This document shows positions 1-64,000 of a DNA stretch of 64,000 nucleotides, in pieces. The notes beneath the pieces were generated by a model that saw nothing but the letters and a program-made list of their open reading frames with translations, did no database searches and had not been told where the DNA came from. The DNA is taken from positions 1-64,000 of the forward strand of contig JAZDDZ010000008.1 of the NCBI GenBank assembly GCA_043809245.1, in the 5' to 3' direction. How positions within the stretch are numbered: the first letter of the stretch is position 1; every line of letters starts with the position of its first letter. This DNA is from Candidatus Iainarchaeum sp. (GTDB taxonomy: Archaea > Iainarchaeota > Iainarchaeia > Iainarchaeales > JAZDDZ01). The translations under genes were made by a program, and so were the position numbers.

Positions 1-141
1 AAAATCACCAACGCAGCAAGCGAAGCATTCAACAACAAAATCGGTCTACTGAAAAGACGAGCATACGGTTACAAGGACTTGGAATACTTCAAACTCAAAA
101 TCATAAACTCATGCTGGAGGTCCTAAATATGCAGAAGAGCC
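1..141 (+). mobile_element. Right end of an ISL3-family insertion sequence (transposase C-terminus 1-126 plus terminal IR ending at 141)
   Basis: Frame 1 reads KITNAASEAFNNKIGLLKRRAYGYKDLEYFKLKII...stop at 126, the typical ISL3 C-terminal motif (TNAxxExxNNKIxxxKRxAYG). The terminus ...GCAGAAGAGCC is GGCTCTT on the minus strand, the ISL3 end signature. Confidence 0.88.
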
Positions 142-304
142 GATTTAATATAACGTAAAAGACAACTGATATAAGGCCAGCCACAGAGTAATTAAAAAAG
201 CCGTTATCCAGTGAGGCTTTTGCTTTTTCTGCTGCAAAAGTTTCCTCAGGATTGGTAACTGAATTAATCCAGAGATTTATCCGATTTTTCCATTCAGCAT
301 TCAT
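142..304 (-). pseudogene. Yip1-domain-like membrane protein, N-terminal part interrupted by ISL3
   Basis: WINSVTNPEETFAAEKAKASL followed by a hydrophobic helix resembles a Yip1 N-terminus; the frame runs into the IS end at 141. Confidence 0.6.
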
Positions 305-350
305 TTAATCTATGTTGTTTATTCAGATATAAAAAGCTATCTGATTAATT

Positions 351-869
351 TCACTGATTAATTGCGAGATTTTGAGGAGCATTCGCCTCTACATCTTTCT
401 TTTTCTGCTGCTTTTGTTCGCCGAAGTATTCAGTGAATTTTTTTGTGGTGTAAAGTACGAAAGTGATTCCTTTTTTTTCACGCCTGATAAAGCCCTTTTC
501 ATTGAGCATGTGAATGTGGTCATAGGCTTTTGTGTTGCGGTATTTGATGACATCAGCCTGCTTTATGGGCTGCTTGTAGGCAATCAATGCAAGTGTTTTC
601 ATCACGCTTTTGTTGAATTCGCTTGAAGCGGCTAGATGCCGAACCTTTTGCTCCAAATCGGGCTTGAGCCCCATGCGATAGCCTGCCGGCTCTTCCTTTA
701 TCTCCAAAGCTGAATCCCTTTCAAGGTAATTGCTTGAAAGCTCGTTCAATGCCATCCTTGCCTCTGCAATGCTTACTCCTGAAATCCGCGCTAGCTCGTC
801 AACAGGCATGTGCGTTGGCGCAATGAATAAGGCGGCTTCAATTGTTTTCTTGGTTTCCTGCAATTCCAT
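351..869 (-). CDS. scpB: SMC-ScpAB complex subunit ScpB
   Basis: IEAALF, KTLALIAYKQPIKQADV, YTTKKFTEYFG motifs. Confidence 0.93.
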   Translation of the reverse strand: MELQETKKTIEAALFIAPTHMPVDELARISGVSIAEARMALNELSSNYLERDSALEIKEEPAGYRMGLKPDLEQKVRHLAASSEFNKSVMKTLALIAYKQPIKQADVIKYRNTKAYDHIHMLNEKGFIRREKKGITFVLYTTKKFTEYFGEQKQQKKKDVEANAPQNLAINQ

Positions 870-952
870 TACCAGCCTTTTATTATTCTTACTTATTTAA
901 TTATATAGTAAACTTATATTAATTTATTAAATTAAATGCTCCAGTGCTTTGA

Positions 953-2107
953 ATGCAGGCAGAAAAACTGAAAATCGGTGAAAAAGAGGTCTTTCTTGTA
1001 GGCACAGCGCATGTTTCAAGCGAAAGCGTGGAGCTTGTGAGGAAAACCATTGAAAAGGAAAAGCCTGACGCGGTTGGAGTGGAACTTGACCTTGAACGCC
1101 TTAACCAGCTGAAATCCGGGGAAAAATGGCGTGAAACAAACATTGTGGACATAGTGAAGCACGGAAAAACATACCTCTTTCTCATCAACTTGTTGTTATC
1201 CAATTACCAGCGCAAAATCGGAAGGGATTTGGGGGTCATGCCCGGAGCCGAAATGCTTGAAGCAGTCAAGGCAGCTGAAGAAAAAGGCATTCCAATTGAA
1301 CTGCTTGACAGGAGCGTAAAGGTTTCATTGAAGCGCGCCTTGAATGCAATGGGCTTGATTGAAAAGGCAAAGCTTTTCTTCAGCCTTTTCATTGGCTTGT
1401 TTGAATCCGAAAAAATTGAGCTCACAGAGGAAAAACTAAAGGAGTTAAAAGATAAGGATGTGTTGAATGAACTGCTTGCCGAGCTTTCAAAAGAGTTTCC
1501 TGCGATGAAAAAGGTTTTGGTTGATGAGAGGGACGCGTTCATTGCGCAAAAAATCAGGGAGTCACGCGGAAAAAAAGTCGTGGCAGTTGTCGGGGCAGGG
1601 CATGTTGAAGGCATAAAAAAATTAATGCAAAAGGAAAGCGACTTAAATGAACTGCAGAAAATGCCCATTGAAAAAAACTATCTTGCTGCAGTCGGCTGGC
1701 TTATCCCTGTTTTGTTCATTGCATTGTTTGGGTATGCTTTTTTCACTAAAGGAATTGAAACAAGCCTCATTGTTTTGCTTTCCTGGGCAGCAATAACAGG
1801 CATTCTTGCAGCGATTGGCACAGCGCTTGCCGGGGGCCACATTTACTCCATTCTAACCTCGCTTGTGGCGGCGCCGATAACCACGCTGCATCCCTTGCTT
1901 GCAGTGGGATGGTTCGCAGGCTATGTAGAAGCCAGGGTAAGGGTGCCAAAGGTCAAGGACTTTGAATCACTGCACGCAATTGAATCATTAGGCGACTTGT
2001 ACAAGAACCAAGTCACAAGAATTTTAATGGTCACAGCGCTCGCGAATTTAGGGGCAACAATCGGCACGCTGATTGCCTTCCCCTACATTGCGGGGCTGGT
2101 GCTCTAG
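953..2107 (+). CDS. TraB/PrgY/GumN family protein with C-terminal TM helices
   Basis: LVGTAHVS, VGVELD, PGAEM, LVDERD, VVGAGH motifs. Confidence 0.9.
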   Translation: MQAEKLKIGEKEVFLVGTAHVSSESVELVRKTIEKEKPDAVGVELDLERLNQLKSGEKWRETNIVDIVKHGKTYLFLINLLLSNYQRKIGRDLGVMPGAEMLEAVKAAEEKGIPIELLDRSVKVSLKRALNAMGLIEKAKLFFSLFIGLFESEKIELTEEKLKELKDKDVLNELLAELSKEFPAMKKVLVDERDAFIAQKIRESRGKKVVAVVGAGHVEGIKKLMQKESDLNELQKMPIEKNYLAAVGWLIPVLFIALFGYAFFTKGIETSLIVLLSWAAITGILAAIGTALAGGHIYSILTSLVAAPITTLHPLLAVGWFAGYVEARVRVPKVKDFESLHAIESLGDLYKNQVTRILMVTALANLGATIGTLIAFPYIAGLVL

Positions 2108-2170
2108 CGAATGATGCTGCAGGCAAACATATAAATATGACCTGCTGTATAATTATATTAGTGGTATAAT

Positions 2171-2383
2171 TTGTCCAAGGCAGTTGTTGTTGTAAGGAAA
2201 TGGGGCAATTCGATTGGCATAACCCTGCCTATTGGCGTGGTTAAGCGTGAGAAAATCAAAGCTAATGATGCAGTGGTTATAACTGTGGAAAAAGCAGCGC
2301 CCCTTGAAAGCCTTTTTGGCACGCTTAAAACAAGGCATTCCACCAAAGAAATAATGGGCGAGATAAGGAAGGGCTGGGATTAA
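2171..2383 (+). CDS. AbrB/MazE-type antitoxin
   Basis: RKWGNSIGITLP swapped-hairpin motif; coupled to a PIN gene. Confidence 0.88.
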   Translation: MSKAVVVVRKWGNSIGITLPIGVVKREKIKANDAVVITVEKAAPLESLFGTLKTRHSTKEIMGEIRKGWD

Positions 2384-2751
2384 TGCCTGATTATTTTGTG
2401 GACACTTATGCATTGGTTGAATTTTTCAGGGGAAACCGCGCATACAAAGGGTATTTCCTGAACAAGGGAATTGTTACCTGCCGGCTTAATCTGATGGAAC
2501 TTTATTACAGCGCGCTTATTGAGGGCGGCGAGGAATTGGCTGAGAGATATTATGAGTCCCTTCTTTCAAAGGTTGTTGAATTCGGCGATGAAACAATAAA
2601 GAATGCGATGAAACTCAGGTTTAAAGACAGGGCGAAAAAATTTTCCTATGTTGATGCAGTAGGCTACGAGATAGCGCGGGAATTGAAGATAAAATTTCTA
2701 ACCGGCGATAAGGCATTTAAGGGAATGGAAAACGTGGAATTCGTAAAATGA
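2383..2751 (+). CDS. vapC: PIN-domain (VapC-like) toxin
   Basis: FVDTYALVE, SYVDA, LTGDKAF PIN motifs. Confidence 0.88.
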   Translation: MPDYFVDTYALVEFFRGNRAYKGYFLNKGIVTCRLNLMELYYSALIEGGEELAERYYESLLSKVVEFGDETIKNAMKLRFKDRAKKFSYVDAVGYEIARELKIKFLTGDKAFKGMENVEFVK

Positions 2752-2754
2752 TGC

Positions 2755-2799
2755 CTATCGGGTTTCACCTGAAACAAGCGAAATGAATATTTCCCCGAA
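2755..2799 (-). pseudogene. scpA: Displaced original 3' end of scpA (FGEIFISLVSGETR*)
   Basis: Minus-strand reading through the att core gives F-G-E-I-F-I-S-L-V-S-G-E-T-R-TAG, matching the scpA terminus FGEIFISIVK*. Confidence 0.85.
2782..2799. repeat. att core, left copy (AATGAATATTTCCCCGAA)
   Basis: Exact 18-bp direct repeat with 13475-13492. Confidence 0.92.
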
Positions 2800-3025
2800 G
2801 AATAGTGTATTAGGGGGTTAAATATTTTCCTTTTCCTTGTTTCTTGCCATTAAAAAGGGGCTTTTTTATACCACTACTATATACACTGGCTGCTTTACCT
2901 GGGCCTTAAAACTTTCTAATGATTGGTTCAGCGTATTTTCCACCTGCAATTAAGCGGGCAAAAAAATCAGCGTGCCTTTCAGAATCTTTTTTGAAATCAA
3001 TCAATGAAACCACCACCTGTTTTTG

Positions 3026-3976
3026 TTAAAGATTTAATTCTTTATATGTGTTTTTAAAAGAAGCCGATATTCCAATGGGTTTAACTTGCGCTAAGGCCCT
3101 CTCCCTTAAATCATTTAAGATTTTTATGTTCTCCTTTTTGTGCGTCATTGCCTTGATTGCCTCAAAGTTTTGAATGAAAAAAAATGGGAAGCCCTGGACA
3201 GCTTCACTAATAGTTGGGTAAACCTTTTTTTCTTCAAATATTTTTTTGGTTTCCTTTGGATCTACTTGTTTCCCAGGGTATTCTTTGATAACCCCATTTT
3301 CTAAATTAAAAGTTGAACCTTTAATTTTTTTTACTATATCCATAAAGGTTTTGTTTTCCCTAAACTCTTTCCGCATATGTAAATTCTGAACCCATTCCGA
3401 AAAATCCGTGGTTTTGAAATAAAGCTCAATAATTTTTTCTACAAACGCACTTTTTTTCTTATATTCTGGTTTCACCATATCCTGTAAACTTATTTTTTCA
3501 GGCGCATCAGGCAGATTTATTTTGTTATCAGAATAGTATCCATCCCTTTTGTTATCAGAATAGTATCCCTCCTTTTTTCTCACAAAGGATATTGTTATTG
3601 TTGGATGATCATCTTTCAATTCAGAATGGTATAGGCTCACAAAGCAGTTGAGGGTTAATTTTTGGAAATTAACTGAATAATATTTTTCTTTCAAATCTTT
3701 TGAATGGCCTGTTATGTAATCAGCTTTTTCAAGCAAGTAAACCCTTTCGGAAATAGTAGGCTGGCTTTTCCCCAAATGCTCTGCTAATTTTTTTTGGCTA
3801 TCAAAACCTTTTACTATTGAAAAGAGTGTTTCACCAAATTCCCTGCTAATCCTTATGCCTTTGTATTTTTTAAGAATCTTAATGGCCTTGGGATCCTCTC
3901 TAATTTTTTTAATGAGAAATTCATCCCGCATAAACTCTTTCATATACCCTTCTCTCCTTATTGATCTGTCATGCAT
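3026..3976 (-). CDS. Winged-HTH regulator (putative element repressor); start may be 3943
   Basis: SQKKLAEHLGKSQPTISERVYLLEKADYI HTH; divergent from the replication operon. Confidence 0.7.
   Translation of the reverse strand: MHDRSIRREGYMKEFMRDEFLIKKIREDPKAIKILKKYKGIRISREFGETLFSIVKGFDSQKKLAEHLGKSQPTISERVYLLEKADYITGHSKDLKEKYYSVNFQKLTLNCFVSLYHSELKDDHPTITISFVRKKEGYYSDNKRDGYYSDNKINLPDAPEKISLQDMVKPEYKKKSAFVEKIIELYFKTTDFSEWVQNLHMRKEFRENKTFMDIVKKIKGSTFNLENGVIKEYPGKQVDPKETKKIFEEKKVYPTISEAVQGFPFFFIQNFEAIKAMTHKKENIKILNDLRERALAQVKPIGISASFKNTYKELNL
3520..3568. repeat. 27-bp-period in-frame tandem duplication (GYYSDNK twice)
   Basis: TTTTGTTATCAGAATAGTATCC at 3520 and 3547. Confidence 0.9.
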
Positions 3977-4142
3977 CTATCTATTACTAAACACAATACA
4001 TTTTAAAAATATTGCCTGGCGCTTTAAACTGCAAATAGTTGCCTATTACTGCTTTAAAATGGCAATAAACCATTTATAGCTAATCGCTCTTAATTGGCTA
4101 TGAATGGATTTCTTTTTAATTATTTATTGCTGAAAGTAATAT

Positions 4143-4328
4143 ATGTCAGAGCTGAAACCGCAAACCTGTGCCAAATGCGGGCAAATATTAATGGATAAAG
4201 CCTATTTTGAGCAAATACACAACAAGCCATTTCTTTATGCCTTACAGCAACTTGAGCTCTGGCAATCGTTAAAAGAAGAGGGAAAAAAGCATGGAAAAGG
4301 ATCAAAACAAGGGCCTGAGCAAGATTGA
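4143..4328 (+). CDS. Small hypothetical protein with CxxC
   Basis: First ORF of the rightward operon; CAKCG motif. Confidence 0.55.
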   Translation: MSELKPQTCAKCGQILMDKAYFEQIHNKPFLYALQQLELWQSLKEEGKKHGKGSKQGPEQD

Positions 4329-6198
4329 GGCCTCTATTTTCAGGCAATACGAACCTATTCTGGCAAAAGATTGCGTTTATAACTGTTTAAAGGAAACCCT
4401 ACATAATGGCCAGGTAATCAAGGAAAACCTGTTTAATTGTTATGAGTGCTATAAGGGGAAGGGCCAGAATCGCATTATTCTGATAACCCAAATGCAGGAA
4501 AGCCTGCCCCTGGGAGAAATAGAGTTGTGTTTTGCCCCATTGAAAATAATGGAAACCCAGGCTGGAAAAGAATTTGAGCTCATAGAGGAATTCAAGCCAT
4601 ACATTGAGCTTTATGGATTAACAAAGATCAGCCCTAAAAACTTGATTGAAGGCATTAAAGAAGAGGCAGTAGAAAAAGAAATTTTCCTAACCCCTGAGAT
4701 GTTAAAGGAAAAAATCTGGGAGGGCCTGAAAGACATTGCCTGGGGCAACAAAGAAGGCATATATAGCAAACTATTCTACAAAAAAATCCCTCCAGTGGAT
4801 ATCAATGCGGTTTTAAGGTTTTCAAACAAAGAGGCAAATGAAAAAATTGATGCATTCATTGATGATAACTGCAACAAGGATCCTGTAATAAATTATTTAT
4901 TCAAGCATTCAGTTTTGTTTCCAAATATCAATGTGGTGAAACCCCATAGATATCAACCATTTAACCCTCATCAAATTTTGATTACCAATTCTGGAACCGC
5001 TAAAACAACCACTGCAGAAAAATTCGGAAGGGTATATGAGAACGCCTCAATCATTGGCCTGGTGGGATATGCGGATGCTCAAAAGATTTGCTATGGAACT
5101 CTTCATAACTCCTATCAGGATATTGCGCTTGATGAACTTGAGGCGGTCCAGGAATCGGATATTTACTCCAAGTTTTTGAAAATTTTGCAGGATGGAAAAA
5201 CCACTTCCGCAAAGGCAGGCAGAGAAATCCCATGTAGAAGCTGGAGCCCTCTTAGAATAATGAGCAACCCCGTGAGATTGAGAGCTCAAGAAAGCCTTTT
5301 TATAAACGATTATGAGCTTGTGCAAATTTTTGAGGATCTTATTAACTGCATTACCAAAAACCCAGAGGCCCTGGGCAATAGAATTCCCATAGTGCTTTTC
5401 AGCAAAAAAATAAAGGCATTGAAGAAAGGCGCTGCAGTGCATCCCCTTGAAGAAATTGAAAGGCTTCAGAAGTATGTGCAAACCTTAGGAGAGCTTGCGA
5501 AAACAAATTATTCCAGGCTATTCAATGAACAGAGAGTTGTTGAATGGTTGAGACAAGGTTATCCAGAGCAGTATGAGAAAGAGGTTAAGGCCTTAGCTGC
5601 AAGCGAAGAGGATGCAGGCTTCCAAGTGTTCAGGGATTTTCTAAATGGCTCAGTTGAAGGCTCTGGGGCCACACACTGCAGAGGTTTTGCCCTCAAGCAA
5701 GCCTGTGTGGATTCCATAATGGATTTAATTAACGGAAGGCACGATATAGGAAAACTACTCAAGGATGCGGATTTCCACTTCCAAAAAATCTTAGGGATAA
5801 ACCTGAAATCCTTTGAATCTATTGTGGAGATAACCCAAAAGCAAAACCTCATGGCGCAGTTAGTGGAGAGTAGATTCCATGCCCTGGCAAAGGAAGGCCA
5901 GATCCTGTGCAGTGTTTTAAAACAATTCCTGGCGAAAGAGCTCCCTGAATCAAGGGAAATCATTACTGATTCATTCCAGGCCCTTCTCTTGGAGAATGAG
6001 GCATTCAAAGGCACAGGAAGGAGCCTCCCCACCTATTGGAGCAGGCTTTTCAAGCAGAGGAAGAGGCTGAACCTGCAATTCATGGCCCTGGGCTTTGAGT
6101 TGGGCCAGAGGAAAACAAAGGTGGGAATGATCCAATTCGTTAAAATTCTGGATGAAGCACTGCTTAAGCTCCTAAAAACAGGGGAGGAAACGAAATGA
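4291..6198 (+). CDS. Divergent MCM-like AAA+ helicase
   Basis: Walker A NSGTAKT, ASIIGL, Walker B IALDE, pre-sensor hairpin TTSAKAG, sensor-1 IMSNP, candidate Arg finger ALGNRIP. Confidence 0.8.
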   Translation: MEKDQNKGLSKIEASIFRQYEPILAKDCVYNCLKETLHNGQVIKENLFNCYECYKGKGQNRIILITQMQESLPLGEIELCFAPLKIMETQAGKEFELIEEFKPYIELYGLTKISPKNLIEGIKEEAVEKEIFLTPEMLKEKIWEGLKDIAWGNKEGIYSKLFYKKIPPVDINAVLRFSNKEANEKIDAFIDDNCNKDPVINYLFKHSVLFPNINVVKPHRYQPFNPHQILITNSGTAKTTTAEKFGRVYENASIIGLVGYADAQKICYGTLHNSYQDIALDELEAVQESDIYSKFLKILQDGKTTSAKAGREIPCRSWSPLRIMSNPVRLRAQESLFINDYELVQIFEDLINCITKNPEALGNRIPIVLFSKKIKALKKGAAVHPLEEIERLQKYVQTLGELAKTNYSRLFNEQRVVEWLRQGYPEQYEKEVKALAASEEDAGFQVFRDFLNGSVEGSGATHCRGFALKQACVDSIMDLINGRHDIGKLLKDADFHFQKILGINLKSFESIVEITQKQNLMAQLVESRFHALAKEGQILCSVLKQFLAKELPESREIITDSFQALLLENEAFKGTGRSLPTYWSRLFKQRKRLNLQFMALGFELGQRKTKVGMIQFVKILDEALLKLLKTGEETK

Positions 6199-6290
6199 AG
6201 AAATTGGAGCCTATACTGGTTTTTTGGTTTGATCCTTTGGATGGCCCAAAGTTTACTGTGTTGTTTGATAAAAAGGAGGAAAAAAAATGA
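6195..6290 (+). CDS. 31-aa microprotein
   Basis: ATGA overlap with the helicase stop, GGAGG upstream; MKKLEPILVFWFDPLDGPKFTVLFDKKEEKK. Confidence 0.5.
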   Translation: MKKLEPILVFWFDPLDGPKFTVLFDKKEEKK

Positions 6291-6415
6291 ACCCCCCCAC
6301 CTTGCTTGGCAAAATGGCTAAAATGGCTATTATGGCTGGCGTTTTCCAGCTAAATTCAGTAGCCAAATTAGCCAAAACAGCCTTTTTGCCAGGGCAGGTA
6401 GGGGCTCTTTTTTTT
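6279..6415. repeat. Symmetric inverted array of GGC/GCC boxes, candidate replication origin
   Basis: GGC at 6308/6316/6325/6334 and GCC at 6362/6371/6380/6388 (spacing 8,9,9 mirrored as 9,9,8); flanking A- and T-tracts. Confidence 0.6.
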
Positions 6416-6443
6416 AAAAATCAACCATTGGAGGTGGTTTTGA

Positions 6444-6767
6444 ATGTCTTTAAAGAGAAATAGAGGGATAACTCAAGCGGATTATCTGGCGGCAGGATTT
6501 GATGAAACCGAGCCGACGGAGCCGACAGCAGCAGAGAAAGCGGATGGATTGCAGCAAGCCTTTGACAAGGCACAAGCGAAATGGCAGGACATACTGATTA
6601 TGGTGGGGAATGGTAATTGCTTGATGCAGTGCAATTTCACGCCGACAGATTTGAGAGCATTCATTGATGACATCAAATACATGGAGAAAATGGGGCAGGA
6701 TGCGATTGATGGAATCAAAGAAATGATTCAGCGAATAGAAAAGGAGGAACCGAATGAACGAAAATAG
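6444..6767 (+). CDS. Hypothetical protein
   Basis: GGAGGTGG RBS; operonic. Confidence 0.7.
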   Translation: MSLKRNRGITQADYLAAGFDETEPTEPTAAEKADGLQQAFDKAQAKWQDILIMVGNGNCLMQCNFTPTDLRAFIDDIKYMEKMGQDAIDGIKEMIQRIEKEEPNERK

Positions 6768-7056
6768 AACCGATCTGCCTTTTCTGGCAGCAAAATATGA
6801 TGCTATTGGTGTGCCATTCAAGCATTTGCTTGAAGTTGTAATGGGCAAAATTCCAGGCACAGGCTGGTATCCTATTCAAAAAAACAAGAAGGATGTTGGT
6901 TTGCTGTGTTTTGAACTTTCAAAAGACAAGGAAACTCTTTGGGTTAGTTTTCTTTGGCACGACTTGGAATGGGAAAAGCATGAATTGAAAGAAAAAAAAA
7001 GATTGCTTGAAAGACAACCACTGGAGGCGGTTTTAAATGCAAAAAAAACAAAATGA
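6754..7056 (+). CDS. Hypothetical protein
   Basis: GGAGG RBS; overlaps both neighbours. Confidence 0.65.
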   Translation: MNENRTDLPFLAAKYDAIGVPFKHLLEVVMGKIPGTGWYPIQKNKKDVGLLCFELSKDKETLWVSFLWHDLEWEKHELKEKKRLLERQPLEAVLNAKKTK

Positions 7057-7384
7057 AAAAAAGAATGAGAAAGAAATACGGATAGCAGCCATTGAATGGG
7101 TTAATGCAAAAATTGCAAGGCTAATGAATGAAATGGTTGCATTGGAGGAAGCCCACAGCAAAGCAAAAAAAACAGCGAGATCAATAAAGGATCTTAACTT
7201 TGTTCAGGCCCTTGTTAAGCAAAACCTTGAGCGTTGGGAGCGCCTTGATGAGGAACTATTAAACACCGAAATGGATTATGGAGAGGCAAGAGCTTTCATT
7301 TGTGCATTCCAGCCAGGCCAGGGAATTAATAAAGCCATTCTCGGAAATCCCCCGAAAGAATTGGAGGAAGATGAAGATGATTGA
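7037..7384 (+). CDS. Hypothetical coiled-coil protein
   Basis: GGAGG RBS; helical heptad pattern. Confidence 0.65.
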   Translation: MQKKQNEKKNEKEIRIAAIEWVNAKIARLMNEMVALEEAHSKAKKTARSIKDLNFVQALVKQNLERWERLDEELLNTEMDYGEARAFICAFQPGQGINKAILGNPPKELEEDEDD

Positions 7385-8438
7385 AAACAAGGGAAACCTA
7401 AACGAAGAGGCTATTAGGTTTTACTATAAACAATTACAGCACGAAGAGGAAACAGAAATAAGGCATGGCATAGAAAATAATTTTTCATCAGATTTCGTGC
7501 ACAGCGCAGATGCTTTTCTTTATGTTTGCCAGCGCTGGAATGGCATTCATAACATATACGCTGGCCTGAATGAAAGAAAACAGGGGGGCACAAAAAGCGA
7601 GCATGTTATAACCGCAGATAAATTCAGGCTTGATATTGAAAGAAAGGAAAGCAAACGAAAGGCAACAGAGGAAGAGATAGATAAAGCTGAAAAAGTTGCG
7701 GATAAAATCATGCTGTGGTTTAAAGAGCAGGGTTTTGATGAACCGCTTAAAGCCTTTACTGGAAATGGCTTTGCTTTGATCTGCTATCATAAGCCATTCA
7801 AAGAACTGAATCAACAAAAAAGAAACAGCATAGCAGAAAAATATAATTCCTTTTTTGAAATGGTAAAGCAAAAATTTGAAACAGAGGATATAAAGATTGA
7901 TAAAACACACGATCTGGCGAGAGTGGATAGGGTAATTGGAACCTGGAACCTTAAAGGGGAGCGCTTGAGTTTTTTCTGCAATGCCCAGGGTTTTGAAAGA
8001 AAGGATAACCTGAAACTGATTGAATTCTTTGAGGGTTTAAAGATTGAAAAGCCAGGAACAGCAAGGGGAAGCCAGGCAAAGGTTAAATTAACTGCCTGGG
8101 AGATTTTGCGGAAAAAACACCCTGATAATCAGGAGCGCTGCAGTTGTGTGCTGAAAATATTCAACAGGCAAAGGGCGAAAGGATGGGGTGTGAATGAGAT
8201 TTGCGAGTATATTGCAAAGAATTGTGTATGGGATGATTATGATCCTGTGCGAACAAGAACCATGATTGAGGATTATTTGAGCAGATATTTTGAGAATCCC
8301 AATCCTTTAACGCAAAAGAAGGCGTTCAGGCTCCGCTATGATTGCGAATGCGGAAGGGTTTATTTTCTGGCCCCTATTAGTGAACAGGTGGTTAATTGTT
8401 CTTGCGGAAAACTTAGGAGAGTTGTTGTTTATGGTTGA
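7377..8438 (+). CDS. AEP-superfamily primase-polymerase-like protein with C-terminal Zn ribbon
   Basis: Motif I-like RLDIE, motif II-like FTGNGF, motif III IDKTHDLARVDRVIGTWN; C-terminal CECG...CSCG; start placed after GGAGG. Confidence 0.75.
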   Translation: MIENKGNLNEEAIRFYYKQLQHEEETEIRHGIENNFSSDFVHSADAFLYVCQRWNGIHNIYAGLNERKQGGTKSEHVITADKFRLDIERKESKRKATEEEIDKAEKVADKIMLWFKEQGFDEPLKAFTGNGFALICYHKPFKELNQQKRNSIAEKYNSFFEMVKQKFETEDIKIDKTHDLARVDRVIGTWNLKGERLSFFCNAQGFERKDNLKLIEFFEGLKIEKPGTARGSQAKVKLTAWEILRKKHPDNQERCSCVLKIFNRQRAKGWGVNEICEYIAKNCVWDDYDPVRTRTMIEDYLSRYFENPNPLTQKKAFRLRYDCECGRVYFLAPISEQVVNCSCGKLRRVVVYG

Positions 8439-8578
8439 ATTGAATTGCCAAAAAAACGCAAATAATGGCGTTTTGCCCTATACCTTGCTATCCTTAAACA
8501 AAATCTTAACGCTTACATACAAGTTATTTAAATGCTCTTTTAACTGCCTGCTTAAACAAACGCCAGAGGGGTGTTCTA

Positions 8579-8890
8579 ATGAAAATTAGGCACAGGGCCT
8601 TTGATTGCCTCAATAAACCCAGGTATAACATCTTACTGGCTTTAAGGGATGTTTTGCTTGAAGTAAGGGAGTTATGCCAGGCCACAGGTCTGAGCTGGCA
8701 TAATTGTTATTATCATTTGGAGATCTTGCAAGAAAAAAAACTGGTTGAAAAGATTGCATCAAAAAAAGAGAACCTTTCAAGGAAAACATACAGGAAAGAA
8801 AGGCCAGTGAACAGGTTCAAATTAACACAGTTAGGCTCTGAGGCGCTTGAATATTTTCCTAACTCTAAATTAGGGGGAAAATATTTATGA
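8579..8890 (+). CDS. ArsR-like winged-HTH protein
   Basis: PRYNILLAL...VRELCQATGLSWHNCYYHLEILQEKKLV...FKLTQLG. Confidence 0.8.
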   Translation: MKIRHRAFDCLNKPRYNILLALRDVLLEVRELCQATGLSWHNCYYHLEILQEKKLVEKIASKKENLSRKTYRKERPVNRFKLTQLGSEALEYFPNSKLGGKYL

Positions 8891-9027
8891 ATATGGAATG
8901 CAGGGCAAGACTAAGGGCATCCAATGCTGCCCATCCCTCTTCCCTGCACATATTGGACAGCAAGTTATGGTTTGGCTTGCTGTTCCTATTCCTCCATAGG
9001 GGCGCAAGAATTGGATGTCTTGCGCCC
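8890..9027 (+). ncRNA. Putative structured RNA: three stem-loops with a predicted loop-loop pseudoknot
   Basis: Stems 8890-8910/8938-8954, 8957-8967/8973-8983 (with G-U pairs) and 9000-9009/9018-9027; loop ATTGGATG is complementary to CATCCAAT (8918-8925). Confidence 0.6.
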
Positions 9028-9056
9028 ATTTCCTCTTTTCAGGCAGTTGATCTCAA

Positions 9057-9233
9057 ATGAATTTGAAAAGAAACCTTTACAGGAAAGGAAATAGTTTTTT
9101 CACAGGAATCCCAATCCAGGCCCTGGGTAATTTGAACAAAGAAAAAAAATATTCTGTTCTCTGGGTTTTTGATCCTAAAAAAGATTGTTGGGAGATTCGT
9201 TTTGAAGAAAGAAATGAGGAGGGGAAAAAATGA
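9057..9233 (+). CDS. AbrB-like small DNA-binding protein (58 aa)
   Basis: MNLKRNLYRKGNSFFTGIP resembles a swapped-hairpin start; ATGA-coupled. Confidence 0.6.
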   Translation: MNLKRNLYRKGNSFFTGIPIQALGNLNKEKKYSVLWVFDPKKDCWEIRFEERNEEGKK

Positions 9234-9349
9234 AAGTTAAATTCACTTGCTGCTCTTGCGAGCAGCGAATAACAAAAGGTTCAGGCAAGCGCCTGATTGT
9301 ATGCAATTCTTGCCATGAAAAGCTAACAGAAAACTTGGCGGTGGTTTGA
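9230..9349 (+). CDS. 39-aa zinc-finger microprotein
   Basis: CCSC...CNSC; GGAGG RBS; ATGA overlap. Confidence 0.55.
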   Translation: MKVKFTCCSCEQRITKGSGKRLIVCNSCHEKLTENLAVV

Positions 9350-9459
9350 TGCAGCGGGAACGGGTTGCGCAGTGCGAAATGTGCCGAGAAAAACCAGTTA
9401 AAGTTTTTTTTGTGGGTTGCCTTTGGCTTTGTGAAACTTGTTTAAAGGAGGGAGAATAA
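9349..9459 (+). CDS. 36-aa zinc-finger microprotein
   Basis: CEMC...CETC; TGATG overlap. Confidence 0.55.
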   Translation: MQRERVAQCEMCREKPVKVFFVGCLWLCETCLKEGE

Positions 9460-9849
9460 ATGCCCACTGCATTTGAGCAAAGATTGAAAGACAAATCCAA
9501 AAGAATGATTTTGAACCTTGACGCTTCAAGCCAAGAAGAACTTTACTCGGAGATTGCGAAAATGGAGGAACACGGTTTCAAGTTATGGCGAGTTAAAGAA
9601 TATCAAACAGAGTTTTTTGGAGGTATTAAAGCGGTCTTAATTCGTGGAATGTCTGAAAAGGATGAAGACGCGTGCTTGTTTTGCGGAAAGGAAGTGTTGC
9701 AAAATGGGGTTTTTCTAACGCCTTTAAAACCCACTGGAGAGTCTACAAGGATTTGTTTTTCTTGCTTGGATGTTTTTAATTTTTTGCAGGCAAGGTTTTG
9801 GGAAAAGAAGAATAAAATTAAAAAACAAAAAAAGGAGGTGAAAAAATGA
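9460..9849 (+). CDS. Hypothetical protein with C4 zinc finger
   Basis: CLFC...CFSC (ClpX-type spacing). Confidence 0.7.
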   Translation: MPTAFEQRLKDKSKRMILNLDASSQEELYSEIAKMEEHGFKLWRVKEYQTEFFGGIKAVLIRGMSEKDEDACLFCGKEVLQNGVFLTPLKPTGESTRICFSCLDVFNFLQARFWEKKNKIKKQKKEVKK

Positions 9850-10013
9850 ATGATTTAAAATTAATGAACGAATACGCGCAAAAGCGGTTTGCGAAAGCCG
9901 AGAAAAACAAAAAGCGACCTTTAAGCGCTTTTGAAACGTGCCAAATGATTGAGATAATTGAAAACGAAATCAAGCACGGGTTTCATTTACCTAAAAAGGA
10001 GGAAAAAAAATGA
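9846..10013 (+). CDS. 55-aa microprotein
   Basis: GGAGGTG RBS; ATGA overlaps at both ends. Confidence 0.55.
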   Translation: MNDLKLMNEYAQKRFAKAEKNKKRPLSAFETCQMIEIIENEIKHGFHLPKKEEKK

Positions 10014-10924
10014 ACGAAGAAAAGCAAAGAACAGATGTAATGCCTTACTTGGTTGCACATTCGCCTTTTCTGGCGGATGTTTGGCGACAGGTTCACCGAA
10101 ACAAAGGCTCGCAAATAATTTTAGTGAATGGCCTGCCGAGAACTGGAAAATCCGAGCTTTGTTTGGTTTTTGCCCACGCATTAGACCCGAACTTTTCAGT
10201 GCAGAATAATGTTGCGTTCAACAAGCTGGAATTTTTGCAGTTAGTGCGAAAAAACAAATATGTTGGCGCGGTGAACATTTGGGAGGAAGCAGGGTTAATG
10301 GAATACGGTGCAAGTGCCAGAGAGTTTTGGAGTGCGGATAACAGGCGAATGAGCAGCTTGTTTCAGTCAATGGGTTTTCACCGCCAAATTTGCATTGTGA
10401 ACCTGCCTCAAAAAATAATGCTGGACAAGCACTTGAGGTCGCTGTGCCACTGGATTGTGGAAACAAAAAGCATTGACGTGCAAAGAGGAAAAGTGAAGTT
10501 TAAGGTTTTTCACATTCAGCCAAGCGACAAAATTTTTTACAAAAAATATATCAGGGTTTTTGAAGATGGTGGCGTGACAAAGATTATGTCTTTTGTTGCC
10601 CCAAGACCCCCACAGCATATTCTGGAAGAATACTGGGCGAGGGAAAAATTGTTCAAAGACATGGTTTCGGATAACTTGGAGAAGGAAATGCTGGAAGAGG
10701 AAAAAAAACCTAACGATAGCGAGACAAGGAAGCTGACCACGCAGAAGAGAAACGCTGCATTGGTTGAAGCGATTGCCAAAGAGCCTAAAGCGTTCAGCAA
10801 GCCAAAGAAAAACAAGTTGGAATTGAACGCTGACTTGATTGCAGGCACATTTGGAATTTCTGTGCCAACGGCAAGGGTAATTAAAGCGCTTTACACGCAA
10901 CAGCACGGCGAAGTCAAGATATAG
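10010..10924 (+). CDS. Zot/viral packaging-like P-loop ATPase with C-terminal HTH-like tail
   Basis: Walker A GLPRTGKS, Walker B NIWEEAG, IVNLPQKIMLDKHLR. Confidence 0.72.
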   Translation: MNEEKQRTDVMPYLVAHSPFLADVWRQVHRNKGSQIILVNGLPRTGKSELCLVFAHALDPNFSVQNNVAFNKLEFLQLVRKNKYVGAVNIWEEAGLMEYGASAREFWSADNRRMSSLFQSMGFHRQICIVNLPQKIMLDKHLRSLCHWIVETKSIDVQRGKVKFKVFHIQPSDKIFYKKYIRVFEDGGVTKIMSFVAPRPPQHILEEYWAREKLFKDMVSDNLEKEMLEEEKKPNDSETRKLTTQKRNAALVEAIAKEPKAFSKPKKNKLELNADLIAGTFGISVPTARVIKALYTQQHGEVKI

Positions 10925-11048
10925 GAATAAAAAAAAAGCAAATAACATTTGCCTTCCTATTAATGACTTGTATAGTGGTTTCGGCGTGGCGTTCTTTCCT
11001 TGACTTAAACATAAAACCTTTTTCTGCTTTTCGCAAGCATTTCTTTGT

Positions 11049-11801
11049 ATGGATTACTGCAAAAATTGCGAAACCCGCTTGTGCTGTAAAAACATAGCAT
11101 TGCCTGTAGAATTGAGCATATTTGATATTTACCGAATAGCCAAAGATAAAGAAATTAAGTTATCCGATTTGTTTTCTACGCAATGTGCTCTTATACCCGT
11201 TAAATCAATTCACCCCTATTTTGCAATATGGTTCAGTTTTGGGATACACTGTTCTTTTCTAACTGATACGGGGTGTGCTTGCCATAAAGTGAAGCCAGTA
11301 ACTTGCATGCAGTTTCCCGCTTCAATTATATTCCAAAGAACAATTGATGATTATTCTATGTATCCCTGTGAGAAATTTGTCTTGCCTGAACAAGACTCCC
11401 TTAATGATTTGAGTCAATTTCACAGGAAAGAAATGCGCAAACATTATGCGCTTGTTTTTAATAACAGGATTCCAATTCTGCCTGTTAAAAATCTGCCAAA
11501 AAAAGAACTGGCTGAAATACTTGCTAATGATTCTAAGATATCGGCTTTGAATATATCTCAAACTAAAAGAAATGAATTGGCATTAGAGTTTATGATTCCA
11601 TTAGCAAATAATCTTATGATGAAATCCGATTTGACTTATGAATTTCATTTTGAGGATGGTCGCTCTGAAGAAATTACTGTAAATTTATGGCAGCATAGTC
11701 TTGAACGAATAAAAGAAATTGAACAGAATAGAGGTTTCACACAGCAGGCTGAATTTTATTCAAGAAAATATTCTAAGATTAGAAAAAAATACATGATATA
11801 A
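11049..11801 (+). CDS. YkgJ-family cysteine-cluster (Zn/Fe-S) protein, cargo gene
   Basis: CKNC...CC, CSFL...CACH..KPVTCMQFP. Confidence 0.8.
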   Translation: MDYCKNCETRLCCKNIALPVELSIFDIYRIAKDKEIKLSDLFSTQCALIPVKSIHPYFAIWFSFGIHCSFLTDTGCACHKVKPVTCMQFPASIIFQRTIDDYSMYPCEKFVLPEQDSLNDLSQFHRKEMRKHYALVFNNRIPILPVKNLPKKELAEILANDSKISALNISQTKRNELALEFMIPLANNLMMKSDLTYEFHFEDGRSEEITVNLWQHSLERIKEIEQNRGFTQQAEFYSRKYSKIRKKYMI

Positions 11802-11986
11802 CACAAAAGATTAACAGCCCTTTGCACGGCGGGGGGGCAGTTTAAAACTTTTTCAAGATTGGCTCACAGGCTTACATTACCGCCTCGTTAATAGTATAGT
11901 GGCACACCCCCCTATTCTTTATATTTAATTTAAGTTAGAAATAGAGCCTGTTTTTTTGGCCTTTGCTTAACTGAAAGAGTTTATTG

Positions 11987-13423
11987 TTATTTTGCATCTA
12001 CTTTTTGCCTTAACTCTGAAATCTCTTGCCTCATTTGCTGCATTATTTCAACCACTGCCCTGTTATCAAGCTCTTCAATCTGTTTGCTCTTTCTATCCAG
12101 ATCTAATGCAGCCTGAATAGTTAGGGGAGTAGAACATTGTAAGCAAAATTTTTCACTTGGAGAGTTTTGCTTTCCGCAAATTTCGCAGGTTTTGGGTTTC
12201 AAAACATCTTCCTCTTCCTCTCCTTTTTCCAAGAGCCCTGCCTGTTTCAATATGGCTTTATCTAAATCCCTATGGCTCAAATGCACATACACTTTAACCA
12301 TATCTGAATCACTGCCCCATCCAGCGAAAAGCCTTAACTCAGATTCAGTTAAACTTTTGGCAAGCTCTGTTAATCTTGAATGCCTCATTAAGTGGGGCCA
12401 TATTGGTTTAGTTTTAAACCCTGCTTGCCTTGCAGCATTCTTCAGCAAGCGGTTTAAGTTGTTTACTCCAAGCCTGGCTTGTTCTTTGCTCCTTGTTGAA
12501 TCAGCAACCCAAAGCGGGGCATCAGGTTCATCTTTGAATGGGTGGATGGAAAGCCATTGGGCAATGTAAGGAATTGATTTGATTAACCTTATGGGCCTAT
12601 CGCCAGTTTTACCGCTTACAACAATCATATAGGAATACTTGTCTTTTTTCAGCGAACCCACATCTAAATCCAAAAACTCCGATGCCCTTGCAGCAGATTC
12701 GTAAAGGCAGGATATGATGGCCTTATTCCTAATGTTTTTTTCTTTATCAATCAAAGCAAGGATTTCTTTCGGATAATAAATATCTTTCGGGAGCTTTGAT
12801 CTATCCCTGTCAATTTTAATCCATTCAACAATTTCCCCTTTCTGCAGCCATTTGAAAAAACACTTTATCTGGGATTTGAAAGTGCTGATTGATTTTTTTG
12901 CATACCTTTGCTTTTCAATGGGGGCAAATTTATCAGGATCCTTTCCAATAAAAGTTAGTGTGTGCGGAACAGGTTTAGGCGCTGTGTGGCCTGGTGTTAA
13001 AGCGAAATCATCAGGGCATTCTTTTGCGATATTGTTCATCATGGTTCTTGCATAAAAACGAGAAATCTTAAAATGCTCTCTAACTTGGGGAGAAGTTATC
13101 TTTCCCTTTTTTGCAACCATTCTTTTAAGATCCAAAACCTTGCCATAGTTTTTTTTCCTCATTCGGCCTAACTCATTCACAAAGCCAATCAATTCTTCCT
13201 TACTCATTTTTTTGAATGGCTTGCTGAGGTAATGATCTAACTGGAGCATGGTTTTCAGGAAGTGGATCCTGGTTGAGGGAACCTTTCCATTAGTGCCTAT
13301 GCCTTGGGCCTCTCTTTCAGCATCATACTCTAAAATGAGTTTCTTGTTTTCCGCAGGGATGTGTGGGTTATCCTTAATTTCCTGTATTGTTCTGTTCAAA
13401 TAGCCTGTTTTATCGTCAGCCAT
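11987..13423 (-). CDS. int: Tyrosine recombinase/integrase with C-terminal Zn ribbon
   Basis: Catalytic residues: SAARASE (R), GKTG (K), HLMRH, GW, VYVH (Y); CEIC...CLQC; adjacent to att. Confidence 0.93.
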   Translation of the reverse strand: MADDKTGYLNRTIQEIKDNPHIPAENKKLILEYDAEREAQGIGTNGKVPSTRIHFLKTMLQLDHYLSKPFKKMSKEELIGFVNELGRMRKKNYGKVLDLKRMVAKKGKITSPQVREHFKISRFYARTMMNNIAKECPDDFALTPGHTAPKPVPHTLTFIGKDPDKFAPIEKQRYAKKSISTFKSQIKCFFKWLQKGEIVEWIKIDRDRSKLPKDIYYPKEILALIDKEKNIRNKAIISCLYESAARASEFLDLDVGSLKKDKYSYMIVVSGKTGDRPIRLIKSIPYIAQWLSIHPFKDEPDAPLWVADSTRSKEQARLGVNNLNRLLKNAARQAGFKTKPIWPHLMRHSRLTELAKSLTESELRLFAGWGSDSDMVKVYVHLSHRDLDKAILKQAGLLEKGEEEEDVLKPKTCEICGKQNSPSEKFCLQCSTPLTIQAALDLDRKSKQIEELDNRAVVEIMQQMRQEISELRQKVDAK

Positions 13424-13440
13424 ACCTATTAGGGTATGGC
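13419..13440. promoter_or_regulatory. Palindromic operator over the integrase start codon
   Basis: GCCATACC-N6-GGTATGGC; TATA-like TTTAAATA on the minus strand at 13447-13454. Confidence 0.55.
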
Positions 13441-13459
13441 AACAAGTATTTAAACCCTG

Positions 13460-14188
13460 CTATTTCACTATGCTAATGAATATTTCCCCGAACCAGTCGT
13501 CTTGCCATAGCGTGATTTTGCCTTTGTTGTGAAGGAACAGGCAGGGGATGAATGTGTCCACTATTTTGTAGGAGTTTGTTTCAGAGCCGTTTATTAGGCG
13601 GGAGAAAAGCACTAAGCCTTGGCTGTCCGCGTTTTCTTTGATTTTTTCAAAGACGACCTCCATTTTTTCGTCAATGTTTTCGGAAGCGAAAGGAATCTTG
13701 AATTCAGGCACTTCAATCGGCCTTTCCTTTAAGCGTTTCTGCTTTGTTTTTTCAAGCACGGCTTCAATGCTTTCAACAAGTTCATCCAATGAAATTCTGC
13801 CTTCCTTTATTTTTTTGATGTTCATTAATTCAGGCAATTCTGAGTCAAGCTGCCAAAGCTCCCTTTGCCTTGCCTCCTCTTGTTTCAGGAACTCGTCATC
13901 CTCATCCAAATCGCTTAAGCGCAGAACACGGCTCTTGAACTTCAATAGAATTGCGGATGCAAGGATTGCATTTGCAGGAAGCCTTAAATCAGTGTTTTCA
14001 AGCGCTGAGATTTTCTTGATGTATTTGTCCGCCAATTCAGCTATGTCAATGCCCCATGCATCCATTTTCTCTGATTTAACCAAGTCAAGCAGAATTGTTT
14101 TCCATGCAGGCTGGTCTATGAGGTCCACTAAGTCTATTTTTCCTTCGTGTGCCTGCACTTCAGCGTTAAAAGAAGCCTCTTCAGCCAT
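13460..14188 (-). CDS. scpA: Segregation and condensation protein ScpA (kleisin)
   Basis: MDAWGIDIAELADKY, AILLKFKS, LFLHNKGKITLWQDDWFGEI. Confidence 0.92.
   Translation of the reverse strand: MAEEASFNAEVQAHEGKIDLVDLIDQPAWKTILLDLVKSEKMDAWGIDIAELADKYIKKISALENTDLRLPANAILASAILLKFKSRVLRLSDLDEDDEFLKQEEARQRELWQLDSELPELMNIKKIKEGRISLDELVESIEAVLEKTKQKRLKERPIEVPEFKIPFASENIDEKMEVVFEKIKENADSQGLVLFSRLINGSETNSYKIVDTFIPCLFLHNKGKITLWQDDWFGEIFISIVK
13475..13492. repeat. att core, right copy, inside scpA
   Basis: Exact match to 2782-2799. Confidence 0.92.
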
Positions 14189-14243
14189 ATAGAAAATTAA
14201 GGGTGTGGAAGGTATTTAATCCTTTTATCCCTCTTTTTTAGTC

Positions 14244-15122
14244 ATGGAAGGCAAATTAGGGGAAGGCATGAAAAAACGCCTTTTGGAGGCGCAGAAAAAC
14301 GAGATAACCGAGCATTTGATTTACAAGCGGCTTTCATGGGCGACAAAGGACAAGCCTAACAGCGAAGTCCTTGAGGCGATTTCAAAGGACGAATTAAAGC
14401 ATTACAACCAGTGGAAAGCACTTACAGGCGAAAACGTTAGGCCTGATGCGCTGAAACTGTCCTGGTTTGTCTGGGTTTCAAGGATTTTCGGGCTGACTTT
14501 TGGCGTAAAGCTCATGGAAAAAGGAGAGGAAGGCGCTCAAAAAAATTACTCGGAGATAGCGAAAACAATTCCAGAAGCAAAAGCGATTTTGGATGACGAG
14601 GACAGGCATGAAAAGGAATTGGTTGCAATGATTAACGAGGAAAGGCTGCAGTATGTGGGCTCAATTGTTTTGGGCATAAATGACGCGCTGGTTGAATTAA
14701 CAGGCGCTTTGGCTGGCTTCACGCTTGCACTGCAGAACTCCGCCATTATCGCAATGGTGGGGCTGATAACCGGAATTGCCGCTGCGCTTTCAATGGGCGC
14801 CTCGGAATACCTTTCAACTAAAACAGAGAAAAACGTGAAGAACCCGAAAAAGGCGGCAATTTACACTGGCTCGGTTTACATGGTTACTGTTCTCTTGCTT
14901 GTGCTCCCGTTCTTTGTTTTTTCAGAGGTTCTTGTCTCGCTTTTCTTCACGCTTTGCGTTGCTGTTGCAGTTATCTTCATTTTCACGTTCTATGTATCCG
15001 TTGCACAGGACATTAATTTTCGTGAAAGGTTTCTGGAGATGGCATTGATTAGCTTGGGTGTTGCAGCAATCAGTTTCGGCATAGGTTTTCTTGTGAGGAT
15101 TTTTTTGAACATTGATGTGTGA
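14244..15122 (+). CDS. Rubrerythrin-like domain plus VIT1/CCC1 iron transporter
   Basis: ExxH motifs; VLGINDALVE; SMGASEYLS. Confidence 0.88.
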   Translation: MEGKLGEGMKKRLLEAQKNEITEHLIYKRLSWATKDKPNSEVLEAISKDELKHYNQWKALTGENVRPDALKLSWFVWVSRIFGLTFGVKLMEKGEEGAQKNYSEIAKTIPEAKAILDDEDRHEKELVAMINEERLQYVGSIVLGINDALVELTGALAGFTLALQNSAIIAMVGLITGIAAALSMGASEYLSTKTEKNVKNPKKAAIYTGSVYMVTVLLLVLPFFVFSEVLVSLFFTLCVAVAVIFIFTFYVSVAQDINFRERFLEMALISLGVAAISFGIGFLVRIFLNIDV

Positions 15123-15615
15123 GCTTAATGATTTTTTTCACAACCTGTTCTTTGTTGAAATCCGCAGGCACCTTAACGGTTAAGCCAGCGTATTTTTTGT
15201 AAAGCGCAAGCCTTTCGTCGAACAGTTCTTCCAAACTTTTGTTTTTTAAGCCGACAATTCCCCTTGTATCGCGGTTTTCTGTCCTTGAATAAATGCTTTT
15301 GAAGGGTGCGTCAAGGAAAACGATTAAAGAATTTTTCCGAAGCGAATCCATTGCCTTAGCGCAGTAAACAACGCTTCCTCCGGGTGAAAAAACGCACTCA
15401 CAGTTGTTTTTTTTCACACAGCCAATGACCGCCGCCTCCTCGATTTTGATAAATTTTTCATAGCCGAATTTGTCGATTATCTGCTGCAGCTTCATGCCTG
15501 TCTTTTCCTCAATTGTGCGGTCGGAATCAATGAAGCGGTAGCCAAGCAATTCCGCCAGTTCTTTTCCAATAACGCTTTTTCCCGAACCGGGCATTCCAAT
15601 CAGGGTTATGTTCAT
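15070..15615 (-). CDS. aroK: Shikimate kinase, bacterial AroK type
   Basis: GMPGSGKS, FIDSD, SPGGS, ERLALY. Confidence 0.85.
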   Translation of the reverse strand: MNITLIGMPGSGKSVIGKELAELLGYRFIDSDRTIEEKTGMKLQQIIDKFGYEKFIKIEEAAVIGCVKKNNCECVFSPGGSVVYCAKAMDSLRKNSLIVFLDAPFKSIYSRTENRDTRGIVGLKNKSLEELFDERLALYKKYAGLTVKVPADFNKEQVVKKIIKLTHQCSKKSSQENLCRN

Positions 15616-15708
15616 TTGCAGACCTTTCCCAGTAGCCTAATCAAAAGAAAGGGTTAAAAAAAGAAGAAGCTTTAATTTATCGGGAAATTTGTTTTAGGGG
15701 GTTTTTGT

Positions 15709-16422
15709 TTGGAGAGGATTAAAACTGGAATAATGGGGTTTGACGAGTTGGTTGACAAGGGAATTCCAAAGGGAAGCACTGTATTGGTTTCAGGCGGTTC
15801 GGGAACTGGAAAAACTATTTTCACAATGCAGTACATTTACGAGGGCGCAAAGCAATTCAATGAGCCCGGCTTATATGTGACGCTTGAGGGAAACGTGAAA
15901 ACAATCACCTGGAACATGCAGAATTTTCAGTGGGATATAAAAAAACTGCAGGACAAGGGGTTAATGAAAATTTACCGCTTGAACCTTGCATCACAGCGCC
16001 CTAGAATAGACTTGGAGGAGCAGATTGACCGCGAATTAGAGGTCATTTCCGCAATGGTGAAGGAAATAAACGCAACAAGGCTTGTTGTTGACCCAACAAC
16101 TGCTTTCAGCGTGTGGATAAAAGAGGAAGGGCTTCTTCGCTCAATCCTTTACAAGTTCACCAACGCGTTAAAGGACCTTGACTGCACCACAATTCTCACA
16201 AGCGAAACAATGGGCGGAAAAAACCAGTACTCTGCATTTGGCGTGGAAGAATTTGTTGCGGACGGAGTTGTCGCGCTTTACTTCACGCCCCCAAACCGCT
16301 CAATCTTTGTCAGGAAAATGCGCGGAACAAACCACTCGAAATCCGTTCACCCATTTGAGATAACCGCGAACGGCATTGAGATAAAGCCGCGCGACGAAAT
16401 AATGTGGGAAGCAATAAAGTGA
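15709..16422 (+). CDS. KaiC/RAD55-like RecA-superfamily ATPase
   Basis: GGSGTGKT, VEEFVADGV, VRKMRGT. Confidence 0.9.
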   Translation: MERIKTGIMGFDELVDKGIPKGSTVLVSGGSGTGKTIFTMQYIYEGAKQFNEPGLYVTLEGNVKTITWNMQNFQWDIKKLQDKGLMKIYRLNLASQRPRIDLEEQIDRELEVISAMVKEINATRLVVDPTTAFSVWIKEEGLLRSILYKFTNALKDLDCTTILTSETMGGKNQYSAFGVEEFVADGVVALYFTPPNRSIFVRKMRGTNHSKSVHPFEITANGIEIKPRDEIMWEAIK

Positions 16423-16448
16423 AAAAAAATTAGAGCCGCCGGATTCGG

Positions 16449-19400
16449 TTATTTCACTAACTGTGATTCAACGCATTTAGTTGCAGGGGTTATTTCGCTC
16501 GGGTAATATTTTTCAAGTTCCGAGTAAAGGAATTCTGTGTTCCACCAGAAATTAACGCGGTTTTCGGAGATGCCCGCGCATGCTTTTCCATTGGATACAA
16601 GGCTGAAAATATTTTCCAAAGAGTCAATGCTTATCCCGAGCCTTCCGTTTTCCTCAATGGGGGCAGTGAAACGCAGGTCAAAGGGAACAGTGTTCTGGTT
16701 CACTAAATTGCCCTGAGGTGAAATGATTGTCTCATTGTTGCAGGAAGCGTAAAGCTGTATTTTCTGGTTTTTTGGCGTGAAGAAAATTGATTTAAGGTAA
16801 ATGTAGTCATTTGGTTCGGCGTTGCCCCATGCAAATCCCCTGAGTGCGCTATCCGCTTCGTTTAAGCCCTGGCAGCCAAAAGAGAAATTGCCAAGCGGGT
16901 AATCGTTTCTCTCATAGAAAAGGTAGTTGCCAGTAAAGTCAAGGCATGCATCTGATTCAATGTTTCTCACAGTTGAAGCAGCGCCATCCCAAAGGCTGGT
17001 GTAAGAGCCCAATTCAATGGGTATTGTTTTCCCGTATTCCTTCAAGTGATAGAATGCGCCTGCTTCGCCGCTTGCATTTGCCTTTAACTTCATTGCAACA
17101 GGCGTTGCATCGCTTGGGGAAAACTTGAATGAAACAGGCCCGTTTGCAGAATTCATTGTGATTAATGCAAGGCTTCCCCTGTTTGTTTTGTTTGTCGTTG
17201 TAAAGTCGTTTATGTACTTTGCCTGCACGCTTGCAAGGCCTGTTCCTCCTGGCTTGGTTTCAATTTCCTCGAGGTTGCCTGAGGAAAAGCTTCTTATCGG
17301 CAGCGCGTCACCGCTGTAAGAGGAGCCATAGCCTTCCCTTAAGAGAACACCGTTTTGTTCGCCGATCATTGAATCAAATGGCATGAAGTAAAGCGGGTTT
17401 GCGTCCTTTGATTCCTGGAGGCTGTCAATCTTTACCTTCACTTTAACGTTAGGCGAGTCATCTGATTTGAAGAAGCGGCCTATCTGCCCGTCATCAAATG
17501 AAAGCTCTATGTTCACCGAGTAAAGCCCTGGTGCGGGCAAGGGCGACACATTATAGCGGGGATTATTTTCAGGCGCCTGCATTGAAGTGAAAACAAACCT
17601 TGTTGAATCGGAGAAAACCCTTGAAAAAGCCCTTGAGCCCGAGACAAACCACTGGTTTGGCCCGAAAAAATCCCTGTTAACAGCGGAGTAAGTGAAGTCA
17701 GCCTGGAAGTCAGGCGAAAATCCATCCTTCATAAGGTATGCCTGGAAGTGAAGCAAGGGGTCAATTTGCCCAATGTTTCCATCAGCGTACAGTGCTTCAA
17801 CCATCTGGAGTTTTTTGAGAACTTCAATTGTGAACTGAGTTGAATCGCAGTAAACAAATCCGGGATTGGAGTAATCGCATGTGCCAATCGGAATGTTCTG
17901 CCACAGCCAGCTTAGTTTCAGGCGCGGCAATGCGTTTTCTCCAGTGAAGCCAATTTCATCGTTCACGCCGTAACACGTGTTTTCTGTTCCTGCTTCAAGT
18001 TTCACGTGGAATTTTTCGGATTCAGTGCCGTATTTCGGCGGGCAGCTTGAATCGCATTTTCCATCCATGTCATAGTCAACGCAGGCGTAAAGGTCTGCGC
18101 CCTGCTTCAGGATAAGCACGCGGTTTTCATCCGTTGAATAATTTGCCTCGCATCCCGGGGAAATGGTTGCAAAGTCAAGGATTTTTTTTGAAGGAGTCCT
18201 GTCGTCTTCAGTGCAAAGCGTTGCAATGCCGCTCACCGTGCTCAGCCCGATTGGCGCTTCATTGTAATCGGGAACCGGCGCAGGAGTGATTGAGCCTCTT
18301 TTTAATGCATTGAATGCAATGCAGTAATAGGTTCCCCCTGCCTTTGGGCTTGCAATGTAATCCCAGTTATCATAAGTGTAGACATCGTTGTGGCAGTACA
18401 CTTCAGCGCTTTCATTGCGGCTGCTGGTTCCGCCGCTGAAACCCACATAAGTTCTTGTGTCCTTGAATGCCTCGCGCACCCAGATGCGCGGCGTGTCATT
18501 CAACTGGCTTATCTCCGCTTTTGCCTGCCCGCTTTCATCGGTCGGCCCGAAAGTGTGCCAGCCGCTTCCCGCAATTCCAACAGTGTCCTTTGGCTTTGAA
18601 ACTCCGTCATAGCCCCACTGGAAACTCCAGCCGCTTTCAACGCGGCAGCCTGGATGGGTTTTAAGGAAATCAATCGCAGTGTTTTTTGTTATGTCTGGGC
18701 CGCCTGCGCCCCAGTTCGGGAGGTCGCTTTCATGACTGCATAGTATCTTGGTTGCAATTATTGTGGCATTGCTGTTTGGCGGAGCTGAACAGCCTGAAAG
18801 GCTCCATTCAAAAGTAATGTCGTTGACGTTTCCTGTTGGCTTCCTGTCGCTGTGGTCTTCAACTGAAAGCAAGGCATACTGTGTTGAGGGAAGCCCTGTG
18901 TTGACAGCATCAAAGGCTATTTCGCTTCCCAAGTCAACGTCTTTTCCCTTAAACCTTCCAAAAACCCTGCCTTTAACTTCAAAGTTGTTTGTGCTTTTCT
19001 TGGTTATCGTCAGGCTTGAGGGGTCAATCCATGAAACAACAAGGCCGTTTGAATTGTTTTCAACTGAAACGCTTACCTGCTGGACTGTTGCATCAGCAAT
19101 TGTGGTGAATGAAAAATTTATTTCCCCAAGGTCATAGGTTATGTCCTGCGGCTGCACAAGGCGAACCATTTTTGGCGTGCTGCCGAATTCCTCGTTCACG
19201 ACTGCGCGGGTGAATTTTGCCTCAACCAATGGCTTGAAGAAAGCATAGCCTTCGGCTGCATCATCCAATGAGAATTCAAGGTAATCGGATCCGCTGTGGC
19301 TCACTGAAACAGTGGGCTGCCTGTTTGCCTGCTGTGCGGTGAGCCTTGCCTCAACAATGCCGTTTAAGCCTAACCATTCTTCATTGCCGTAATTCGCAAC

Positions 19401-22400
19401 GTTTCCGCTGAATGAAGGGGAGAAAGCAAATGGCTGCGCGCTTATTGTGTGCGTGTTTTTCCATTCATCCGTGCTTGAGTCGGGAGCGCCGAATCCGCTC
19501 AACGTGAATGAACCATCGGGGTTTAACCTGAATGTTCCCTTTGAGTCAAGGACCTCGAAAAGGTTTTGCTGTGAAAAATTCTCAAGGTTAAGCAGTTCAA
19601 CCCAATCGCTTACGTATGTTCCGCCTGCTGCGACCCTTGCATTTGCCTTCCATTTAAATTCATAAGTCAATGGAATCTGCGGCTTGGCGTAATCAGCTGC
19701 GGCGTGATGAGTGTCAAACTCTATGTCTGGAATGAACGGGTTCTGCACATACGCATAGCATTTGTTTGAAATGACTGCTGAATCGCTTGAATGCAGCAGG
19801 TCAAAGGAAGTCTTGTTTATGCTGAAGCAGCTGTTCGGGTCTGTTATGTACACTGTCAGTTCGTTCACGTCATAGAATTCCGTGTCAGAGGGAAACTTTG
19901 CCTTAACGTAAACAGGGTATTCCCCTAAAAACTTGTCAGCGGAGACAAGCACGTTTTTTGCGTCTGTTGGCGCGAGCGTGAAGCCTACGGAATCAAGTGT
20001 GAGTTCGCTTTGCAGTTGGAATGAAACGCTTTGCGCGCATCCCTGTGCCCTGACAGTGAAGTTTTCCTTCAGGCCCCTCAAAGTATTAACTTCACCTGGG
20101 TTAATGCTCACGCAGTTAAACCTTCCCGCAGGGGGAATAATGAAACTTGATTCAACTGGAATGCTTTTTGCTTTTCCGTTATAGCCTGCCTTTGATGCCT
20201 TGACGTAAACTGTTGTGTCAGCGGAAAGCGCAGGCAACTGGAAGCCAATGAAGCCGCTTGAATCCGTTGTTCCAATGAATTCCGGGGAAGTGAATGAATC
20301 ATCCCCTATGTCAACGGAAATGCTTGCACCTGAAATCCTCTGCCCTGTGGAGGCGTCCTTTAATTGTATGTTAAGGATGTTTGAAATCCCTGGAACCAGA
20401 GATGAAGGGTAAACGAATAGGTTCAGGTCGTTTTTTGCCTTTACATTGAAATCGTAAACAGCGTTGTTGTCCTCGGCGTTAACGCTTAATGCAAGCGAAA
20501 GCCTTGAAAGCGTTGACTGCTTTAACGCGCTTAACTCCGCTTTTGCGTTAAAGCTTGCGCCGAATTCAAGGGATGCGATTGAAACACTGGAAGGCGTTGC
20601 CTCTATTGCTGTGTTGTCGTTCAGCAATTCAAGCACTATGCCTGAAAAATTTTCCTTTCCCTTTGCCCTGTTGAATACAGTGAAGTCAAGTTCGTATGGA
20701 ATGTCCTGCCATAGCTCCACTTCCTTTCCCTGTTCTAATGCAATAGGCAGGGGGAATTGCGTTCCGCTTTTGTCTGTGAGTATTGCGGTAAATACAAATT
20801 CAGGGCAGCCTGCGCCGGAACAGTCAATTGGCTGGCCTAAAACGAAAACAGTTTTATAAAGCTTTTCCGACGATTCCTCGGGCGAAGGCCGCCTTATTTC
20901 CGCGCCACCATTGGTTAAGCCTTTCAGGCCGTAGCGCAGTTCAATTACCTCGTCTTTCTGCGCAGTGCTTTTAATGAATGCCTCTGCCTCAAAGTAATAG
21001 ATTCCTTTTCCCAGCCCCCCTAAGTCAAGCCTTGCCTGTTTTGCGTCTCCATCCGTCAGGTTTTCGTCCACGTAAGGGTCAAGGGAATTAAAGCCATAGG
21101 AATGGAATGCGCCGCCTTTTGGTGAAACAATTTTCCTTAAAACCATTTTAGACTGCGAGGCATTCAGCTGGCTTTCAAGGCCGCTTCTCACAACTGATTG
21201 AACGTTGCTGTAGGAATCATCCGGCACGACTAACTTGAATTCAAAGAAATAAGTTGAATTTTTATTCAAGGAAGTTGCGGGCTTCCTGTCCTGTTTCAAT
21301 ATGCTGTCAAGAACTATTGCCGGCCTGTCAAAGGCGCTTTCCGGTTCAAGGTAAACTGTTGCCAGGAGGTTTGCATCAGGCGATAAGGTGAAGGGAAGCG
21401 TTGTCACCGGGTAAAACCCTTCTTTGCTTACAACAATGTATGGCTTTTTGTTCCATTTGATTGACTCTGAAACGAAACCGCTTGCAGGAGTGCCTTTCTG
21501 TGAAATGTTTTCATCGCTTCCGAAGTCAAAAAATTCAACTTTTGCCCCGGCAACAGGCCTGTTGTTCGCCTTTTCCAAAACCCTTACGTTTAGCTTTGCT
21601 TCTTTCAGCACAAGCACGACTTCAAGGCCAACTGATGCCCCTAAAACAAGTGACTTGTGCTCTGATTCTCCCGCTTCTCCGAACTCCTCAAGCTCTGCCT
21701 TTGCATAATATGTGCCTGAGGGAAGGTTTGCAAAGCTTTTCATTCCATTGCTGCCGGTTATTCCCTGCGCCACAAAAAAAGAATAGCGGGTGTCATAAAG
21801 GCTTACTTTTGCGCCTTCCAAAAACTTGCCTTCAAAGCTTTTCACTGAAACATTTGCGCCGCTTGAATTGTTTGAATCAGGCGGCACGCTTGCCTTTGCC
21901 AAAATCACGTTGAATGCAGTGGAGTCCCCCGCGCCAATAAGCGGCACGTTTGGCACTGCCTTTAAAACAAAATCGGGATGGGACGCGGAAATGCTGTAGC
22001 TTTTGTTTTCATCAAGGTTCCTGAACTCCAGCATTCCCTTCAGGTCAGAGGAGCCTTCGCTTACAGGCGCGTCCCCTTCAAAAAGGATTGCGTGTGCATC
22101 CACTATTGCTTGCCCGAGTTCATCGGAGAAAAACAGCCTGATTTTTTTTCCGGGAACAATGTTTTTTGAAAGCAAGATTTCTGCCCGCTCAGCCTGGTTT
22201 GCTGCAAGCATTATTGTTCCTGAGCTATCCGGGCCATATGCCGCGCTTTCATCGCTTGCCCTCGCGTAATATGTGCCTGGCGCCAAATCAAATTCCGCTG
22301 AACCGCTTTCATCCGTTGAATCAGCTGCCTTGGTTATGTTTTCCGAGGAATAAATTGAAACCCTTATGTCAGGCAAGGCACCCATTGCCTCAGAGTCTTT

Positions 22401-23159
22401 TACTGTTACGATTATTTTTCCCTTTTCAACTTTTTTCTTTGTAAGGCAAACGCTTTGCCTTTCACTTAACAATGAACGGTCACTCCCATCATAGCCAGAT
22501 GAACTGACAAATGCCTTCAGCACACCGCAGTCTTCGGGTGGAAGAACCTCTATTTTTCCATTGGCTGTTGTAATGCTGCTTGGCGCCTTTCCTTTTCCAC
22601 TGCATGAAAAGCTCACGTTAACTGTTCCCTTCAGCAATCCGCTGCAGTTTGATTCCGAGTCATAAATTTCCAAAAGCGTTTTTGCCTGCAGTGCAGCTGT
22701 TTCAGGATCAAGGGTTATATTGTTCACGCCTTTTGCCTGCGCCTGAAAATATTCCTTGTAATGCTTGAATCCGTCTTCCGAAATGTCCACAAAAATGTTC
22801 AGGTCCCTTGCGTTTACCGTGAATTCACCTAAACTATTTGTTGTTTTTTCAACTGTTTTCTGGTCAAAGCCAAGAGTTACATCAACACCAGCCAAAGGGT
22901 TTGAGTCACTGCCCAAAACCTTAAACCTTAAAGCAGTTTCCCCGCCACCGAGAAGCCAGGGCAGGCCAAATAAAAGCAATAGGATAATAACGACTACCAG
23001 CAGGCAGGCAAGGGGAAAAGACGGAACTGCCTCGTCAACCGGGTCAACGACCTTGTATACCGGCAGGCGCTCATTCACCTTGTCAAGAAAAGCGTAATAC
23101 TTGTCCTCAAAGAAATAATAAACGCCTTTCAGCCCTTCGGTTACCTGGCTTAAATCCAT
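16449..23159 (-). CDS. Very large membrane-anchored surface protein with beta-sandwich repeats
   Basis: N-terminal TM helix; repeated prealbumin/carboxypeptidase-regulatory-like units (TDESG...LAPGTYYA); paired Cys residues. Confidence 0.8.
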   Translation of the reverse strand: MDLSQVTEGLKGVYYFFEDKYYAFLDKVNERLPVYKVVDPVDEAVPSFPLACLLVVVIILLLLFGLPWLLGGGETALRFKVLGSDSNPLAGVDVTLGFDQKTVEKTTNSLGEFTVNARDLNIFVDISEDGFKHYKEYFQAQAKGVNNITLDPETAALQAKTLLEIYDSESNCSGLLKGTVNVSFSCSGKGKAPSSITTANGKIEVLPPEDCGVLKAFVSSSGYDGSDRSLLSERQSVCLTKKKVEKGKIIVTVKDSEAMGALPDIRVSIYSSENITKAADSTDESGSAEFDLAPGTYYARASDESAAYGPDSSGTIMLAANQAERAEILLSKNIVPGKKIRLFFSDELGQAIVDAHAILFEGDAPVSEGSSDLKGMLEFRNLDENKSYSISASHPDFVLKAVPNVPLIGAGDSTAFNVILAKASVPPDSNNSSGANVSVKSFEGKFLEGAKVSLYDTRYSFFVAQGITGSNGMKSFANLPSGTYYAKAELEEFGEAGESEHKSLVLGASVGLEVVLVLKEAKLNVRVLEKANNRPVAGAKVEFFDFGSDENISQKGTPASGFVSESIKWNKKPYIVVSKEGFYPVTTLPFTLSPDANLLATVYLEPESAFDRPAIVLDSILKQDRKPATSLNKNSTYFFEFKLVVPDDSYSNVQSVVRSGLESQLNASQSKMVLRKIVSPKGGAFHSYGFNSLDPYVDENLTDGDAKQARLDLGGLGKGIYYFEAEAFIKSTAQKDEVIELRYGLKGLTNGGAEIRRPSPEESSEKLYKTVFVLGQPIDCSGAGCPEFVFTAILTDKSGTQFPLPIALEQGKEVELWQDIPYELDFTVFNRAKGKENFSGIVLELLNDNTAIEATPSSVSIASLEFGASFNAKAELSALKQSTLSRLSLALSVNAEDNNAVYDFNVKAKNDLNLFVYPSSLVPGISNILNIQLKDASTGQRISGASISVDIGDDSFTSPEFIGTTDSSGFIGFQLPALSADTTVYVKASKAGYNGKAKSIPVESSFIIPPAGRFNCVSINPGEVNTLRGLKENFTVRAQGCAQSVSFQLQSELTLDSVGFTLAPTDAKNVLVSADKFLGEYPVYVKAKFPSDTEFYDVNELTVYITDPNSCFSINKTSFDLLHSSDSAVISNKCYAYVQNPFIPDIEFDTHHAAADYAKPQIPLTYEFKWKANARVAAGGTYVSDWVELLNLENFSQQNLFEVLDSKGTFRLNPDGSFTLSGFGAPDSSTDEWKNTHTISAQPFAFSPSFSGNVANYGNEEWLGLNGIVEARLTAQQANRQPTVSVSHSGSDYLEFSLDDAAEGYAFFKPLVEAKFTRAVVNEEFGSTPKMVRLVQPQDITYDLGEINFSFTTIADATVQQVSVSVENNSNGLVVSWIDPSSLTITKKSTNNFEVKGRVFGRFKGKDVDLGSEIAFDAVNTGLPSTQYALLSVEDHSDRKPTGNVNDITFEWSLSGCSAPPNSNATIIATKILCSHESDLPNWGAGGPDITKNTAIDFLKTHPGCRVESGWSFQWGYDGVSKPKDTVGIAGSGWHTFGPTDESGQAKAEISQLNDTPRIWVREAFKDTRTYVGFSGGTSSRNESAEVYCHNDVYTYDNWDYIASPKAGGTYYCIAFNALKRGSITPAPVPDYNEAPIGLSTVSGIATLCTEDDRTPSKKILDFATISPGCEANYSTDENRVLILKQGADLYACVDYDMDGKCDSSCPPKYGTESEKFHVKLEAGTENTCYGVNDEIGFTGENALPRLKLSWLWQNIPIGTCDYSNPGFVYCDSTQFTIEVLKKLQMVEALYADGNIGQIDPLLHFQAYLMKDGFSPDFQADFTYSAVNRDFFGPNQWFVSGSRAFSRVFSDSTRFVFTSMQAPENNPRYNVSPLPAPGLYSVNIELSFDDGQIGRFFKSDDSPNVKVKVKIDSLQESKDANPLYFMPFDSMIGEQNGVLLREGYGSSYSGDALPIRSFSSGNLEEIETKPGGTGLASVQAKYINDFTTTNKTNRGSLALITMNSANGPVSFKFSPSDATPVAMKLKANASGEAGAFYHLKEYGKTIPIELGSYTSLWDGAASTVRNIESDACLDFTGNYLFYERNDYPLGNFSFGCQGLNEADSALRGFAWGNAEPNDYIYLKSIFFTPKNQKIQLYASCNNETIISPQGNLVNQNTVPFDLRFTAPIEENGRLGISIDSLENIFSLVSNGKACAGISENRVNFWWNTEFLYSELEKYYPSEITPATKCVESQLVK

Positions 23160-23225
23160 TAGAATCTCTAATTATAAGGAATATTTGATTAATAAATGTT
23201 TTCCCGCAAGTTTTTTGGCGGAAAT

Positions 23226-24476
23226 TCATGTCCCCTCATCCCAAGAGGAAAGGTATTTTTTCTGCTCCTGCGTCAGCTCGTCCTTTCGCCAGCCCAATGC
23301 ATTCAACTGCAGCTGCGCTATTTCACTGTCAACCCTTTCAGGCAGCACATGCACTCCCGCCTGCAATTTGTTTTTCACGCCGAATTCAACTGCAAGCGCC
23401 TGCCCGCAAAAACTCAGGGACATGACTTCGCTTGGATGCCCTTCCGCAGCCGCAAGGTTAACCAATCTTCCTTCGCCGCACAAGTAAACCTTTCTCCCGT
23501 TAGGCAAAACGTATTCGTCCAGCTGCCATCTCACGCGCCTCTTTGACTTCGCTTTTTCCTCCAATGCCTTGACATCAATTTCAACATCAAAGTGCCCTGA
23601 ATTCGCGAGAATTGCACCGCTTTTCATCTGCTGGATGTGCTCAAAGCGAATAACATGCTTGTCTCCTGTAACAGTTGAAAAAATGTCGCCTATCTTTGCC
23701 GCTTCCGCCATTGGCATCAGGCGATGGCCATCCATTTGCGCCTGCAGTGCCTTAAGCGGTTCCACTTCGCAGACAATTACGTTTGCACCCATTCCCTTTG
23801 CCCTTTGCGCAACGCCTTTTCCGCACGAGCCATAGCCGCATACAACAAAGTTTTTTCCCGCAATCAGGACATTTGTCGCCCTTAGAATTCCGTCAATTGT
23901 GCTCTGGCCTGTTCCATAATAATTGTCAAACAAGTGCTTGGTTTTGTTGTCGTTCACTGCAATGACAGGATACTTTAACGCTTTGTCTTTTTCCATTGCC
24001 CTGAGCCTAATGACGCCAGTAGTTGTTTCCTCTGTTCCTACAATCAATTCCTTTAACAGCTCGGTTCGCTTTGTGTGAATCTCCATGATAAGGTCTGCGC
24101 CGTCGTCAATTGTTGCATTGGGCTTGAAATCCAAAACCTTGTTCAAATACTCGTAATACTCTTCGCGTGTTTCGCCTTTTTTCGCGTAAACCTTTACGCC
24201 TTCCTTTGCAAGCGCAGCAGCAACATCGTCCTGCGTGCTCAATGGATTGCAGCCAGTGATTGCCACCTTTGCGCCGCCTGCCTCAAGCGTTCTAACCAAG
24301 TTAGCGGTTTCTTTTGTCACATGCAAAGCCATTCCAATGCGCAGGCCTTTCAATGGCTTTTCTTTTTCAAAGCGCTTTTTGACTTCCATCAATGCGCCCA
24401 TCTGGCCTTCCGCGTACTCCAAGTTCATTGCGCCTTTTTCCGCCAAAGAAATGTCCTTCACCTTGAATTCAGCCAC
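23226..24476 (-). CDS. ahcY: S-adenosylhomocysteine hydrolase
   Basis: [36 protein letters not shown]. Confidence 0.97.
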
Positions 24477-24575
24477 AATAATACCTCCGAATTAGCAATA
24501 ACAATTTGGAAAAGAAAGGGTTTTTAATGGATTACCGCAAAATACCGCACAAAAAGTAATAAATATTGTTTTTAG

Positions 24576-24914
24576 ATGTCTTTATGTATGAGAGTTTGGG
24601 TAATTCTGAATCTTATCTTCAGCGTATGGATTTTTTCAATTGGACTTGATTTGTTTTATGCTACTGCTGGGAACGCTTTGGCAGCAGTATATGTTGTCGT
24701 TGGAATCATAATATTCGGAGCTACAACTGCTTTAATAAAGAAAAACAATTGGCCTGCTTATTTAACAACAGGGGGATTTATTGCTATGGTGCTACTTTCG
24801 GCATATAGCGGGAACGCGTTTTTGGAAACTGCCTCAGCCATAATGGCAATTTACAATTTTACTCTTCTCGACTGGGTAGCTAAAAAAATTAAGCGAGAAA
24901 ATTTATCCATTTAA
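24576..24914 (+). CDS. Small membrane protein (4 TM)
   Basis: Hydrophobic helices; AT-rich. Confidence 0.65.
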   Translation: MSLCMRVWVILNLIFSVWIFSIGLDLFYATAGNALAAVYVVVGIIIFGATTALIKKNNWPAYLTTGGFIAMVLLSAYSGNAFLETASAIMAIYNFTLLDWVAKKIKRENLSI

Positions 24915-24935
24915 CAGGAACTCGTATTCGGTTTA

Positions 24936-25691
24936 TTACCTTTTAAAATTCCACTCCCTCTGCGAAAACCTCTCCCGCGCGATTTTTTCCGCCAAAGCGC
25001 TTTCTTCAGCAGTTAATGCGCCTTCAACCAATTCAACCGCAAAATTTTCCTCAAATCCCTTGCGCATAGCTGCGGCAACCTTCTCAAAACCAACATCTGC
25101 ACCCGCTTCTTTCTCAACTGATGTCACCCTTTGCTTCACATCCTCAATCATTTTTCCCTTCAGTTTTTCATTTGGCACCTTGAGCAATGAAAACATTTTC
25201 TCCACGTCCACTTTCAGAATAATCGTTCCATGCTGCAAAACCTTTCCTTCGCGCCTTGTCTGCGCGTTGCCTGAAATCTTTTTTCCGTTGCAGATAATGT
25301 CGTTTAAGGGCGCGAAAGAGGCAGTCAAGCCAAGTTCCTTAAAGCCCAAAATCAGGGAATCGCATATCTTCCGATAAGAGTCCAGAATATTCCCTGGCAC
25401 AACCCCACTTTTTTCCGAGCAAACAAAACTGTAGGTCAGTTCAGAGTCATGGAACACCGCGCCGCCCCCAGTAATTCTTCTGACAAAATCAACACCAAGC
25501 TCTTTGCATTTCTGCAAATCCACTTCTTCTTCAAGCGACTGGAAATAACCGATTGAAATCGCGCTTGGTTTCCAGCCATAAAACCTAACAACAGCGCCGT
25601 CGCCTGCATGCAGGCGCATTACCGCTTCATCAATTGACATGTTTTTTGCCGCGGAATTAAAGCCAGTGGAAAGGAACCGCCATTCAGCCAT
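24936..25691 (-). CDS. lplA: Lipoate-protein ligase A, catalytic subunit
   Basis: RRITGGGAVFHD, KISGNAQ, LQHGT; start placed at MAEWRF. Confidence 0.92.
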   Translation of the reverse strand: MAEWRFLSTGFNSAAKNMSIDEAVMRLHAGDGAVVRFYGWKPSAISIGYFQSLEEEVDLQKCKELGVDFVRRITGGGAVFHDSELTYSFVCSEKSGVVPGNILDSYRKICDSLILGFKELGLTASFAPLNDIICNGKKISGNAQTRREGKVLQHGTIILKVDVEKMFSLLKVPNEKLKGKMIEDVKQRVTSVEKEAGADVGFEKVAAAMRKGFEENFAVELVEGALTAEESALAEKIARERFSQREWNFKR

Positions 25692-25998
25692 TTTTTTCAG
25701 CCCCTGAATTTTTTGCCAAAAAAATCGCCTGCACAAGTGAAGCGGAGTCAAAGCCGAACAACTGCAGCGAGTTTTCCTTCACCGCAGAATCAATCGCTTC
25801 CAGCAGAATTTTTTCCTCCAATCCTTTTTCAGCCAGCGCTTTTTCAATCAGCTCAATCCCGTTTTCCGGGTGCAGGAAAAAGTCGCCGGTTATTTTCACG
25901 GAGGAAATTTTTCCATCATCTGACTGCAACGCTATTTTCAGCAGCTTTCCATTGGGCACCTTGAGAATGGATTTATGATTCACTTTTTCACTTCCCAT
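25684..25998 (-). CDS. Lipoate-protein ligase accessory subunit (LplB-like); start may be GTG at 25983
   Basis: KVPNGKLL, KITGDFFLHPE. Confidence 0.85.
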   Translation of the reverse strand: MGSEKVNHKSILKVPNGKLLKIALQSDDGKISSVKITGDFFLHPENGIELIEKALAEKGLEEKILLEAIDSAVKENSLQLFGFDSASLVQAIFLAKNSGAEKNG

Positions 25999-27314
25999 CG
26001 CCCGCCTTTATCTGGCCCAATGCGTTTGAGAATGCCTTTATCTTTGAGCTGCTTTAGATTCCATTCAATTCCTCTTCTGCTCAATTTTGTTTTTTTCGCA
26101 AGCTCTTTTTGTGTTATGGCGGGGTTTTTCCTTATCATGATAATGATTTTCTCCACAGTTTTCTCCACAGTTTTCTCCACAGTTTTCTCCACAGTTTTCA
26201 CTTCTTCTATTTTGGGCCTTGCGAATGTTACCGCAAAGAATGTTGTAAATTCAAATTTTGGTTCCGGAAGACCCGCTTCCCGCATCGCCTTTCGCATTCT
26301 TCCAATTCCTGAACCAACGTGTTCGACCAGTTCCATTTGCTGCAATAAGCTGAACAAAAGAGGGTTTCTTGACAGGCTTCTTTTGCCAAAATCGCTTTCT
26401 TTGATGATCAATCCGCCTGGATTTGAAATTTCCACCCTGTTGTCAAATACGTCTATTTGCGTGACTGCGCCTCTCTCCCCGTAATCCCTGTGGCAGATGG
26501 CATTGATGATTGCTTCCTTTAGCGCTTCTTCGGGAATCTCCAGCATTTCCTGTCGCGGGCCAAAGCCTTTGATTTCGTAACGGAGCTTTAGGTTTCGGTA
26601 AAGAAAGTTGAATGCTTCATTGTAATTGGAAATTACGTCACTCTTGAAATCCTTTTTGTCTATAATGGCGGGTTTATCATTGCCCTTGTAAAGTACGCAA
26701 GTTATGATTCCTTGAGAAATAAATCTTGAAGGGGTTTTTCCAAAAAAGAGGATTGCTGCGTTTTTGAATTTTCCTTTTTGGTTAGTGAGCCCAAGATTGT
26801 AAATCAAATCTTTTTTTGGAATGGTTTTGGATATTTTGGCTTTTTTGAGGAAATCGGTGAATTTTTTTGCCGAAAAATCTTTCATGGAGAAATCACGGTT
26901 AACCATTTCTTCAAACAGGAGTTTGCCGTGCTTGTTGAAAAGTTCCCGTATCTCATCTACTTCAAGTTTTTGGGAGGTTGGGCCAATGCGCAAATAGAAG
27001 CCCTGTGAGCAGCGATGAGGTTTTCTGTCACTTTCTGCCACAGTAACAGTCAGAACGTTCTCGAGTTCTGAGATGCCTATCTGAATTGGCGGGTCGCAGT
27101 TTCTTGCAATGCTTTGCAATTCTGCTTTCAGCCTGTTGTTAATTTCAATTCCCTTGATTTTGTTGTTGTCACTGATTCCGACAAGAATGTGGCCGCCTTC
27201 AGCGTTTGCAAAAGCAACAATATCCTTTTCAATTCCATTCAGGTTTTCCTTGAATTCAGCGCGATAGTCTTCCCCTTTGGCCAAAATAAAATCAAATGTT
27301 TTCCTGTCCATCAA
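25980..27314 (-). CDS. AlbA_2 (Schlafen-like) + RecG-C/HATPase_c_4 + HTH protein
   Basis: EFKE, AFANAEGG, EAIINAICHRDY, ISNPGG, GSGI, GPDKGGRW. Confidence 0.88.
   Translation of the reverse strand: MMDRKTFDFILAKGEDYRAEFKENLNGIEKDIVAFANAEGGHILVGISDNNKIKGIEINNRLKAELQSIARNCDPPIQIGISELENVLTVTVAESDRKPHRCSQGFYLRIGPTSQKLEVDEIRELFNKHGKLLFEEMVNRDFSMKDFSAKKFTDFLKKAKISKTIPKKDLIYNLGLTNQKGKFKNAAILFFGKTPSRFISQGIITCVLYKGNDKPAIIDKKDFKSDVISNYNEAFNFLYRNLKLRYEIKGFGPRQEMLEIPEEALKEAIINAICHRDYGERGAVTQIDVFDNRVEISNPGGLIIKESDFGKRSLSRNPLLFSLLQQMELVEHVGSGIGRMRKAMREAGLPEPKFEFTTFFAVTFARPKIEEVKTVEKTVEKTVEKTVEKIIIMIRKNPAITQKELAKKTKLSRRGIEWNLKQLKDKGILKRIGPDKGGRWEVKK
26149..26196. repeat. 12-bp tandem repeat x4 (KTVE linker)
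   Basis: TTCTCCACAGTT, four exact copies. Confidence 0.95.
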
Positions 27315-27397
27315 ATCATCCTTTTACCAGCATTTGGCTCAAACGATATTTTCAGCAGCTTTCCTTCCGGTACCTTGAAAACGGATTTTCCTAGCAT
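27311..27397 (-). pseudogene. 28-codon remnant of the LplB-like 5' end
   Basis: MLGKSVFKVPEGKLLKISFE versus KSILKVPNGKLLKIALQ; 40/47 nt identical by hand alignment. Confidence 0.75.
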
Positions 27398-27502
27398 TTT
27401 AGGCACAAATAAGTGGGTTAGGCAAATTCCTTATAAAAACAATGCCTATTTATTAACCCTAAGCGAAAGATTGTTAAGGAAAAATTTTTGAGGTGGAATT
27501 GA

Positions 27503-29548
27503 ATGAATTTTAACGGTCAGAATTCTGCAGTGATTGTAGTTGTTTTGGTAGTGGTTTTCGCTGCATTTATGGTGAGCCTTGATTTTATTGGAAGAAACCC
27601 AGACAATGGAGGCACGCCGGGTGAAAATGGAACCGGAATAAATCTTTTCGGAACGCAGGAAACCCCTAAATTTTCATCGTGCAGCGCGATAACCGCTTCA
27701 TTCAAGGAATACCAGGAAAAAAGCCAGCGCGCCTACGGCGGCCTTGACTTTTTTTCGCTTGGAATGGGGCTGAAATCAATGACCACGCAAAACGCTATTG
27801 CGCCGATGGCTTCAGAAGGCGTTGCTGGTTCTTCTTCTCCGCGTTATTCGGAGACAAACATTCAGGTTGCAGGGGTTGATGAAGCAGACATAGTTAAGAC
27901 AGACGGAAAATACATTTACGCAATTTCCGGCAGCAAACTATTCATTGTTGAAGCCTATCCCGCGGAAAACGCTGAAATTGTTTCAACAATCAGCCTGAGC
28001 ACAAATTCTTATGCAGTGAATGAAATGTTCATCAACGATAATTCGCTCCTTGTGATTGGGCAGGGACGCGGAACCTATGCAATGCCGATGGAGAAAGGCA
28101 TTGCTGTGCCGGGAATAATTGCACAGGAATATTACCCTTACCCTTATTCCTTTGACACAACGCTTGTGCAGTTGTATGACATCAGCGACAGGGAAAACCC
28201 AAAGCTTGAAAGGGAAGTGGAATTCGAGGGACGCTATGTTTCTTCAAGGAAAATCGGCTCTGATGCTTATTTTGTAATGAGCTCTTACCCCCAATACAGG
28301 GTTTTGGAGGAAAATGTTTCGGAAAACGAAATCATTCCCAAGTACAGGGAAAACGCAGATGAAAACTTTGTTCCTGTCGGTGGCTGCGGAGACATTGGCT
28401 ATCTTGAGCCCATTGCAGCCGAAAGCTTTGTGACAGTCGCATCAATTTCAATGAGTGATTACAGCAAGGAGATAACAAAGGAAACCGCTGTTGGCTCTGC
28501 GCAGAATGTTTTTGCCTCAAGCGAAAACCTTTATTTGGCGCAGTCAAGCTGGAATTACGAGGAGCCCATACCTCTTCCCTTGATTGGAAGCATTGTGCCG
28601 CAAAGTTCTGGCGAAAGCACAAAAGTTCACAAGTTTTCATTGGAAAATGGAAACATAAAATACCTCGGCTCAATGGATGCGCCGGGGCACATATTAAACC
28701 AGTTTTCAATGGATGAATTCGAAGGCTACTTCCGCATTGCGACTACAAGGGGCAATGTTTCAAGGCAAGGCGGAGGCACCTCAAACAACATTTACTTGTT
28801 TGACAAGAACCTGAAACGCGTTGGAGTGCTGGAAGACTTGGCGCCGGGGGAAAAGATTTACTCCGCGCGCTTCATGGGAAACAAGGCGTATCTTGTTACC
28901 TTCAAAAAAGTTGACCCTCTTTTCGTGATTGACTTAAGCGAACCCTCAAACCCTAAAGTGCTTGGAAAGCTGAAAATTCCGGGCTACTCCGACTACTTGC
29001 ACCCAATTGACGAAACGCATATCCTTGGCCTTGGAAAGGACACGATTGAGGCAGAGGAAGGCGACTTTGCATGGTATCAGGGAATAAAGCTGGCTGTGTT
29101 TGACGTATCTGATGTGGAGCACCCAAAGGAAATGTTCAAGGAAGTCATCGGCGTGAGGGGAACAGACTCTTATGCTTTGAGGGACCACAAGGCCTTCCTT
29201 TTCGACAAGGAAAAAGAATTATTGGTGTTGCCAATCCTGCTTGCAGAGGATACAGGCTCAAGCGAATCGCCAAGGTACAGCGGAATGCCAAGCTACGGCG
29301 ACTACACTTTCCAGGGCGCATACGTGTACCATCTCTCGCTTGAAGACGGATTTGAGTTGCAGGGAAGGATTTCACACATTGACGACGAGCAGGTGTACAA
29401 AAAGTCGGGCTATTACTTCGGCGGAGACGAATATTCAGTTAAGCGCTCGCTTTTCATCGGCGAAACATTGTACACTTTTTCCGATGCAATGCTGAAGGCA
29501 AACGATTTAAGCGATTTGAGCGAAATTAAAGAGGTCCTGCTGAAATAG
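27503..29548 (+). CDS. Membrane-anchored beta-propeller domain protein (COG4880-like)
   Basis: TNIQVAGVDEADIVKTDG, LNQFSMDE, TFKKVDPLFVIDL, LKIPGYSDYLHP. Confidence 0.9.
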   Translation: MNFNGQNSAVIVVVLVVVFAAFMVSLDFIGRNPDNGGTPGENGTGINLFGTQETPKFSSCSAITASFKEYQEKSQRAYGGLDFFSLGMGLKSMTTQNAIAPMASEGVAGSSSPRYSETNIQVAGVDEADIVKTDGKYIYAISGSKLFIVEAYPAENAEIVSTISLSTNSYAVNEMFINDNSLLVIGQGRGTYAMPMEKGIAVPGIIAQEYYPYPYSFDTTLVQLYDISDRENPKLEREVEFEGRYVSSRKIGSDAYFVMSSYPQYRVLEENVSENEIIPKYRENADENFVPVGGCGDIGYLEPIAAESFVTVASISMSDYSKEITKETAVGSAQNVFASSENLYLAQSSWNYEEPIPLPLIGSIVPQSSGESTKVHKFSLENGNIKYLGSMDAPGHILNQFSMDEFEGYFRIATTRGNVSRQGGGTSNNIYLFDKNLKRVGVLEDLAPGEKIYSARFMGNKAYLVTFKKVDPLFVIDLSEPSNPKVLGKLKIPGYSDYLHPIDETHILGLGKDTIEAEEGDFAWYQGIKLAVFDVSDVEHPKEMFKEVIGVRGTDSYALRDHKAFLFDKEKELLVLPILLAEDTGSSESPRYSGMPSYGDYTFQGAYVYHLSLEDGFELQGRISHIDDEQVYKKSGYYFGGDEYSVKRSLFIGETLYTFSDAMLKANDLSDLSEIKEVLLK

Positions 29549-29561
29549 CGCAGGCCTCTTC

Positions 29562-30269
29562 TCACCCCTTTTTTATTGCAGTAATAATGTGGGGCCAGAA
29601 AAAATTGATAAAGTTATCCAAGGTTTTTATTTCGCGAATTTTTTGCGCTCTAGCCTCTCGCAATTCTGTATCACGCATTGCTAAAGCCTCTTTTAGAAGA
29701 TCTTCTTTTACGGCCCTCAAATATGCTTGTTGGGATTCCGCGCTGCGAAGATGGCCTGTCGGACTGCGCCAGCTATTAATTTCAGATATTACTGCGCTTA
29801 TCTCCCCCCCTAATCCATGATTTAAACTATGCAATTCCATTTTATTTAGAGGTCTTGCTCGCACATCAAACCCTGCTTTGCGAAGTTTTTTTTCCAGAAC
29901 CTGTATCTCCGGTGTCGTTTGTAGCCACGAAAATTCTCCATTTGGTATAAGCACCCTTTTTATTTGATTAATTGCACTGTGGATTTTTTCAGATGACAAA
30001 TCATAGAGAAAAAATTCCGCACTAAATTTTCTGACGCTATTTTCTTTCATGCGAGGTAAACAATCAAGCACGTCAGCCGTTGCAAGTCTTAGGTTCTTTG
30101 CCCTCTGCGAGGGATTCATCCTTGCAGCATCCAAAGCAAGAAAATTTCCTTGCTTCATTAAAGCTTTATGCGTTAACCTTTTCGGGTCAGGGCCTGAACC
30201 CAATTCAATTTCATCCCAAACAATTTGCTGTTTTGGCGATTCTGGTTTAAATGGCTTTCTGAAATGCAT
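29562..30269 (-). CDS. Orphan class I SAM-methyltransferase-like protein
   Basis: IELGSG motif I, FLALD, IKRVLIPNG. Confidence 0.6.
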   Translation of the reverse strand: MHFRKPFKPESPKQQIVWDEIELGSGPDPKRLTHKALMKQGNFLALDAARMNPSQRAKNLRLATADVLDCLPRMKENSVRKFSAEFFLYDLSSEKIHSAINQIKRVLIPNGEFSWLQTTPEIQVLEKKLRKAGFDVRARPLNKMELHSLNHGLGGEISAVISEINSWRSPTGHLRSAESQQAYLRAVKEDLLKEALAMRDTELREARAQKIREIKTLDNFINFFWPHIITAIKKG

Positions 30270-30335
30270 ACATGAAGCAATCAAACCAAATTCTTTTATA
30301 TTCTTTCACCCCCATCTCTAATTGGAGGCGAGGTT

Positions 30336-32810
30336 TTGGCTAAAGGCATTGAGGCTTATCTGAAAAAAACATCGGTTAAAGTGGACAGGGAAATCGCAAA
30401 AATTTTCCCGAAAAAAATCTCAGGCAAGTGGCTTGAATTCTCACTTGGCAAAGCCATTTACGCTTATGACGCTGAAACCGTCAGCAACTCAATTGCTTCC
30501 CCGATATGGGATTTATTGCGCCGCGGCGGAAAACGGTGGAGGCCGGCGCTTATGCTTTTATGCAATGAAGCACTGGGCGGAAGCGAAAAAAACGCCTTGC
30601 ATTTCACTGTTTTGCCCGAACTGGTGCACAACGGCTGCTTGTCCGAAGACACCGTAATTTGGATGGCTGACGGAACGCCTCGAAAGATTACGGATGCAAA
30701 GGAGGGGGAATTTGTTCTTTCCGTGGGAAGCGATTTCCGGATAACTGAAAGGAAGATTGAGAAATTCCACGATAATGGAGAAAAGCCAACGCTTAGAATT
30801 AAAACTGACCACAGGGAAATCATTGCGACAGGGGAGCACCCTGTTCTTGTCGTTTCAAAGAAACAGCCAGTGCGATATAAAATCACGAAAAGCGGAAAGG
30901 CGCTAATCCAACAAAAATTATTTGAGGCAGATTTGACTATTTCGGAATTCTGTGACAAGATCTCCAAGGAAATCAAAACAGACATGCATCCGAAGGCACT
31001 TAAGAATAGTTTTTACGGGTATTCAAACTGTTTGATTCCGTTACGTATTGCAGATTATGTCAGTGCGATGTTTTCCTTGGATAAGAAGGACCTGTTTAAT
31101 GAGACGCAATGCCAGTTTGATAAAGCGGAAATAATTTTTTCTTGGAAAAAAGCAAGCGAATTGCGCCAAGGGGACTTTGCAGTCATTGCGAAACAATCAT
31201 TCTTCGGGAGTCCCAAGGTGCCAGAATTGGGTGCCTTTGAAAAAAACTGCAAAGACAGGTTCCGAATGCCAAAAGAGTTTTCGCCTGAGCTCGCCCAGCT
31301 CTGCGGCTTTTTAGTTGGAGATGGGTGCATCCAGCTGAACTATAATGGGGGAAAAGTTGATTTTTGCGTGCCGAAAAATGGCGCAGGAAGAAAAGAGTAT
31401 GAGTCACTGATAGAAAAAGTGTTTGGCGCAAAGCCTTATCTGGGCGAAGGCTCTGTAACTATGTGTTCAAAAGCGGTTGCAGAATTGTTTATTGGTTTGG
31501 GCTTGAAAGCGAAATGTACCGAAAAGAGCCTCCCAAATTGGGTTTATTCTTTGCCTCTAGAATATAAGAGGGCGTTCGTGAAAGGTTATATAGACGCTGA
31601 TGGCACTGTTACAAAAACAGGCATAACGCGGTTTGGCTGTGCAAATAGGTTGCTAATGGAGGAATTAAAGTTTTTGCTTGATGGCATGGGCTTTCTTACT
31701 ACAAATATCTGCGAAAAAAGGGTTAGCAACGAGCATTTTGGAGAAAGAGCAAAGAAAAAAGAGACAATTCTTTACTGCTTTGAAATGGGCCAACGAGAAA
31801 AAGTATTGCAAGAAATTGGTTCGGAAATCGCATTTTACAAAACAAGGCTGGGAATGCAGGCTCAAAGAATGGTGCAACTGAGATTCAGAGATGCAATCCC
31901 TTCCCTGCCTGAATCGTTCGACCGCGAACATCTCGGATTTGAAAAAATAAGAAAAATAGAAAACGCTGGAACAAGGAAAACCTTTGACTTGCAAATAGAA
32001 GGAACGCACAACTATGTTTCCAATGGAATTATAACGCACAATACGATAATGGCTGATGACATTGAGGACTGCAGCGAACTGCGGAGAGGCAAGCCGTGCA
32101 CGCACCTTGTTTTCGGGGAAGACATTGCAATCAATGCGTCCAACACGCTTTACTTTCTTCCGTTGATTTTGCTGTACCGCAACACGCAAAAGCTTGACGA
32201 AAAAACGCGCAGGATGATTTACGATGTTTACTCTGAGGAAATGCTGCGCGTTTCAATCGGGCAGGGAATGGACATTTACTGGCATCGCGGCAAGAAAAAA
32301 AATGTAACGGAAAAACAATACCTGCAAATGTGCTCTTATAAGACCGGGGTGCTTGCGCGTTTTGCGGCAAAACTTGGCGCGATTCTCGCGGGCGGAACGC
32401 AAAAACAGATTGAGGCACTGGGAAAATTCGGTGAAACAATCGGCGTCGCCTTCCAGATTCAGGACGATGTCTTGAACCTGAGCAGCAAAAAATTTGCGAA
32501 AGGAAAAGGCCTGGGAGAAGACATCAACGAGGGAAAACGCTCTCTTATCATAATCAAAACGCTTGAACGCGCCACTGCTGCGGAAAAAAAGGAATTGCTG
32601 AAAATCCTTGACTCCAAAAAGACGTCAAAAAAGCAAATCAACCGCGCGCTTTCAATCATCAAAAAATACGGTGCGCTGGATTACGCGCGGAAAAAAGCGC
32701 AAAAAATCGTTAAGGAAAGCTGGAAGCGCGCTGAAAAAGTGCTGCCGGAATCGCACGCGAAAAAACTGCTGAAAGAATTCGCTGACTTCCTTGTGGAGAG
32801 GGAGATTTAA
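30336..32810 (+). CDS. Polyprenyl (GGPP-type) diphosphate synthase containing an intein
   Basis: GGKRWRP, ELVHNG|TIMADDIED (first Asp-rich motif), KT, FQIQDD. Confidence 0.92.
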   Translation: MAKGIEAYLKKTSVKVDREIAKIFPKKISGKWLEFSLGKAIYAYDAETVSNSIASPIWDLLRRGGKRWRPALMLLCNEALGGSEKNALHFTVLPELVHNGCLSEDTVIWMADGTPRKITDAKEGEFVLSVGSDFRITERKIEKFHDNGEKPTLRIKTDHREIIATGEHPVLVVSKKQPVRYKITKSGKALIQQKLFEADLTISEFCDKISKEIKTDMHPKALKNSFYGYSNCLIPLRIADYVSAMFSLDKKDLFNETQCQFDKAEIIFSWKKASELRQGDFAVIAKQSFFGSPKVPELGAFEKNCKDRFRMPKEFSPELAQLCGFLVGDGCIQLNYNGGKVDFCVPKNGAGRKEYESLIEKVFGAKPYLGEGSVTMCSKAVAELFIGLGLKAKCTEKSLPNWVYSLPLEYKRAFVKGYIDADGTVTKTGITRFGCANRLLMEELKFLLDGMGFLTTNICEKRVSNEHFGERAKKKETILYCFEMGQREKVLQEIGSEIAFYKTRLGMQAQRMVQLRFRDAIPSLPESFDREHLGFEKIRKIENAGTRKTFDLQIEGTHNYVSNGIITHNTIMADDIEDCSELRRGKPCTHLVFGEDIAINASNTLYFLPLILLYRNTQKLDEKTRRMIYDVYSEEMLRVSIGQGMDIYWHRGKKKNVTEKQYLQMCSYKTGVLARFAAKLGAILAGGTQKQIEALGKFGETIGVAFQIQDDVLNLSSKKFAKGKGLGEDINEGKRSLIIIKTLERATAAEKKELLKILDSKKTSKKQINRALSIIKKYGALDYARKKAQKIVKESWKRAEKVLPESHAKKLLKEFADFLVEREI
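30636..32042 (+). mobile_element. Intein (469 aa) with LAGLIDADG endonuclease
   Basis: Starts CLSEDT; block B ATGEHP; GFLVGDG and GYIDADG; ends THN with +1 Thr. Confidence 0.93.
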
Positions 32811-32819
32811 AGCAAGGTT

Positions 32820-33251
32820 TCATTTCGGCCCATGTTTCATGTGCCCGCGCATCATTGCTGCAAAAAGCATTGTTTTTCTTTTATTTAGTTCAGCAATAGC
32901 ACCTAAACCTTTACCTGTTGGAATCCCCTCCAACGTCCTTCCCTCGTTTTGTAATTTTCTTGAAACAAAATTAAAAATCCTTTTTCCCGCACCCTTAGAT
33001 ATTGAACTCAAATAGTTAAGATGTGCAACTCGACTACCATCCCGCAGTCTGTAAATAAATATTGTAGAAACAATTTTTCCATCCCGCTTCAATGCTAAAA
33101 ATTCCCCGAGTTTATAACTATGTTCAAAACCTGCCTTTTCCACTTCCGGGTGCTTTAACATAACCAGTTTACACAATTCTTCCTTATCGACATCAGTGAA
33201 ACCACTATCCCTTGAGGAAACAATCTTGGTTATGTGCTTCTGGTCAAGCAT
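32820..33251 (-). CDS. Orphan GNAT-like protein
   Basis: AHLNYLSSISKGAGKRIF resembles acetyl-CoA-binding motif A. Confidence 0.5.
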   Translation of the reverse strand: MLDQKHITKIVSSRDSGFTDVDKEELCKLVMLKHPEVEKAGFEHSYKLGEFLALKRDGKIVSTIFIYRLRDGSRVAHLNYLSSISKGAGKRIFNFVSRKLQNEGRTLEGIPTGKGLGAIAELNKRKTMLFAAMMRGHMKHGPK

Positions 33252-33256
33252 AACAA

Positions 33257-34702
33257 TCACAACTTGTTTTCCCTGAACCAATTAATTTTCGGTTCCCTCG
33301 CGGCTTTAACCGCGTCCAAGCGCTTCACTGGCGTGGAGTGCGGCGCGCCTTTCACCAATTCGGGCTTCTCTTTTGCCTCTCCAAGGATTTTTTCCATTGC
33401 TTCGCAGAATTCATCAAGAGTTTCTTTCGATTCTGTTTCAGTCGGCTCAATCATTATCGCGCCGTGAACTATGAGCGGGAAATAAATTGTAGGGGGATGG
33501 AAGCCGTAATCGATGAGCCTCTTTGCAAGGTCATTAGTGGTCACGCCGTTAGGCATATTCTTATCGGATAAAACAAACTCGTGCTGGCATATGCGGTCAT
33601 AGGGAAGGTCAAACGACTTCTTCAGCCTTTCCTTCATGTAATTCGCGTTAAGCACTGCGTTTTCCGCGGCCTCTTTCAGGCCTTTTGCGCCCAAAGCGCG
33701 AATGAAGGTGTAAGCGCGGACAAGGACGCCAAAATTTCCGTAGAATGCCTTTATTTTTCCGATTGAATCAGGCAAGGCAAAGTTCATTTCGAATTTTTCG
33801 CCTTTTTTTTCAACTGTTGGCCTCGGAAGGAATTGCGCAAGCTGTTTTTTCACGGCAATCGCGCCTGCGCCAGGGCCTCCGCCGCCATGCGGAGTGCTGA
33901 AAGTCTTGTGCAGGTTCAAATGAACCGCATCAATGCCTAAATCCCCGAAACGCCATTTGCCCAGGGAAGCGTTCGCGTTCGCGCCGTCACAGTAAACAAG
34001 CGCGCCAGCGGAATGCACTATGCGGCAAATTTCAACAATCTGCTTTTCAAAAAGCCCCAAAGTATTGGGGTTTGTAAGCATAATGACTGCCACATCCTTG
34101 CTGAGTGCTTTCTTCAGTTCGCTTAGGTCAAGGCATCCATCGCCGTTGCTTTTAACAGTTACTGCCTCCAAACCGCAGAGCGTGGCAGAAGCGGGGTTTG
34201 TGCCATGCGAAGAGTCAGCCACCAGAACTTTGGAGCGCTTTTCGCCTTTTTTTTCAAAAAACTTTTTCGCAAGCATTAAGCCACAAAGCTCGCCGTGCGC
34301 TCCCGCGGCAGGCTGCAGTGTAACGGAATCCATTCCGGTTATTTCCGCGAGAAACTGCTGCAACTCAAAAATCAACTGCAAATTTCCCTGTGAAAGGTGG
34401 CGGGGCTGCAATGGATGTGATAAAGCAAAGCCCTGCAGTTTCGCTGCCTCTTCATTTGCCTTTGGATTGTATTTCATTGTGCAGGAACCAAGCGGATAAA
34501 AGCCGGAATCAACGCCGAAGTTTTTTTGGGAGAGGCACGTGAAATGCCTTACCACATCCACTTCGGACAGCTCAGGCAGTTCTAGTTTTTTTCGCAGAAA
34601 ATTTTTCGGCAGCAATTGTTCCAAAGGCTTTTCCTTTAACCTTGTTTCCGCAAATTCCACAGCGCTTCTTCCCTCAACGCTTTTCTCGAAAACTGTTTTC
34701 AT
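33257..34702 (-). CDS. gcvPB: Glycine decarboxylase subunit 2
   Basis: PLGSCTMKYN, HLNLHKTFSTPHGGGGPG. Confidence 0.96.
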   Translation of the reverse strand: MKTVFEKSVEGRSAVEFAETRLKEKPLEQLLPKNFLRKKLELPELSEVDVVRHFTCLSQKNFGVDSGFYPLGSCTMKYNPKANEEAAKLQGFALSHPLQPRHLSQGNLQLIFELQQFLAEITGMDSVTLQPAAGAHGELCGLMLAKKFFEKKGEKRSKVLVADSSHGTNPASATLCGLEAVTVKSNGDGCLDLSELKKALSKDVAVIMLTNPNTLGLFEKQIVEICRIVHSAGALVYCDGANANASLGKWRFGDLGIDAVHLNLHKTFSTPHGGGGPGAGAIAVKKQLAQFLPRPTVEKKGEKFEMNFALPDSIGKIKAFYGNFGVLVRAYTFIRALGAKGLKEAAENAVLNANYMKERLKKSFDLPYDRICQHEFVLSDKNMPNGVTTNDLAKRLIDYGFHPPTIYFPLIVHGAIMIEPTETESKETLDEFCEAMEKILGEAKEKPELVKGAPHSTPVKRLDAVKAAREPKINWFRENKL

Positions 34703-34706
34703 TTTC

Positions 34707-36053
34707 TCATAACCCCTTCACGATTGCAATCAATTCGTCAATCTGTTCGCGGGAATTCATCTCCGTTGCACAGAGCAAAAGGCAGTTCTCCATTCCCTTA
34801 AAATTTTCGCCCAACGGCACGCCGGCAATAAAGCCTTTTTCCTCCAGTTTTTTCTGGAACCTGTCAGCGCTTTCCTTTACCATTACAACAAATTCGTTGT
34901 AAAAAGGCGCTGAGAAAACCAGCTCGGCTTTGCGTGTTTTCCGCAGCTCTCCAGCAAGATAGTGGGCGAGCTGCAGGTTTATTTCCGCCAAGCGCTTAAA
35001 GCCGCTTTTTCCCAAAGCGCTGAGGTAAACTGTGTTTGCAAGCGCTACAAGCGCCTGGTTTGTGCAGATGTTGCTTGCTGCCTTTTCTCTCCGAATATGC
35101 TGTTCGCGTGCCTGAAGCGTGAGAATAAAGCCCCTTTTTCCTTCCAGGTCAACTGTTTCACCGCAAATCCTTCCCGGCAAGTGGCGCAGGAATTCTTCTT
35201 TCGTTGCCATCCAGCCAACTCCCGGGCCGCCAAAGTTAAGCGTGCTGCCAAGGCTCTGCCCTTCCGCGACTACAATGTCCGCGCCGAGAGTTCCCGGCGC
35301 TTCCAGCAAACCAAGTGAGGAAGGTTCCACAACCGAAACAATGAACAAGGCTTTTTTTGCGTGAACTATTTTTTCAATTGCGGCTAGGTCCTCAATGCAG
35401 CCGAAAAAATTAGGGCTCTGTGAAATGAAGCACGCCGTGTTTTCGGAGATTTCTTTTTTCAGTTTTTCAATGGAAACTGTTCCCTTTTTGTTGTCAAATT
35501 CTATCTCTTTAACCGCCAGGCTGTTTGCCCAGCAATAGGTTTCAAGCACTGCGCGGTATTCTGGGTGAATGTTTGCGGCAACCAAAACTTCTTTTTTTTC
35601 GGAAATGTTTTTCGCCATAATCACGGCTTCAGCCAGCGCGGTTGCACCGTCATACATGGATGCGTTTGCAGCATCCATTCCCGTAAGCGAACAAACAAGG
35701 CTCTGGAATTCGTATATTGCCTGAAGCATTCCCTGGCTTGCCTCTGCCTGGTAAGGCGTGTAAGAAGTGTAGAACTCGGAGCGGAAAACCAGGTGCGGAA
35801 CAATTGAGGGAATGAAGCGGTTGTATAGCCCCGCGCCAATAAAATATTTGTGTGTTCTTGCGTTCGCGTTTTTTGCGGCAATTGAGGAAAGTTCCTCCAG
35901 CAGTTCTTTTTCGCTTAATGCTGACGGAAGGTTTAATTGTTTTTTTAAAATTTTTTGCTTTGGAACATCGGCGAACAATTCATCAATTGATTTCACGCCA
36001 ATGCTTTTCAGCATTTCTTGGCGCTGTTTTTCCGTGTTGGAAATGAAGTTCAT
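34707..36053 (-). CDS. gcvPA: Glycine decarboxylase subunit 1
   Basis: YTPYQAEASQG, REQHIRREKAASNICTNQAL. Confidence 0.96.
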   Translation of the reverse strand: MNFISNTEKQRQEMLKSIGVKSIDELFADVPKQKILKKQLNLPSALSEKELLEELSSIAAKNANARTHKYFIGAGLYNRFIPSIVPHLVFRSEFYTSYTPYQAEASQGMLQAIYEFQSLVCSLTGMDAANASMYDGATALAEAVIMAKNISEKKEVLVAANIHPEYRAVLETYCWANSLAVKEIEFDNKKGTVSIEKLKKEISENTACFISQSPNFFGCIEDLAAIEKIVHAKKALFIVSVVEPSSLGLLEAPGTLGADIVVAEGQSLGSTLNFGGPGVGWMATKEEFLRHLPGRICGETVDLEGKRGFILTLQAREQHIRREKAASNICTNQALVALANTVYLSALGKSGFKRLAEINLQLAHYLAGELRKTRKAELVFSAPFYNEFVVMVKESADRFQKKLEEKGFIAGVPLGENFKGMENCLLLCATEMNSREQIDELIAIVKGL

Positions 36054-36070
36054 TTCATCACTTTTTTGCT

Positions 36071-36469
36071 TCAGTGCTTTAAGCCCGCAAGGTATTTTTC
36101 GTATTCCTCTGCGTTCATGAGTTTTTCCGCTTCAGCCGGGTTTGAGAGCCTGATTTTGGCAATCCATCCTTTTCCGTAAGGCTCTTTGTTTACGAGTTCA
36201 GGCGAACTTGGCAGGGTTTCGTTTACCTCTATGACTTCCCCGCTTAACGGCGCGAAGACGTCTGAAACGCTTTTCACTGATTCAACGACTGCAATGCTTT
36301 TCAGGCGCTCGGCTTTTGCGCCGATTTTTGGAAGCTCAACGAAAACAATGTCAGTAAGCTGCTGCTGCGCGAAATCGGTTATGCCGACTGTTGCAATGCC
36401 GCCATCAATCTTGGCCCATTCATGGTCTTTAGTGTACTTCAGGTTTCTTGGAACATTCAAAATGCTCAC
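36071..36469 (-). CDS. gcvH: Glycine cleavage system H protein
   Basis: HEW, GITDFAQ, VESVKSVSD (lipoyl Lys). Confidence 0.96.
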   Translation of the reverse strand: MSILNVPRNLKYTKDHEWAKIDGGIATVGITDFAQQQLTDIVFVELPKIGAKAERLKSIAVVESVKSVSDVFAPLSGEVIEVNETLPSSPELVNKEPYGKGWIAKIRLSNPAEAEKLMNAEEYEKYLAGLKH

Positions 36470-37575
36470 CTCCCCCTTTTATAAAACGGAATTGAAACCA
36501 CAATCGCATTGTAATTGTTTTCCCTCACCTCTACCTCGAATTCGCCGCCTTTTTCGGCGTAAGGGGCTTCGATATAAGCTAAACCGATGTTCTTTTTTAA
36601 TGTGGGGCTGTAAGAGCCTGAAGTCACAATGCCGATTTTTCTGTCGTCCTTAATGCATTTGTAACCGTGCCTTGCAATCGCCTTGTCAATCATTTCAAAG
36701 CCCACGAGCTTCCTGCTTAAGCCAGCCATTTTCTGCTCGGAAAGCGCTTTTTTTCCAATGAAATCCTTGTCAAAGGAAACAACCCATTCATAGGTCGCTT
36801 CAATCGGCGAGTGCTGCTCGTCAATGTCGTTGCCGTAAAGCATGTAGGCGCACTCAAGGCGCAAAGTATCCCTGCAGCCCAGAGCGCAGGGCTTCAATCC
36901 GAATTCTTTTCCCGCCTCAAAGAGCCGCTGCCAGATAAAAACCGTTTTATCGCGCGGAAAGTACAGCTCGAAGCCCTCCTCGCCGGTGTAACCCGAGCGG
37001 GAAACAATTGCAGGCACGCCGAATAATTCGGTTTCAAGGAAATAATAATAATGCAGTTTTTTCAGGTCTGTTCCATTTGCAATGCATTTCCCCAGAATTT
37101 TTTCGGCATTCGGCCCCTGCAAGTCGAGCTTGCCGAAAAAATCGCTTGCCTGAACCACTTCGGCGTCAAGGTTCTGCTTTCGCGCCTGCAAATCAATCCA
37201 GCGGAAATCCTTTTCCCTTGTGCCTGCATTCACTACAACCATAAATTTTTCCGCGCCGAACTTGTAGACAGTGCAATCGTCAATTATTCCGCCTTTTTCG
37301 TTGCACATCACTGAAAGGTGCATTGAGCCGTTTGCCGCGCCCTTTATTTTCCTCGTCATCACCTTTTCAAGCAATTGTTCCGCTTCAGAGCCGGTTACAA
37401 TTATTTCACCCATATGGCTTGTATCGAACAATCCAGCCGCGCTTCTAACAGTGTTGTGCTCGTCCATTAAAGTGGAATAATACACTGGCATCTCCCATCC
37501 GCCGAAAACAACCATTTTTGCCCCCAGCCTTTCGTGCTCGGCAAAAAGCGGAGTGCGCTTCATTTCCTCTTCCAT
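36466..37575 (-). CDS. gcvT: Aminomethyltransferase (T protein)
   Basis: FGGWEMP, FDTSHMG, SRSGYTGEEGFE, RDTLRLE. Confidence 0.96.
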   Translation of the reverse strand: MEEEMKRTPLFAEHERLGAKMVVFGGWEMPVYYSTLMDEHNTVRSAAGLFDTSHMGEIIVTGSEAEQLLEKVMTRKIKGAANGSMHLSVMCNEKGGIIDDCTVYKFGAEKFMVVVNAGTREKDFRWIDLQARKQNLDAEVVQASDFFGKLDLQGPNAEKILGKCIANGTDLKKLHYYYFLETELFGVPAIVSRSGYTGEEGFELYFPRDKTVFIWQRLFEAGKEFGLKPCALGCRDTLRLECAYMLYGNDIDEQHSPIEATYEWVVSFDKDFIGKKALSEQKMAGLSRKLVGFEMIDKAIARHGYKCIKDDRKIGIVTSGSYSPTLKKNIGLAYIEAPYAEKGGEFEVEVRENNYNAIVVSIPFYKRGR

Positions 37576-37579
37576 AAAA

Positions 37580-38911
37580 TCACACTTTCCCCATTTTCCT
37601 TTCCAGCAGTTCCGCGCAAATCTGCAAGGCGTCTCTCACATCGCTTAGCGGAGGGCAATAGGCCATTTCAATTTCCGCCAACTGTTTTGCAGTGAAGCCT
37701 GCCTTTATTGCCGCTGAAACAATGTTTATGCGGTGGAATGCGCCGAAGCCGAATGCCTGCGCCCCGATGATTTTTCCGCTTTTTTTGCCCGCAAGCAATT
37801 TGACCACAATCTCTTTTTCACCGTCGAACCATTCGGGCAGCGAGTGCATCCTTACACGTGATTCGACTGTTTCGATTCCCGATTCTCCCGCATATTTCAT
37901 TGTTAGCCCTGTTGCAGCAACCTCCAATTCCCCGATGGTTGTGGCAAACGTGCCAAGCGAACCCTCATATTTTTTGGTCCCGCCAACCGCATTAGCCCCT
38001 GCGACAAGCCCCTGCGCATAAGCGGTTGAGGCAATCTGAGGAGAGAAAGGCTTTCCGGAAACCGAATGCATTGCATCAGTTATATCCCCAATTGCAAAAA
38101 TCCCCTTTACATTTGTCTCCATTTTTTCGTCAACAATCAATCCGTTTGCGCCTTTTTTCAATCCAGCGGTTTCCGCGAGGGAATAATCGCATTTAACGCC
38201 AGTTGCCAGGACGACGATTTCTGCAGGAGTCTTTTTTCCGTTGACTGTTGCAATTGCTTTTTCGATTTTTTCAACCCTTGAATCAAGCAAAACCAGCACA
38301 CCAATTTTTTCCAGATGATGTTTTACCAGCTCTGCGAGGTCGGCGTCAATCGCATTCGGCAATAGCTGCCCGAGCATTTCAGCCAAGGAAACAGCAAGGC
38401 CTTTTTTTTGAAGCTGTGCGGTAACCTCCAATCCGATTGCACCGCCTCCCACAACCAATGCCGTTTTTTTTCCGGGAAGCGCTTTCATCAGGCGCTCCAA
38501 ATCATCAATTGAGTGGTGAAGGAAAACGCTTTTCCCCAGCAATTCCCTTGCCCCCTCGATTTTCGGAAGGAACGGCTTTCCGCCTGTCGAAAGAATAAGG
38601 GAATCAAATGGAATGGAAAATTTTTTTCCAGAACCAATCTCTTCAACTGACAATTCCTTTTTTTCCGCGTCAATCGACAGCGCCCTTGTTTTGTTAAGGA
38701 TTTTAACGTTTTTGGGAAATGAAAGCTTTTGCTTTAATTTTTCCGCGGGGCTTATTTCCCCTGAAATCGCGTAAGGCAGGCCGCACGAGTGAAGCAAATC
38801 GAATTCCTTTTCATCAACAATTGTTATTTCCGCTTTAGGGTCTGTTTTGCAGGCAGAAAGAACCGCTGCAAAACCCCCGCTTCCCAAACCAACTACAACC
38901 AGCTTTGTCAA
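37580..38911 (-). CDS. FAD-dependent NADH oxidase/CoA-disulfide reductase family protein
   Basis: GLGSGG, SCGLPY (single redox Cys), GGGAIG, FAIGD, AYCPP. Confidence 0.85.
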   Translation of the reverse strand: MTKLVVVGLGSGGFAAVLSACKTDPKAEITIVDEKEFDLLHSCGLPYAISGEISPAEKLKQKLSFPKNVKILNKTRALSIDAEKKELSVEEIGSGKKFSIPFDSLILSTGGKPFLPKIEGARELLGKSVFLHHSIDDLERLMKALPGKKTALVVGGGAIGLEVTAQLQKKGLAVSLAEMLGQLLPNAIDADLAELVKHHLEKIGVLVLLDSRVEKIEKAIATVNGKKTPAEIVVLATGVKCDYSLAETAGLKKGANGLIVDEKMETNVKGIFAIGDITDAMHSVSGKPFSPQIASTAYAQGLVAGANAVGGTKKYEGSLGTFATTIGELEVAATGLTMKYAGESGIETVESRVRMHSLPEWFDGEKEIVVKLLAGKKSGKIIGAQAFGFGAFHRINIVSAAIKAGFTAKQLAEIEMAYCPPLSDVRDALQICAELLERKMGKV

Positions 38912-38963
38912 AAAGGCACACTGAAAGAATTAGCAGCTAAAAAATTTTAAACCAGCGCCTTGG

Positions 38964-39737
38964 CTATTCCTCTATCCTGTTGAAGAAATAAATCGCTATT
39001 CCCATGAATGCAACAGTGAACGCAGTGACAACCGCAAGGGAAACCGCAAAATTGATGTGCGAGTTGCCCAAAAGAATGTATTGGAGGCCGCTTACGCCGT
39101 AAGTGAGGGGGTCAAGAAGCGAGGCAGTCCTCAAAAGCCCCGGCGCGGAATCAAGCGGGAATAATGCGCCGCTTAAAAAAAACATTGGCATCAGGATGAA
39201 ATTGACAATCAACTGGAAGCCATGCATGTCTTCAAGGACAGAGGCGATTGTTATGCCTAGCGAAACAAACATCAATGAAATCAGGAACATGAAGAACAGC
39301 AGCAGGAAAAAATTCACTATGTTCAGTTGTGCGCCCAAAAGCATTGCCGCACCCAGGATTATTATGCCCTGAACCACGGAAGTTGTTGCCCCACCCAATG
39401 CTTTTCCGAAAATGATTGAAAGCCTGCTAACCGGTGCGACAAGGGTTTCCTTCAAAAAGCCGAATTGCCTGTCCATTAAAACAATTATTCCTGAAAACAT
39501 TGAGCCAAACATCAAAACCATTCCAATAATGCCTGGAGTAATGAATTTCAGATAGTTTCCCTCCATGCCTGGGATATTAAACGCATTGCTTAAGCCAGTG
39601 CCGAGGATTGCAAGAAAAAAGAAAGGCATTCCAAGGCTTCCAATTACACGGCTTTTTGAGCGCGCAAAACGGATTATCTCCCTTTTCCACAGAGCATAAA
39701 CGCCTTCGATTTCGCGGTTCATTTTCTTCGCCCCCAT
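38964..39737 (-). CDS. ABC-2 type exporter permease
   Basis: DRQFGFLKETLVAP, PMFFLSGALFP, PLTY. Confidence 0.9.
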   Translation of the reverse strand: MGAKKMNREIEGVYALWKREIIRFARSKSRVIGSLGMPFFFLAILGTGLSNAFNIPGMEGNYLKFITPGIIGMVLMFGSMFSGIIVLMDRQFGFLKETLVAPVSRLSIIFGKALGGATTSVVQGIIILGAAMLLGAQLNIVNFFLLLFFMFLISLMFVSLGITIASVLEDMHGFQLIVNFILMPMFFLSGALFPLDSAPGLLRTASLLDPLTYGVSGLQYILLGNSHINFAVSLAVVTAFTVAFMGIAIYFFNRIEE

Positions 39738-40732
39738 GCATGCAGCCTCAAGCGCATTGCATCCTTTGGCTTTGCTTCCTCTTCCCTTATCGTCCTGCCA
39801 GTGTAATGCAAAAAGACGTCATCCAAAGAAGGCTTTCTTAAATTCACTGACTCCACTGCAACGCCGTTTTTTTCCATCAACTTCAAAAGCTGCGGAATCT
39901 TTTCCTCGCCTTTTTCAACCCTGACATCAAGCAGGCCGTCATGCGATTTAACCGCCTTAACCCATTTAAGGCTCGATAGGCTGTCAATGCATGCCTTGCC
40001 TGCGCTGCACTTGATTGAAATAATGTCACCGCCCAAAGAAGCCTTAAGGTTTTCCGCTGAATCCATTGCGATTATTTTCCCAGAATCAATTATGGCTATT
40101 TTATCGCAGACGCTATCGGCCTCATCCATGTAATGAGTGGTGAGAATAAGCGTGATTTTTTCTTTTTTGTTCAATTCTTTTATGTACTGCCAGATGTTTG
40201 CCCTTGTCTGCGGGTCCAGGCCGATTGTTGGCTCGTCCAAGAAAAGGATTTTTGGCCAGTGAAGCAGGCCCCTTGCAATTTCAAGCCTTCTTTTCATTCC
40301 GCCTGAAAAAGTCTTTACCTCGGATTTAATGTTTTTCTCCAAACCAACCAATTTCAAAAGCTCTTCAATTCGTTTCCTTCTTTCCTTTTTTTCAACAGAG
40401 TACATTGCGGCATGCATATCCATGTTTTCATAAGCTGTAAGTTCGTCGTCTAAGCTCGGGTCCTGGAAAACAATGCCAATGCTTTCCCTTACCTTGCCTG
40501 ACTGCCTTGCAATGTCAAAGCCATTCACTTTCGCGCTTCCGCTCGAGGGCTTTCGCATAGTGACAAGCATTGAAATCAGCGTGGTTTTTCCCGCGCCATT
40601 GGGGCCCAAAAGCCCGAAGATTGTGCCTTCCTCTATTGAAAGGGAAACGGAATCAACAGCCTTGAGGCCGCCGTAAGATTTGCTTAAATTATCTATTTCA
40701 ATCGCGTTCATGCGCAAAACCGCCTGTCTCAC
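39719..40732 (-). CDS. ABC exporter ATP-binding protein (DrrA-like)
   Basis: GPNGAGKT, FSGGMKRR, FLDEPT. Confidence 0.93.
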   Translation of the reverse strand: MRQAVLRMNAIEIDNLSKSYGGLKAVDSVSLSIEEGTIFGLLGPNGAGKTTLISMLVTMRKPSSGSAKVNGFDIARQSGKVRESIGIVFQDPSLDDELTAYENMDMHAAMYSVEKKERRKRIEELLKLVGLEKNIKSEVKTFSGGMKRRLEIARGLLHWPKILFLDEPTIGLDPQTRANIWQYIKELNKKEKITLILTTHYMDEADSVCDKIAIIDSGKIIAMDSAENLKASLGGDIISIKCSAGKACIDSLSSLKWVKAVKSHDGLLDVRVEKGEEKIPQLLKLMEKNGVAVESVNLRKPSLDDVFLHYTGRTIREEEAKPKDAMRLRLHAWGRRK

Positions 40733-40965
40733 TTGCCTTTTTCAACAAGCCCTAAAAGCTTTGAGGCAAATTTGTGTATTGCATCTGCTTTCACAATCAT
40801 CAGGCCGTGGCCGCCTTTTCCGAAGACAAGCATTTTTTCCCCTGCCTTTATCTTGAAGTGCTTCCTTGCCTCGGTTGGAATGACAATCTGGCCGCGCTCC
40901 CCGACCTTAACGGTGCCGTAAAACTTTTTGTGATGGTGTTCGTGCATAACAAAGCGCTGTGCCAA
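40729..40965 (-). CDS. AbrB-family regulator
   Basis: VKVGERGQIVIP. Confidence 0.88.
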   Translation of the reverse strand: MAQRFVMHEHHHKKFYGTVKVGERGQIVIPTEARKHFKIKAGEKMLVFGKGGHGLMIVKADAIHKFASKLLGLVEKGK

Positions 40966-41009
40966 AACATTTAAATATGAATTGTATGAAAAGAATGAAT
41001 TGTGGAAGA

Positions 41010-41921
41010 TCAGAATTTGACTATTTCCCTGAATTCACCGAACCGTTTCTCCACGTCCCCAAGAGTTATTTGCTTCAGCCTGTCAAGGGAAAAGCCCTCC
41101 GCGTTGAACGAAGCGACAGCCGAAGCGGTAACTATGGCTTTCCTTAAATTTGCCTCTGACAAGTCGCCTGTTTTCGCGAGGTAGCCGAGGAAAGAGCCGG
41201 CGAATGAATCACCCGCGCCTGTGGGATCCAATACGTTTTCTAGCGGATAGCCTGGGGCGGAAAAATTTGAATTTTTGGTGAACATCACGCAGCCGTGCTC
41301 GCCTTTTTTGATGATCGCGTATTTTGAGTTCAATTTCATTATTTCCCTCGCGGCCTTTAAAATGCTTGGCGTGTTGAAAAGCATTCTTGCCTCCGAATCA
41401 TTCATCAGTGCAATGTCTGCTTCGCGCGCAACTTCCAAAACCTTTGCCTTGTCCTTTTCAATCCAATAGTTCATTGTGTCCGCAACCACGAGCTTTGGCT
41501 TTTTCTTCATCTGGCGAAGGACGTCAAGCTGCAGGGAAGGCGCAATGTTGCCGAGGAAAAGGTATTTTGCGTTCCTGTATTCTTCCGGAAGCTCCGGCTT
41601 GAATTTTTCAAAGACATTTAGTTCGGTTTTCACAGTATGCGCCTGGTTCAAGTCAAAGCCGTAATAGCCCTCCCAGAAAAAAGTTTTCCCTTCAACAATT
41701 GAAAGGCCCTCCAAATCAATGCCTTTCTTTCTGAACAGTTCAATGTGCTCTTTTGGAAAATCCTTTCCGACAACGCCAACAATTCCTGGCTTTGCAAACA
41801 GTGAAGCCGCAACAGAGGCAAACGAGGCAGAGCCCCCCAAAGCCCTTTTTACTTCGCCAAAAGGAGTTTTAATTGAATCAAGCGCAACCGAGCCAACGAC
41901 AACCAATTCAACTGCAGCCAT
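41010..41921 (-). CDS. PfkB-family sugar/nucleoside kinase
   Basis: LGGSA, DPTGAGDSFAG. Confidence 0.9.
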   Translation of the reverse strand: MAAVELVVVGSVALDSIKTPFGEVKRALGGSASFASVAASLFAKPGIVGVVGKDFPKEHIELFRKKGIDLEGLSIVEGKTFFWEGYYGFDLNQAHTVKTELNVFEKFKPELPEEYRNAKYLFLGNIAPSLQLDVLRQMKKKPKLVVADTMNYWIEKDKAKVLEVAREADIALMNDSEARMLFNTPSILKAAREIMKLNSKYAIIKKGEHGCVMFTKNSNFSAPGYPLENVLDPTGAGDSFAGSFLGYLAKTGDLSEANLRKAIVTASAVASFNAEGFSLDRLKQITLGDVEKRFGEFREIVKF

Positions 41922-41977
41922 AGCAAAGAAGTCTTTTTCAGAAACAAATATTAAGTGTTTGCCTGCAGTTATTTTTT

Positions 41978-42469
41978 ATGGAGCTGTTCGCAAATTTGTT
42001 CGGCAACGGGGTAAAATGGACATGGAAATCCATGCTCATGCTCGGCTTTCTCGCGGTCTTTCCAAACCTTTTGGGCTTGATTTCAGTTCCAACTGGATTG
42101 GGCTTCAACTTTCACGTTTTCCAAATACTTATCTTCACTGCAGCCCTCATCTACGGCCCGTTCGGCGGCGCAGTGAGCGGATTGTTCGGTTCGCTTTATT
42201 CCGCCGCCGTGCTTAACAACCCGTACATTATTTTCGGGAACATTTTGCTCGGCTTTTTCTTCGGCGTATTCGCGAAAAAAACAAACCCTGTTTTCGCGGT
42301 GCTCGGCGCTTTTGCAATTCAGCTCCCTTGGCTTTGGGTTACGGACATTTACTTCGCGCACATGCCAACTGCGGCGGTGCAGCTTGTAGTGGTTTCATTG
42401 CTTGCCAGCAACATTCTGTGGGCTTTTTTAGCCGTGAAAAGCTATAAAAAAGTGAAAGCACTAATTTAA
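41978..42469 (+). CDS. ECF transporter S-component-like membrane protein
   Basis: AALIYGPFGGAVSG, multiple TM helices. Confidence 0.7.
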   Translation: MELFANLFGNGVKWTWKSMLMLGFLAVFPNLLGLISVPTGLGFNFHVFQILIFTAALIYGPFGGAVSGLFGSLYSAAVLNNPYIIFGNILLGFFFGVFAKKTNPVFAVLGAFAIQLPWLWVTDIYFAHMPTAAVQLVVVSLLASNILWAFLAVKSYKKVKALI

Positions 42470-42471
42470 TT

Positions 42472-43221
42472 ATGCAAAAGAAACAGGTAAGCCTGTACAG
42501 GTTAAGCCCCGACAACTATGATGCAATGATGTCAACCGAGCTTGAGAAAAATATTTTCGGCGCGGTCGCAGATGAAATCAAAAGCTGCCTAACAAGCGGG
42601 AAAAATACTGTACTTGATTTATGCTGTGGAACGGGAATAGTTGCAGAGTTGCTTCTTGATGAGCCAAACATAAGGTTTATCGGCGTTGACATTAACCGTA
42701 CTTTTCTTGAAAGCGCCAAAAAGAAAATTAAAGGAAAGCGCAACTTTGAATTCATGCAAAAGGATGCGCGTTTTTACATGAGCCCTCTTAAGTTTGATGT
42801 TGTCGTGCTGACCTCAGCCTACCACCACATTGAGAATCCCCATAAACTTGTGCTTCTGAAAAAAATTTATGAAATGCTTAACGGTGATGGCACTCTTGTT
42901 ATTTACGAGAAACTCATAAGCAAATACGCCAATGAAGATGAATTCGCAAAAAGCAACGAGGAATTTTACCTGAAAAGAATTGAATACCTAAAGCGAACAG
43001 AACGCAAGACGCTGGGCAAAAAAGCGCTTGACGCGCTGATGAATGTATGCGCGCTTTCAGCTTCAGCTGAAGAGGAATTCAAGGTAGATTATGGTTACCT
43101 TGTGGAAGATTTGGATAAAGCCGGCTTTGAAACAGTCAAAGAAACAAAAATCTGGCCAGAAGAAGACATTTTTCACGATGAAAAAACCGGGGACTTTGTT
43201 TTTGTGGCTAAGAAAAAATAG
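42472..43221 (+). CDS. Class I SAM-dependent methyltransferase
   Basis: VLDLCCGTG, GVDIN, AYHHI. Confidence 0.85.
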   Translation: MQKKQVSLYRLSPDNYDAMMSTELEKNIFGAVADEIKSCLTSGKNTVLDLCCGTGIVAELLLDEPNIRFIGVDINRTFLESAKKKIKGKRNFEFMQKDARFYMSPLKFDVVVLTSAYHHIENPHKLVLLKKIYEMLNGDGTLVIYEKLISKYANEDEFAKSNEEFYLKRIEYLKRTERKTLGKKALDALMNVCALSASAEEEFKVDYGYLVEDLDKAGFETVKETKIWPEEDIFHDEKTGDFVFVAKKK

Positions 43222-43223
43222 CC

Positions 43224-43550
43224 TCAGAAGTTTTTCATTATTCTTTCTTTAAGCGAATTAAATAAGCTGTCCGAAATCGTTCCAATCTCCTTTAAGATCA
43301 AATCTTTTTCTATTGCTGTCACACCATCCGCCCTTACAAAACTTTTCTCTTTTAGGTCCCCTGAAAAATTTCCCACAGTCAATTCCAATTCATATTCATG
43401 CAAAGTGCTTTTTGATGTAATAGGGCACGCCAGAAGATAGGCGTGGATGCTGTTGAATTTCTCATTTGAAACAATAACTGCTGGGCGAATTTTATAATCA
43501 ACAAGGTTAGTGTAAGGAAAACGAGCCAGTACTATATCCTTCTGGTTCAT
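43224..43550 (-). CDS. mazF: PemK/MazF-family toxin
   Basis: FPYTN...KIRPAVIVSN, CPITS. Confidence 0.88.
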   Translation of the reverse strand: MNQKDIVLARFPYTNLVDYKIRPAVIVSNEKFNSIHAYLLACPITSKSTLHEYELELTVGNFSGDLKEKSFVRADGVTAIEKDLILKEIGTISDSLFNSLKERIMKNF

Positions 43551-43561
43551 TTAAAAATCAC

Positions 43562-43822
43562 CTATAGGTAACTTTCCCACAAGCCTTCAGGTTCATTTTC
43601 CCATATTTTATTCAAGGTTTTAATGGATGCCCTGAGCCAAACTTTCATTTCAGGATCGTTAAGAGACTCAATTACTGCTTTTTGTTTTTTAATGACCAAT
43701 TCATTTCCGTTCTCAAAAACAACCAGGGTTTCGCCTTCCTTTAGTTCAAGGTCTTTCCTAAATTCTTGGGGTATAACAAACTGCCCTCTAGAACCCAATT
43801 GCACAGTTTTCAGCTTGTTCAT
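43562..43822 (-). CDS. AbrB/MazE antitoxin
   Basis: LGSRGQFVIPQEFRKDL. Confidence 0.85.
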   Translation of the reverse strand: MNKLKTVQLGSRGQFVIPQEFRKDLELKEGETLVVFENGNELVIKKQKAVIESLNDPEMKVWLRASIKTLNKIWENEPEGLWESYL

Positions 43823-43827
43823 ACTAA

Positions 43828-43841
43828 TCTGATTAATCAGA
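43828..43841. promoter_or_regulatory. Perfect 14-bp palindrome, probable TA operator
   Basis: TCTGATTAATCAGA directly upstream of the antitoxin start. Confidence 0.65.
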
Positions 43842-43854
43842 ATTGAATAAAAAC

Positions 43855-44508
43855 CTATCTTTTTCGTAATAGTGACTCTATTTCCGCAAACATTTCTTTC
43901 AACGGCTTTCCGCCTTCAATCCTTGTAAATTCCTTTTTTTCCATATAATAATCAATCAGCGGCTCGGTCTGCTTTCTGTAGGTTTCAAGCCTTTTCCTGA
44001 CAACCTCTTCTCTGTCATCGGGTCTCTGCATTAGCTTTCCACCGCATGCATCGCAGACGCCTTCTTTTTTAGGAGGCAAGTCCAAGCCGTAAATTTTTTT
44101 GCAGTCAGGGCACTGCCTTCGCGCGCTCAGCCTGCGGACAATTTCTTCCTCTGATGTTTCAACATCCAAAATCAGCCCGATTTTCGCATTAAGCCTTGCA
44201 AGCATCTGCTCCAAAAGCCGCGCCTGATTGAGCGTGCGCGGATAACCGTCAAGGACGAATCCTTTCGCAAGGTTTTTATTCAAATTTTTCTCCAAAATCT
44301 CCGAAAGAAGCTCATCCGGCACGAGCGCGCCTGACTTCATTATCGGCTCCGCCTTCTTGCCTAGTTCTGTTCCGTGCTTGACTTCCTCGCGCAGCAAGTC
44401 GCCTGTGCTGATCTGCTTGAAGCCGAATTTTTGCTCAATGAACTGCGCGATTGTTCCCTTTCCGGTTCCAGGCGGGCCGAGAAGAATTATGTTCATCTGT
44501 TTTTTCAC
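43855..44508 (-). CDS. adk: Adenylate kinase with Zn lid
   Basis: GPPGTGKGT, STGDLLR, DGYPR, CPDC...CDAC. Confidence 0.96.
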   Translation of the reverse strand: MKKQMNIILLGPPGTGKGTIAQFIEQKFGFKQISTGDLLREEVKHGTELGKKAEPIMKSGALVPDELLSEILEKNLNKNLAKGFVLDGYPRTLNQARLLEQMLARLNAKIGLILDVETSEEEIVRRLSARRQCPDCKKIYGLDLPPKKEGVCDACGGKLMQRPDDREEVVRKRLETYRKQTEPLIDYYMEKKEFTRIEGGKPLKEMFAEIESLLRKR

Positions 44509-44539
44509 TGAATGATTTTCTGCAATAACTTAATTTAAA

Positions 44540-45124
44540 TCAACCGCCACTTGAATGAGAGACAAAGCCGCGAATGTATTCCAGCAGCTTTTCTTCAAAC
44601 GCCTTTTTCCGCGAAAGAAAAGCGAGGTATTCCACTTTGTTTTCCATCATTTCCTGCAGTGAACGCGAATAAAACGCCTTCTGCTGTTCCCTACCCCTTT
44701 TTATAATTCCTTCAACATAGCCCTTGATTGCCTGCCTCAGCCCTGAAACGTCTGCCTCTGTCCTAAGGCGGGGGAATTTTTTTATAAGCATTTTGTGGAA
44801 CTTTGGGTCTAATTCACTGAAAGCCCTCTGCTGCAGTTTATAGTAATCCGAAAAAAGCTGGAAAGCCTCTTTTCTGTATTTCCTGTACATGGCCTCATTT
44901 CCAGTGAAAAAGACCCTGTAAAGCTGCTCTTGGGGCGAAAAAAATTTCAGTATGCTGTTCAAATGAAAGCCCCCGGTATTCCCCGAGCCAAATTGTTTAA
45001 TGCATTTCTCAACCAATGCGATGTCAGAGCCAAGCTCCCCTATCCTGCGCTTTAATGCATTCTGAATCCTTGGAACCCTTGTTCTGGCCTTCATCCTTAA
45101 CCGTGGTTTTTTTGATGGCATCAA
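44540..45124 (-). CDS. Orphan basic helical protein
   Basis: Long ORF coupled to the upstream gene; no recognised motif. Confidence 0.6.
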   Translation of the reverse strand: MMPSKKPRLRMKARTRVPRIQNALKRRIGELGSDIALVEKCIKQFGSGNTGGFHLNSILKFFSPQEQLYRVFFTGNEAMYRKYRKEAFQLFSDYYKLQQRAFSELDPKFHKMLIKKFPRLRTEADVSGLRQAIKGYVEGIIKRGREQQKAFYSRSLQEMMENKVEYLAFLSRKKAFEEKLLEYIRGFVSHSSGG

Positions 45125-45125
45125 A

Positions 45126-45980
45126 TCACTTAACCAAAAAATCCACCACTATCTGCATTTTGGATGCGGAAAAATCCCTGACGCGCTGCATTTGCAGCAC
45201 GCGAATCTCCTTGTGGAGTTTTTTCGCTGTATTCCTTATAGCCCGCAAAGGCTTTTCAAATGAATCCCTTTTCTCGACGATTTCGTAAAAGTGGATTATT
45301 CCGCCAGACGGCTTTAGGCACATAAACGCTTCTTTAAGGAAATCTTCTCCTGTGTGCGGCAAAGGCATTACAACCCTGTCACACAAACCATTCAGTTTTT
45401 TTGGAACCACTTTTTTAACGTCGCCCTTAATTACGGCAATTTTTTCCTGTGCCTTGTTCAATGCAATGTTTTTCTTCAGCCACTTGAACGCGGAAGGGTT
45501 AAGCTCCACTGCATAAGCCAATGCCATTGGAGAATTTTTTGCAAAAACAATAGGATAGGGGCCAACGCCGGCAAATAACGCACCTATAACTTCACCTGGC
45601 TTTATTTGCTTGGCAATCCTGAGCCTCTCCGAGCTCAGGCGCGGTGAAAAGAAAACCTTTGAAGCGTCAAATTCAAAAGCGCAGCCGCTTTCCCTGTAAT
45701 GCGCTAAAAAGCTTTTTTTCCCGCCAATCACTTTCAATGGCTGCACACGGTATTTTCCCTTCCTTCCTGAAAGCTTCCTGCAGACTGTTTTGAAGGCGGA
45801 ATTCACTTCCATTAAAGCCTTGGCAATTTTCCTCTCTTTTTTCGCGAGCTTTTTGGGAATCTCTATTACGGCAATGTTGCCCAAAGAATCATAAGATGTC
45901 TGCAGTTCCGCCAATTCCTTTTCCGTCAAAACGCCTGAAAGCGCTTCCCTTAGGGAACGCGGCTTTTTCTTCTTTTGCAT
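45126..45980 (-). CDS. Trm5/Met-10+/TYW2-like tRNA methyltransferase
   Basis: KVFFSPRLSSER, FAGVGPY, ELNP, DRVVMPLP. Confidence 0.88.
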   Translation of the reverse strand: MQKKKKPRSLREALSGVLTEKELAELQTSYDSLGNIAVIEIPKKLAKKERKIAKALMEVNSAFKTVCRKLSGRKGKYRVQPLKVIGGKKSFLAHYRESGCAFEFDASKVFFSPRLSSERLRIAKQIKPGEVIGALFAGVGPYPIVFAKNSPMALAYAVELNPSAFKWLKKNIALNKAQEKIAVIKGDVKKVVPKKLNGLCDRVVMPLPHTGEDFLKEAFMCLKPSGGIIHFYEIVEKRDSFEKPLRAIRNTAKKLHKEIRVLQMQRVRDFSASKMQIVVDFLVK

Positions 45981-46042
45981 AAAACCAATAATATTTAATT
46001 GCTTGTTTCATTAAAATAGGTTATTGTTTAGGGGATAAAAAA

Positions 46043-46882
46043 ATGCTTGAAGCCATAGGCGAATTCGTGCAGAAATATTTTGTGGAAAGCATAACCCAAT
46101 ACCAGGGCTATAACCTCGTGAACACGCTTGTTTACATCGCAATTCTTTTGGCTGTGTCCTTTTTCATCATCTACCCCCTGTTGGCTAAAAGAGGCGTTAA
46201 ATTCAATTTGAAATTCATGTTAGCGGTTTTTCCCTACATTGTTTTCGGATCAACAATCAGAATTTTGGAGGACCTGCGCATTTTTGCGCGATCAGCAAAC
46301 CCATTTGAGCCGGGCTTTTACTCTGTTTCACCGGGAATTTATATTGCCGTTGGATTGCTGGCTGTTTTCTGCCTTCTGCTTTCACTTTTTTTGGCTAAAA
46401 AGCTGAACAAGGATTACTTAAAAATTTTTGGAATTATCGGCTGGGTTTTGGCCATCCCAATAGTGATTTTTGATTTGGCGAAATTCATTGAACCAATGCA
46501 GTTCATTGGAATAATCGCGCTCACAGCAGCGCTGACAGGCATTGCATACTTCATTGGCAAGGCGTTCAGGAAAGACTTTTTCGCGGATTTGCTTGGGATT
46601 TTCCCGATTGCAGGGCAGGCACTGGATGGAAGCGCAACATTTTTTGCTGTCGGGCTATCAAACTGCGGTGAACAGCACGTTGCAAGCAACATTATCCTAA
46701 ACATTCACCCCCTGCTTTTCCCGATTGTAAAAGTCGCTTTGGCGCTTGCAATCGTTTACTTCGTTAAAGCGGAGATTAAGAACGAGAACCTGCGCGGCTT
46801 TGCACTGGTGTTCATCGCAATAATGGGCTTTGCCCCGGGAATAAGGGACGTGTTCACAGTGGCGGTGGGGACATGCCTTTGA
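46043..46882 (+). CDS. DUF63-like archaeal membrane protein
   Basis: GYNLVNTLVY, RILED, LDGSAT, EQHV, GFAPGIRD. Confidence 0.8.
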   Translation: MLEAIGEFVQKYFVESITQYQGYNLVNTLVYIAILLAVSFFIIYPLLAKRGVKFNLKFMLAVFPYIVFGSTIRILEDLRIFARSANPFEPGFYSVSPGIYIAVGLLAVFCLLLSLFLAKKLNKDYLKIFGIIGWVLAIPIVIFDLAKFIEPMQFIGIIALTAALTGIAYFIGKAFRKDFFADLLGIFPIAGQALDGSATFFAVGLSNCGEQHVASNIILNIHPLLFPIVKVALALAIVYFVKAEIKNENLRGFALVFIAIMGFAPGIRDVFTVAVGTCL

Positions 46883-47358
46883 AAAAATGGCTTGACTTTT
46901 TCAGGGGAAAAAAAAACCCCAAAATTCCGCCCAGTGAACAGGGGGCACATTCAACCGAAAGATTCAACTGGGAGCCATTTTTCAAGGAAGACCCCGAATT
47001 CCGCATCTCCGAGCACCATAATCCAAATGGCAGGGCAAGGGGGTCGCATGAAAAGCATTACCGCCAACTTCCCCAGAGAATAATTGACCGCACGGTCAAA
47101 GAGAGAGTTTTAAAGGAAATTGGAGAAGAAGATTTTCCAATCAAACTAAATCCCGCGCAGAAAGAAAGGCTTGTTGCAGGCCTTCAGAAAACAGTCCAAA
47201 CAGCAGGCTATCTTGATAGGCTTAACCCCAAAATTATTCAGATAATTGCAAAAAGTGTTGCGAAAACCCATAAGGAAGCGCAGACAAGGCCGGACCAGTT
47301 CTGCGAGGAACTGCTTTTCTTTGTTGAGAACGGAAGGTTCAAGCCCAAGGAGGAGTGA
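46873..47358 (+). CDS. Orphan protein
   Basis: Operonic overlap with neighbours; basic Pro-rich N-terminus. Confidence 0.6.
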   Translation: MPLKKWLDFFRGKKNPKIPPSEQGAHSTERFNWEPFFKEDPEFRISEHHNPNGRARGSHEKHYRQLPQRIIDRTVKERVLKEIGEEDFPIKLNPAQKERLVAGLQKTVQTAGYLDRLNPKIIQIIAKSVAKTHKEAQTRPDQFCEELLFFVENGRFKPKEE

Positions 47359-47603
47359 AAAAAATGCCAAGGTCGCGTGCAGGTGTTGAATCAAAAACAG
47401 CAAAAGAAATGATGAAGAGAATAATTTCACACCCAGCCCTAAAAGAAAAGCCGGAACTAAAAAAACATTTTAAAAGGTATATGGCTTCAATAAAAGCTGC
47501 AAATGAGCAGTATGAAAAAGGAGAGCTTAATTTGGACGAGTATAATTATTGGCGCAGAAAAAGTTTAGAGGAAATGAAGAAATTCTTTGATGCTTTGTTG
47601 TGA
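47355..47603 (+). CDS. Orphan small basic protein
   Basis: GGAGTG RBS; operonic. Confidence 0.55.
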   Translation: MKKMPRSRAGVESKTAKEMMKRIISHPALKEKPELKKHFKRYMASIKAANEQYEKGELNLDEYNYWRRKSLEEMKKFFDALL

Positions 47604-47613
47604 AGGTGAAAAA

Positions 47614-48375
47614 ATGCTCTACTTAATCGGAATCGGCTTGAAGCCAAAGCACCTCACATTGGAGGCGCTTGAGGCGATAAGGGAATGTGACGCAGTGTTT
47701 TTGGAGAATTATACAAGCAAGTACAGTGAAGGCGCGGTCAAGGAATTGGAAGAACTCATCGGAAAAAAAGTGACGCTTTTGGGCAGGCAGCACGTGGAAG
47801 AGCAAAGCCACGAGTTTCTTGCAATGGCTGAAAGGAACAGGATTGCATTTCTGGTTCACGGCAATGTTTTTTCCGCAACCACTCACTCACAGTTAGCGAT
47901 GGATGCAAAAAAGAATGGGGTGAAAATGAAATTCATCCCGGGGATAAGCGTTTTCTCTTACCTTGGAAAGACAGGCCTTGATGAATACAGGTTCGGCAGG
48001 ACAACGACAATTGTTTCGCCTAAAGAAAATTTTGCGCCGGAAAGCTTTTACGACGCGATTGAAAAAAACCAGGCAATGGGGCTGCACACGCTTTGCCTGC
48101 TTGACATTGACTTGGAGGAAAACAGGCTGATGAGCGCAAAAGAAGCAATAGAGCTATTGCTTGCGATTGAAAGAAAGCGGAAAAAAAGCATTGTGAAGAA
48201 ATCGCTGCTCATTCTTGTTGCGGGCGCCGGCTCGGAGAAAGAGAAAATTGCCGCGGGAAGAGCGGAAGAACTGCTCAAGTGCAGGGCGAACGCTTTTCCT
48301 CAGTCGCTTATTGTTTGCGGAAAGCTGACTGCAAAAGAAAAAGAGGTTTTGAAGGAATTTTATGGCAAATGCTGA
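47614..48375 (+). CDS. dph5: Diphthine synthase
   Basis: MLYLIGIGL, ENYTS, ATTH, YRFGRTTT, GLHTLCLLD. Confidence 0.93.
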   Translation: MLYLIGIGLKPKHLTLEALEAIRECDAVFLENYTSKYSEGAVKELEELIGKKVTLLGRQHVEEQSHEFLAMAERNRIAFLVHGNVFSATTHSQLAMDAKKNGVKMKFIPGISVFSYLGKTGLDEYRFGRTTTIVSPKENFAPESFYDAIEKNQAMGLHTLCLLDIDLEENRLMSAKEAIELLLAIERKRKKSIVKKSLLILVAGAGSEKEKIAAGRAEELLKCRANAFPQSLIVCGKLTAKEKEVLKEFYGKC

Positions 48376-48667
48376 AACGCTTGAAATGGAACTCGCGGAG
48401 AAAGTGAAAAAATACCGCTCGCTAACCGAGGAAGCGCTGGAAAAAGTTTTGATTTCAGCGGAAAAAGGTTCGCATGAATTCAAAGTGGCGCAGGATTTCC
48501 TGCAAATGGCAAAAAACTATTTCTCCGATGCAAAGCATTTTGAAGAAAAAAGAGAACTCCTTACTGCGCTCGCGGCTTACAGTTACGCGCACGCATGGCT
48601 TGACGCCGGAATAAGGGCAAGAGTGCTGGACGGAAAAAACGACGAAAGGCTGTTCACTTTGCCTTAA
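48362..48667 (+). CDS. DUF357 protein
   Basis: MAKNYFSDAKHF, YAHAWLDAG; adjacent to dph5. Confidence 0.9.
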   Translation: MANAETLEMELAEKVKKYRSLTEEALEKVLISAEKGSHEFKVAQDFLQMAKNYFSDAKHFEEKRELLTALAAYSYAHAWLDAGIRARVLDGKNDERLFTLP

Positions 48668-48919
48668 TCAGAAAAACGGGCTGCCGAAAACGTCTATCGC
48701 GATTGCTGCGTGCAAAAAGATTGATATGCCCAATAGCCACCAGTAGCGGCAGTGCCTGTTGTAAAACTTCTGGTACCAGCCGTGCTTCATCATCGCGTTA
48801 ACGAATTTTATTCCCGCCATGCAGCGGCATGAGAAAAAAACCATGAGGAAAAAAAGCACGTTGGTTAAGCCGAGAATGTAAACCAGCTTCACTCCAAGTG
48901 CGGGGTCAACGAACGGCAT
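48668..48919 (-). CDS. Small membrane protein
   Basis: Two TM helices, SCRC motif and conserved-looking His residues. Confidence 0.65.
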   Translation of the reverse strand: MPFVDPALGVKLVYILGLTNVLFFLMVFFSCRCMAGIKFVNAMMKHGWYQKFYNRHCRYWWLLGISIFLHAAIAIDVFGSPFF

Positions 48920-48928
48920 TTTTTTCCC

Positions 48929-49375
48929 TCATTCAACTATTATTTTTCCGAAAAACGGCGCCTGCGCGTTCAAGTGGTCGTGGTAAGCCCATTCCCCCAC
49001 CTCGTTGAATGTGAAAGAAAAGCTTTCGCCTTGCGCCAATCCTTTGCATGCATCAAATTTGCTGCCGATGCAGCCGCCTGGTTCAGGGTAAACATTGTGA
49101 GTGGGATGCTGGGCGGAAGCAGGCCAATGAAGTGCGGAATCATTGTTCACAAAATTCACTGTATCACCCTGCTTTATTGTTAATGGGTTTGGGCTGAAGC
49201 CTGATGAGTTAATTTCAACTGTTAAAACAGCGCCTGCTGGCGTGCCATTGCCGTCATTGCCGTTTGCAGGCGGCTGGCTGCTGTCAATGCAGCCAGAAAC
49301 CAGGAAAACCAATCCAAGCGCAAGCATTGCGTAAACCATTCCCTTATACATTTTATTCCTCCTTTTTTCATCCAA
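48929..49375 (-). CDS. Cupredoxin-fold lipoprotein
   Basis: Lipobox VSGC; FSPNPLTIKQGDTV, HWPAS, YHDHL. Confidence 0.8.
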   Translation of the reverse strand: MDEKRRNKMYKGMVYAMLALGLVFLVSGCIDSSQPPANGNDGNGTPAGAVLTVEINSSGFSPNPLTIKQGDTVNFVNNDSALHWPASAQHPTHNVYPEPGGCIGSKFDACKGLAQGESFSFTFNEVGEWAYHDHLNAQAPFFGKIIVE

Positions 49376-49688
49376 GCTTTACCGCGGTACCGTAAGCGAC
49401 AACCTCCGCTGCGTTCTGCATTATTTCCGAGGTCATCAGCCTTACATTTATGACTGCGTCAGCGCCAAGCGCTTCAGCGTCTTTTGTCATTCTCTGCATT
49501 GCCTCTTCCCTTGCCTCGTTCATTGTCGCAAGATACGCGGTTATTTCGCCTCCGAACATTCGCTCTATTCCCGCGACAAAGTGGCCGCCGACTCCCCTGC
49601 TTCTAATGGCGTTTCCTTTTGCGATGCCCAGAACCTGGGAAATTTTTTTGTTCGGAACGAAATCAGTTGTTGTTAAAATCAAATTCAT
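49368..49688 (-). CDS. YbjQ/UPF0145 family protein
   Basis: GGEITAY, LGADAV, EVVAYGTAV. Confidence 0.92.
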   Translation of the reverse strand: MNLILTTTDFVPNKKISQVLGIAKGNAIRSRGVGGHFVAGIERMFGGEITAYLATMNEAREEAMQRMTKDAEALGADAVINVRLMTSEIMQNAAEVVAYGTAVKLG

Positions 49689-49755
49689 CTACCCAAAAAA
49701 ATATAGCACGTTAGGTTTAAAAAACAGAAAAGCCTTCTTTTATAGGAGTGAAAAA

Positions 49756-50223
49756 ATGAGCATCTATGACAAGAAGGCGTTTGGATATGATTTTTCCTAC
49801 AAGAGCCTGAAGGGGCCTTTGACAATTCTTGCAGCGATTATTGCAGTAGCGGTTATTGTCATGCTGTTGTTCACGGCTGCTTCCATATTTCAGCCAAAAG
49901 CATTGGAGATTTCATTTGAAAAAAACCCGTTAAAGCTCGGCGAACAATCGCTGTTGTACGCAAAGGTGTTCAATTCAACGGGAAAAAGCGCTTCAGGCGT
50001 TTTGGTTGAAGTGAATGCAACGGATGAAAAGGCACTGCTTATAAGCGCGGTTGAGCCGAATGACGGAAAAATCTCAGTGATAGGGGAAAACGAGTCAAGG
50101 CAACTGGTTTTTTTGGTGAATCCTACAGGCAGCGCGCTGGAAGGAAAGTACACTGTTACAGCGAAGGCAACGATTAACGGGCAGGAAGCAACTGCGCAGG
50201 CAGTGCTCGAACTGGAGAAATGA
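49756..50223 (+). CDS. Membrane-anchored Ig-like domain protein
   Basis: TM helix followed by a beta-rich domain; start after GGAGTG. Confidence 0.7.
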   Translation: MSIYDKKAFGYDFSYKSLKGPLTILAAIIAVAVIVMLLFTAASIFQPKALEISFEKNPLKLGEQSLLYAKVFNSTGKSASGVLVEVNATDEKALLISAVEPNDGKISVIGENESRQLVFLVNPTGSALEGKYTVTAKATINGQEATAQAVLELEK

Positions 50224-50224
50224 T

Positions 50225-50803
50225 ATGTTTACTGCAGGCAATGCTGCTATAAAAAAAAGGGTTATTGTACCCTCTGCTGAAAGAAAAAAAATGCTAAGCT
50301 TATTGAGGCGCAAACTTCGCAACCCAAGCTTCTTTGAGGAGCTATTCCCATTAGGCTTAGACATTGGTTTTGTAAAAAGCCCGGTAGTTAAAGGTTTTTC
50401 GTTTAATAGAATGCCCCTTGCGATAAAGTATACTGGGGGACAAGCAACCCAAGGTCAAAAATACAGACAATTTAGGAATATTTTTAAGACCTATCACAAG
50501 GCATTGGGGGCTGGACTGATAAAAGCCGAACTGCATATTCTAAGATCGCCTCAGGTATACGGAAGAATAGGAAATTATCTGATTATGGAAAAAATAAATG
50601 AGCTTTTGCCAGCCAATAAAAAAGAAGAGTTAACTCAAAATAATGCATACTTAGAACTTGTAAATAATTTCAGAAAACTTAAGGAAAAAGGGTTAATAAG
50701 AGGCGAAATACAGTTAAATGATTATATGCTTGCGGGCAACACAAATCCTGAAAATCCAGCAAAAGGAAAATGGATAATATTTCACCCATACGACATTCTT
50801 TAA
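50225..50803 (+). CDS. Orphan protein-kinase-like fold protein
   Basis: LAIK, SPQVYG, YLIMEKI, degenerate catalytic loop IQLNDYML, WIIFHPYD. Confidence 0.5.
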   Translation: MFTAGNAAIKKRVIVPSAERKKMLSLLRRKLRNPSFFEELFPLGLDIGFVKSPVVKGFSFNRMPLAIKYTGGQATQGQKYRQFRNIFKTYHKALGAGLIKAELHILRSPQVYGRIGNYLIMEKINELLPANKKEELTQNNAYLELVNNFRKLKEKGLIRGEIQLNDYMLAGNTNPENPAKGKWIIFHPYDIL

Positions 50804-50820
50804 CCACAAAAAATTCTTTT

Positions 50821-51312
50821 TTACACCAGTGTCCCGCCGAACGCAGCTCCGACAAAGTCTCCAATGAAGTGAGTGGCGATTATCACCGCGAAAGCAATGA
50901 CAAGGTGCTCGGCTGCGGCGCCCCAGGGGTTTTCTTTCCGCTGCCTTGCCATCAGAAAGCTGAACAAACCCAAAAGCGAGAGGCCCCATAAAACGCTTAC
51001 AATTATTGCGGTGTTGAGGTCCTTGAAAAAAAGAATCGGCACCGCAAAGGTAAGAGCCACAATGAATTTGGAGAGAAACGTGTAAATCGTTGAAAGCCAG
51101 ACCTCTTTCGCGGTGTGCTGGTTTTCTGATTCCTGCGAAACATGGATTCCAAGAGCATCGGAAAAAGCGTCCGCGACAGCTATTACAAGGATTCCGCCTA
51201 GAACAGCGCCCTCGGAATGCGTGCCGGAATGCAGGCCAACAATAAGCCCCAAAGTCGTGATTATGCCTGAAGTCAGGCCGAAGCTGAAGCCGGTTTTAAG
51301 CGAATGGTCCAT
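50821..51312 (-). CDS. VIT1/CCC1-like membrane protein
   Basis: FGLTSGIITTLG, ADAFSDALGIHVSQE. Confidence 0.8.
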   Translation of the reverse strand: MDHSLKTGFSFGLTSGIITTLGLIVGLHSGTHSEGAVLGGILVIAVADAFSDALGIHVSQESENQHTAKEVWLSTIYTFLSKFIVALTFAVPILFFKDLNTAIIVSVLWGLSLLGLFSFLMARQRKENPWGAAAEHLVIAFAVIIATHFIGDFVGAAFGGTLV

Positions 51313-51404
51313 AGCAAAAAGAGTAATGGCTAAGATTTAAAGGCGTTTTGGGAAGGGGAAAATGGAGGGAAAGCTTTAAATTCTTAACATATGTTTATTT
51401 TCTT

Positions 51405-51782
51405 ATGGCCCTGCGCTTTCCCTGTGAAATGATTGGATGGTATGTACTTCCTGCCGTGAGAAGCGAGCTTGTGGGCTATCTTGTTGAGAAAAAAAAGCTG
51501 AGCAGGAAGGATGTGGCGAAAAGGATCGGATTGACTGAGGCAGCGGTATGCCAGTACCTCGGAAAGAAAAGGGGAAAGAGATTCAAGTTTTCCAAAAAAG
51601 AGCTTGGATTGATTAAAGAGCTTGGGGAAAGCATTGCGGAAGCGGAAAAAAGGCCTGAACTCACATTCCTTTCAGGCACTTGCGCCTTGTGCAAGGAAGT
51701 CAGAAAAGAAAAGGCGCTCTGCAGGATCCATAAAATAGAGGACACTGGGCTTTCCGGATGCAACATTTGCTTTGATGCTTAA
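51405..51782 (+). CDS. Archaeal Cys-rich HTH regulator heading the Fe-S operon
   Basis: FPCE, LPAVR, GLTEAAVCQYL..KRG, CALC, CNIC; AACATATGTT palindrome at 51386-51395. Confidence 0.82.
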   Translation: MALRFPCEMIGWYVLPAVRSELVGYLVEKKKLSRKDVAKRIGLTEAAVCQYLGKKRGKRFKFSKKELGLIKELGESIAEAEKRPELTFLSGTCALCKEVRKEKALCRIHKIEDTGLSGCNICFDA

Positions 51783-51792
51783 AGGTGGAAAA

Positions 51793-53022
51793 ATGAAAAA
51801 GATTTACATGGACCACGGTGCGACAACGCCATTGGATGAGCGTGTGCTTAAGGAAATGAAGCCATATTTTTCGGATAAATTCGGAAATGCCTCTTCACTG
51901 CATTCATTCGGAAGGGAGGCAGCCGCGGCATTGGAGAAAAGCAGGCAAACAATTGCAAAGGCATTGAACGCTGAGACGAATGAAATTATTTTCACCAGCG
52001 GGGGCACTGAAAGCGACAACATCGCGTTGAAGGGAGCTGCTTACGCGAACAAAAGCAAAGGCAACCACATCATAACTAGCGCGATAGAACATCATGCTGT
52101 TATTTACACATGCCAGCAGCTTGAAAAAGAAGGTTTTGAGGTAACATATCTTCCTGTTTCAAGGGACGGGCTGGTTGATGTTAGGGATTTGGAAAAGGCA
52201 ATCACTGATAAGACGATTCTTGTTTCCATAATGCACGCAAACAACGAAATCGGCACAATCCAGCCTGTGAAAGAAATCGGAGTTTTGTGCAGGGAAAAGG
52301 GGGTTTTATTTCACACTGATGCAGTGCAGAGCTTTGGCAAGGTTCCAATTGACGTGAAAAAAATGAACATTGGCCTTCTCTCGGTTTCCGCGCACAAAAT
52401 TTACGGGCCTAAAGGAGTGGGCGCGCTTTACCGAAGAAATGGCACGAATGTGAAAGCGCTTTTTCAGGGCGGAAGCCACGAGTTTCGCTTGAGGCCTGGA
52501 ACTGAAAACGTTGCGGGAATTGTTGGATTGGCTAAGGCATCCGAGCTGGCGCAAAAGGAAATGAAAAAAGAAGGGGAAAGGCTTTCAAAGATGAGGGACA
52601 AATTGATTGCGGGAGTTCTTGAATCAGTTGGGTCCTCGCATTTGAACGGCCATGCAAAGAAAAGGCTGCCGAACAACGCAAATTTTTCATTTGACTTCAT
52701 TGAAGGTGAAAGCCTTTTGATGTTATTGGATGGAAAAGGAGTCGCGGCTTCAACCGGAAGCGCTTGCAGTTCAAAGCAATTGAAGCCATCGCATGTTTTG
52801 ACCTCAATCGGCTTGAGCCATGTTCAGGCGCACGGCTCCTTGAGGCTGACTTTGGGAAAAAGCAATTCAATGAAAGACGTTGATTATGTGTTAAAGGTTT
52901 TGCCGCCTATTGTGAAAAAGCTCAGGAGTTACAGCCCGCTGCAGAAAGGGAATGTTGTTGAGTTTGAGAAAATGGAGGCGGAAGAAGGCCATGGCCATGA
53001 ACACGAGCATTTGGAGGAGTGA
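51793..53022 (+). CDS. iscS: Cysteine desulfurase
   Basis: DHGATTP, SAHKIYGPKG, STGSACSS. Confidence 0.96.
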   Translation: MKKIYMDHGATTPLDERVLKEMKPYFSDKFGNASSLHSFGREAAAALEKSRQTIAKALNAETNEIIFTSGGTESDNIALKGAAYANKSKGNHIITSAIEHHAVIYTCQQLEKEGFEVTYLPVSRDGLVDVRDLEKAITDKTILVSIMHANNEIGTIQPVKEIGVLCREKGVLFHTDAVQSFGKVPIDVKKMNIGLLSVSAHKIYGPKGVGALYRRNGTNVKALFQGGSHEFRLRPGTENVAGIVGLAKASELAQKEMKKEGERLSKMRDKLIAGVLESVGSSHLNGHAKKRLPNNANFSFDFIEGESLLMLLDGKGVAASTGSACSSKQLKPSHVLTSIGLSHVQAHGSLRLTLGKSNSMKDVDYVLKVLPPIVKKLRSYSPLQKGNVVEFEKMEAEEGHGHEHEHLEE

Positions 53023-53025
53023 ATT

Positions 53026-54555
53026 ATGTACCCGAAACAGGTAATGGATGAATTCAGGCACCCAAAAAATCTTGGGGAAATAAAGAACGCAGATGCAATC
53101 GGAAAAGTGGGAAACCCGACCTGTCTTTTGCCTGATACAATTGTGCACGCCAACGATCATTTTGAAAGGATAGATTCGTTGAAAGAATCAGACCGCGTAT
53201 TAGGGCACAATGGGCTTTACAACCAGGTGGAGGAAAAGTTTGCAAGGGCATATTCAGGCGAGCTTATTAAAGTCAAAAATAAGCTGGGCTGCACTTTTTT
53301 AACACCAGAGCATGAAGTATTCGCAGTAAGTGTGCCAAAAAGATGGAAGTTCACTTTCACGAAAAATAAGAAAGCGCTTTCGCCCCAATGGCTGCACGCG
53401 TATGAACTAAAGAAAGGTGATATGGCTGTTTTGCCGGTGCTTAAAGAAGTTGAAGATAAACAATTTATGGAAGTAAAGCAGGAAAGAAAAAGATTTGATT
53501 ACAGAAGTAAAAAAATTCCTGAAAAAATTACGGTTTCCGAAGAATTCCTTAGGCTTTCAGGATATTACCTGGCGGAGGGCTCTTTGAAAGAGAAAATCAC
53601 GAAAACATATGTTTGCTTCACTTTTAACTCAAATGAAGAAGAACTTGTTAAAGATGTTGTGGATATAACCGCAAAAATATTCGGGTTAGAAGCAAAAGTT
53701 CATACAATTCCGCAGAGAAAAACTACTCGCGTGACAATCAATAATATCTGGGTTACAAGGCTATTCAAATCGCTGTTTGGAAAAGGGGCTGCTGAAAAAA
53801 AGCTTCCGCACTGGATGATCCTTCTGCCCCTAGCAAAACAGAAAAGCATTATTTTAGGTTTGTGGAGAGGCGATGGATTCTTTAACCAGAAAAAGCCAAG
53901 GGCAGGATATTCAACGGTCTCACATCAGCTTGCTCTGCAGATAAAGACCCTTTTGCTGCGCCAAGAAATAGTGCCCTCAATTTACACAGAAAAAGAAAAA
54001 ATCTCAAAAGACGGAGTAAAGCACAGGAAGGCATACCGAATACATGTAGGCGATAGAAAATCTGTCGAGAATCTGGCAAAAATTCTTGATTTAGAACTGA
54101 AAACTATAAAACCAGTTTTAATCGATTCATGGTTTAGCAAGGGCATGCTTTTTATTCCAATAAGCGGAATAGAAAGAATAAATTACGAAGGCAAAGTGCA
54201 TAACCTCAAAGTCGAAAATGCCATGTCTTATGTAACTGAATCCCTTACTGTGCACAACTGCGGCGACTTGCTCTGGGTTTACCTGAAAATAGGGAAAAAC
54301 AAAAAAGGAAAAGAAATAATCAAGGACATTAAGGTTAAAACATTCGGTTGCGTTGTTGCAATCGCAAATTCAAGCCTTTTGACTAAAATGGTTAAGGGAA
54401 AAACAATTGAATTCGCGGAAAAGCTCACAAAACAGGATTTGCTGAAAAAGCTCGGAAAAGTGCCTGCAATAAAGGTGCATTGTTCAGTGCTTGCGGTTGA
54501 CGGATTGCAGAACGCGTTAAAGGATTACAGGGAAAAAAAGGGGAAAGGAAAATGA
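53026..54555 (+). CDS. iscU: IscU/NifU-N Fe-S scaffold protein containing an intein
   Basis: GNPT|CGD, TFGC, KVHCSVLA; 130-aa extein. Confidence 0.93.
   Translation: MYPKQVMDEFRHPKNLGEIKNADAIGKVGNPTCLLPDTIVHANDHFERIDSLKESDRVLGHNGLYNQVEEKFARAYSGELIKVKNKLGCTFLTPEHEVFAVSVPKRWKFTFTKNKKALSPQWLHAYELKKGDMAVLPVLKEVEDKQFMEVKQERKRFDYRSKKIPEKITVSEEFLRLSGYYLAEGSLKEKITKTYVCFTFNSNEEELVKDVVDITAKIFGLEAKVHTIPQRKTTRVTINNIWVTRLFKSLFGKGAAEKKLPHWMILLPLAKQKSIILGLWRGDGFFNQKKPRAGYSTVSHQLALQIKTLLLRQEIVPSIYTEKEKISKDGVKHRKAYRIHVGDRKSVENLAKILDLELKTIKPVLIDSWFSKGMLFIPISGIERINYEGKVHNLKVENAMSYVTESLTVHNCGDLLWVYLKIGKNKKGKEIIKDIKVKTFGCVVAIANSSLLTKMVKGKTIEFAEKLTKQDLLKKLGKVPAIKVHCSVLAVDGLQNALKDYREKKGKGK
53122..54258 (+). mobile_element. 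Intein (379 aa) with LAGLIDADG endonuclease
   Basis: Starts CLLPDT; block B LTPEH; GYYLAEG and GLWRGDG; ends VHN with +1 Cys. Confidence 0.94.
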
Positions 54556-55448
54556 AAATCGCGGAAGACGTAATAGGCCTCATTGGGAACACTCAGATGG
54601 TCCGCATCAACGGGCTTAACCCGAACAAAAATGTTTCCATTTATGCAAAGCTTGAGGGAAACAATCCCGGCGGAAGCATCAAGGACAGGATTGCGCTTAA
54701 GATGCTTGAACAGGCGGAAGCAGAGGGAAAACTAAAGAAAGGCAAGACAATCATTGAGCCGACCTCTGGCAACACGGGCATCGGGCTCGCGATGATAGGC
54801 GCAATAAAAGGCTATCCCGTTGAAATAGTGATGAGCGAAGCGGTTTCCATTGAAAGGAGGAAAATGATTCAGGCATTTGGGGGAAAAATTTTGCTGACTG
54901 ACGCAAAGCTTGGCACTGATGGCGCGATAATGAAGGCAAGGGAGCTGGTGAGAAAGAATCCTGAAAAATACTTTATGCCGGACCAGTTTTCCAATGAATA
55001 CAACAAGATAGCCCACTATAAAACGACTGCGGATGAGATCTGGAGGCAGATGGAGGGAAAAATTGATTACTTTGTTTCCGCGATAGGCACTTCAGGCACG
55101 ATAATGGGGGTTGGAAAATATTTGAAGGAAAGAAACCCTGACATCAAAATTGTTTGCGCCGAGCCAACCAAAGGGCATTACATTCAGGGGCTCAAAAACA
55201 TGCAGGAAGCAATTGTCCCCACTATTTATGACGCTTCAAAGATTGATGAAACAATTATGGTGGAAACCGAGACCGCGTTTGAAACCGCGAGAAAAGTCAT
55301 AAAAGAAGAGGGGCTTTTTGTCGGCATGAGCTCTGGCGCTGCAATGTACGCTTCAATGGAAATCGCCAAAAAAATAAGGAAGGGAACAATTGTCACAATT
55401 TTTGCGGACAGGGGAGAAAAGTACCTTACAACGAACTTGTTCAAGTAA
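54552..55448 (+). CDS. cysM: Cysteine synthase (CysK/CysM family)
   Basis: NPGGSIKDR, EPTSGNTG, GTSGT, GMSSGA. Confidence 0.88.
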   Translation: MKIAEDVIGLIGNTQMVRINGLNPNKNVSIYAKLEGNNPGGSIKDRIALKMLEQAEAEGKLKKGKTIIEPTSGNTGIGLAMIGAIKGYPVEIVMSEAVSIERRKMIQAFGGKILLTDAKLGTDGAIMKARELVRKNPEKYFMPDQFSNEYNKIAHYKTTADEIWRQMEGKIDYFVSAIGTSGTIMGVGKYLKERNPDIKIVCAEPTKGHYIQGLKNMQEAIVPTIYDASKIDETIMVETETAFETARKVIKEEGLFVGMSSGAAMYASMEIAKKIRKGTIVTIFADRGEKYLTTNLFK

Positions 55449-55494
55449 AAATAGTTTGGAAAAAGCTTTTATTGTAGATTGCGCCAAATAAGTT

Positions 55495-56145
55495 ATGGGC
55501 GAAAGGATTTTATGGGAAGACCGATATCCCCTAGCAAACCTAGTTTATTTGATAGCCGCGCTAGTTGTTTTAGCTTTAGTGTCAGCAGCACTAATAAGTA
55601 CTGCAATTTTCAGATACAATGACGTGTCAACCGGCAAAACATTTTATTATCAAGGAAGAACCATAACAATAGCGCCCGAAATTGAAGATTTGCAGCCGTC
55701 AACCGCTTTGGTATTTTTTGTTTTATTGGCAGTTATAATAATTTGCTTGGGTTGTTTTGTTTATACAGCCATGTTCTTGGGCCACATCCTGCTTTTTTTT
55801 GAAGAATTTAAAATTCGCGTTGCGGAAAATTCGCTGATTCTCGGCTCATCACTCTTTTTCCCGAAAAAAATAATCGTTCCATTTAAAGGCATTAAAGAAA
55901 TAGAATTTACTTCACTTGGCAAATTAAATAAAACAATAGCCGACTTGGCAGCAGTGGAAAAATTTTTTGCACCTATAACCAAGTTAATAGGAACCTATAC
56001 AGGCGGTAACGAATCAATTAGCCAGCTTCGGTTTCTGCAAATTACCACCCAAGAAAAAACCATAATGCGGGGGATACTTGACTCCAAAAGTTTTATAAGA
56101 AAAATTCCCGAAATAGAAAACATTAAAATAAAAATAAGTGATTGA
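55495..56145 (+). CDS. Hypothetical membrane protein with PH-like tail
   Basis: Two TM helices; AT-rich. Confidence 0.6.
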   Translation: MGERILWEDRYPLANLVYLIAALVVLALVSAALISTAIFRYNDVSTGKTFYYQGRTITIAPEIEDLQPSTALVFFVLLAVIIICLGCFVYTAMFLGHILLFFEEFKIRVAENSLILGSSLFFPKKIIVPFKGIKEIEFTSLGKLNKTIADLAAVEKFFAPITKLIGTYTGGNESISQLRFLQITTQEKTIMRGILDSKSFIRKIPEIENIKIKISD

Positions 56146-56154
56146 TTTTTAATG

Positions 56155-57180
56155 TTATTTCTGCGGCTTGATAATCACTTTCAATGATTCTCCTGCACTA
56201 GCCGTGAGCTGAAAGCCTTTAGCCGTTTCCGCAAGAGGCAGCCTGTGTGAAACCATTTCCTTGACATTCACTTTTTTTTCCGCAATCAAGGAAAGCGCTT
56301 CAGTAAGGTCCTCGTTTACAGCGGCGTAAGAGGAAACAAGGTTCACGCCCCTGCACCAAAAATCATTCAATGGCACTTCAATTTTTGCATCGGGAGCGGG
56401 AGGCGCGAAAACAAGGATTGTTCCGCCGCGTTCAACTGATTCAAATGCCTGCTTGAACGCGGAAGTTGCGCCTGCGCAGACAATTACAAGGTCGGCGAGT
56501 TTTCCAGAATTCGCTTCCTTCAATTTTTCTGGTGAAAATTCTTTTGCACTCCAAACTTTTTCTGCGCCGAATTTTTTCGCGGCATTCAGGCGATAATCAT
56601 TTATGTCAGTGGCAAAAACTTTTTTTGCGCCATTTGCTTTAGCGAGCTGGATGTGCAGCAAGCCTGAAATTCCCGAACCTAGCACAAGAACAGAATAGCC
56701 TTTCTGCATTCCCGCTAGCCTTTGGGCCCTTACAACGCAGCCAAGCGGTTCAATGAAAGTTGCTTCCTCGAATGAAACAGTTGAGAGCAGCTTCAGCACG
56801 CCTGTTTCAAGGTTTGCTGCGGGAATCTTAAGGTATTCGGCAAAACCGCCAGGAAAAAAGTTTGTTGAGCGCAGGGTTTCACAGGAAGTGTGCCTTCCGG
56901 TTTTGCAGTTAAAGCAGCGGTTGCAGGGAACATGGTGGGTTGCAAAAACCCTGTCTCCTTTCTTGAATTGCGTTACGCCTTTTCCGGCTTCAACTATTTC
57001 TCCGGCAACTTCGTGCCCTAAAACCAATGGCGCCTTTTTTTTGCGGTACCATTCCATTACATCGGAACCACAGATGCCTGAAGCCATTACTTTCAGAAGC
57101 AGTTCGCCTTCGCCTGCTTTAGGCACAGGCATTTCCTTAAGGCGCAAATCACTGTTGCTGTAATAAATTGCGGCGCGCAT
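56155..57180 (-). CDS. Zn-dependent medium-chain (sorbitol/threonine-type) dehydrogenase
   Basis: GICGSD, GHE, CxxCxxC...C, GSGISG. Confidence 0.9.
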   Translation of the reverse strand: MRAAIYYSNSDLRLKEMPVPKAGEGELLLKVMASGICGSDVMEWYRKKKAPLVLGHEVAGEIVEAGKGVTQFKKGDRVFATHHVPCNRCFNCKTGRHTSCETLRSTNFFPGGFAEYLKIPAANLETGVLKLLSTVSFEEATFIEPLGCVVRAQRLAGMQKGYSVLVLGSGISGLLHIQLAKANGAKKVFATDINDYRLNAAKKFGAEKVWSAKEFSPEKLKEANSGKLADLVIVCAGATSAFKQAFESVERGGTILVFAPPAPDAKIEVPLNDFWCRGVNLVSSYAAVNEDLTEALSLIAEKKVNVKEMVSHRLPLAETAKGFQLTASAGESLKVIIKPQK

Positions 57181-57191
57181 AAATTCGCCTT

Positions 57192-57986
57192 TTATTTCTT
57201 GCCCGCGGAATTTTTTTTGTATACTTCAAGCGCTTCCTTGGGGTTCATGTTTTCGTGGACAACTGCGCGGATTGCCTTAATCATTGCGACTGGCTGTGGG
57301 TTCTGCCAGATATTCCTGCCAAAGTCAACCCCTGCGGCACCGGCCTGAATTGCATCGAAAGCCATTTGCAGTGCGTCAAGCTCTGTATCCATTTTTTTTC
57401 CGCCAGCAATTACTAGTGGAACAGGAGTTGCGTCAACAACTTTTTCAAAGCCCTCACAATAATAGGTTTTAACGAAATGCGCGCCTAACTCTGCCGCGAT
57501 TCTGCATGAAAGCGCCATGAACCTCGCGTCCTTTTGCCCTAATTCTTTTCCGACAGCAGTTACTGCCAGAACAGGCATTCCAAAGCGCTCTCCTTCGTTA
57601 ACCAATTCTGAGAGGCATTTGAGTGTCTGGTGCTCGAATTTTGCGCCGACATAAATTGAGAAAGCAACCGCTGAAGCGTTAAGCCTGAGCGCTTCCTCCA
57701 TCGAGGTTGTTATTTCCTCGTTGGAGAGGTCTTCGCTTAAAACACTGTTTCCGCCTGAAACCCTTAGAACAATTGGTACTTTCATATTAGAGTCAACGCA
57801 TTTTCTCACTACGCCGCGCGTTGGCATTAAAGCATCAGCGTAGGGGAGAAGTGGTTCAATTGTTTTCCGCGGCTGCTCTAATTTGCTTGTGGGCCCCAAA
57901 AAATACCCGTGGTCAACCGCAAGCATTACTGTGTGCCCGTCTTTCTGGATTATGCGTGAAAGCCTGTTATTCAAACCCCAACTCAT
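57192..57986 (-). CDS. lsrF: LsrF-like thiolase/class I aldolase
   Basis: WGLNNRLSRII, MLAVDHGYFLGP, VKTYY, IAGGKK, GRNIWQ. Confidence 0.85.
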   Translation of the reverse strand: MSWGLNNRLSRIIQKDGHTVMLAVDHGYFLGPTSKLEQPRKTIEPLLPYADALMPTRGVVRKCVDSNMKVPIVLRVSGGNSVLSEDLSNEEITTSMEEALRLNASAVAFSIYVGAKFEHQTLKCLSELVNEGERFGMPVLAVTAVGKELGQKDARFMALSCRIAAELGAHFVKTYYCEGFEKVVDATPVPLVIAGGKKMDTELDALQMAFDAIQAGAAGVDFGRNIWQNPQPVAMIKAIRAVVHENMNPKEALEVYKKNSAGKK

Positions 57987-58092
57987 TTAATTGCCTCCGA
58001 AAAATTGCCTATAAAAAAAGCTTTGAAGTAAAAGCAATAAAAAGCTAATGTGCGGCATAGTAGTTAGGGATAGATGCTGGCTGGGTGGCATT

Positions 58093-58716
58093 ATGATAAA
58101 AATCGTGTTTATTGACATGAGCAATACGCTGGTTAATGGCAGCGGCTCAAACTCTGGCGCTGATTTCTTGGGAAAAGGCGACACTTACAGGCGTATTTAC
58201 CCTGAATTCAAATCAGGCAAAATAAGCATGGAAGAATGGCTTGCAAAAACTTTTGCATGCTGGAAGGGGCTTAAGGTTTCCGATCTTCCGAAAGTTTATG
58301 AAAAACTTGAATTAAACGAAGGCGCAAAAGAAACAATAACCTCGCTTAAAAAGAAAAAAATCAAAACAGTTCTTTTGACCAATATACCGCGGCTTCTGGC
58401 TGAGCTGTTCCAGAAAAAATTAGGCTTTGATTTTATAACGGGAACTGTATTGGAAGTCAAGGAAGGTGCTTTCACAGGCAAAATTCTGGAATTCCACAAT
58501 GACAAATCGCGCGAGGCAATGAAAATACTGGAACAAGAGAACATTCGCCCTGACGAGGCAGTATCTGTAGGCGACAGGAAGGACGACGCAGAAGTATTCA
58601 GAAAAGTTAAATTCGGCATAGCCTACAACGGAGATGAGGCTGCAAGGAAGAATGCGAAATATAATATAAGCAATTTCGGGGAAATACTCAAAATCATTGA
58701 AAAAGAATCAAATTAG
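58093..58716 (+). CDS. HAD-family phosphatase (SerB-like)
   Basis: Motif I variant FIDMSNTL, LLT, K, VGDRKDD. Confidence 0.8.
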   Translation: MIKIVFIDMSNTLVNGSGSNSGADFLGKGDTYRRIYPEFKSGKISMEEWLAKTFACWKGLKVSDLPKVYEKLELNEGAKETITSLKKKKIKTVLLTNIPRLLAELFQKKLGFDFITGTVLEVKEGAFTGKILEFHNDKSREAMKILEQENIRPDEAVSVGDRKDDAEVFRKVKFGIAYNGDEAARKNAKYNISNFGEILKIIEKESN

Positions 58717-58774
58717 AATTAGCAATAAAAAGCTAATGGAACCTAATAAATTCAGCAAATTTTGAGGTGTTTTT

Positions 58775-60430
58775 TTGGATTCCCTTTCAATTGCACAGGC
58801 AGCGAAAATGCAGCCCATTGGCAAGATAGCGGAAAAAGCGGGAATTCCCGCTGAATTCTTGGAGCCTTACGGGAAATTCAAGGCAAAAGTCGAATTGGAA
58901 TTGCTTGAAAAGCTGAAGGAAAAAAAGAACGGAAAACTTGTATTGGTTACAGCCATCACGCCAACCAAAGCAGGAGAAGGAAAAACAACAACAACGATTG
59001 GATTGGCGCAAGGCCTTGCAAAGCACGGGGAAAAAGCAATGATTTGCCTGCGCGAACCCTCACTCGGACCTGTTTTTGGAATAAAAGGCGGGGCAACAGG
59101 CGGAGGCTATTCGCAGGTTCTGCCAATGGATGAAATTGACTTGCATTTCACCGGCGACCTTCACGCTGTAAGCGCAGCAAACAACCTTTTGAGCGCAATG
59201 ATTGACAATCACTTGTTCCAAGGCAATGCATTGAATTTAGACCCAGAACGGATTTCATTCAAGCGAGTGGTGGACATGAATGACCGCGCCCTCAGAAATA
59301 TTAAAATCGGATTGAAAGGCCAGGGAATTGAAAGGGAAGAGTCATTCATGATAACCGTTGCCTCGGAGGTAATGGCTATTCTCTGCCTTGCGGAAAATCT
59401 TTCCGATTTAAAGGAAAGGCTTGGAAAAATAATTGTCGGGCTAGACAAAAACGGAAAGCCTGTTACAGCAAAACAATTGAAGGCAAACGGCGCAATGGCA
59501 TTGCTGTTAAAGGACGCGTTAAAGCCAAACTTAGTGCAGTCAATTGAAGGTGTTCCCGCTTTCGTGCACGGCGGCCCTTTCGCGAACATAGCGCACGGCT
59601 GCAATTCCGTTGTCGCGACAAAAACTGCGTTAAAGCTGGCAGACATCGTGATAACCGAAGCCGGTTTCGGCGCTGATTTGGGTGCGGAAAAATTTTTGGA
59701 CATAAAATGCAGGAAAGCAAAGCTTGCGCCAAACGCGATTGTCTTGGTTGCAACCATTAGGGCGCTGAGAATGCACGGCGGCGCGGAAAATTATTCGGAA
59801 AAAAACCTTGCAGCGGTTGAAAAAGGCCTGCCGAACCTGGGAAGGCACATCGGCAATCTGAGGCAATACGGCGTTCCCCTTGTTGTCGCGATAAATCTTT
59901 TCAGCGGAAGCGATTCAGAGGAAGAAGTTGAAGCTGTGAAAAAATTCTGCGCATCAAAAGGAGTGAAAGGAATTCCTGCGGATGTATTCGGCAAGGGCGG
60001 AGAGGGCGCGAAAGAGCTTGCGGCCGCAGTAGTTGCCGCGGCAAAGGAAAAAAACGAGTTTAAATTAATTTATTCCGACAGCCAGCCTGTAAGGGAAAAA
60101 ATTGAAGCGATTGCAAAGAAAATTTATCACGCAAAAAGCGTTTCATTCACGGAAACCGCTGAGAAAAACCTTGCGGAGATTGAAGCAAACGGCTTCAATC
60201 ACTTGCCTGTGTGCATGGCAAAAACACAGTACTCTTTCTCCGACAACCCAAAACTGTTGAATGCACCCGACGGGTTCACGCTTACAATCACTGCGCTCCG
60301 CGTTTCCGCTGGAGCGGGTTTTGTGGTTGCATTGTGCGGCGACATAATGACAATGCCGGGCCTTGGGAAAATTCCTGCAGCGGAAAAAATAGACATAGAC
60401 GAAAAGGGAAAGATTAGCGGGCTGTTTTAG
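58775..60430 (+). CDS. fhs: Formate-tetrahydrofolate ligase
   Basis: TPTKAGEGKTT, GIKGGATGGG, HGGPFANIAHG, TMPGL. Confidence 0.97.
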   Translation: MDSLSIAQAAKMQPIGKIAEKAGIPAEFLEPYGKFKAKVELELLEKLKEKKNGKLVLVTAITPTKAGEGKTTTTIGLAQGLAKHGEKAMICLREPSLGPVFGIKGGATGGGYSQVLPMDEIDLHFTGDLHAVSAANNLLSAMIDNHLFQGNALNLDPERISFKRVVDMNDRALRNIKIGLKGQGIEREESFMITVASEVMAILCLAENLSDLKERLGKIIVGLDKNGKPVTAKQLKANGAMALLLKDALKPNLVQSIEGVPAFVHGGPFANIAHGCNSVVATKTALKLADIVITEAGFGADLGAEKFLDIKCRKAKLAPNAIVLVATIRALRMHGGAENYSEKNLAAVEKGLPNLGRHIGNLRQYGVPLVVAINLFSGSDSEEEVEAVKKFCASKGVKGIPADVFGKGGEGAKELAAAVVAAAKEKNEFKLIYSDSQPVREKIEAIAKKIYHAKSVSFTETAEKNLAEIEANGFNHLPVCMAKTQYSFSDNPKLLNAPDGFTLTITALRVSAGAGFVVALCGDIMTMPGLGKIPAAEKIDIDEKGKISGLF

Positions 60431-60492
60431 GGCAAAAACCCCTCCAAAGAAAGGGTTATAAATTTAGGGGGGCATAAATATATTAGGTATTT

Positions 60493-60765
60493 ATGGTGCC
60501 CGCAAAAAAAACGAAACTGGTTCACTATCCCACTTTGAAAACAGTCATCGCTATTGAGAACGCAGTAAAGAGTGCTGATTTGGCTGTCAGCAGGAATGGG
60601 ATTCTGCGAAGGCTTCCGACAAAAGTTATGCGTTCAACGCTTAACGTCTCCCTTGAATATCTTGAGAAAAGGGGCATGCTTTTGGAGACCAAAAAAGGCT
60701 TTATCTGGACTTTTAACCCAAGCAAAAGGCTAGAGGAAGCAGAGCGCAGGGGCCTGGAATTTTAA
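60493..60765 (+). CDS. Winged-helix protein, putative antitoxin
   Basis: HYPTLKTV...LEYLEKRG; inverted repeat CATAAATA-N7-TATTTATG over its start. Confidence 0.7.
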   Translation: MVPAKKTKLVHYPTLKTVIAIENAVKSADLAVSRNGILRRLPTKVMRSTLNVSLEYLEKRGMLLETKKGFIWTFNPSKRLEEAERRGLEF

Positions 60766-60828
60766 TTTTGGCACCGGAAACGCACTCCTCCGAAAAAATA
60801 TTATCCTGCTTCCGCACCGAATTAATTC

Positions 60829-61227
60829 ATGCAAGCAAAAGAAATCAGGGTTAAGCTGCTTGATGAAGCGAAAGAAGAGTTTGAGCGCCTGGAGAAAATT
60901 GTGGGCGATGAAAAGGGGAAAGGGATTAACTCCTCGTTTCATCAGACACTTCTTAAGGGCATCAAAGAAAAAATTCGCATTCTTCGCGAAAACTGTGACG
61001 CAGGCATGCAGATAAGAAAAAAGCTGATTCCAAAAAAATACCTTGAAAAATTCAGTGTAACAAACCTTTGGAAGCTTAACCTGCCAAGCTATTGGAGAAT
61101 GATTTACACGATAAGGCAGCCACAACACAAAGACATGGAAGTAGAGGTGCTCACAATTTTTCTGGATGTTGTTGACATCCTAAACCACAAGCAATACAGC
61201 AAGATTTTTGGATATAGAAAGAAATAA
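60829..61227 (+). CDS. RelE-like toxin
   Basis: NLWKLNLPSYWRMIYTI...HKQYSKIFGY. Confidence 0.7.
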   Translation: MQAKEIRVKLLDEAKEEFERLEKIVGDEKGKGINSSFHQTLLKGIKEKIRILRENCDAGMQIRKKLIPKKYLEKFSVTNLWKLNLPSYWRMIYTIRQPQHKDMEVEVLTIFLDVVDILNHKQYSKIFGYRKK

Positions 61228-61237
61228 CCTGGCTGTT

Positions 61238-62011
61238 TTAAATCGCAGTCAGCTTCTGGAAAAATTGCGCGTTTTTTTCAACAAGTGAAACAAGCGCAAA
61301 AAAGAGTATTCCCCAAACCGATGCAGCGAGTATTGCCGCAAACATGAGCGGAATGTCAAGGTAGTAACTCGCATTCACTATAACGAAACCCAATCCCGCA
61401 CCTGAGCCTGTGAACTCGCCTATTATTGCGCCAACAACCGCAAGCGTTGAAGCTATTTTCAAAGAGGAAAAAATGAAAGGCATTGATGTCGGCAGCCTTA
61501 ACTTGAAGAACTCGTCTTTCTTTGATGCTCCGAATGTCTGGAACAATTCAAGCTTTTCCTTTTCAACAATCTCCAAGCCTTCAACGGAATTAACGAGTAT
61601 GGGAAAGAATGCGACAAGCGCAGCCATTACAATCATCGGGAGAACTGAACTGCCCAACCATAAGACAATCAGGGGCGCAAGAGCAACAAGAGGCGTTGCC
61701 TTCAATGCAATCGCGAAAGGGTAAAGCGTGTTTTTCGCGTTCTTTGAATAAACAAAAAGCATTGCAAGAAAAAAAGCAACCGCGAAACCCAGCATGAACC
61801 CAAGAACTGATTCAAATGCCGTTATGCCGAGGTTTGATAAAAGATAATTGCTGTCGGCAAGGGCTGCAGCCAATATGTCGCTTGGAGCAGGCAAGGTAAT
61901 CCGGTTTATGCCGAAAAATTTTACTGAAAACTCCCATAATGCAAAAAATAATGCAAGAAAGAATGCCGGCAGGGCAATGGCTTTCAGCTTTTCAGAACCG
62001 ATTTTACCCAT
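61238..62011 (-). CDS. NitT/TauT ABC transporter permease
   Basis: LPAPSDI, PLVALAP, VGAIIGEF. Confidence 0.9.
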   Translation of the reverse strand: MGKIGSEKLKAIALPAFFLALFFALWEFSVKFFGINRITLPAPSDILAAALADSNYLLSNLGITAFESVLGFMLGFAVAFFLAMLFVYSKNAKNTLYPFAIALKATPLVALAPLIVLWLGSSVLPMIVMAALVAFFPILVNSVEGLEIVEKEKLELFQTFGASKKDEFFKLRLPTSMPFIFSSLKIASTLAVVGAIIGEFTGSGAGLGFVIVNASYYLDIPLMFAAILAASVWGILFFALVSLVEKNAQFFQKLTAI

Positions 62012-62706
62012 TTGACATACCCCTGAAAAACCTGCGAATGCTTTATGCCAGCCAGCCTGGGTCTCGCGAGTGCAACGTGAATAACCTCTTTTACGCGGGC
62101 CGGCCTTTCAGACAAAACAACAACCCTGTCCGCTAGAAAAATTGCTTCCTCAATGTTGTGGGTCACAAAAACAATTGTTTTGCCGGTTTTAGCCCAGATT
62201 TTTGCAAGCGCAAGGTTCAGCTCTTCCCTTCCAAAATCATCAATTGCCGAGAAAGGCTCATCCATCAGGAGAATCTCCGGATTGCCAGCCAATGCCCTTG
62301 CAATAGCGGCCCGCTGCTGCATGCCACCGGAAAGCTGTTCAGGGATATACCCGCGAAAGGACTGCAAGTCAACAAGCTTAAGAAGCTTTTTAACATTCTT
62401 TTTTTTTCCGCTTATTTCAAGGGGAAGCACCACATTCTCTTCAACAGTTCTCCATTCAAGAAGATTTGGCTTTTGGAAAACAAACCCGACTTTTGGCTTT
62501 TTTTCATCACCACTGCTTACTGTTGACCCGCTGCTTGGCTTGACCAGGCCCGCAATGATTTTTAACAGCGTTGTCTTGCCGCAGCCGCTTGGCCCCACTA
62601 CCGCGACAAATTCGCCTTCCTTCACATCAAGTGAAACATCTTCTATTGCGTCAAGCGATTCCTTATTTTGCTGGAAGCTCTTCGAAACGTTTCTGACATT
62701 GAGCAC
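61984..62706 (-). CDS. NitT/TauT ABC transporter ATPase
   Basis: GPSGCGKT, LSGGMQQR, MDEPF. Confidence 0.93.
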   Translation of the reverse strand: MLNVRNVSKSFQQNKESLDAIEDVSLDVKEGEFVAVVGPSGCGKTTLLKIIAGLVKPSSGSTVSSGDEKKPKVGFVFQKPNLLEWRTVEENVVLPLEISGKKKNVKKLLKLVDLQSFRGYIPEQLSGGMQQRAAIARALAGNPEILLMDEPFSAIDDFGREELNLALAKIWAKTGKTIVFVTHNIEEAIFLADRVVVLSERPARVKEVIHVALARPRLAGIKHSQVFQGYVKWVKSVLKS

Positions 62707-62712
62707 ATAAAG

Positions 62713-63720
62713 TCACTGTCCGTAAATCCTGTCAAGGAAGTAAGTAGTATATGCCGCATTAACGTCAAACTGTTCCGCGATAAGCCCCTCGCCATTCATC
62801 CTGTTATAAGCGCGTTCAAACATTTCCCGGTTCATATAACCAATTCCATATTTTCCTTCAGGGCCAGGGAAAATAGACGGGCTAATTATTGCAAAACGCT
62901 CCCTTTCAAGTTCAGGGTCAAGGTTTTTCTGCCTTTTTGCAAGGAACTGTATCGCCTCTTCCTCGTGGCTAAGAGAATATTCAACTCCCTTAAGCGTTGC
63001 GCGCAAAAACTTTTCAACTACCTCAGGATGTTCTTTAATCATGTCCTCGCGCGTAAAAATAGTGTAGCCGTCAACAGCCATGCCATAATCCAGGGGGTTT
63101 ATCACATTAACCTGCACACCCTCATGGGCTAAGTTGATAGCTGCATCGGTAATAAAGCACCATTCCGCATCAACCTGCCCTGAAATAAGGGGGGTATAAT
63201 TGTATCCGCCCACATCAACCTCCGTAAAATTTTCTACACCTTCCTGGTGAAGCAAGGCACGGATAATGTCAGTGGATATGTGACCGTAAAAGAGGCCTAT
63301 GCGCTTTCCCTCCAACTGCGACACTTGGGTTATCCCGGAATCCTTCAGTGTCGCAATGCATGGAAAAGTCTTGTCGTGGTGCAGAACCGCGATTGCCACA
63401 ATTGGCGCGCCCTTTGAGCGCGCAACAAGCAGCGTGTCAGGCCCTCCAAGAATCCCAACGTCATCAGCGCCTGAAACAACCATCTTCACAGGGTTCAGTT
63501 CAGGTGTGCCGCCATTATAAGTGACGTCAAGCCCCTCATCAGCATAGTAATTAAGGTCAAGGGCAGAGGCAAAACCCCCAAAAAACGCATTCCAGACAGG
63601 GATTGGAAGCCTGGCGCTTGTCTTATAGTATTCGCTTTTGTTTTCCGGCGCCACAGGGCAGCCAAGCAACAAAAGAAACAGCGTGAAAGCAACAGCCAGA
63701 ACTATACTTGTTTTACTTAT
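62713..63720 (-). CDS. NMT1/THI5-like substrate-binding lipoprotein (start probably ATA at 63720)
   Basis: YYADEGLDV, LEGKRIG, FLRATLKG; signal peptide with LLGC lipobox extends upstream of the first TTG. Confidence 0.8.
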   Translation of the reverse strand: MSKTSIVLAVAFTLFLLLLGCPVAPENKSEYYKTSARLPIPVWNAFFGGFASALDLNYYADEGLDVTYNGGTPELNPVKMVVSGADDVGILGGPDTLLVARSKGAPIVAIAVLHHDKTFPCIATLKDSGITQVSQLEGKRIGLFYGHISTDIIRALLHQEGVENFTEVDVGGYNYTPLISGQVDAEWCFITDAAINLAHEGVQVNVINPLDYGMAVDGYTIFTREDMIKEHPEVVEKFLRATLKGVEYSLSHEEEAIQFLAKRQKNLDPELERERFAIISPSIFPGPEGKYGIGYMNREMFERAYNRMNGEGLIAEQFDVNAAYTTYFLDRIYGQ

Positions 63721-63815
63721 AAGCCCACCTGTACATAAAGCTGCACACAGAATAAATAAAATAAAGTAGTCCAGTTACTGGAGAACTATTTAAGCATTTC
63801 GGTTCTTTTTTTGGT

Positions 63816-64000
63816 ATGGACACTTCATTTCTTGAGGAAATCGGCCTGACAAGGGGCGAGTCAAAGGTTTACCTTTCCCTGCTTGAAATAGGGGCCACAA
63901 CCGCCGGGCCACTTATTTCGCGTTGCGGCATCCAGAAATCCGCGGTTTACTTCTGCCTGGAAAGCCTTATTGGAAAGGGGCTTGTGACTTACATAACAAA
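63816..64000 (+). CDS. TrmB-family HTH regulator (partial, runs off the window)
   Basis: MDTSFLEEIGLTRGESKVYLSLLEIG...VYFCLESLIGKGLV. Confidence 0.88.
   Translation, partial: MDTSFLEEIGLTRGESKVYLSLLEIGATTAGPLISRCGIQKSAVYFCLESLIGKGLVTYIT

Follow-up and report, generated by a model that had tools for sequence, protein, structure and literature searches.

The scpA locus and the integrated element

The window analysed here is the whole stretch of 64,000 nt at positions 1-64,000 of contig JAZDDZ010000008.1 (assembly GCA_043809245.1), from the metagenome-assembled genome (1.48 Mb, 55 contigs) of an uncultured archaeon, Candidatus Iainarchaeum sp. It was compared with 196 genomes of the order, none of which belongs to the same family or genus; these are cited by number (G056 and so on), with their contigs as C3 and so on. 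The features of the locus are the following.

351..869, minus strand: scpB, host flank (SMC_ScpB, 1.2e-33)
2171..2751, plus strand: VapB-like (MazE_antitoxin) and PIN-toxin pair abutting the displaced tail (Pfam)
2755..2781, minus strand: displaced tail SLVSGETR and stop, an orphan without gene body (reading of the second copy)
2782..2799, minus strand: att core, FGEIFI, far junction, where the element left arm meets the displaced host tail (exact repeat)
2800..13474, no strand: integrated element of about 10.7 kb, between both core copies
2800..2845, minus strand: element left arm adjoining the core, conserved with G056 (alignment)
3026..3976, minus strand: 316-aa winged-HTH protein at the element left end (HTH_24 6.6e-4, below cut-off)
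4291..6198, plus strand: 635-aa P-loop protein, MCM-like helicase as a lead only (atlas structure neighbours)
7278..8438, plus strand: 386-aa protein, primase-polymerase-like as a lead only (atlas feature and structure neighbours)
8579..8890, plus strand: 103-aa ArsR/HTH_5-type regulator (HTH_5, 23.3 bits, cut-off 22)
10010..10924, plus strand: 304-aa P-loop ATPase (phrog_5484)
11987..13423, minus strand: tyrosine integrase, 478 aa, with a clade-specific N-terminal domain and a C-terminal zinc-ribbon-like CxxC...CxxC (Pfam)
13447..13454, minus strand: TATA-box-like TTTAAATA between the scpA stop and the integrase gene, 24-31 nt upstream of the integrase ATG
13460..13474, minus strand: element-supplied tail SIVK and stop, matching in 15/15 nt the tail next to the integrase of G056
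13475..13492, minus strand: att core, FGEIFI, junction of scpA body and element within the working scpA (exact repeat)
13460..14188, minus strand: scpA (kleisin), 242 aa, a hybrid gene with the last four codons and stop in element DNA (Pfam)

The element is bounded by two exact copies of an 18-bp direct repeat on the same strand, both of which encode FGEIFI on the minus strand and in frame, as the initial annotation had described. They are the only two copies in the window, the 18-mer is otherwise absent from the 1.48-Mb genome when up to one mismatch is allowed, and none of 100 dinucleotide-preserving shuffles held two or more matches, even with up to two mismatches. GC content is 0.33-0.34 at both element ends versus 0.43-0.46 in the flanks. 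Outside the element lie host genes: to its left scpB, TraB and VapBC, to its right the scpA body and a kaiC-like gene. Within it the integrase occupies the right end, and the left arm holds a second core-like copy, AATATTT[T/C]CC; a 14-nt arm motif by the core recurs at the second orphan scpA end of G102 (one mismatch) and at a metagenome locus (L114).

One could ask whether the element was misjoined during assembly, or whether the repeat arose by chance in an ordinary chromosome. The genome is a metagenome-assembled one in 55 contigs, and the junctions have no read coverage: in the only public read run found, 6% of the words were present, and the contigs were short, of low depth and without the joints. 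Such an explanation is nevertheless extremely improbable, since the repeat is unique in the genome and not reproduced by shuffling, each of its copies encodes the one conserved motif in frame, a repeat of 18 bp is shorter than assembler k-mers and too short for mis-assembly, and an independent genome (G056, see below) has this architecture too, on a contig of 99.7 kb and with an integrase and arms that are homologous.

The 242-aa ORF matches Pfam SMC_ScpA (PF02616) with 44.5 bits against a cut-off of 24.6 (2.4e-11, profile positions 1-231 of 232), and its product ends in WFGEIFISIVK. The view that this end is drawn from element DNA is upheld by the identity of its last 15 nt with the G056 element tail, and the same tail DNA occurs with one or two mismatches in G106 (C82), at the first orphan of G102 and in G068. 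The second copy (2755-2799) reads FGEIFISLVSGETR followed by a stop; stop codons lie eight codons upstream, and the scpA body is absent. Past the core the DNA of the two copies is unlike, whereas S-[I/L]-V is common to both tails, in agreement with what had been noted before.

Genes of the element

An element with an integrase between the repeats had been proposed, and the 478-aa Phage_integrase ORF lies there. The match to PF00589 covers residues 219-383 with 48.7 bits against a cut-off of 27.1, while a match to Zn_Ribbon_1 (19.6 bits) falls under its cut-off. In a phmmer alignment to XerA 4a8e (E 9e-12), R (in ESAARASE), K (in SGKTG), HxxR (in HLMRHS) and Y (in VKVYVHLS) are kept, and the place of the second His is taken by W (in FAGWG); the catalytic residues of tyrosine recombinases are R, K, HxxR, H/W and Y. 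The ORF is unbroken and of full length (478 aa versus 481-484 aa in homologues), its start codon being 36 nt past the scpA stop and the core 51 nt upstream of that start. An SSV-type suicidal integrase was thus ruled out, the ORF being intact and the core outside it. The TTTAAATA box is a putative integrase promoter, and a similar TATA-like box is conserved in G056, G013 and G106. We predict that this enzyme is the recombinase of attP and attB.

Among the remaining genes are candidates for replication and regulation. The structure neighbours of the 635-aa protein are MCM families (TM 0.43-0.48), with no Pfam or PHROG match. For the 386-aa protein, the atlas feature neighbours bear DNA_primase_S and PriCT_1, and the structure neighbours are N-terminal parts of primase-helicases (TM 0.56-0.65). 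Neither protein has a profile match, and both assignments come from language-model and predicted-structure neighbours. The 304-aa ATPase matches phrog_5484, 'DnaA-like replication initiation protein' (6.5e-5), and weakly AAA_18 and AAA_16; its single-sequence fold has a pLDDT of 42.5. Pfam and PHROGs detected no terminase, capsid or portal gene in the window element and no relaxase or type IV secretion gene among its ORFs of at least 58 aa, so that it was classed neither as a tailed-virus provirus nor as an integrative conjugative element. The related G056 element does encode a terminase large subunit (phrog_2, 3e-49).

Homologous integrases at scpA in other genomes

The integrase is 69-71% identical over its full length to homologues in G056 and G013, and its clade is tiny, with three relatives at 68-69% identity among 5.8 billion clusters, one of them P0003. 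It had been suggested that the element is adapted to scpA and that integrase homologues should be tied to this gene. Such an association was found: both integrases of about 70% identity with readable context (G056 and G013) adjoin this scpA-type site, where the element-side DNA is nearly identical and encodes the same tail. An scpA-type site lies within 1.5 kb of the integrase at two of 29 relatives' loci, namely these two, and near none of the 27 more distant loci or the three paralogues in the window's own genome; an integrase adjoins scpA at only two of 29 relatives' scpA loci. On contig C3 of G056 the order is kaiC, scpA (ending FGEIMISIVK) and, 38 nt on, the integrase (about 69% identity), with an orphan FFGEIFISIQKAGK and stop about 12.6 kb beyond the integrase; the element-side tail DNA and the left arm by the core are conserved between the window and G056. 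In G013, the end of contig C10 carries scpB and, further on, an integrase gene (about 70% identity) and then an scpA-type site that lacks an scpA body, and the end of contig C5 carries kaiC and scpA together with another, different integrase (33% identity); the two ends fit two elements in tandem. G058 has an uninterrupted scpA on contig C22 and an occupied version on contig C21. No clean uninterrupted relative ends in SIVK, as the gene of G056 is interrupted by the homologous element and that of G106 (C82), which also ends in SIVK, has tail and flank DNA of element type. Integrase-bearing full elements were found at the scpA site in three genomes. The module of integrase and att is conserved at scpA elsewhere and, judging from sequence context, one conserved clade of integrases uses this target in three families; the comparison supports the scpA 3′ end as the preferred target of this clade.

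Orphan scpA ends across the order

A codon pattern for FGEIFI gave 106 matches in 82 of the 196 genomes, against 12 for a backwards control, and in 10 genomes it was duplicated on the same strand of one contig no more than 11 kb apart. Of the extra matches that were read in context, 18 were due to chance or lay within other genes. Remnants of the scpA 3′ end without gene body were identified in this way in at least 17-19 of the 196 genomes. In some genomes they form arrays, with up to three tails in the longest (G102), in which units of one or two genes with an scpA-end repeat at their end are set in a row; the spacers are 0.4-5-kb inserts without integrase. Their cargo includes Fic/DOC, MNT-HEPN, PIN and ParE genes among others, several inserts being of toxin-antitoxin type. 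Because so many genomes hold orphan scpA ends, some as arrays, the scpA end is, as far as these remnants record, an order-wide integration hotspot. The short inserts presumably originated by integration as well, although no integrase ORF was present in the stretches examined around them.

That absence would also agree with a different origin of the duplicated ends, by homologous recombination or local duplication, in which the scpA end is a passive anchor for island exchange, and some inserts do carry housekeeping-like genes (asparaginase-family in G109, PEP-utilizer-domain in G015). We regard this origin as improbable. The orphans bear left arms of their own, of two types, which are conserved, not derived from the host and common to genomes of different families; they read FF-GEIFI, whereas the host gene reads WF-GEIFI; and full elements with an integrase sit at the same position in the three genomes mentioned above.

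Going beyond site-specific integration, one may tentatively view the scpA 3′ end as an order-wide accretion platform, on which the integrase-less 0.4-5-kb inserts would be cis-mobilisable cassettes moved in trans by the scpA-specific integrases of full elements. It is possible, though we would not call it probable, that each insert is such a cassette, ending in an scpA-end mimic with its own conserved left arm. We count towards this that G068 and G106, from two different families, share the same two insert genes at the same site (81% and 75% amino acid identity). If true, reduced-genome archaea would have an integron-like route to gather and exchange toxin-antitoxin and defence-type genes.

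The arrays also bear on the displaced end in the window. The initial annotation took FGEIFI-SLVSGETR to be the original scpA end; the sequence is indeed present at 2755-2799, but its 'original' status is unsupported, as the tandem arrays of relatives allow for an earlier element. The tail may have come from such an element, now decayed and with VapBC as a remnant, in which case the present element would be the second occupant or a later one. Arrays that reach three orphan tails (G102), the tandem elements of G013, the frequent toxin-antitoxin genes (PIN, ParE, MNT-HEPN) between orphans and the PIN/MazE pair that abuts the window orphan all speak for this; against it, no third core-like copy was found between scpB and 2755, with either a loose peptide pattern or up to four DNA mismatches. 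On balance we hold an earlier occupant to be conceivable but not the likelier origin.

Consequences of the tail exchange for ScpA

In a regulated switch, as first suggested, integration and excision would toggle the ScpA end between SIVK and SLVSGETR and alter condensin behaviour. The exchanged segment does lie within the SMC-head-binding winged-helix domain, the C-terminal model matching SMC-head-bound ScpA C-domains in Foldseek (4i99_C, TM 0.85; 5h66_C, TM 0.82; pLDDT 83-93 across the domain), and S239 and I240 are in its last β-strand (residues 236-240). Condensin partners are also encoded in the genome, namely scpB at 351-869 and an SMC-like open frame of 1523 aa on contig C24, matched as three pieces that are each under the whole-protein cut-off. 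However, the exchange affects only these last two residues of the final strand and a tail that is unstructured in the model, and the sole in-strand substitution is I for L, which is conservative. Moreover, natural tails vary widely: those of 35 relatives' scpA genes, counted by hand, have 4 to 25 residues or more and share only S followed by a hydrophobic residue (S at +1 in 24/35, hydrophobic at +2 in 33/35), and four other element-supplied tails (SIVK, STVKE, QMTNE and QLTKESD) obey the same loose pattern. No excision was seen in the sparse read run either. A functional switch is therefore very unlikely. The exchange would rather be functionally neutral, and the element tails look like mimicry that preserves rather than changes ScpA function.

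Proposed mechanism and significance

The reading that we prefer, and consider very probably correct, is conservative site-specific insertion of a self-replicating element of about 10.7 kb into the scpA 3′ end, with an scpA-end mimic that rebuilds the gene, at a site reused across the order. An integrative element, equipped with the tyrosine integrase, the P-loop ATPase, regulators and genes of MCM-like and primase-like type, would have entered the chromosome through recombination between its att and the identical 18-bp sequence for the conserved FGEIFI, or some shorter part of that sequence; the crossover probably fell within TTCGGNGAAAT. The element att is presumed to be a mimic of the scpA 3′ end (F-FGEIFI-SIVK-stop, followed directly by the integrase promoter), and because of this a complete scpA would be rebuilt on insertion, with only a conservative change in the last two residues of the kleisin winged-helix final β-strand. 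The old tail would have been stranded as an orphan 10.7 kb away, and other elements across the order would have used the same site again and again, with arrays of orphan tails and of inserts lacking an integrase as the result. The element may still be mobile today.

It follows that the region downstream of scpA is where mobile elements, and cargo of toxin-antitoxin or defence type, can be sought in these poorly known archaea; the orphan tails would record successive invasions. The integrase and a short core in a conserved coding motif form a defined pair for recombination assays, and conservation at the protein level, in this case of the final winged-helix strand, can stand in for the role that tRNA structure plays elsewhere.

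Comparison with known systems

Site-specific integration that restores a gene end is well known; the target, a kleisin gene, and the integrase clade appear to be new. Full-text searches found no literature linking scpA (kleisin) with integration, and a dedicated scpA integrase clade in small-genome (DPANN-type) archaea appears to be unreported. ICESt1 and ICESt3 of Streptococcus thermophilus integrate into fda at its 3′ end, where integrase-less CIMEs have accreted in tandem. As in that system, a housekeeping protein gene is entered at its 3′ end, and att-flanked arrays without integrase occur beside full elements; the present host, in contrast, is an archaeon, the window element yielded no conjugation genes, and any mobilisation of the short inserts is putative.

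Among archaeal elements and proviruses, attB lies in a protein gene for BJ1 (HMG-CoA reductase), Msmi-Pro1 (cation-efflux) and NitGar-E6 (AsnC regulator), and recombination has been tested at none of these intragenic sites (PMC8371274). With them the present element shares a non-suicidal tyrosine integrase whose own gene stays intact and direct repeats inside a host ORF, but scpA, a target absent from PMC8371274, serves one conserved clade in three families and is a hotspot of repeated use at which orphan arrays occur. PMC8371274 also covers integration into tRNA genes whose 3′ end is restored in the process, as well as islands arranged in tandem at tRNA hotspots. A short conserved 3′-end target, an element-borne replacement end and reuse that leaves partial-gene repeats are common to those sites and to scpA, although FGEIFI is conserved by protein-level selection and not by RNA structure, and its dyad symmetry is weak. 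SSV-type archaeal integrases, likewise tyrosine recombinases of integrative elements, are described in PMC7253208 as suicidal, with att inside an integrase gene that is split on integration, unlike the intact ORF here, with the core upstream of its start. A further parallel is seen in bacteria, where prophages and genomic islands carry dusA-specific integrases, which PMC4482086 presents as a dedicated family bound to one conserved protein gene across many genomes; that family is bacterial and uses the 5′ end of dusA, whereas the clade found here is archaeal and uses the 3′ end of scpA.

Gene-end-restoring integration at scpA

The data support a real integrated element, sitting at a real and recurrent att site in scpA, whose insertion restores the end of the gene. 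The boundaries and main features, all read on the minus strand where coding, are as follows.

2755-2781: putative displaced tail of scpA
2782-2799: left copy of the 18-bp core
2800-13474: element, about 10.7 kb
11987-13423, minus strand: integrase, 478 aa
13460-14188, minus strand: scpA, 242 aa
13475-13492: right copy of the core

The initial annotation had proposed an exact 18-bp repeat encoding FGEIFI of ScpA, and this was borne out: there are exactly two copies in the window, on the same strand and both reading FGEIFI on the minus strand, and no other copy was found in the 1.48-Mb, 55-contig genome. Allowing up to two mismatches yielded no further copy in the window (0 of 100 shuffles reached two matches), and a third copy near the VapBC (MazE/PIN) genes was likewise not found there. 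The right copy lies within the 242-aa ORF, which ends in WFGEIFISIVK and is ScpA (Pfam, 44.5 bits against a cut-off of 24.6, nearly full profile). The left copy reads FGEIFISLVSGETR followed by a stop, with stop codons a short way upstream and no gene body. The DNA following the core differs between the two copies, and dyad symmetry in the core region is weak. By this topology of repeat and gene, the working scpA takes its stop and its final four codons from element DNA, and 2755-2781 is a displaced tail; the end of the ORF and the reading of the orphan (a 3'-end remnant) uphold the proposal that scpA ends in SIVK on element DNA and that a displaced tail, SLVSGETR, survives at 2755-2799. GC content is 0.33-0.34 at both element ends vs 0.43-0.46 outside. 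The window is a metagenome assembly, and a single groundwater run (0.06 of words) gave, on 1-16500, ten short low-depth contig pieces and no joint that would mark an attP circle or an empty attB.

The left host flank carries scpB, a TraB-family gene and a MazE/PIN pair, and the right one the scpA body with a KaiC-like gene further on. Since opposite-strand genes already stand between scpA and scpB in the window, no operon was broken. Two kilobases from scpA, a 2236-aa ORF (16449-23159, minus strand) combines a membrane segment at its N-terminus with beta-rich segments that recur.

Element content

A TATA-like TTTAAATA, of putative function, directly follows the scpA stop, and the integrase ORF begins 36 nt past that stop on the same strand. 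Its product is a tyrosine recombinase (PF00589, 48.7 bits vs 27.1) with a weak zinc-ribbon match at the C-terminus; among solved structures archaeal XerA is nearest (4a8e, E 9e-12), with the catalytic R, K, HxxR and Y retained in the alignment. The protein collection lists only 391 aa for this gene, 82% of the ORF, against homologues of 481-484 aa at 99% coverage; the start in the public gene call is probably placed too far downstream.

The other element genes encode a wHTH protein, an ArsR-type regulator, a CxxCxxCC protein and a P-loop ATPase. Two large proteins are without profile match; by language model and predicted structure they neighbour MCM helicases and primase-polymerases, assignments that we take as leads only. 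Terminase, capsid, relaxase and secretion genes were not found in the window element, PHROGs gave weak matches or none for ten element ORFs, and the single-sequence model of the 304-aa ATPase was unusable (pLDDT 42.5). The 115-aa ORF at 7037-7384 and the 386-aa ORF at 7278-8438 overlap by 107 nt; because the Atlas entry for the 386-aa protein begins at residue 32, position 7371 is probably where the protein really starts.

Close integrase relatives are found at scpA-type sites

The comparison set comprised 196 genomes of the same order, none from the window's own family. Some integrase match was present in 142 of them, only two being close (69-71% identity, full length). The first, G056, has on a 99.7-kb contig kaiC, an scpA ending in WFGEIMISIVK and, 38 nt later, the integrase; an orphan, FFGEIFISIQKAGK followed by a stop and preceded by stops, lies about 12.6 kb beyond the integrase. 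The 15 nt for SIVK and the stop are identical in the window and G056, the putative promoter region after them is similar, and the far arm of the element adjoining the core is conserved between the two. Comparison of the two sets of core copies predicts a crossover within TTCGGNGAAAT. In cargo, only the integrase matched at E < 1e-4, the rest being unrelated; the G056 element encodes a terminase large subunit (phrog_2, 3e-49) and a scaffold-like protein.

In the second genome, G013, the close integrase lies downstream of scpB where contig C10 ends, and is followed by an scpA-type site, FFGEIFISTVKE and a stop, lacking the scpA body. The end of contig C5 carries kaiC, an scpA ending in QMTNE and, truncated where the contig stops, a second integrase of 33% identity. 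These layouts fit two different elements in tandem.

Among 29 integrase loci of relatives (1.5-kb flanks), only those of G056 and G013 have the scpA motif beside the integrase; it was absent at all 27 more distant integrases and at the three paralogues in the window's own genome. Conversely, an integrase adjoins scpA at 2 of 29 scpA loci of relatives. The search for homologues next to scpA thus did find an association, confined to two close relatives, and the view that the element is adapted to scpA holds: both integrases of about 70% identity with readable context are at an scpA-type site, against 0 of 27 distant ones.

A search of 5.8 billion protein clusters returned three integrases at 68-69% identity, the next being at 38%; one of the three, P0003, is encoded on a 25.7-kb contig. 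Searched with the integrase alignment, genome contigs gave no match beyond the G056 record and one unrelated bacterial sequence, and metagenome contigs gave none; viral contigs matched neither the integrase nor the 635-aa protein. Elsewhere in the window's genome, in L034 (G000:C4:39000-42929), a tRNA-Cys gene (1101-1173) is followed, about 330 nt on, by the start of a paralogous integrase (43% identity in its catalytic part), which suggests a classical tRNA-linked element there.

The scpA end is a hotspot

A degenerate FGEIFI codon pattern gave 106 matches in 82 of the 196 genomes (backwards control, 12), and in 10 genomes two or three same-strand copies occur on one contig within 0.4-10.7 kb. 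A class-level search added 19 genomes and no duplicates. Contexts were read and then compared with scpA coordinates in 185 of the 196 genomes, an orphan being defined as a motif that lacks the gene body and runs into a short tail of the form S/Q-x-x... and a stop. Orphan tails occur in 17-19 genomes, G132 and G024 being less certain. Reading of 25 extra loci on other contigs, a tally that omits G150:C34, G168:C61, G175:C3, G127:C93 and G133:C63, yielded 18 chance matches or other genes, one ambiguous case (L084) and six apparently true orphans. Three orphans fall within 3 kb in G102, and the three of G106 are spread over two contigs. The orphan sequence is FF-GEIFI, also in genomes whose host gene has WF-GEIFI.

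The left arms of orphans fall into two conserved non-host types, each common to more than one genome. The window's type recurs in G056, in orphan 2 of G102 (one mismatch) and on one metagenome contig (L114, 32.7 kb), the only metagenome locus with the left-arm and core pattern; viral contigs had none. L114 is no free attP: it is a further junction of an element's left arm with a host tail. Tail DNA of the window's type, with 1-2 mismatches, ends scpA in G106:C82 and G068 and is also found in orphan 1 of G102. The scpA end is therefore a hotspot and a recurrent att site. In three relatives (G040:C14:17172-17819, G045:C80:10639-11169 and G121:C5:5-514) the contig runs out within scpA, at the att motif or before it, as expected if assembly breaks at sites where occupied and empty versions coexist.

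Short inserts also lie between scpA ends. The loci examined around them yielded no integrase ORF, and we infer that these integrase-less inserts arose by integration. They carry genes for Fic/DOC, MNT-HEPN, PIN, ParE and DUF6036 proteins, as well as asparaginase-family and PEP-utilizer-domain proteins. G068 and G106, from different families, have two insert genes in common (81% and 75% identity):

L074 6888-8992 (G068) and L077 1278-3160 (G106): 213-aa protein of no known family, and Fic/DOC

In G106, an extra scpA-end repeat stands between these two genes, and in L114, too, the orphan has a Fic-type homologue after it. Two inserts, each between an scpA end and its orphan, hold metabolic-looking genes that are not typical of mobile elements, namely L080 534-1790 (G109, asparaginase family) and L085 8755-10251 (G015, PEP-utilising-enzyme mobile domain). 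G058 has both an uninterrupted scpA followed by scpB (C22, L071) and an occupied copy (C21, L070), whose 2.1-kb insert, bounded by two scpA ends, has a single gene, for a DUF6036 nucleotidyltransferase/HTH protein of 547 aa. Downstream, the two contigs resemble each other without being identical, so they may represent two strains.

The exchanged tail and ScpA function

The ScpA model (36 sequences) has a confident C-terminal winged-helix domain (pLDDT 83-93) that has its last two strands at 225-229 and 236-240 and superposes on the SMC-head-bound C-domains of ScpA (4i99_C, TM 0.85; 5h66_C, TM 0.82). By the strand positions in this model, the core is predicted to encode the turn plus the N-terminal half of the final strand, and the exchange would touch only S239, I240 (L in the orphan) and residues beyond the fold. 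A hand count of 35 distinct in-gene tails gave S at +1 in 24 and L, I, M, V or F at +2 in 33; lengths are 4-25 residues (two further genes were unparsed), and element-supplied tails of other genomes obey the same loose rule. The suggestion that integration or excision switches ScpA functionally is unsupported, given so limited an exchange and such varied natural tails; comparison of the C-termini, with their loosely shared S and hydrophobic residue, is read instead as mimicry preserving ScpA function. As a side observation, an SMC-like gene of the same genome (G000:C24:848-5245, L115-L117) is one 1523-aa open frame; about 1.6 kb of it, between SMC profile positions 43 and 37, has no match and may represent an intein or some other insert near the P-loop.

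Comparison with known systems

Full-text searches of the literature found no integration into a kleisin gene, 'scpA' matches being the streptococcal peptidase gene or unrelated; proviruses next to scpA may be listed in the supplements of provirus surveys (PMC13573593 and the papers on DPANN viruses cited there). Sites of archaeal tyrosine recombinases are mostly in tRNA genes, according to a review (PMC8371274), which names a few untested protein-gene sites (HMG-CoA reductase, a cation-efflux gene and an AsnC regulator gene), scpA not being among them. An SSV-type element was rejected because the integrase gene, split in that type, is intact here. The dusA-specific integrase family (PMC4482086) is a bacterial parallel to the scpA-targeting clade. 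Both the target and the integrase clade appear to be new, whereas the type of event, integration that restores the end of a gene, is already known.

Follow-up and report, generated by a model that had tools for sequence, protein, structure and literature searches.

The window, a stretch of 64,000 nucleotides from Candidatus Iainarchaeum sp., an archaeon with a small genome, contains a 10.7-kb element that is integrated at the 3' end of scpA, a chromosome-segregation gene. We read this element, with a probability of about 0.5, as an integrated plasmid-virus hybrid: an integrative replicon of plasmid type that has taken up the ATPase characteristic of spindle-shaped archaeal viruses and probably lives as a satellite of such a virus. 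Satellite hybrids of spindle-shaped viruses are a kind of element that has been described only recently. The reading builds on the borders and target of the element, its gene set, the homologies and folds of its proteins, the lack of coat-like genes and an architecture that recurs in other genomes.

The borders are given by an 18-nt direct repeat at positions 2782-2799 and 13475-13492 (repeat family D19; 100% identity, spacing 10693). No other long exact repeat flanks the element, and by our own arithmetic chance alone would produce about 0.003 such pairs in 20 kb. The right copy, attR, lies within the final codons of scpA (13460-14188, minus strand; Pfam SMC_ScpA, 2.4e-11), and the last residues of ScpA, SIVK*, are now encoded by the element. 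The left copy, attL (AATGAATATTTCCCCGAA), reads on in frame as FGEIFISLVSGETR*, which is the original end of ScpA, displaced by the insertion and left over at 2755-2799 on the minus strand. Together, the repeat pair and the displaced scpA end place the element at about 2800-13474. The preliminary description had given 4143-13423, which is right for the gene content and too short for the extent. A gene for a tyrosine integrase of 478 aa, extended at the N terminus and with a zinc ribbon at the C terminus, is located next to attR (11987-13423, minus strand; Phage_integrase 9.9e-13, phrog_1 2.1e-16, and XerA_Arch 6.8e-20, the last below its cut-off). Integration would have proceeded through recombination by this enzyme between an 18-bp core carried by the element and the identical 18 bp in the 3' end of scpA, ScpA thereby receiving a substitute tail from the element.

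Most genes belong to a long, densely packed run of ORFs on the plus strand that starts at 4143. The only divergently transcribed regulator is a winged-helix protein of 316 aa (3026-3976, minus strand), a candidate repressor with weak matches to HTH_24 (6.6e-4) and a Csa3-type HTH (1.8e-5), both below cut-off. A candidate for the divergent repressor announced earlier is thus present, though outside 4143-13423; the ORF at 4143 itself runs in the same direction as the operon. The presumed control region between them (3977-4142) is rich in A and T and contains TATA-like stretches as well as a TTGCCT...GCTTTAAA motif that occurs repeatedly and was recognized by eye only. The first ORF of the operon encodes a CxxC protein of 61 aa (4143-4328, plus strand) with no match in Pfam or PHROGs, and four small overlapping ORFs of 58, 107, 100 and 115 aa (6287-7384, plus strand) yielded no Pfam family at E<=0.1 and only weak noise in PHROGs. 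Further downstream on the same strand are an ArsR/SmtB-type winged-helix regulator of 103 aa (8579-8890; HTH_20 1e-5; HTH_5 6.1e-5, above cut-off with 23.3 bits against 22) and, at 9057-9459, an ORF of 58 aa and, after it, two tiny Zn-ribbon-like ORFs of about 39 and 36 aa (CxxC...CxxC) that were picked out by eye. The 316-aa protein and the internal ArsR-type regulator may restrain the long rightward operon.

The largest protein of the run, 635 aa in size (4291-6198, plus strand), had been called an MCM-like helicase, and its predicted structure bears this out despite the lack of a Pfam match, to MCM or to any other family at E<=0.1. The AF2 model (pLDDT 89.5, pTM 0.88) shows a beta domain at the N terminus and an AAA+ core, followed by a helical and winged-helix part at the C terminus. 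Every match listed by Foldseek against the PDB was an MCM protein (best E 1.3e-8), and VIA yielded MCM5 with a Z of 17.7, the archaeal MCM 8q67 with 17.3 over residues 24-508, BrxL with 17.0 and MCM8/9 with 16.7, followed by RavA as the next class with 12.3 and Cch with 10.4. At the sequence level, the family profile matched Mcm3 among PDB sequences only at E 1.2. At E<=1e-3, a search of 1.84 billion representatives yielded 331 relatives. Within this family, which appears to be unnamed, K238 of Walker A, D281/E282 of Walker B, N326 and R364 are nearly or fully invariant. The protein thus resembles the MCM-like proteins of mobile elements (archaeal and viral MCM, BrxL, SCCmec Cch) in fold and in its Walker A, Walker B, sensor-1-type Asn and Arg residues, while it stands apart from MCM in having no Pfam MCM match.

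Some members of the helicase family are fused to primase modules, and the candidate primase of the element is related to these. Its ORF opens at 7278 (7278-8438, plus strand, 386 aa), whereas the public gene call starts at 7371 (7371-8438, 355 aa). The 386-aa protein aligns with the N-terminal 320 or so residues of long helicase-family members; 10 of 176 stored proteins matched it in a phmmer search (P0029, 4.4e-55), and 16 after four rounds of jackhmmer. It corresponds to the N-terminal domain of the primase-helicase fusions in this family, here encoded as a protein of its own, whereas helicase and primase form one fused polypeptide in the relatives. Its profile also matched the N-terminal domain of a phage DnaB fusion that bears DxD, SGNGFH and D..R..GT motifs (98.8% probability, E 1.2e-16). 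The earlier assignment as an AEP-like primase is plausible in view of the AEP-like motifs visible in the protein and its link to the helicase fusions; against it, no known AEP profile and no Pfam or PDB primase profile matched, and the His of motif II in the phage homolog is replaced by Ala.

We scanned every ORF of the run against Pfam and PHROGs and recovered no structural family. None of the sense-strand ORFs of at least 30 aa contained a hydrophobic segment, and all 16 ORFs with such a segment were antisense to a longer ORF. These empty scans agree with the preliminary description, which saw a bounded, integrated element with its own replication module and recognized no capsid or membrane virion gene in it. 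About seven small ORFs of 55-129 aa belong to no family and have no assigned fold, and an unrecognized structural protein may be among them. In some archaeal viruses, the genome measures 5-10 kb and the coat protein is helical and very small, and the element might be conceived of as a complete, very small virus of an unrecognized type that hides its coat protein among the unassigned ORFs. We consider this very improbable. The lack of any transmembrane-type segment on the sense strand argues against spindle-shaped, pleomorphic and other membrane-containing virions, there is no large protein of the receptor-binding type, and several small ORFs resemble Zn ribbons or winged helices, which suggests that they are regulators.

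The viral connection comes from a P-loop ATPase of 304 aa (10010-10924, plus strand) with the Walker A motif GLPRTGKS, the Walker B motif WEEAG and a conserved C-terminal helical part. It matched phrog_5484, annotated as a DnaA-like replication initiation protein, over almost its full length (6.5e-5). The only clear tblastn match among 50,697 virus records was the homologous gene of LSV-48N (E 9e-11), which is described as a lemon-shaped Haloferax virus. The family profile aligned with B251 of SSV1 over 189 columns (70% probability, E 4e-5), and the best viral fold matches were uncharacterized proteins, including ORF286 of Acidianus two-tailed virus (TM 0.52-0.54). The protein belongs to the B251 or "DnaA-like" family of spindle-shaped archaeal viruses. 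A packaging ATPase related to Zot/pI, as proposed before, was rejected by the profile comparison, since none of 25 family members matched Pfam Zot; the Zot structure 2r2a came only 24th in a flat list of fold matches (Z 8.5), a likeness at the level of the fold only. In the ATPase tree, the copy of the element nests among virus-like metagenome contigs, in a clade of 11 rows that includes L005 and has 96% SH-aLRT support, and the label "satellite-like" requires at least two to three changes on this tree.

The ATPase gene is part of a block of four genes. A Cys-rich protein of 129 aa (9460-9849) and a 55-aa protein (9846-10013) are encoded directly upstream and a YkgJ-type Cys-cluster (CxxCxxCC) protein of 250 aa downstream (11049-11801), all on the plus strand. 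The latter scored 21.6 bits against PF03692 (3.5e-4; cut-off 23), and all 30 of its Atlas matches fell in CxxCxxCC clusters. A second element in the same genome, located at tRNA-Cys on contig C4, is otherwise divergent and encodes a different P-loop protein of 675 aa, yet it has the same four-gene block, in which the 129-aa, 55-aa and YkgJ-type proteins are 46%, 65% and 46% identical, respectively. The putative assembly ATPase thus has two kept upstream partners, and the YkgJ-type gene, previously taken for a single cargo gene, is a member of the block. The ATPase gene on C4 is interrupted by an internal TAA stop, so that one or both elements may be in decay.

This stop codon could also be taken to indicate that the scpA element is what is left of a spindle-shaped virus whose structural genes disappeared once it had integrated, and the ATPase family does occur in virus-like genomes of related hosts. 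In three contigs (L007, L025 and L120), the ATPase is accompanied by a short tyrosine recombinase, two-helix hydrophobic proteins of 63-86 aa and signal-plus-anchor proteins of 1027-1293 aa, and contigs with such structural-type genes harbor ATPase homologs at 36-40% identity. Structural modules in homologous elements, named in advance as a sign of decay, were thus found in part, but these contigs share only the ATPase with the element. Neither the MCM-like helicase, for which matches in the contexts examined were confined to the scpA-integrated element, nor the primase-like domain, otherwise seen only in the satellite-like L125, was matched in any virus-like contig. The recombinases differ as well, those of the virus-like contigs being short and in BLAST cluster 3, and those of the element and its capsid-less relatives in cluster 1. 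No fragments of other virus-contig proteins were detected within the window. Both att copies are exact, and the integrase and all ORFs of the tightly packed operon are open. Finally, small elements in at least five other genomes of the same order (L122, L124, L125, L126 and L024) pair the ATPase with a full-length integrase from the same BLAST cluster in a capsid-less layout, which argues against simple decay. We therefore regard a decayed provirus as improbable.

The five capsid-less relatives encode differing large replication-type proteins, which bears on another explanation, namely that of a plain integrative plasmid without a helper, inherited with the chromosome and spread rarely by non-viral means, in which the ATPase acts in partition or in replication as an initiator or helicase loader. 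The B251 family was first named for its likeness to DnaA, and the ATPase could serve replication instead of packaging. The PHROG that it matches is annotated as a replication initiator, its gene ends the replication operon here as well as in L122 and L124, the remaining genes (integrase, regulators, helicase and primase) make up a replicon set, and the genome contains no helper-type genes. A dedicated loader is, however, hard to reconcile with the at least six different large replication-type proteins that accompany the family: 635 plus 386 aa here, 675 aa on C4 and 828, 520, 537 plus 309, and 469 or 285 plus 196 aa elsewhere. Moreover, one genome (G153, locus L130) has an integrase, a divergent winged-helix gene and an MCM-like helicase together and no ATPase match anywhere in its 86%-complete sequence, so that the replicon does not depend on the ATPase. 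The virus-like contigs embed the ATPase among genes for membrane proteins rather than replication proteins, and the literature assigns it to the morphogenetic module (bioRxiv 10.1101/2025.02.15.638363). On balance, a plain plasmid seems possible but rather unlikely.

A helper-dependent satellite, as first suggested, remains the best-fitting reading, although the host genome offers no counterpart of a helper: ATPase aside, none of 29 proteins from L007 and L025 has a specific counterpart in the 91.8%-complete assembly, and two surface-type proteins of L025 gave weak repeat-domain matches on C7 and C43. It also counts against this reading that the satellite pSSVx carries a homolog of A154, whereas nothing similar to A153/A154 of SSV1 or to the proteins that directly precede the ATPase in virus-like contigs was detected in the element. 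In such a cycle, the element would be excised as a 10.7-kb circle and replicated by its own MCM-like helicase and AEP-like primase. The B251-family ATPase would connect this DNA with the particles that a co-infecting spindle-shaped helper assembles, and packaging in the coat of the helper would then let the element spread.

The preliminary description compared the element with bacterial satellites such as P4 and PICIs. The concept holds, in that P4 and PICI/SaPI likewise combine an integrase and a control region with a primase or helicase of their own, lack capsid genes and depend on a helper. No component is specifically related, however; SaPI replication proteins are only distant fold matches of the helicase (8tch, Z 8.0; 7ola, Z 7.0), and the link to packaging would be a spindle-virus ATPase rather than a terminase small subunit or the redirection of capsid size.

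The precise counterparts are archaeal. The plasmid pSSVx is reportedly about 5.7 kb in size, non-integrating and based on a pRN-type replicon. This satellite hybrid of the fusellovirus SSV2 in Saccharolobus islandicus carries homologs of B251 and A154 (PMC9608457) and resembles the element in being small and capsid-less and in combining plasmid-type replication with a B251-family ATPase (PMC9608457; bioRxiv 10.1101/2025.02.15.638363). The element differs in its size of 10.7 kb, its integrated state, its MCM-like helicase and separate primase, and in having no detectable A153/A154 relative; a profile comparison detected no relation between its primase and the primase domain of pRN1. The integrative satellite pSSVi of SSV1 and SSV2 is likewise capsid-less and associated with spindle-shaped viruses; before the SRCEs, only two satellites had reportedly been known from archaea, and pSSVi is one of them. 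Its integrase gene, of the SSV type, is said to be split upon insertion and a B251 homolog to be absent, whereas the element has an intact integrase gene beside the att site and the ATPase. Closest in composition are the SRCEs, proposed satellites of haloarchaea and nanohaloarchaea, with DPANN hosts too, which are described as 2.7-9.0 kb in size, of convergent origins and recovered as free circles from hypersaline metagenomes; they join a spindle-virus AAA+ ATPase, with or without a coat protein, to plasmid Rep proteins or AEP primase-helicases (bioRxiv 10.1101/2025.02.15.638363). The at least two to three changes of the satellite-like label on the ATPase tree are a point in common with the convergent origins proposed for the SRCEs. 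By these descriptions, our element is set apart by its integration, full-length integrase, different archaeal order, split primase and helicase, and kept YkgJ/Cys-rich block, although it may overlap with the IMG/VR-derived elements of that preprint. Since pSSVx, pSSVi and the SRCEs are such precise counterparts, the earlier proposal of a possibly new family was overstated.

The genome that carries the window (its contig C8), G000, comprises 1.48 Mb in 55 contigs (completeness 91.8%, contamination 0.89%) with an archaeal SSU rRNA score of 1417.9 bits, and all 196 genomes compared for the order are 0.5-1.5 Mb in size. Outside the element, the window contains ordinary chromosomal genes, including those for adenosylhomocysteinase, the glycine-cleavage P subunits, NifS/NifU and formate-THF ligase. 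Two of the host genes appear to bear inteins: one for an IdsA-like prenyl diphosphate synthase (30336-32810), with N- and C-terminal intein splicing regions, and one for a NifU/IscU-type scaffold (53026-54555), with intein-like matches in the middle of the protein.

An exact direct repeat of 18 nt (2782-2799 and 13475-13492), associated with a displaced scpA tail, marks the borders of the element and places it at ~2800-13474. By our own arithmetic, the chance expectation for such repeat pairs is ~0.003 per 20 kb. The right copy codes for the C-terminal end of ScpA (gene at 13460-14188; Pfam SMC_ScpA, 2.4e-11), which today terminates in FGEIFISIVK and a stop codon, while the left copy continues in the scpA frame as FGEIFISLVSGETR and a stop, which is the displaced tail of the gene. 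Such an arrangement is what site-specific insertion into a gene's 3' end usually leaves behind, with a substitute tail supplied by the element. The integrase gene (11987-13423, minus strand) begins at a distance of 52 nt from the right repeat, and its product matches the Pfam family Phage_integrase (PF00589) at 9.9e-13, with 48.7 bits against a curated cut-off of 27.1. The locus thus has both the catalytic domain and the border repeats within the target gene of a tyrosine-recombinase integrative element. The preliminary description had placed the element at 4143-13423; the run of ORFs was found as described, but the extent was too short and omitted a gene for a divergent winged-helix protein of 316 aa (3026-3976, minus strand) with weak HTH matches. 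The scpB (351-869) and scpA genes are separated by 12.6 kb that contain, besides the element, a gene of the TraB family and one for a PIN-domain protein. The PIN-domain gene is convergent with scpA, and if the element were absent the ends of the two would be ~30 nt apart.

No family in Pfam, PHROG or NCBIfam was matched by the 635-aa protein encoded at 4291-6198, for which Pfam at E<=0.1 gave just a chance match to DUF1759, and a word-index protein search returned the query alone. Its family profile found Mcm3 at E 1.2 among the PDB sequences, where searches with single proteins and with profiles produced nothing above noise, and the sequence did not match the MCM family (Pfam PF00493). An exhaustive HMMER search over 1.84 billion representatives yielded 331 relatives at E<=1e-3, 236 at E<=1e-10 and 45 at E<=1e-30. 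Seven of nine long relatives scanned had no Pfam family, one contained Toprim and PriCT_1 and one gave a weak match to Gins51_C. The AlphaFold2 model based on a 60-sequence alignment (pLDDT 89.5, pTM 0.88) displayed an MCM-type AAA+ fold with an N-terminal domain. All matches listed in a Foldseek search of the PDB were MCM subunits (best E 1.3e-8), with global TM scores of only 0.24-0.36 because the domains of the model and of MCM differ in orientation. In the VIA comparison, which is independent of Foldseek, ranks 1-12 were taken by MCM-type entries and BrxL, with Z scores of 17.7 for MCM5 (3ja8_5, 295 aligned, rmsd 4.1), 17.3 for archaeal MCM (8q67_A, over model residues 24-508), 17.0 for BrxL and 16.7 for MCM8/9; RavA was the next class (12.3), followed by ComM (11.2) and Cch (10.4). 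K238, N326 and R364 are invariant and E282 nearly so in 60 sequences, and D281/E282 are invariant in 12 sequences; in our reading of the motifs, K238, D281/E282, N326 and R364 would be the Walker A lysine, the Walker B acidic pair, the sensor-1 asparagine and the arginine finger. The MCM-like helicase of the preliminary description is hence borne out by the fold, and we read the protein as a divergent, unnamed MCM-like AAA+ helicase outside Pfam MCM. A side result is the unnamed family formed by these 331 relatives, in which fusion to a primase-like domain is frequent: the family, with the stored members P0028-P0176, has no Pfam model, and an N-terminal primase-like domain was present in 16 of those listed.

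The primase-like protein, a 386-aa ORF (355 aa in the public gene call, which starts at 7371), matched neither Pfam nor other family profiles, showed no relation to PDB sequences as a single protein or as a profile, and was again the only protein returned by a word-index search. It matched no known AEP profile or structure in Pfam and the PDB, and its relation to the prim-pol domain of pRN1 ORF904 was undetectable by hhalign (0.8% probability). The protein is homologous to the N-terminal ~320 residues of the long members (854-1065 aa) of the helicase family, and the two genes in the window therefore correspond to one fused primase-helicase polypeptide in these relatives. A phmmer search matched 10 of the 176 stored proteins (P0029 at 4.4e-55), and 16 were matched after four jackhmmer rounds. 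The family consensus contains the motifs DxD, SGxG and D..R..RVxGTxNxK, represented in the window protein by DIE, TGNGFA (with Ala where the His of motif II is expected) and D..RVDRVIGTWNLK. The family profile was also matched to a Bacteroides phage protein that has a DNA polymerase annotation and a fused DnaB_C helicase; the alignment lies in the N-terminal domain of that protein (98.8% probability, E 1.2e-16), with DID, SGNGFH and D...R..YGT opposite the family motifs. ESM Atlas features (0.92-0.93) led to phage clusters with DNA_primase_S or PriCT_1 in a minority of the members, and to TM scores of 0.56-0.65 with the N-terminal parts of phage primase-helicases. Counting against the assignment are the Ala in motif II and the undetectable relation to the pRN1 prim-pol domain and to any PDB chain; we call the protein AEP-like, which is probable rather than proven.

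The 304-aa ATPase (10010-10924) has the Walker A motif GLPRTGKS and the Walker B motif WEEAG, and 25 relatives were identified by a word-index search. Its earlier description as Zot-like was not upheld at the sequence level, where none of 25 family members matched Pfam Zot (PF05707) at E<=0.1; in the fold comparison the N-domain of Zot (2r2a, Z 8.5) ranked 24th in a flat list of PDB fold matches (Z 8-9.8) to the ATPase model (pLDDT 86). This list included phi8 P4 (9.8), RecA (9.6) and STIV2 B204 (9.5), as well as FlaH, VirB4 and HerA. The closest viral models were uncharacterised proteins, among them ORF286 of the Acidianus two-tailed virus (TM 0.52-0.54), and inovirus Zot models scored 0.30-0.35. 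At the sequence level, which was more informative than the fold, the ATPase matched phrog_5484, "DnaA-like replication initiation protein", over nearly its full length (6.5e-5). A tblastn search of 50,697 virus records gave a single clear match, the corresponding gene in LSV-48N, a lemon-shaped virus of Haloferax (E 9e-11; next record 0.07), and the family profile aligned with B251 of SSV1 over 189 columns (hhalign, 70% probability, E 4e-5). By these similarities the protein is the signature ATPase of spindle-shaped archaeal viruses.

The remaining ORFs of the element are small, several of them of the Zn-ribbon-like or wHTH kind. The "cargo" protein (250 aa) belongs to the YkgJ type (CxxCxxCC), with a Pfam match just under the cut-off (3.5e-4) and 30 of 30 Atlas feature matches. 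Two tiny ORFs (~39 and ~36 aa) with two CxxC pairs each were read by eye within 9231-9459, an apparent 227-bp gap in the operon, bringing the number of small Cys-rich proteins in the element to at least four. Two different ORFs are preceded by the same 24 nt, TAAAAAGGAGGAAAAAAAATGAAC (6269-6292 and 9992-10015), which comprise a strong GGAGG ribosome-binding site and a start codon, and similar copies are located ahead of two further ORFs of the operon.

No ORF of the element matched a structural (coat) family in Pfam or PHROGs, several of the small ORFs being without family, and the structural-type proteins of two virus-like contigs (L007 and L025) have no homologue in the element. Among ORFs of at least 30 aa, 16 contained hydrophobic segments, all of them antisense to longer ORFs and none on the sense strand. 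A 129-aa protein was considered both as a counterpart of SSV1 A153/A154 and of the 144-208-aa proteins encoded upstream of the ATPase in the virus-like contigs, and was rejected in each case as it shared no similarity. The small ORFs without family are where a complete but unrecognised virus would have to keep its coat gene; with no hydrophobic segment on the sense strand, we regard such a virus as very improbable. We consider a decayed provirus improbable too, if slightly less so.

A second, smaller element is located in G000 on another contig (C4, ~40100-49150; L023 2301-11351), adjoining tRNA-Cys, and was the sole other match when the element was compared with the genome using blastn. A simple script found no CRISPR array in G000. 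Its far border was placed tentatively from an 11-nt match to the 3' end of tRNA-Cys ~9 kb downstream (E 0.36). The C4 element encodes an integrase (39% identical to that in the window), a wHTH protein, a Zn-ribbon ORF and an unrelated 675-aa P-loop protein, and then homologues of the window block, namely the 129-aa protein (46%), a 55-aa protein (65%), the ATPase (95%), here broken by a single TAA, and the YkgJ protein (46%). The ATPase segments are 88% identical in DNA sequence, whereas the other shared proteins are 39-65% identical and, beyond the ATPase segment, alignment in DNA is limited to 119 nt at the YkgJ gene's 3' end. As the high DNA identity is largely confined to the ATPase segment, it suggests that the two elements recently exchanged this segment. 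The contrast between the two is evidence that the ATPase moves between replicons.

Within the order, the ATPase was found in 13 of 196 genomes at E<=1e-5, G000 included, and in 11 of these at E<1e-20. A pattern scan of genome_contigs and viral_contigs found no family member, and 16 loci were confirmed in metagenome contigs. In three genomes of the order the ATPase is located in virus-like stretches (L025 on G020:C3, L026, and L120 on G114:C10) that resemble the metagenome contigs L003 and L007, with the ATPase and conserved upstream membrane-protein genes. L005, L007, L025 and L120 contain a short tyrosine recombinase (BLAST cluster 3; 181-195 aa in the latter three), and L007, L025 and L120 also encode two-helix hydrophobic proteins of 63-86 aa and proteins of 1027-1293 aa with a signal peptide and a C-terminal anchor (cluster 2). 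Homology of the two-helix proteins to SSV1 VP3 was rejected (hhalign just 15.7% probability); by eye only, their second helix, "L[IV]PL", resembles SSV1 VP1/VP3. The gene content of nanohaloarchaeal spindle-shaped viruses, as described in a 2025 preprint (bioRxiv 10.1101/2025.02.15.638363), fits these contigs, and we put L007, L025 and L120 forward as candidate spindle-shaped viruses of the order.

Small elements in five genomes (L122, L124, L125, L126 and L024) instead combine the ATPase with a full-length integrase of the window type (cluster 1), regulators and large replication-type proteins that differ among them; the large anchored protein is missing from all five, and L125 also has a primase-like protein. 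Two further ATPase contexts (L121, L123) were assigned to neither the virus-like nor the small-element group. A quick ML tree built from 42 ATPases unites the copies of the window and of C4 with the stored relative P0003 (support 99), within a clade (support 96%) to which L005 also belongs and which adjoins the L003/L007 clade. The other satellite-like elements are placed elsewhere on the tree, so that the "satellite" label needs at least two to three changes, on a topology with long branches and unsafe deep nodes. The MCM-like helicase family was matched in 3 of the 196 genomes, G000 included. On a 12.7-kb contig of G153, another genome of the order, the MCM-like helicase is accompanied by a cluster-1-type integrase and a divergent gene of 346 aa, and the G153 genome has no ATPase match.

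In our reading, the backbone of the element is an integrative plasmid-type replicon to which a spindle-virus ATPase block has been added. It has the signature ATPase and its own plasmid-type replication module, as in satellites of the pSSVx type and in SRCEs, which unite the spindle-virus ATPase with plasmid replication proteins; the rest of the virion module, taken as an adhesin or large structural proteins with the coat protein optional, is lacking to the extent that small ORFs without family allow this to be judged. We assign a probability of about one half to the element being a satellite of a spindle-shaped virus. This reading is favoured over its rivals because of the pSSVx-like design of plasmid replicon plus spindle-virus ATPase block, and its strongest arguments are the constancy of the ATPase among differing replication proteins and the occurrence of the replicon in G153 without the ATPase.

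Among the strongest points against a satellite is that a helper virus was searched for in G000 and none was found. The ATPase-bearing virus-like contigs present in three genomes of the order are absent from G000 at its completeness of 91.8%, and the proteins of the virus-like contigs L007 and L025 other than the ATPase have no specific counterpart there. An integrative plasmid that is independent of any helper would fit these results; set beside the constancy of the ATPase across differing replicons, we find it a rather unlikely explanation.

For the satellite reading, a broader proposal can be made, although we hold it to be doubtful: integrative plasmids of the order with at least six different replication proteins would each carry a B251-family ATPase, the ATPase tree implying more than one capture from spindle-shaped viruses, and the ATPase with its small Cys-rich partners might be a sufficient "ticket" for packaging of a DNA molecule into the spindle coat of a helper. 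If true, this would give a function to a viral hallmark protein that has lacked an explanation since 1992, and would mean that satellites are widespread as chromosomal residents of DPANN-type archaea. The locus, with exact borders, a sister element elsewhere in G000 and relatives in five further genomes of the order, is a defined, clonable test case for the role of the B251-family ATPase.

The 2025 preprint names pSSVx and pSSVi as the only archaeal satellites described before the SRCEs (bioRxiv 10.1101/2025.02.15.638363). Our literature search for comparable elements of DPANN archaea returned the preprint alone. In a published account of pSSVx, homologues of B251 and A154 are common to the satellite and its helper (PMC9608457), and pSSVx as described has the same design as the element studied here, a plasmid-type replicon with a spindle-virus ATPase. 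The design is thus already known from pSSVx and the SRCEs, and the element in scpA shows it integrated into the chromosome and in another small-genome archaeal lineage.

What the first reader, a model, noticed from the sequence alone, without database searches (positions are those of the whole stretch)
8887..9060. Three-hairpin RNA with a predicted 8-nt kissing loop, embedded in a coupled ORF
Seen: stem 1 AATATG..TGCAGGGCAAGA/TCTTCCCTGCA.CATATT with inner hairpin GGGCA/TGCCC. Stem 2 ACAGCAAGTTA/TGGCTTGCTGT has two G-U pairs, favouring + strand RNA. Stem 3 is a perfect 10 bp, GGGCGCAAGA/TCTTGCGCCC. The whole stem-3 loop (ATTGGATG) is the exact complement of CATCCAAT at the stem-1 apex and competes with the inner stem, suggesting a switch. 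The region is also a 57-codon ORF with ATGA overlaps at both ends. Known: satellite P4 (CI RNA) and phage P1 (c4) use small structured RNAs in early operons for immunity. Inference: an undescribed cis-regulatory, immunity or ribozyme-like RNA gating the downstream ATPase genes.
Basis: partly seen in the sequence, partly recalled or inferred. Interest (0 to 1): 0.82.

Follow-up and report, generated by a model that had tools for sequence, protein, structure and literature searches.

The report
Orphan three-hairpin spacer in archaeal mobile element
A real and unusually stable cluster of three hairpins sits between a small regulator gene and the next genes of a plasmid- or virus-like element integrated in a small archaeal genome, but no relative exists to show whether it acts as RNA or as DNA.

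Summary
Window 8890-9027 folds into three hairpins: H1 8890-8954, H2 8955-8985 and H3 9000-9027. MFE z is about -4 on either strand, as RNA or DNA. Its windows rank 5, 7 and 15 of 11,961 in a scan of about 40% of the genome. The H3 loop is the exact complement of 8918-8925 (p about 0.002). A 57-codon ORF with ATGA overlaps at both ends spans it.

The interpretation cannot be tested. No Rfam family matches. No homologue appeared in the own genome, 150 genomes of the order, 30 related loci, or the phage, plasmid and viral collections. Covariation is therefore unavailable.

The host is an archaeon, so the P1/P4 analogies are only loose. H1 aligns as an inverted, expanded copy of H3, which would produce the "kissing" complementarity by itself. 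The nested "switch" fold is 15 kcal/mol worse.

My best guess (0.4) is a sense-strand intercistronic mRNA structure that limits transcription or translational coupling into the downstream genes. Rivals are a DNA element such as a pRN1-like origin, a relic palindrome inside a real or spurious ORF, and an antisense RNA.

The parts
8890..8954 (+). Hairpin H1: 22 Watson-Crick pairs in four segments, a 3-nt bulge, a 1-nt bulge, a 4x5 internal loop, and the inner hairpin GGGCA/UGCCC with the 8-nt loop UCCAAUGC
   Evidence: The inner hairpin alone has -6.9 kcal/mol.
8955..8985 (+). Hairpin H2: 13 bp and a 5-nt loop. Three G-U pairs on the + strand become A-C mismatches on the - strand.
   Evidence: The - strand fold keeps only 7-8 of these pairs.
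9000..9027 (+). Hairpin H3: a perfect 10-bp stem (7 G-C pairs) with the 8-nt loop AUUGGAUG. As DNA it is a 28-bp 10-8-10 palindrome.
   Evidence: It is the top terminator-like site on the + strand. It is one of 3 GC-rich perfect hairpins among 38 in the genome.
8918..8925 (+). CAUCCAAU, the exact complement of the H3 loop 9010-9017. Six nucleotides lie in the H1 loop and two in its inner stem.
   Evidence: p = 0.002 for a complement of at least 6 nt between two loops. The duplex energy is -4.7 kcal/mol for 6 bp and -8.4 for 8 bp.
8986..8999 (+). Single-stranded linker carrying the anti-Shine-Dalgarno-like UUCCUCC (8990-8996)
   Evidence: One search shows it mostly unpaired. Its complement GGAGGAA is the SD of five genes of the operon.
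9028..9056 (+). Pyrimidine-rich tail AUUUCCUCUUUUC after H3, then an unstructured run up to the next start codon
   Evidence: It has no run of five or more T.
8887..9060 (+). 57-codon bridging ORF with ATGA overlaps at both ends and a weak SD (AGGGGGA, about 10 nt upstream)
   Evidence: Codon score is 0.063 bits/codon, the 5th percentile of host in-frame windows and typical of off-frame sequence. No protein homologue was found. Atlas recognition is 1203 and the best hit scores 0.77. The chance that a 167-nt spacer stays open is 0.14.
8579..8890 (+). First gene of the transcription unit: a 103-aa winged-helix (ArsR/HTH_20-like) protein
   Evidence: HTH_20 at 1e-5 and HTH_5 at 6e-5. It matches only itself in the 5.8-billion protein set.
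8526..8533 (+). The only TATA-like motif (ATTTAAAT) in 8400-9300 on either strand, 46 nt upstream of the wHTH start. It is the likely promoter of the unit. The TATA consensus I searched with is recalled.
9057..9233 (+). 58-aa gene directly after the element. Of the 18 start positions examined, this one, 7278 and 11049 have no recognisable Shine-Dalgarno; 7278 and 11049 are not ATGA-coupled starts, so 9057 is the only ATGA-coupled gene without one.
   Evidence: Pfam gives no AbrB hit.

Best explanation
The element is a structured intercistronic segment of a sense-strand polycistronic mRNA. The mRNA belongs to a roughly 12-kb plasmid- or virus-like element integrated in a small archaeal (DPANN-type) genome.

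The unit is probably transcribed from the single TATA-like promoter at 8526. The first cistron is a winged-helix regulator. Three very stable hairpins follow, and then a chain of small genes leads to a P-loop ATPase.

I propose that the hairpins set how much expression passes from the regulator gene to the rest of the unit, in two ways that do not exclude each other:
- H3 plus its U/C-rich tail pauses or terminates part of the transcripts, and protects the 3' end of the short regulator mRNA.
- The 57-codon ORF is translated only as a bridge. Ribosomes that finish the regulator gene re-initiate at the ATGA, unwind the hairpins, stop at the second ATGA and re-initiate on the next gene, which has no Shine-Dalgarno of its own. 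Its translation would then depend on passage through the structure.

What is shown: the structure, its rarity, the ORF geometry, the missing SD and the lack of any separate promoter motif.
What is inferred: transcription of the unit, any attenuation, any coupling, and any loop-loop contact.
For: - Structure is extreme for this genome: z about -4, and windows ranked 5, 7 and 15 of 11,961.
- All three non-Watson-Crick pairs are G-U on the + strand and would be A-C on the - strand. That is at best 8:1 for the sense strand.
- The element lies inside a co-directional gene chain in which 7 of 15 junctions are ATGA overlaps.
- Most starts there carry GGAGG 6-9 nt upstream, while the gene at 9057 has none.
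- A non-coding 167-nt spacer stays open in the linking frame in 14% of dinucleotide shuffles. With the 1-in-3 length requirement, that is about 5%.
- H3 with its tail is the best terminator-like site on the + strand in 3900-12000. The - strand has no such tail after it.
- No TATA-like motif lies near the hairpins on either strand. The only one in 8400-9300 is upstream of the wHTH gene. This argues against a separate sRNA or antisense gene.
- The ORF looks non-coding by codon usage and amino-acid composition: K+E is 5% against 20% in the element's genes. The Atlas search agrees. This fits a pass-through frame rather than a protein.
- Coupling by termination-reinitiation at ATGA/TGATG overlaps is reported in archaea and bacteria (PMC6728339; I saw only the title and the start of the abstract in the listing).
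Against: - There is no homologue, so no covariation and no conservation evidence at all.
- No expression data could be obtained.
- The - strand and single-stranded DNA fold as significantly as the + strand RNA.
- The energy difference between strands is only 1.5 kcal/mol.
- From my own knowledge, archaeal termination relies on oligo-T runs rather than hairpins. The tail has no run of five or more T.
- Stop codons are few in several frames here: 1-3 per frame, and ORFs of 33 to 56 codons are open in four of the other five frames. The open frame is therefore only weak evidence.
- The closest related elements show no comparable structure in an equivalent place. This holds for L012/L011 and for the second element on contig C4 of the same genome.
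Confidence: 0.4

Rival explanations
1. It is a DNA-level element of the mobile element's replication or recombination machinery. Candidates are hairpins or cruciforms that serve as a replication origin or priming site for the neighbouring prim-pol and ATPase, palindromic binding sites for the adjacent winged-helix protein, or a lox/dif-like 10-8-10 recombinase site (H3) with a decayed inverted partner (H1).
For: - The element sits in a replication module. The 386-aa gene 450 nt upstream belongs to a primase-polymerase family of 493 proteins, many fused to helicase-type domains.
- The 635-aa gene matches the C-terminal half of such fusions at 29% identity, E 2e-53.
- In the archaeal plasmid pRN1, a roughly 100-nt stem-loop downstream of the prim-pol/helicase gene is required for replication. 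Its structure is conserved despite low sequence conservation (PMC4234260; abstract and passages read).
- The DNA fold has z -4.0.
- H1 is an inverted copy of H3.
- All three hairpins share a GCAAG...CUUGC core next to their loops.
Against: - The three mismatches are all G-T on one strand.
- Stems of 10-13 bp go far beyond what protein half-sites need, and the half-site spacings of 14, 15 and 34 bp are not constant.
- There is no adjacent AT-rich unwinding region and no turn in GC skew.
- The site lies inside a tightly coupled ORF chain rather than in an intergenic region.
- A better origin candidate exists at 6290-6410: inverted 3+3 iterons at 9-10-bp spacing followed by T8A5, 92 nt after the ATPase gene.
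- H3 is present only once in the genome, so it is not an att repeat.
Confidence: 0.25
2. It is a relic without a dedicated function. Local inverted and direct duplication of one palindromic unit left three hairpins in a spacer. The spacer is either a genuine orphan mini-protein gene or a spurious ORF that is tolerated because it keeps ribosomes flowing.
For: - H1 resembles the reverse complement of H3 with two insertions.
- All three hairpins share the GCAAG/CUUGC core.
- The element has no relative anywhere searched.
- The ORF has an SD-like AGGGGGA and fits the ATGA grammar of the operon.
Against: - 42 Watson-Crick and 3 G-U pairs without one disruptive mismatch inside the helices is hard to keep without selection, unless the duplication is very recent.
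- Codon usage, composition and the Atlas recognition score speak against a selected protein.
Confidence: 0.2
3. It encodes an antisense (- strand) countertranscript that controls copy number or expression, as in bacterial plasmids that combine a small repressor with an antisense RNA. Its hairpin loops would kiss the sense mRNA.
For: - The - strand folds as well as the + strand (-66.8 kcal/mol, z -4.35).
- The position, just after a small repressor-like gene and before downstream genes, resembles cop-rep control regions. This comparison is recalled, not tested.
Against: - There is no TATA-like motif on the - strand to the right of the element.
- G-U pairs become A-C mismatches on this strand, and H2 shrinks.
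- No Rfam antisense family matches.
Confidence: 0.07
4. It is a stand-alone trans-acting small RNA, riboswitch or ribozyme, the bolder half of the first reader's idea.
For: - The structure is very stable.
- Two exposed anti-SD-like CCUC(C) motifs lie in single-stranded linkers and could pair with the GGAGG sites of the operon.
- The two loops are complementary.
Against: - No Rfam match, with all known ribozyme and riboswitch classes in the library.
- No own promoter motif.
- No conserved junction or pocket can be argued without homologues.
- The three hairpins are simple, nearly perfect stems, unlike ligand-binding or catalytic cores.
Confidence: 0.05

Closest known systems
Stem-loop replication origin of the archaeal plasmid pRN1 and its family (PMC4234260)
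   Same: Both are archaeal mobile elements with a prim-pol replication protein and a small DNA-binding regulator. Both have a structured segment of about 100 nt or more downstream of the replication gene, with no sequence similarity between family members.
   Different: In pRN1 it is one long stem-loop in an intergenic region 54 bp after the replication gene. Here there are three separate hairpins, 450 nt after the prim-pol gene, beyond another gene and inside an ORF chain. Replication function was not tested here. The hairpin at 6290-6410 fits this model better.
Intercistronic palindrome clusters of bacterial operons (REP/BIME elements) and intrinsic terminators or attenuators (recalled knowledge)
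   Same: Both are tandem stable hairpins of related sequence in alternating orientation between cistrons of one operon. In both, a GC-rich stem is followed by a U-rich tail. Both act on mRNA stability and read-through.
   Different: REP elements occur in many copies per genome, while this element is single-copy. The host is an archaeon, where hairpin-dependent termination is not established. This element is also spanned by an open reading frame.
Leader-peptide and pseudoknot control of repZ in IncI/IncB plasmids (recalled; papers naming repZ and pseudoknot were seen only as a listing)
   Same: Both have a short ORF translationally coupled to the downstream gene. Both have a hairpin loop complementary to a distant sequence of the same mRNA.
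   Different: In the plasmids the long-range pairing sits next to the ribosome-binding site of the regulated gene and is blocked by an antisense RNA. Here the complementary partners are two hairpin loops 85 nt apart, neither near a start codon, and no antisense promoter is seen.
Phage P1 c4 and satellite P4 CI immunity RNAs
   Same: Both are small structured RNAs in an early operon of a mobile element.
   Different: Those are processed, trans-acting antisense RNAs of bacterial phages with target repeats in the same operon. There is no Rfam match here. The loop complements found elsewhere in the element are single 7-8-mers at chance level. The host is archaeal.
Simple tyrosine-recombinase sites of the lox/FRT/dif type (recalled architecture: inverted arms around a 6-8-bp asymmetric spacer)
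   Same: H3 is a 28-bp 10-8-10 perfect palindrome with an asymmetric spacer. H1 carries the same spacer inverted. A tyrosine integrase is encoded 3 kb away.
   Different: H1's arms are interrupted by 7- and 12-nt insertions. There is no second intact site in the genome. Nothing was tested.

Membership tests
Any described RNA family (Rfam 15, including ribozymes, riboswitches and phage/plasmid antisense RNAs) | Covariance-model score at or above the family's gathering threshold | tested here: not met
   One search found 0 matches in the whole 64-kb window. One search (8500-9500, E up to 10) found three matches at 13-17 bits against cut-offs of 65-197.
P1 c4 / P4 CI-type immunity RNA | Repeated target sequences in the same operon complementary to the RNA's loops (recalled definition) | tested here: not met
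   One search found the loop complements outside the element only as isolated 7-8-mers (for example GCATTGGA once at 7139), at about chance frequency and not at ribosome-binding sites. The one exact partner of the H3 loop lies within the element itself.
P1 c4 / P4 CI-type immunity RNA | Bacterial phage or satellite context | tested here: not met
   The host genome carries an archaeal SRP RNA at 133.5 bits, over the cut-off. A prim-pol relative comes from a record titled as a Woesearchaeota archaeon.
Conserved structured RNA (in general) | Compensatory base changes in homologues | not testable with these tools
   No homologue was found. Model R1 hits only itself in the own genome, in 150 further genomes of the order and in 30 related loci. 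BLAST found nothing in 60 relatives, phages or plasmids.
pRN1-type stem-loop origin | Structured element next to a prim-pol/helicase replication gene | tested here: inconclusive
   The prim-pol gene ends 450 nt upstream with another gene in between. DNA fold z is -4.0. Related elements L012, L011, L008 and L013 have no window below z -3.2.
pRN1-type stem-loop origin | Required for replication | not testable with these tools
   This needs a replicon assay.
REP/BIME-like or MITE-like repeated palindromes | Many copies dispersed in the genome | tested here: not met
   It is single-copy by BLAST and by covariance model. GCAAG-N6-14-CTTGC occurs 45 times against about 33 expected genome-wide, with no other cluster. 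The genome is 91.8% complete, so missed copies cannot be excluded.
Protein-coding gene (57-aa ORF) | Codon usage and composition like the genome's genes, and homologous proteins | tested here: not met
   The score is 0.063 bits/codon against a mean of 0.35 for host genes and 0.24 for the element's genes. 5% and 15% of in-frame windows score as low, against 59-82% of out-of-frame windows. No homologue was found. Atlas recognition is 1203.
Translationally coupled ORF chain | 4-nt ATGA overlaps with the neighbouring genes | tested here: met
   Searches show overlaps at 8887-8890 and 9057-9060. 7 of 15 junctions of the operon are of this type.
Intrinsic-terminator-like site | GC-rich hairpin followed by a T-rich tail on the transcribed strand | tested here: inconclusive
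   One search lists H3 first among 17 sites (9.2 expected). The tail has 5 T in 8 but no run of five or more T. Whether this archaeon uses hairpin terminators is unknown.

The most novel reading that the evidence does not exclude
A DPANN-type archaeal mobile element uses a three-hairpin RNA module embedded in a non-coding but translated bridging ORF. The module may be locked by a 6-8-bp loop-loop contact between H1 and H3. It would act as a gate on termination-reinitiation coupling and on read-through, between the element's repressor gene and its downstream replication or maintenance genes. This would be a cis-regulatory RNA device of a kind not described in archaea.
Probability: 0.2. Interest if true: 0.7.

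Novelty: new variant of a known kind. Interest (0 to 1): 0.4.

Why it matters
Very few cis-acting RNA regulators are known in archaea (from my own knowledge), and I found none described for mobile elements of the small-genome DPANN lineages. My one literature search on such elements was not aimed at RNA, so this is not a claim of absence from print.

If the hairpins gate expression between a repressor gene and the genes behind it, they would show how such elements balance silence and activity. They would also give a compact, testable model of structure-dependent translational coupling.

If instead they are a DNA origin, they would extend the pRN1-type stem-loop origin to a distant group of prim-pol elements.

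As it stands the element is a single orphan example, so its value is as a lead and not as a result.

Tried and rejected
Homologue searches that found nothing useful:
- BLAST of the element in its own genome found only itself.
- A 681-nt query in 60 relatives gave only 31-55-nt chance-level matches.
- Covariance model R1 was built from the single sequence. It was searched in the own genome (next best E 8.3), in 150 other genomes of the order (0 hits), in 17 loci (0 hits) and in 13 more loci (0 hits).
- Protein searches: the 57-aa ORF gave none. The wHTH protein matched only itself.
- Viral-contig scans with the wHTH protein, the prim-pol protein, the ATPase and alignment A4 gave none.
- The phage and plasmid collections gave no match.
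- The prim-pol route gave 16 metagenome loci and 1 genome locus at 29-44% identity. None has the element.
- A scan for the H3 stems with any loop found one hairpin in two near-identical viral contigs, with no H1 or H2. By my rough estimate (not computed), one such hit is about what chance gives for 20 fixed bases in that collection.

Ideas rejected:
- A second related element in the same genome (contig C4, 88% nt identity over window 9822-11177) has a 59-codon ATGA-coupled ORF after its replication gene. I took this for a positional analogue. Its fold is not better than shuffles (z 0.05 on +, 1.62 on -), so I dropped the idea.
- Related elements L012, L011, L008 and L013 show no window below z -3.2.
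- The 31-aa ORF 6195-6290 looked by eye like a paralogue of the C-terminus of the 58-aa gene. BLASTP does not support it.
- A secondary-structure switch between the three hairpins and a long-range H1/H3 duplex is 15 kcal/mol uphill.
- A MITE with target-site duplication: both ends carry ATGAAT, but ATGAA is the usual gene start in this operon and there is only one copy.
- A BHB or other intron: removing 8887-9056 does not fuse the flanking frames (read from the sequence).
- tRNA or tmRNA: none found.

Tools that gave nothing or were unavailable:
- Expression: no RNA holder was listed, and no run of any kind was listed, so read laying could not be used.
- Supplements of papers were not consulted. 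Table S1/S4 of PMC4234260 could refine the comparison with pRN1.
Full report
WHAT IS THERE. RNAfold of 8880-9065 gives three hairpins.
- H1 (8890-8954) has 22 Watson-Crick pairs in four segments. Its inner hairpin GGGCA/UGCCC carries an 8-nt loop.
- H2 (8955-8985) has 13 pairs, three of them G-U.
- H3 (9000-9027) has 10 perfect pairs, seven of them G-C, and an 8-nt loop.
- The MFE is -68.3 kcal/mol against -50.0 +/- 4.5 for 200 dinucleotide shuffles, z -4.0, and no shuffle does as well.
- The reverse strand gives -66.8, z -4.35. Single-stranded DNA parameters give z -4.0.
- The H3 loop (9010-9017) is the exact complement of 8918-8925. Six of those nucleotides are in the H1 loop and two in its inner stem.
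- ORF 8887-9060 (57 codons) overlaps the upstream stop and the downstream start by ATGA.

HOW UNUSUAL IT IS.
- I folded 11,961 windows of 150 nt, at a 50-nt step, on the + strand of contigs C1-C22. That is about 40% of the genome; the run stopped on time.
- After correcting the energy for GC, the three windows over the element rank 5, 7 and 15. Ranks 1-3 overlap or abut tRNA genes. Rank 4 is unannotated.
- Perfect hairpins with at least 10 bp and 3-10-nt loops occur at 38 loci in the 1.48-Mb genome. Three of them have stem GC of 0.6 or more, and H3 is one.
- Two random 8-nt loops of local composition share a complement of at least 6 nt with p = 0.002. A random loop finds a full 8-nt complement in the 113 nt upstream with p = 0.0015. 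With three possible loop pairs the corrected value is near 0.006.

CONTEXT.
- The genome has 1.48 Mb in 55 contigs and is 91.8% complete. It carries an archaeal SRP RNA. Its order consists of genomes of 0.5-1.5 Mb. One prim-pol relative comes from a record titled as a Woesearchaeota archaeon.
- The window has scpB at 351-869 and scpA at 13460-14188, both on the - strand. These genes are normally neighbours, which is my own knowledge. The roughly 12.6 kb between them holds a tyrosine integrase (11987-13423) and a + strand gene array from 4291 to 11801.
- The 386-aa protein (7278-8438) belongs to a family of 493 proteins, many fused to helicase-type domains. The nearest has 39% identity.
- The 635-aa protein (4291-6198) matches the C-terminal half of such a fusion, at 29% identity and E 2e-53.
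- The integrase matches that of the fused-type element L012, at 30% identity and E 4e-35.
- The hairpins therefore lie in an integrated plasmid- or virus-like element with a split prim-pol/ATPase replication module. I did not map the element's ends.

THE TRANSCRIPTION UNIT AROUND THE ELEMENT.
- After the prim-pol gene comes a 140-nt AT-rich gap. It holds the only TATA-like motif of 8400-9300 on either strand (8526-8533).
- The genes then follow in this order:
  - the wHTH gene (8579-8890; HTH_20 at 1e-5);
  - the element;
  - a 58-aa gene;
  - two zinc-ribbon mini-genes;
  - a 129-aa gene;
  - a 55-aa gene;
  - a 304-aa P-loop ATPase (weak DnaA-like PHROG match at 6.5e-5).
- 7 of 15 junctions of the whole array are ATGA overlaps.
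- Most starts have GGAGG 6-9 nt upstream. ORF57 has AGGGGGA at about 10 nt. The gene at 9057 has nothing.

IS THE ORF A GENE?
- Its codon score is 0.063 bits per codon. 5% of in-frame 57-codon windows of host genes and 15% of those in the element's genes score as low. By comparison, 59-82% of out-of-frame or antisense windows do.
- Alternative frames over the same DNA score about the same (0.058, 0.151 and 0.116).
- K+E is 5% against 20% in the element's proteins.
- No homologue was found. The sequence is absent from the large protein set, although its neighbours are present. The Atlas recognition value is 1203 and the best hit scores 0.77, which is chance level.
- On the other hand, a shuffled 167-nt spacer keeps the linking frame open in only 14% of trials. 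With the length requirement this is about 5%.
- My reading is that the frame is kept open but the peptide is not the point.

RNA OR DNA, AND WHICH STRAND?
- For sense RNA:
  - All three non-canonical pairs are G-U on the + strand.
  - H3 is followed by a pyrimidine-rich tail only on the + strand, and is the best terminator-like site of the region.
  - There is no separate promoter motif.
- For DNA:
  - The fold is equally significant as DNA and on the other strand.
  - The neighbourhood is a replication module.
  - In pRN1, a stem-loop downstream of the prim-pol/helicase gene is needed for replication and is conserved in shape but not in sequence (PMC4234260).
- Against an origin at this site:
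  - There is no AT-rich flank and no skew change.
  - It lies inside the coupled ORF chain.
  - A more origin-like structure exists at 6290-6410.

THE KISSING LOOP RECONSIDERED.
- H1 (8896-8950) aligns with the reverse complement of H3 and its flanks. The shared parts are the left arm GGGC(G)CAAGA, the 8-nt loop and part of the right arm. H1 carries a 7-nt insertion.
- The score is 24.5 against 13.0 in the direct orientation. 1 of 3000 random 10+8+10 hairpins aligns as well.
- All three hairpins carry GCAAG on the left arm. H2 and H3 carry CUUGC on the right arm, and H1 carries CUUCC.
- A palindromic hairpin copied in inverted orientation keeps its stem and reverses its loop. The complementarity is therefore expected from history and is not independent evidence of a contact. 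It does not exclude a contact either.
- As a nested alternative fold, the H1/H3 pairing costs 15.1 kcal/mol. Any interaction would thus be a tertiary loop-loop contact of 6 bp (-4.7 kcal/mol nominal) rather than a switch.

HOMOLOGUES.
- None was found by any route. Details are in Tried and rejected.
- The closest comparison is a second element on contig C4 of the same genome. It shares the 129-aa to 250-aa module at 88% nt identity but not the wHTH/hairpin part. Its own spacer after the replication gene is not significantly structured.

VERDICT.
I put 0.4 on a sense-strand intercistronic mRNA structure that throttles read-through and/or translational coupling from the regulator gene into the downstream genes. 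The 57-codon frame would act as a translated bridge.
- I put 0.25 on a DNA element (origin, binding or recombination site), 0.2 on a relic of local duplications with no dedicated role, 0.07 on an antisense RNA, and 0.05 on a stand-alone sRNA, riboswitch or ribozyme.
- It belongs to no described RNA family.
- Interest is moderate. It is a striking structure in a poorly known class of archaeal mobile elements, but it is a single orphan copy, with no expression or comparative support.

Noticed in passing
window 6290-6417: A second very structured segment in the same gene array. It is a roughly 120-nt imperfect long hairpin. The left arm carries ATGGCT three times and the right arm AGCCA three times, at 9-10-nt spacing, followed by T8A5. 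RNA fold z is -3.6 (+) and -3.8 (-), and its windows rank 10 and 26 of 11,961. It lies 92 nt after the 635-aa ATPase gene, inside a 58-codon ORF (6287-6463). That ORF's SD and start are 24/24 identical to those of the ATPase gene at 10010. This is a candidate replication origin.
   Followed up: partly
window 4070-4107: A 15-bp hairpin followed by ATTTCTTTTT, in the AT-rich gap upstream of the 635-aa gene. The window starting at 4001 ranks 34 of 11,961.
   Followed up: no
window 351-869 and 13460-14188: scpB and scpA, normally neighbours, are separated by about 12.6 kb that holds the integrase and the prim-pol array. The mobile element appears to be inserted between them. Its ends were not mapped.
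   Followed up: partly
G000 contig C4 45409-47404 (L054 about 9400-11400): A second integrated element in the same genome, with its own integrase and a 675-aa replication protein. It shares the 129-aa/55-aa/ATPase/250-aa module with the window at 85-88% nt identity. Its ATPase copy carries an in-frame TAA.
   Followed up: partly
window 1-141: The first 141 nt of the contig are 99-100% identical to the ends of seven other contigs: C4, C55, C15, C41, C10, C33 and C25. This is either a dispersed repeat that breaks the assembly or an assembly artefact.
   Followed up: no
window 8990-8996 and 9030-9037: Two anti-Shine-Dalgarno-like motifs (UUCCUCC and UUUCCUCU) lie in the single-stranded linkers of the element. 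Their complement GGAGGAA is the ribosome-binding site of five genes of the array. They may sequester SDs, or this may be coincidence.
   Followed up: partly
window 26147-26206: A tandem 12-nt repeat, TTTTCTCCACAG, four exact units and a fifth decayed one.
   Followed up: no
window 16449-23159 (- strand): A 2236-aa open reading frame, the largest in the window. It was not examined.
   Followed up: no
G000 contigs C14:1601-1750 and C9:2501-2650: Windows ranked 4 and 6 in the structure scan. They have no Rfam or tRNA match. These may be unannotated structured RNAs.
   Followed up: partly
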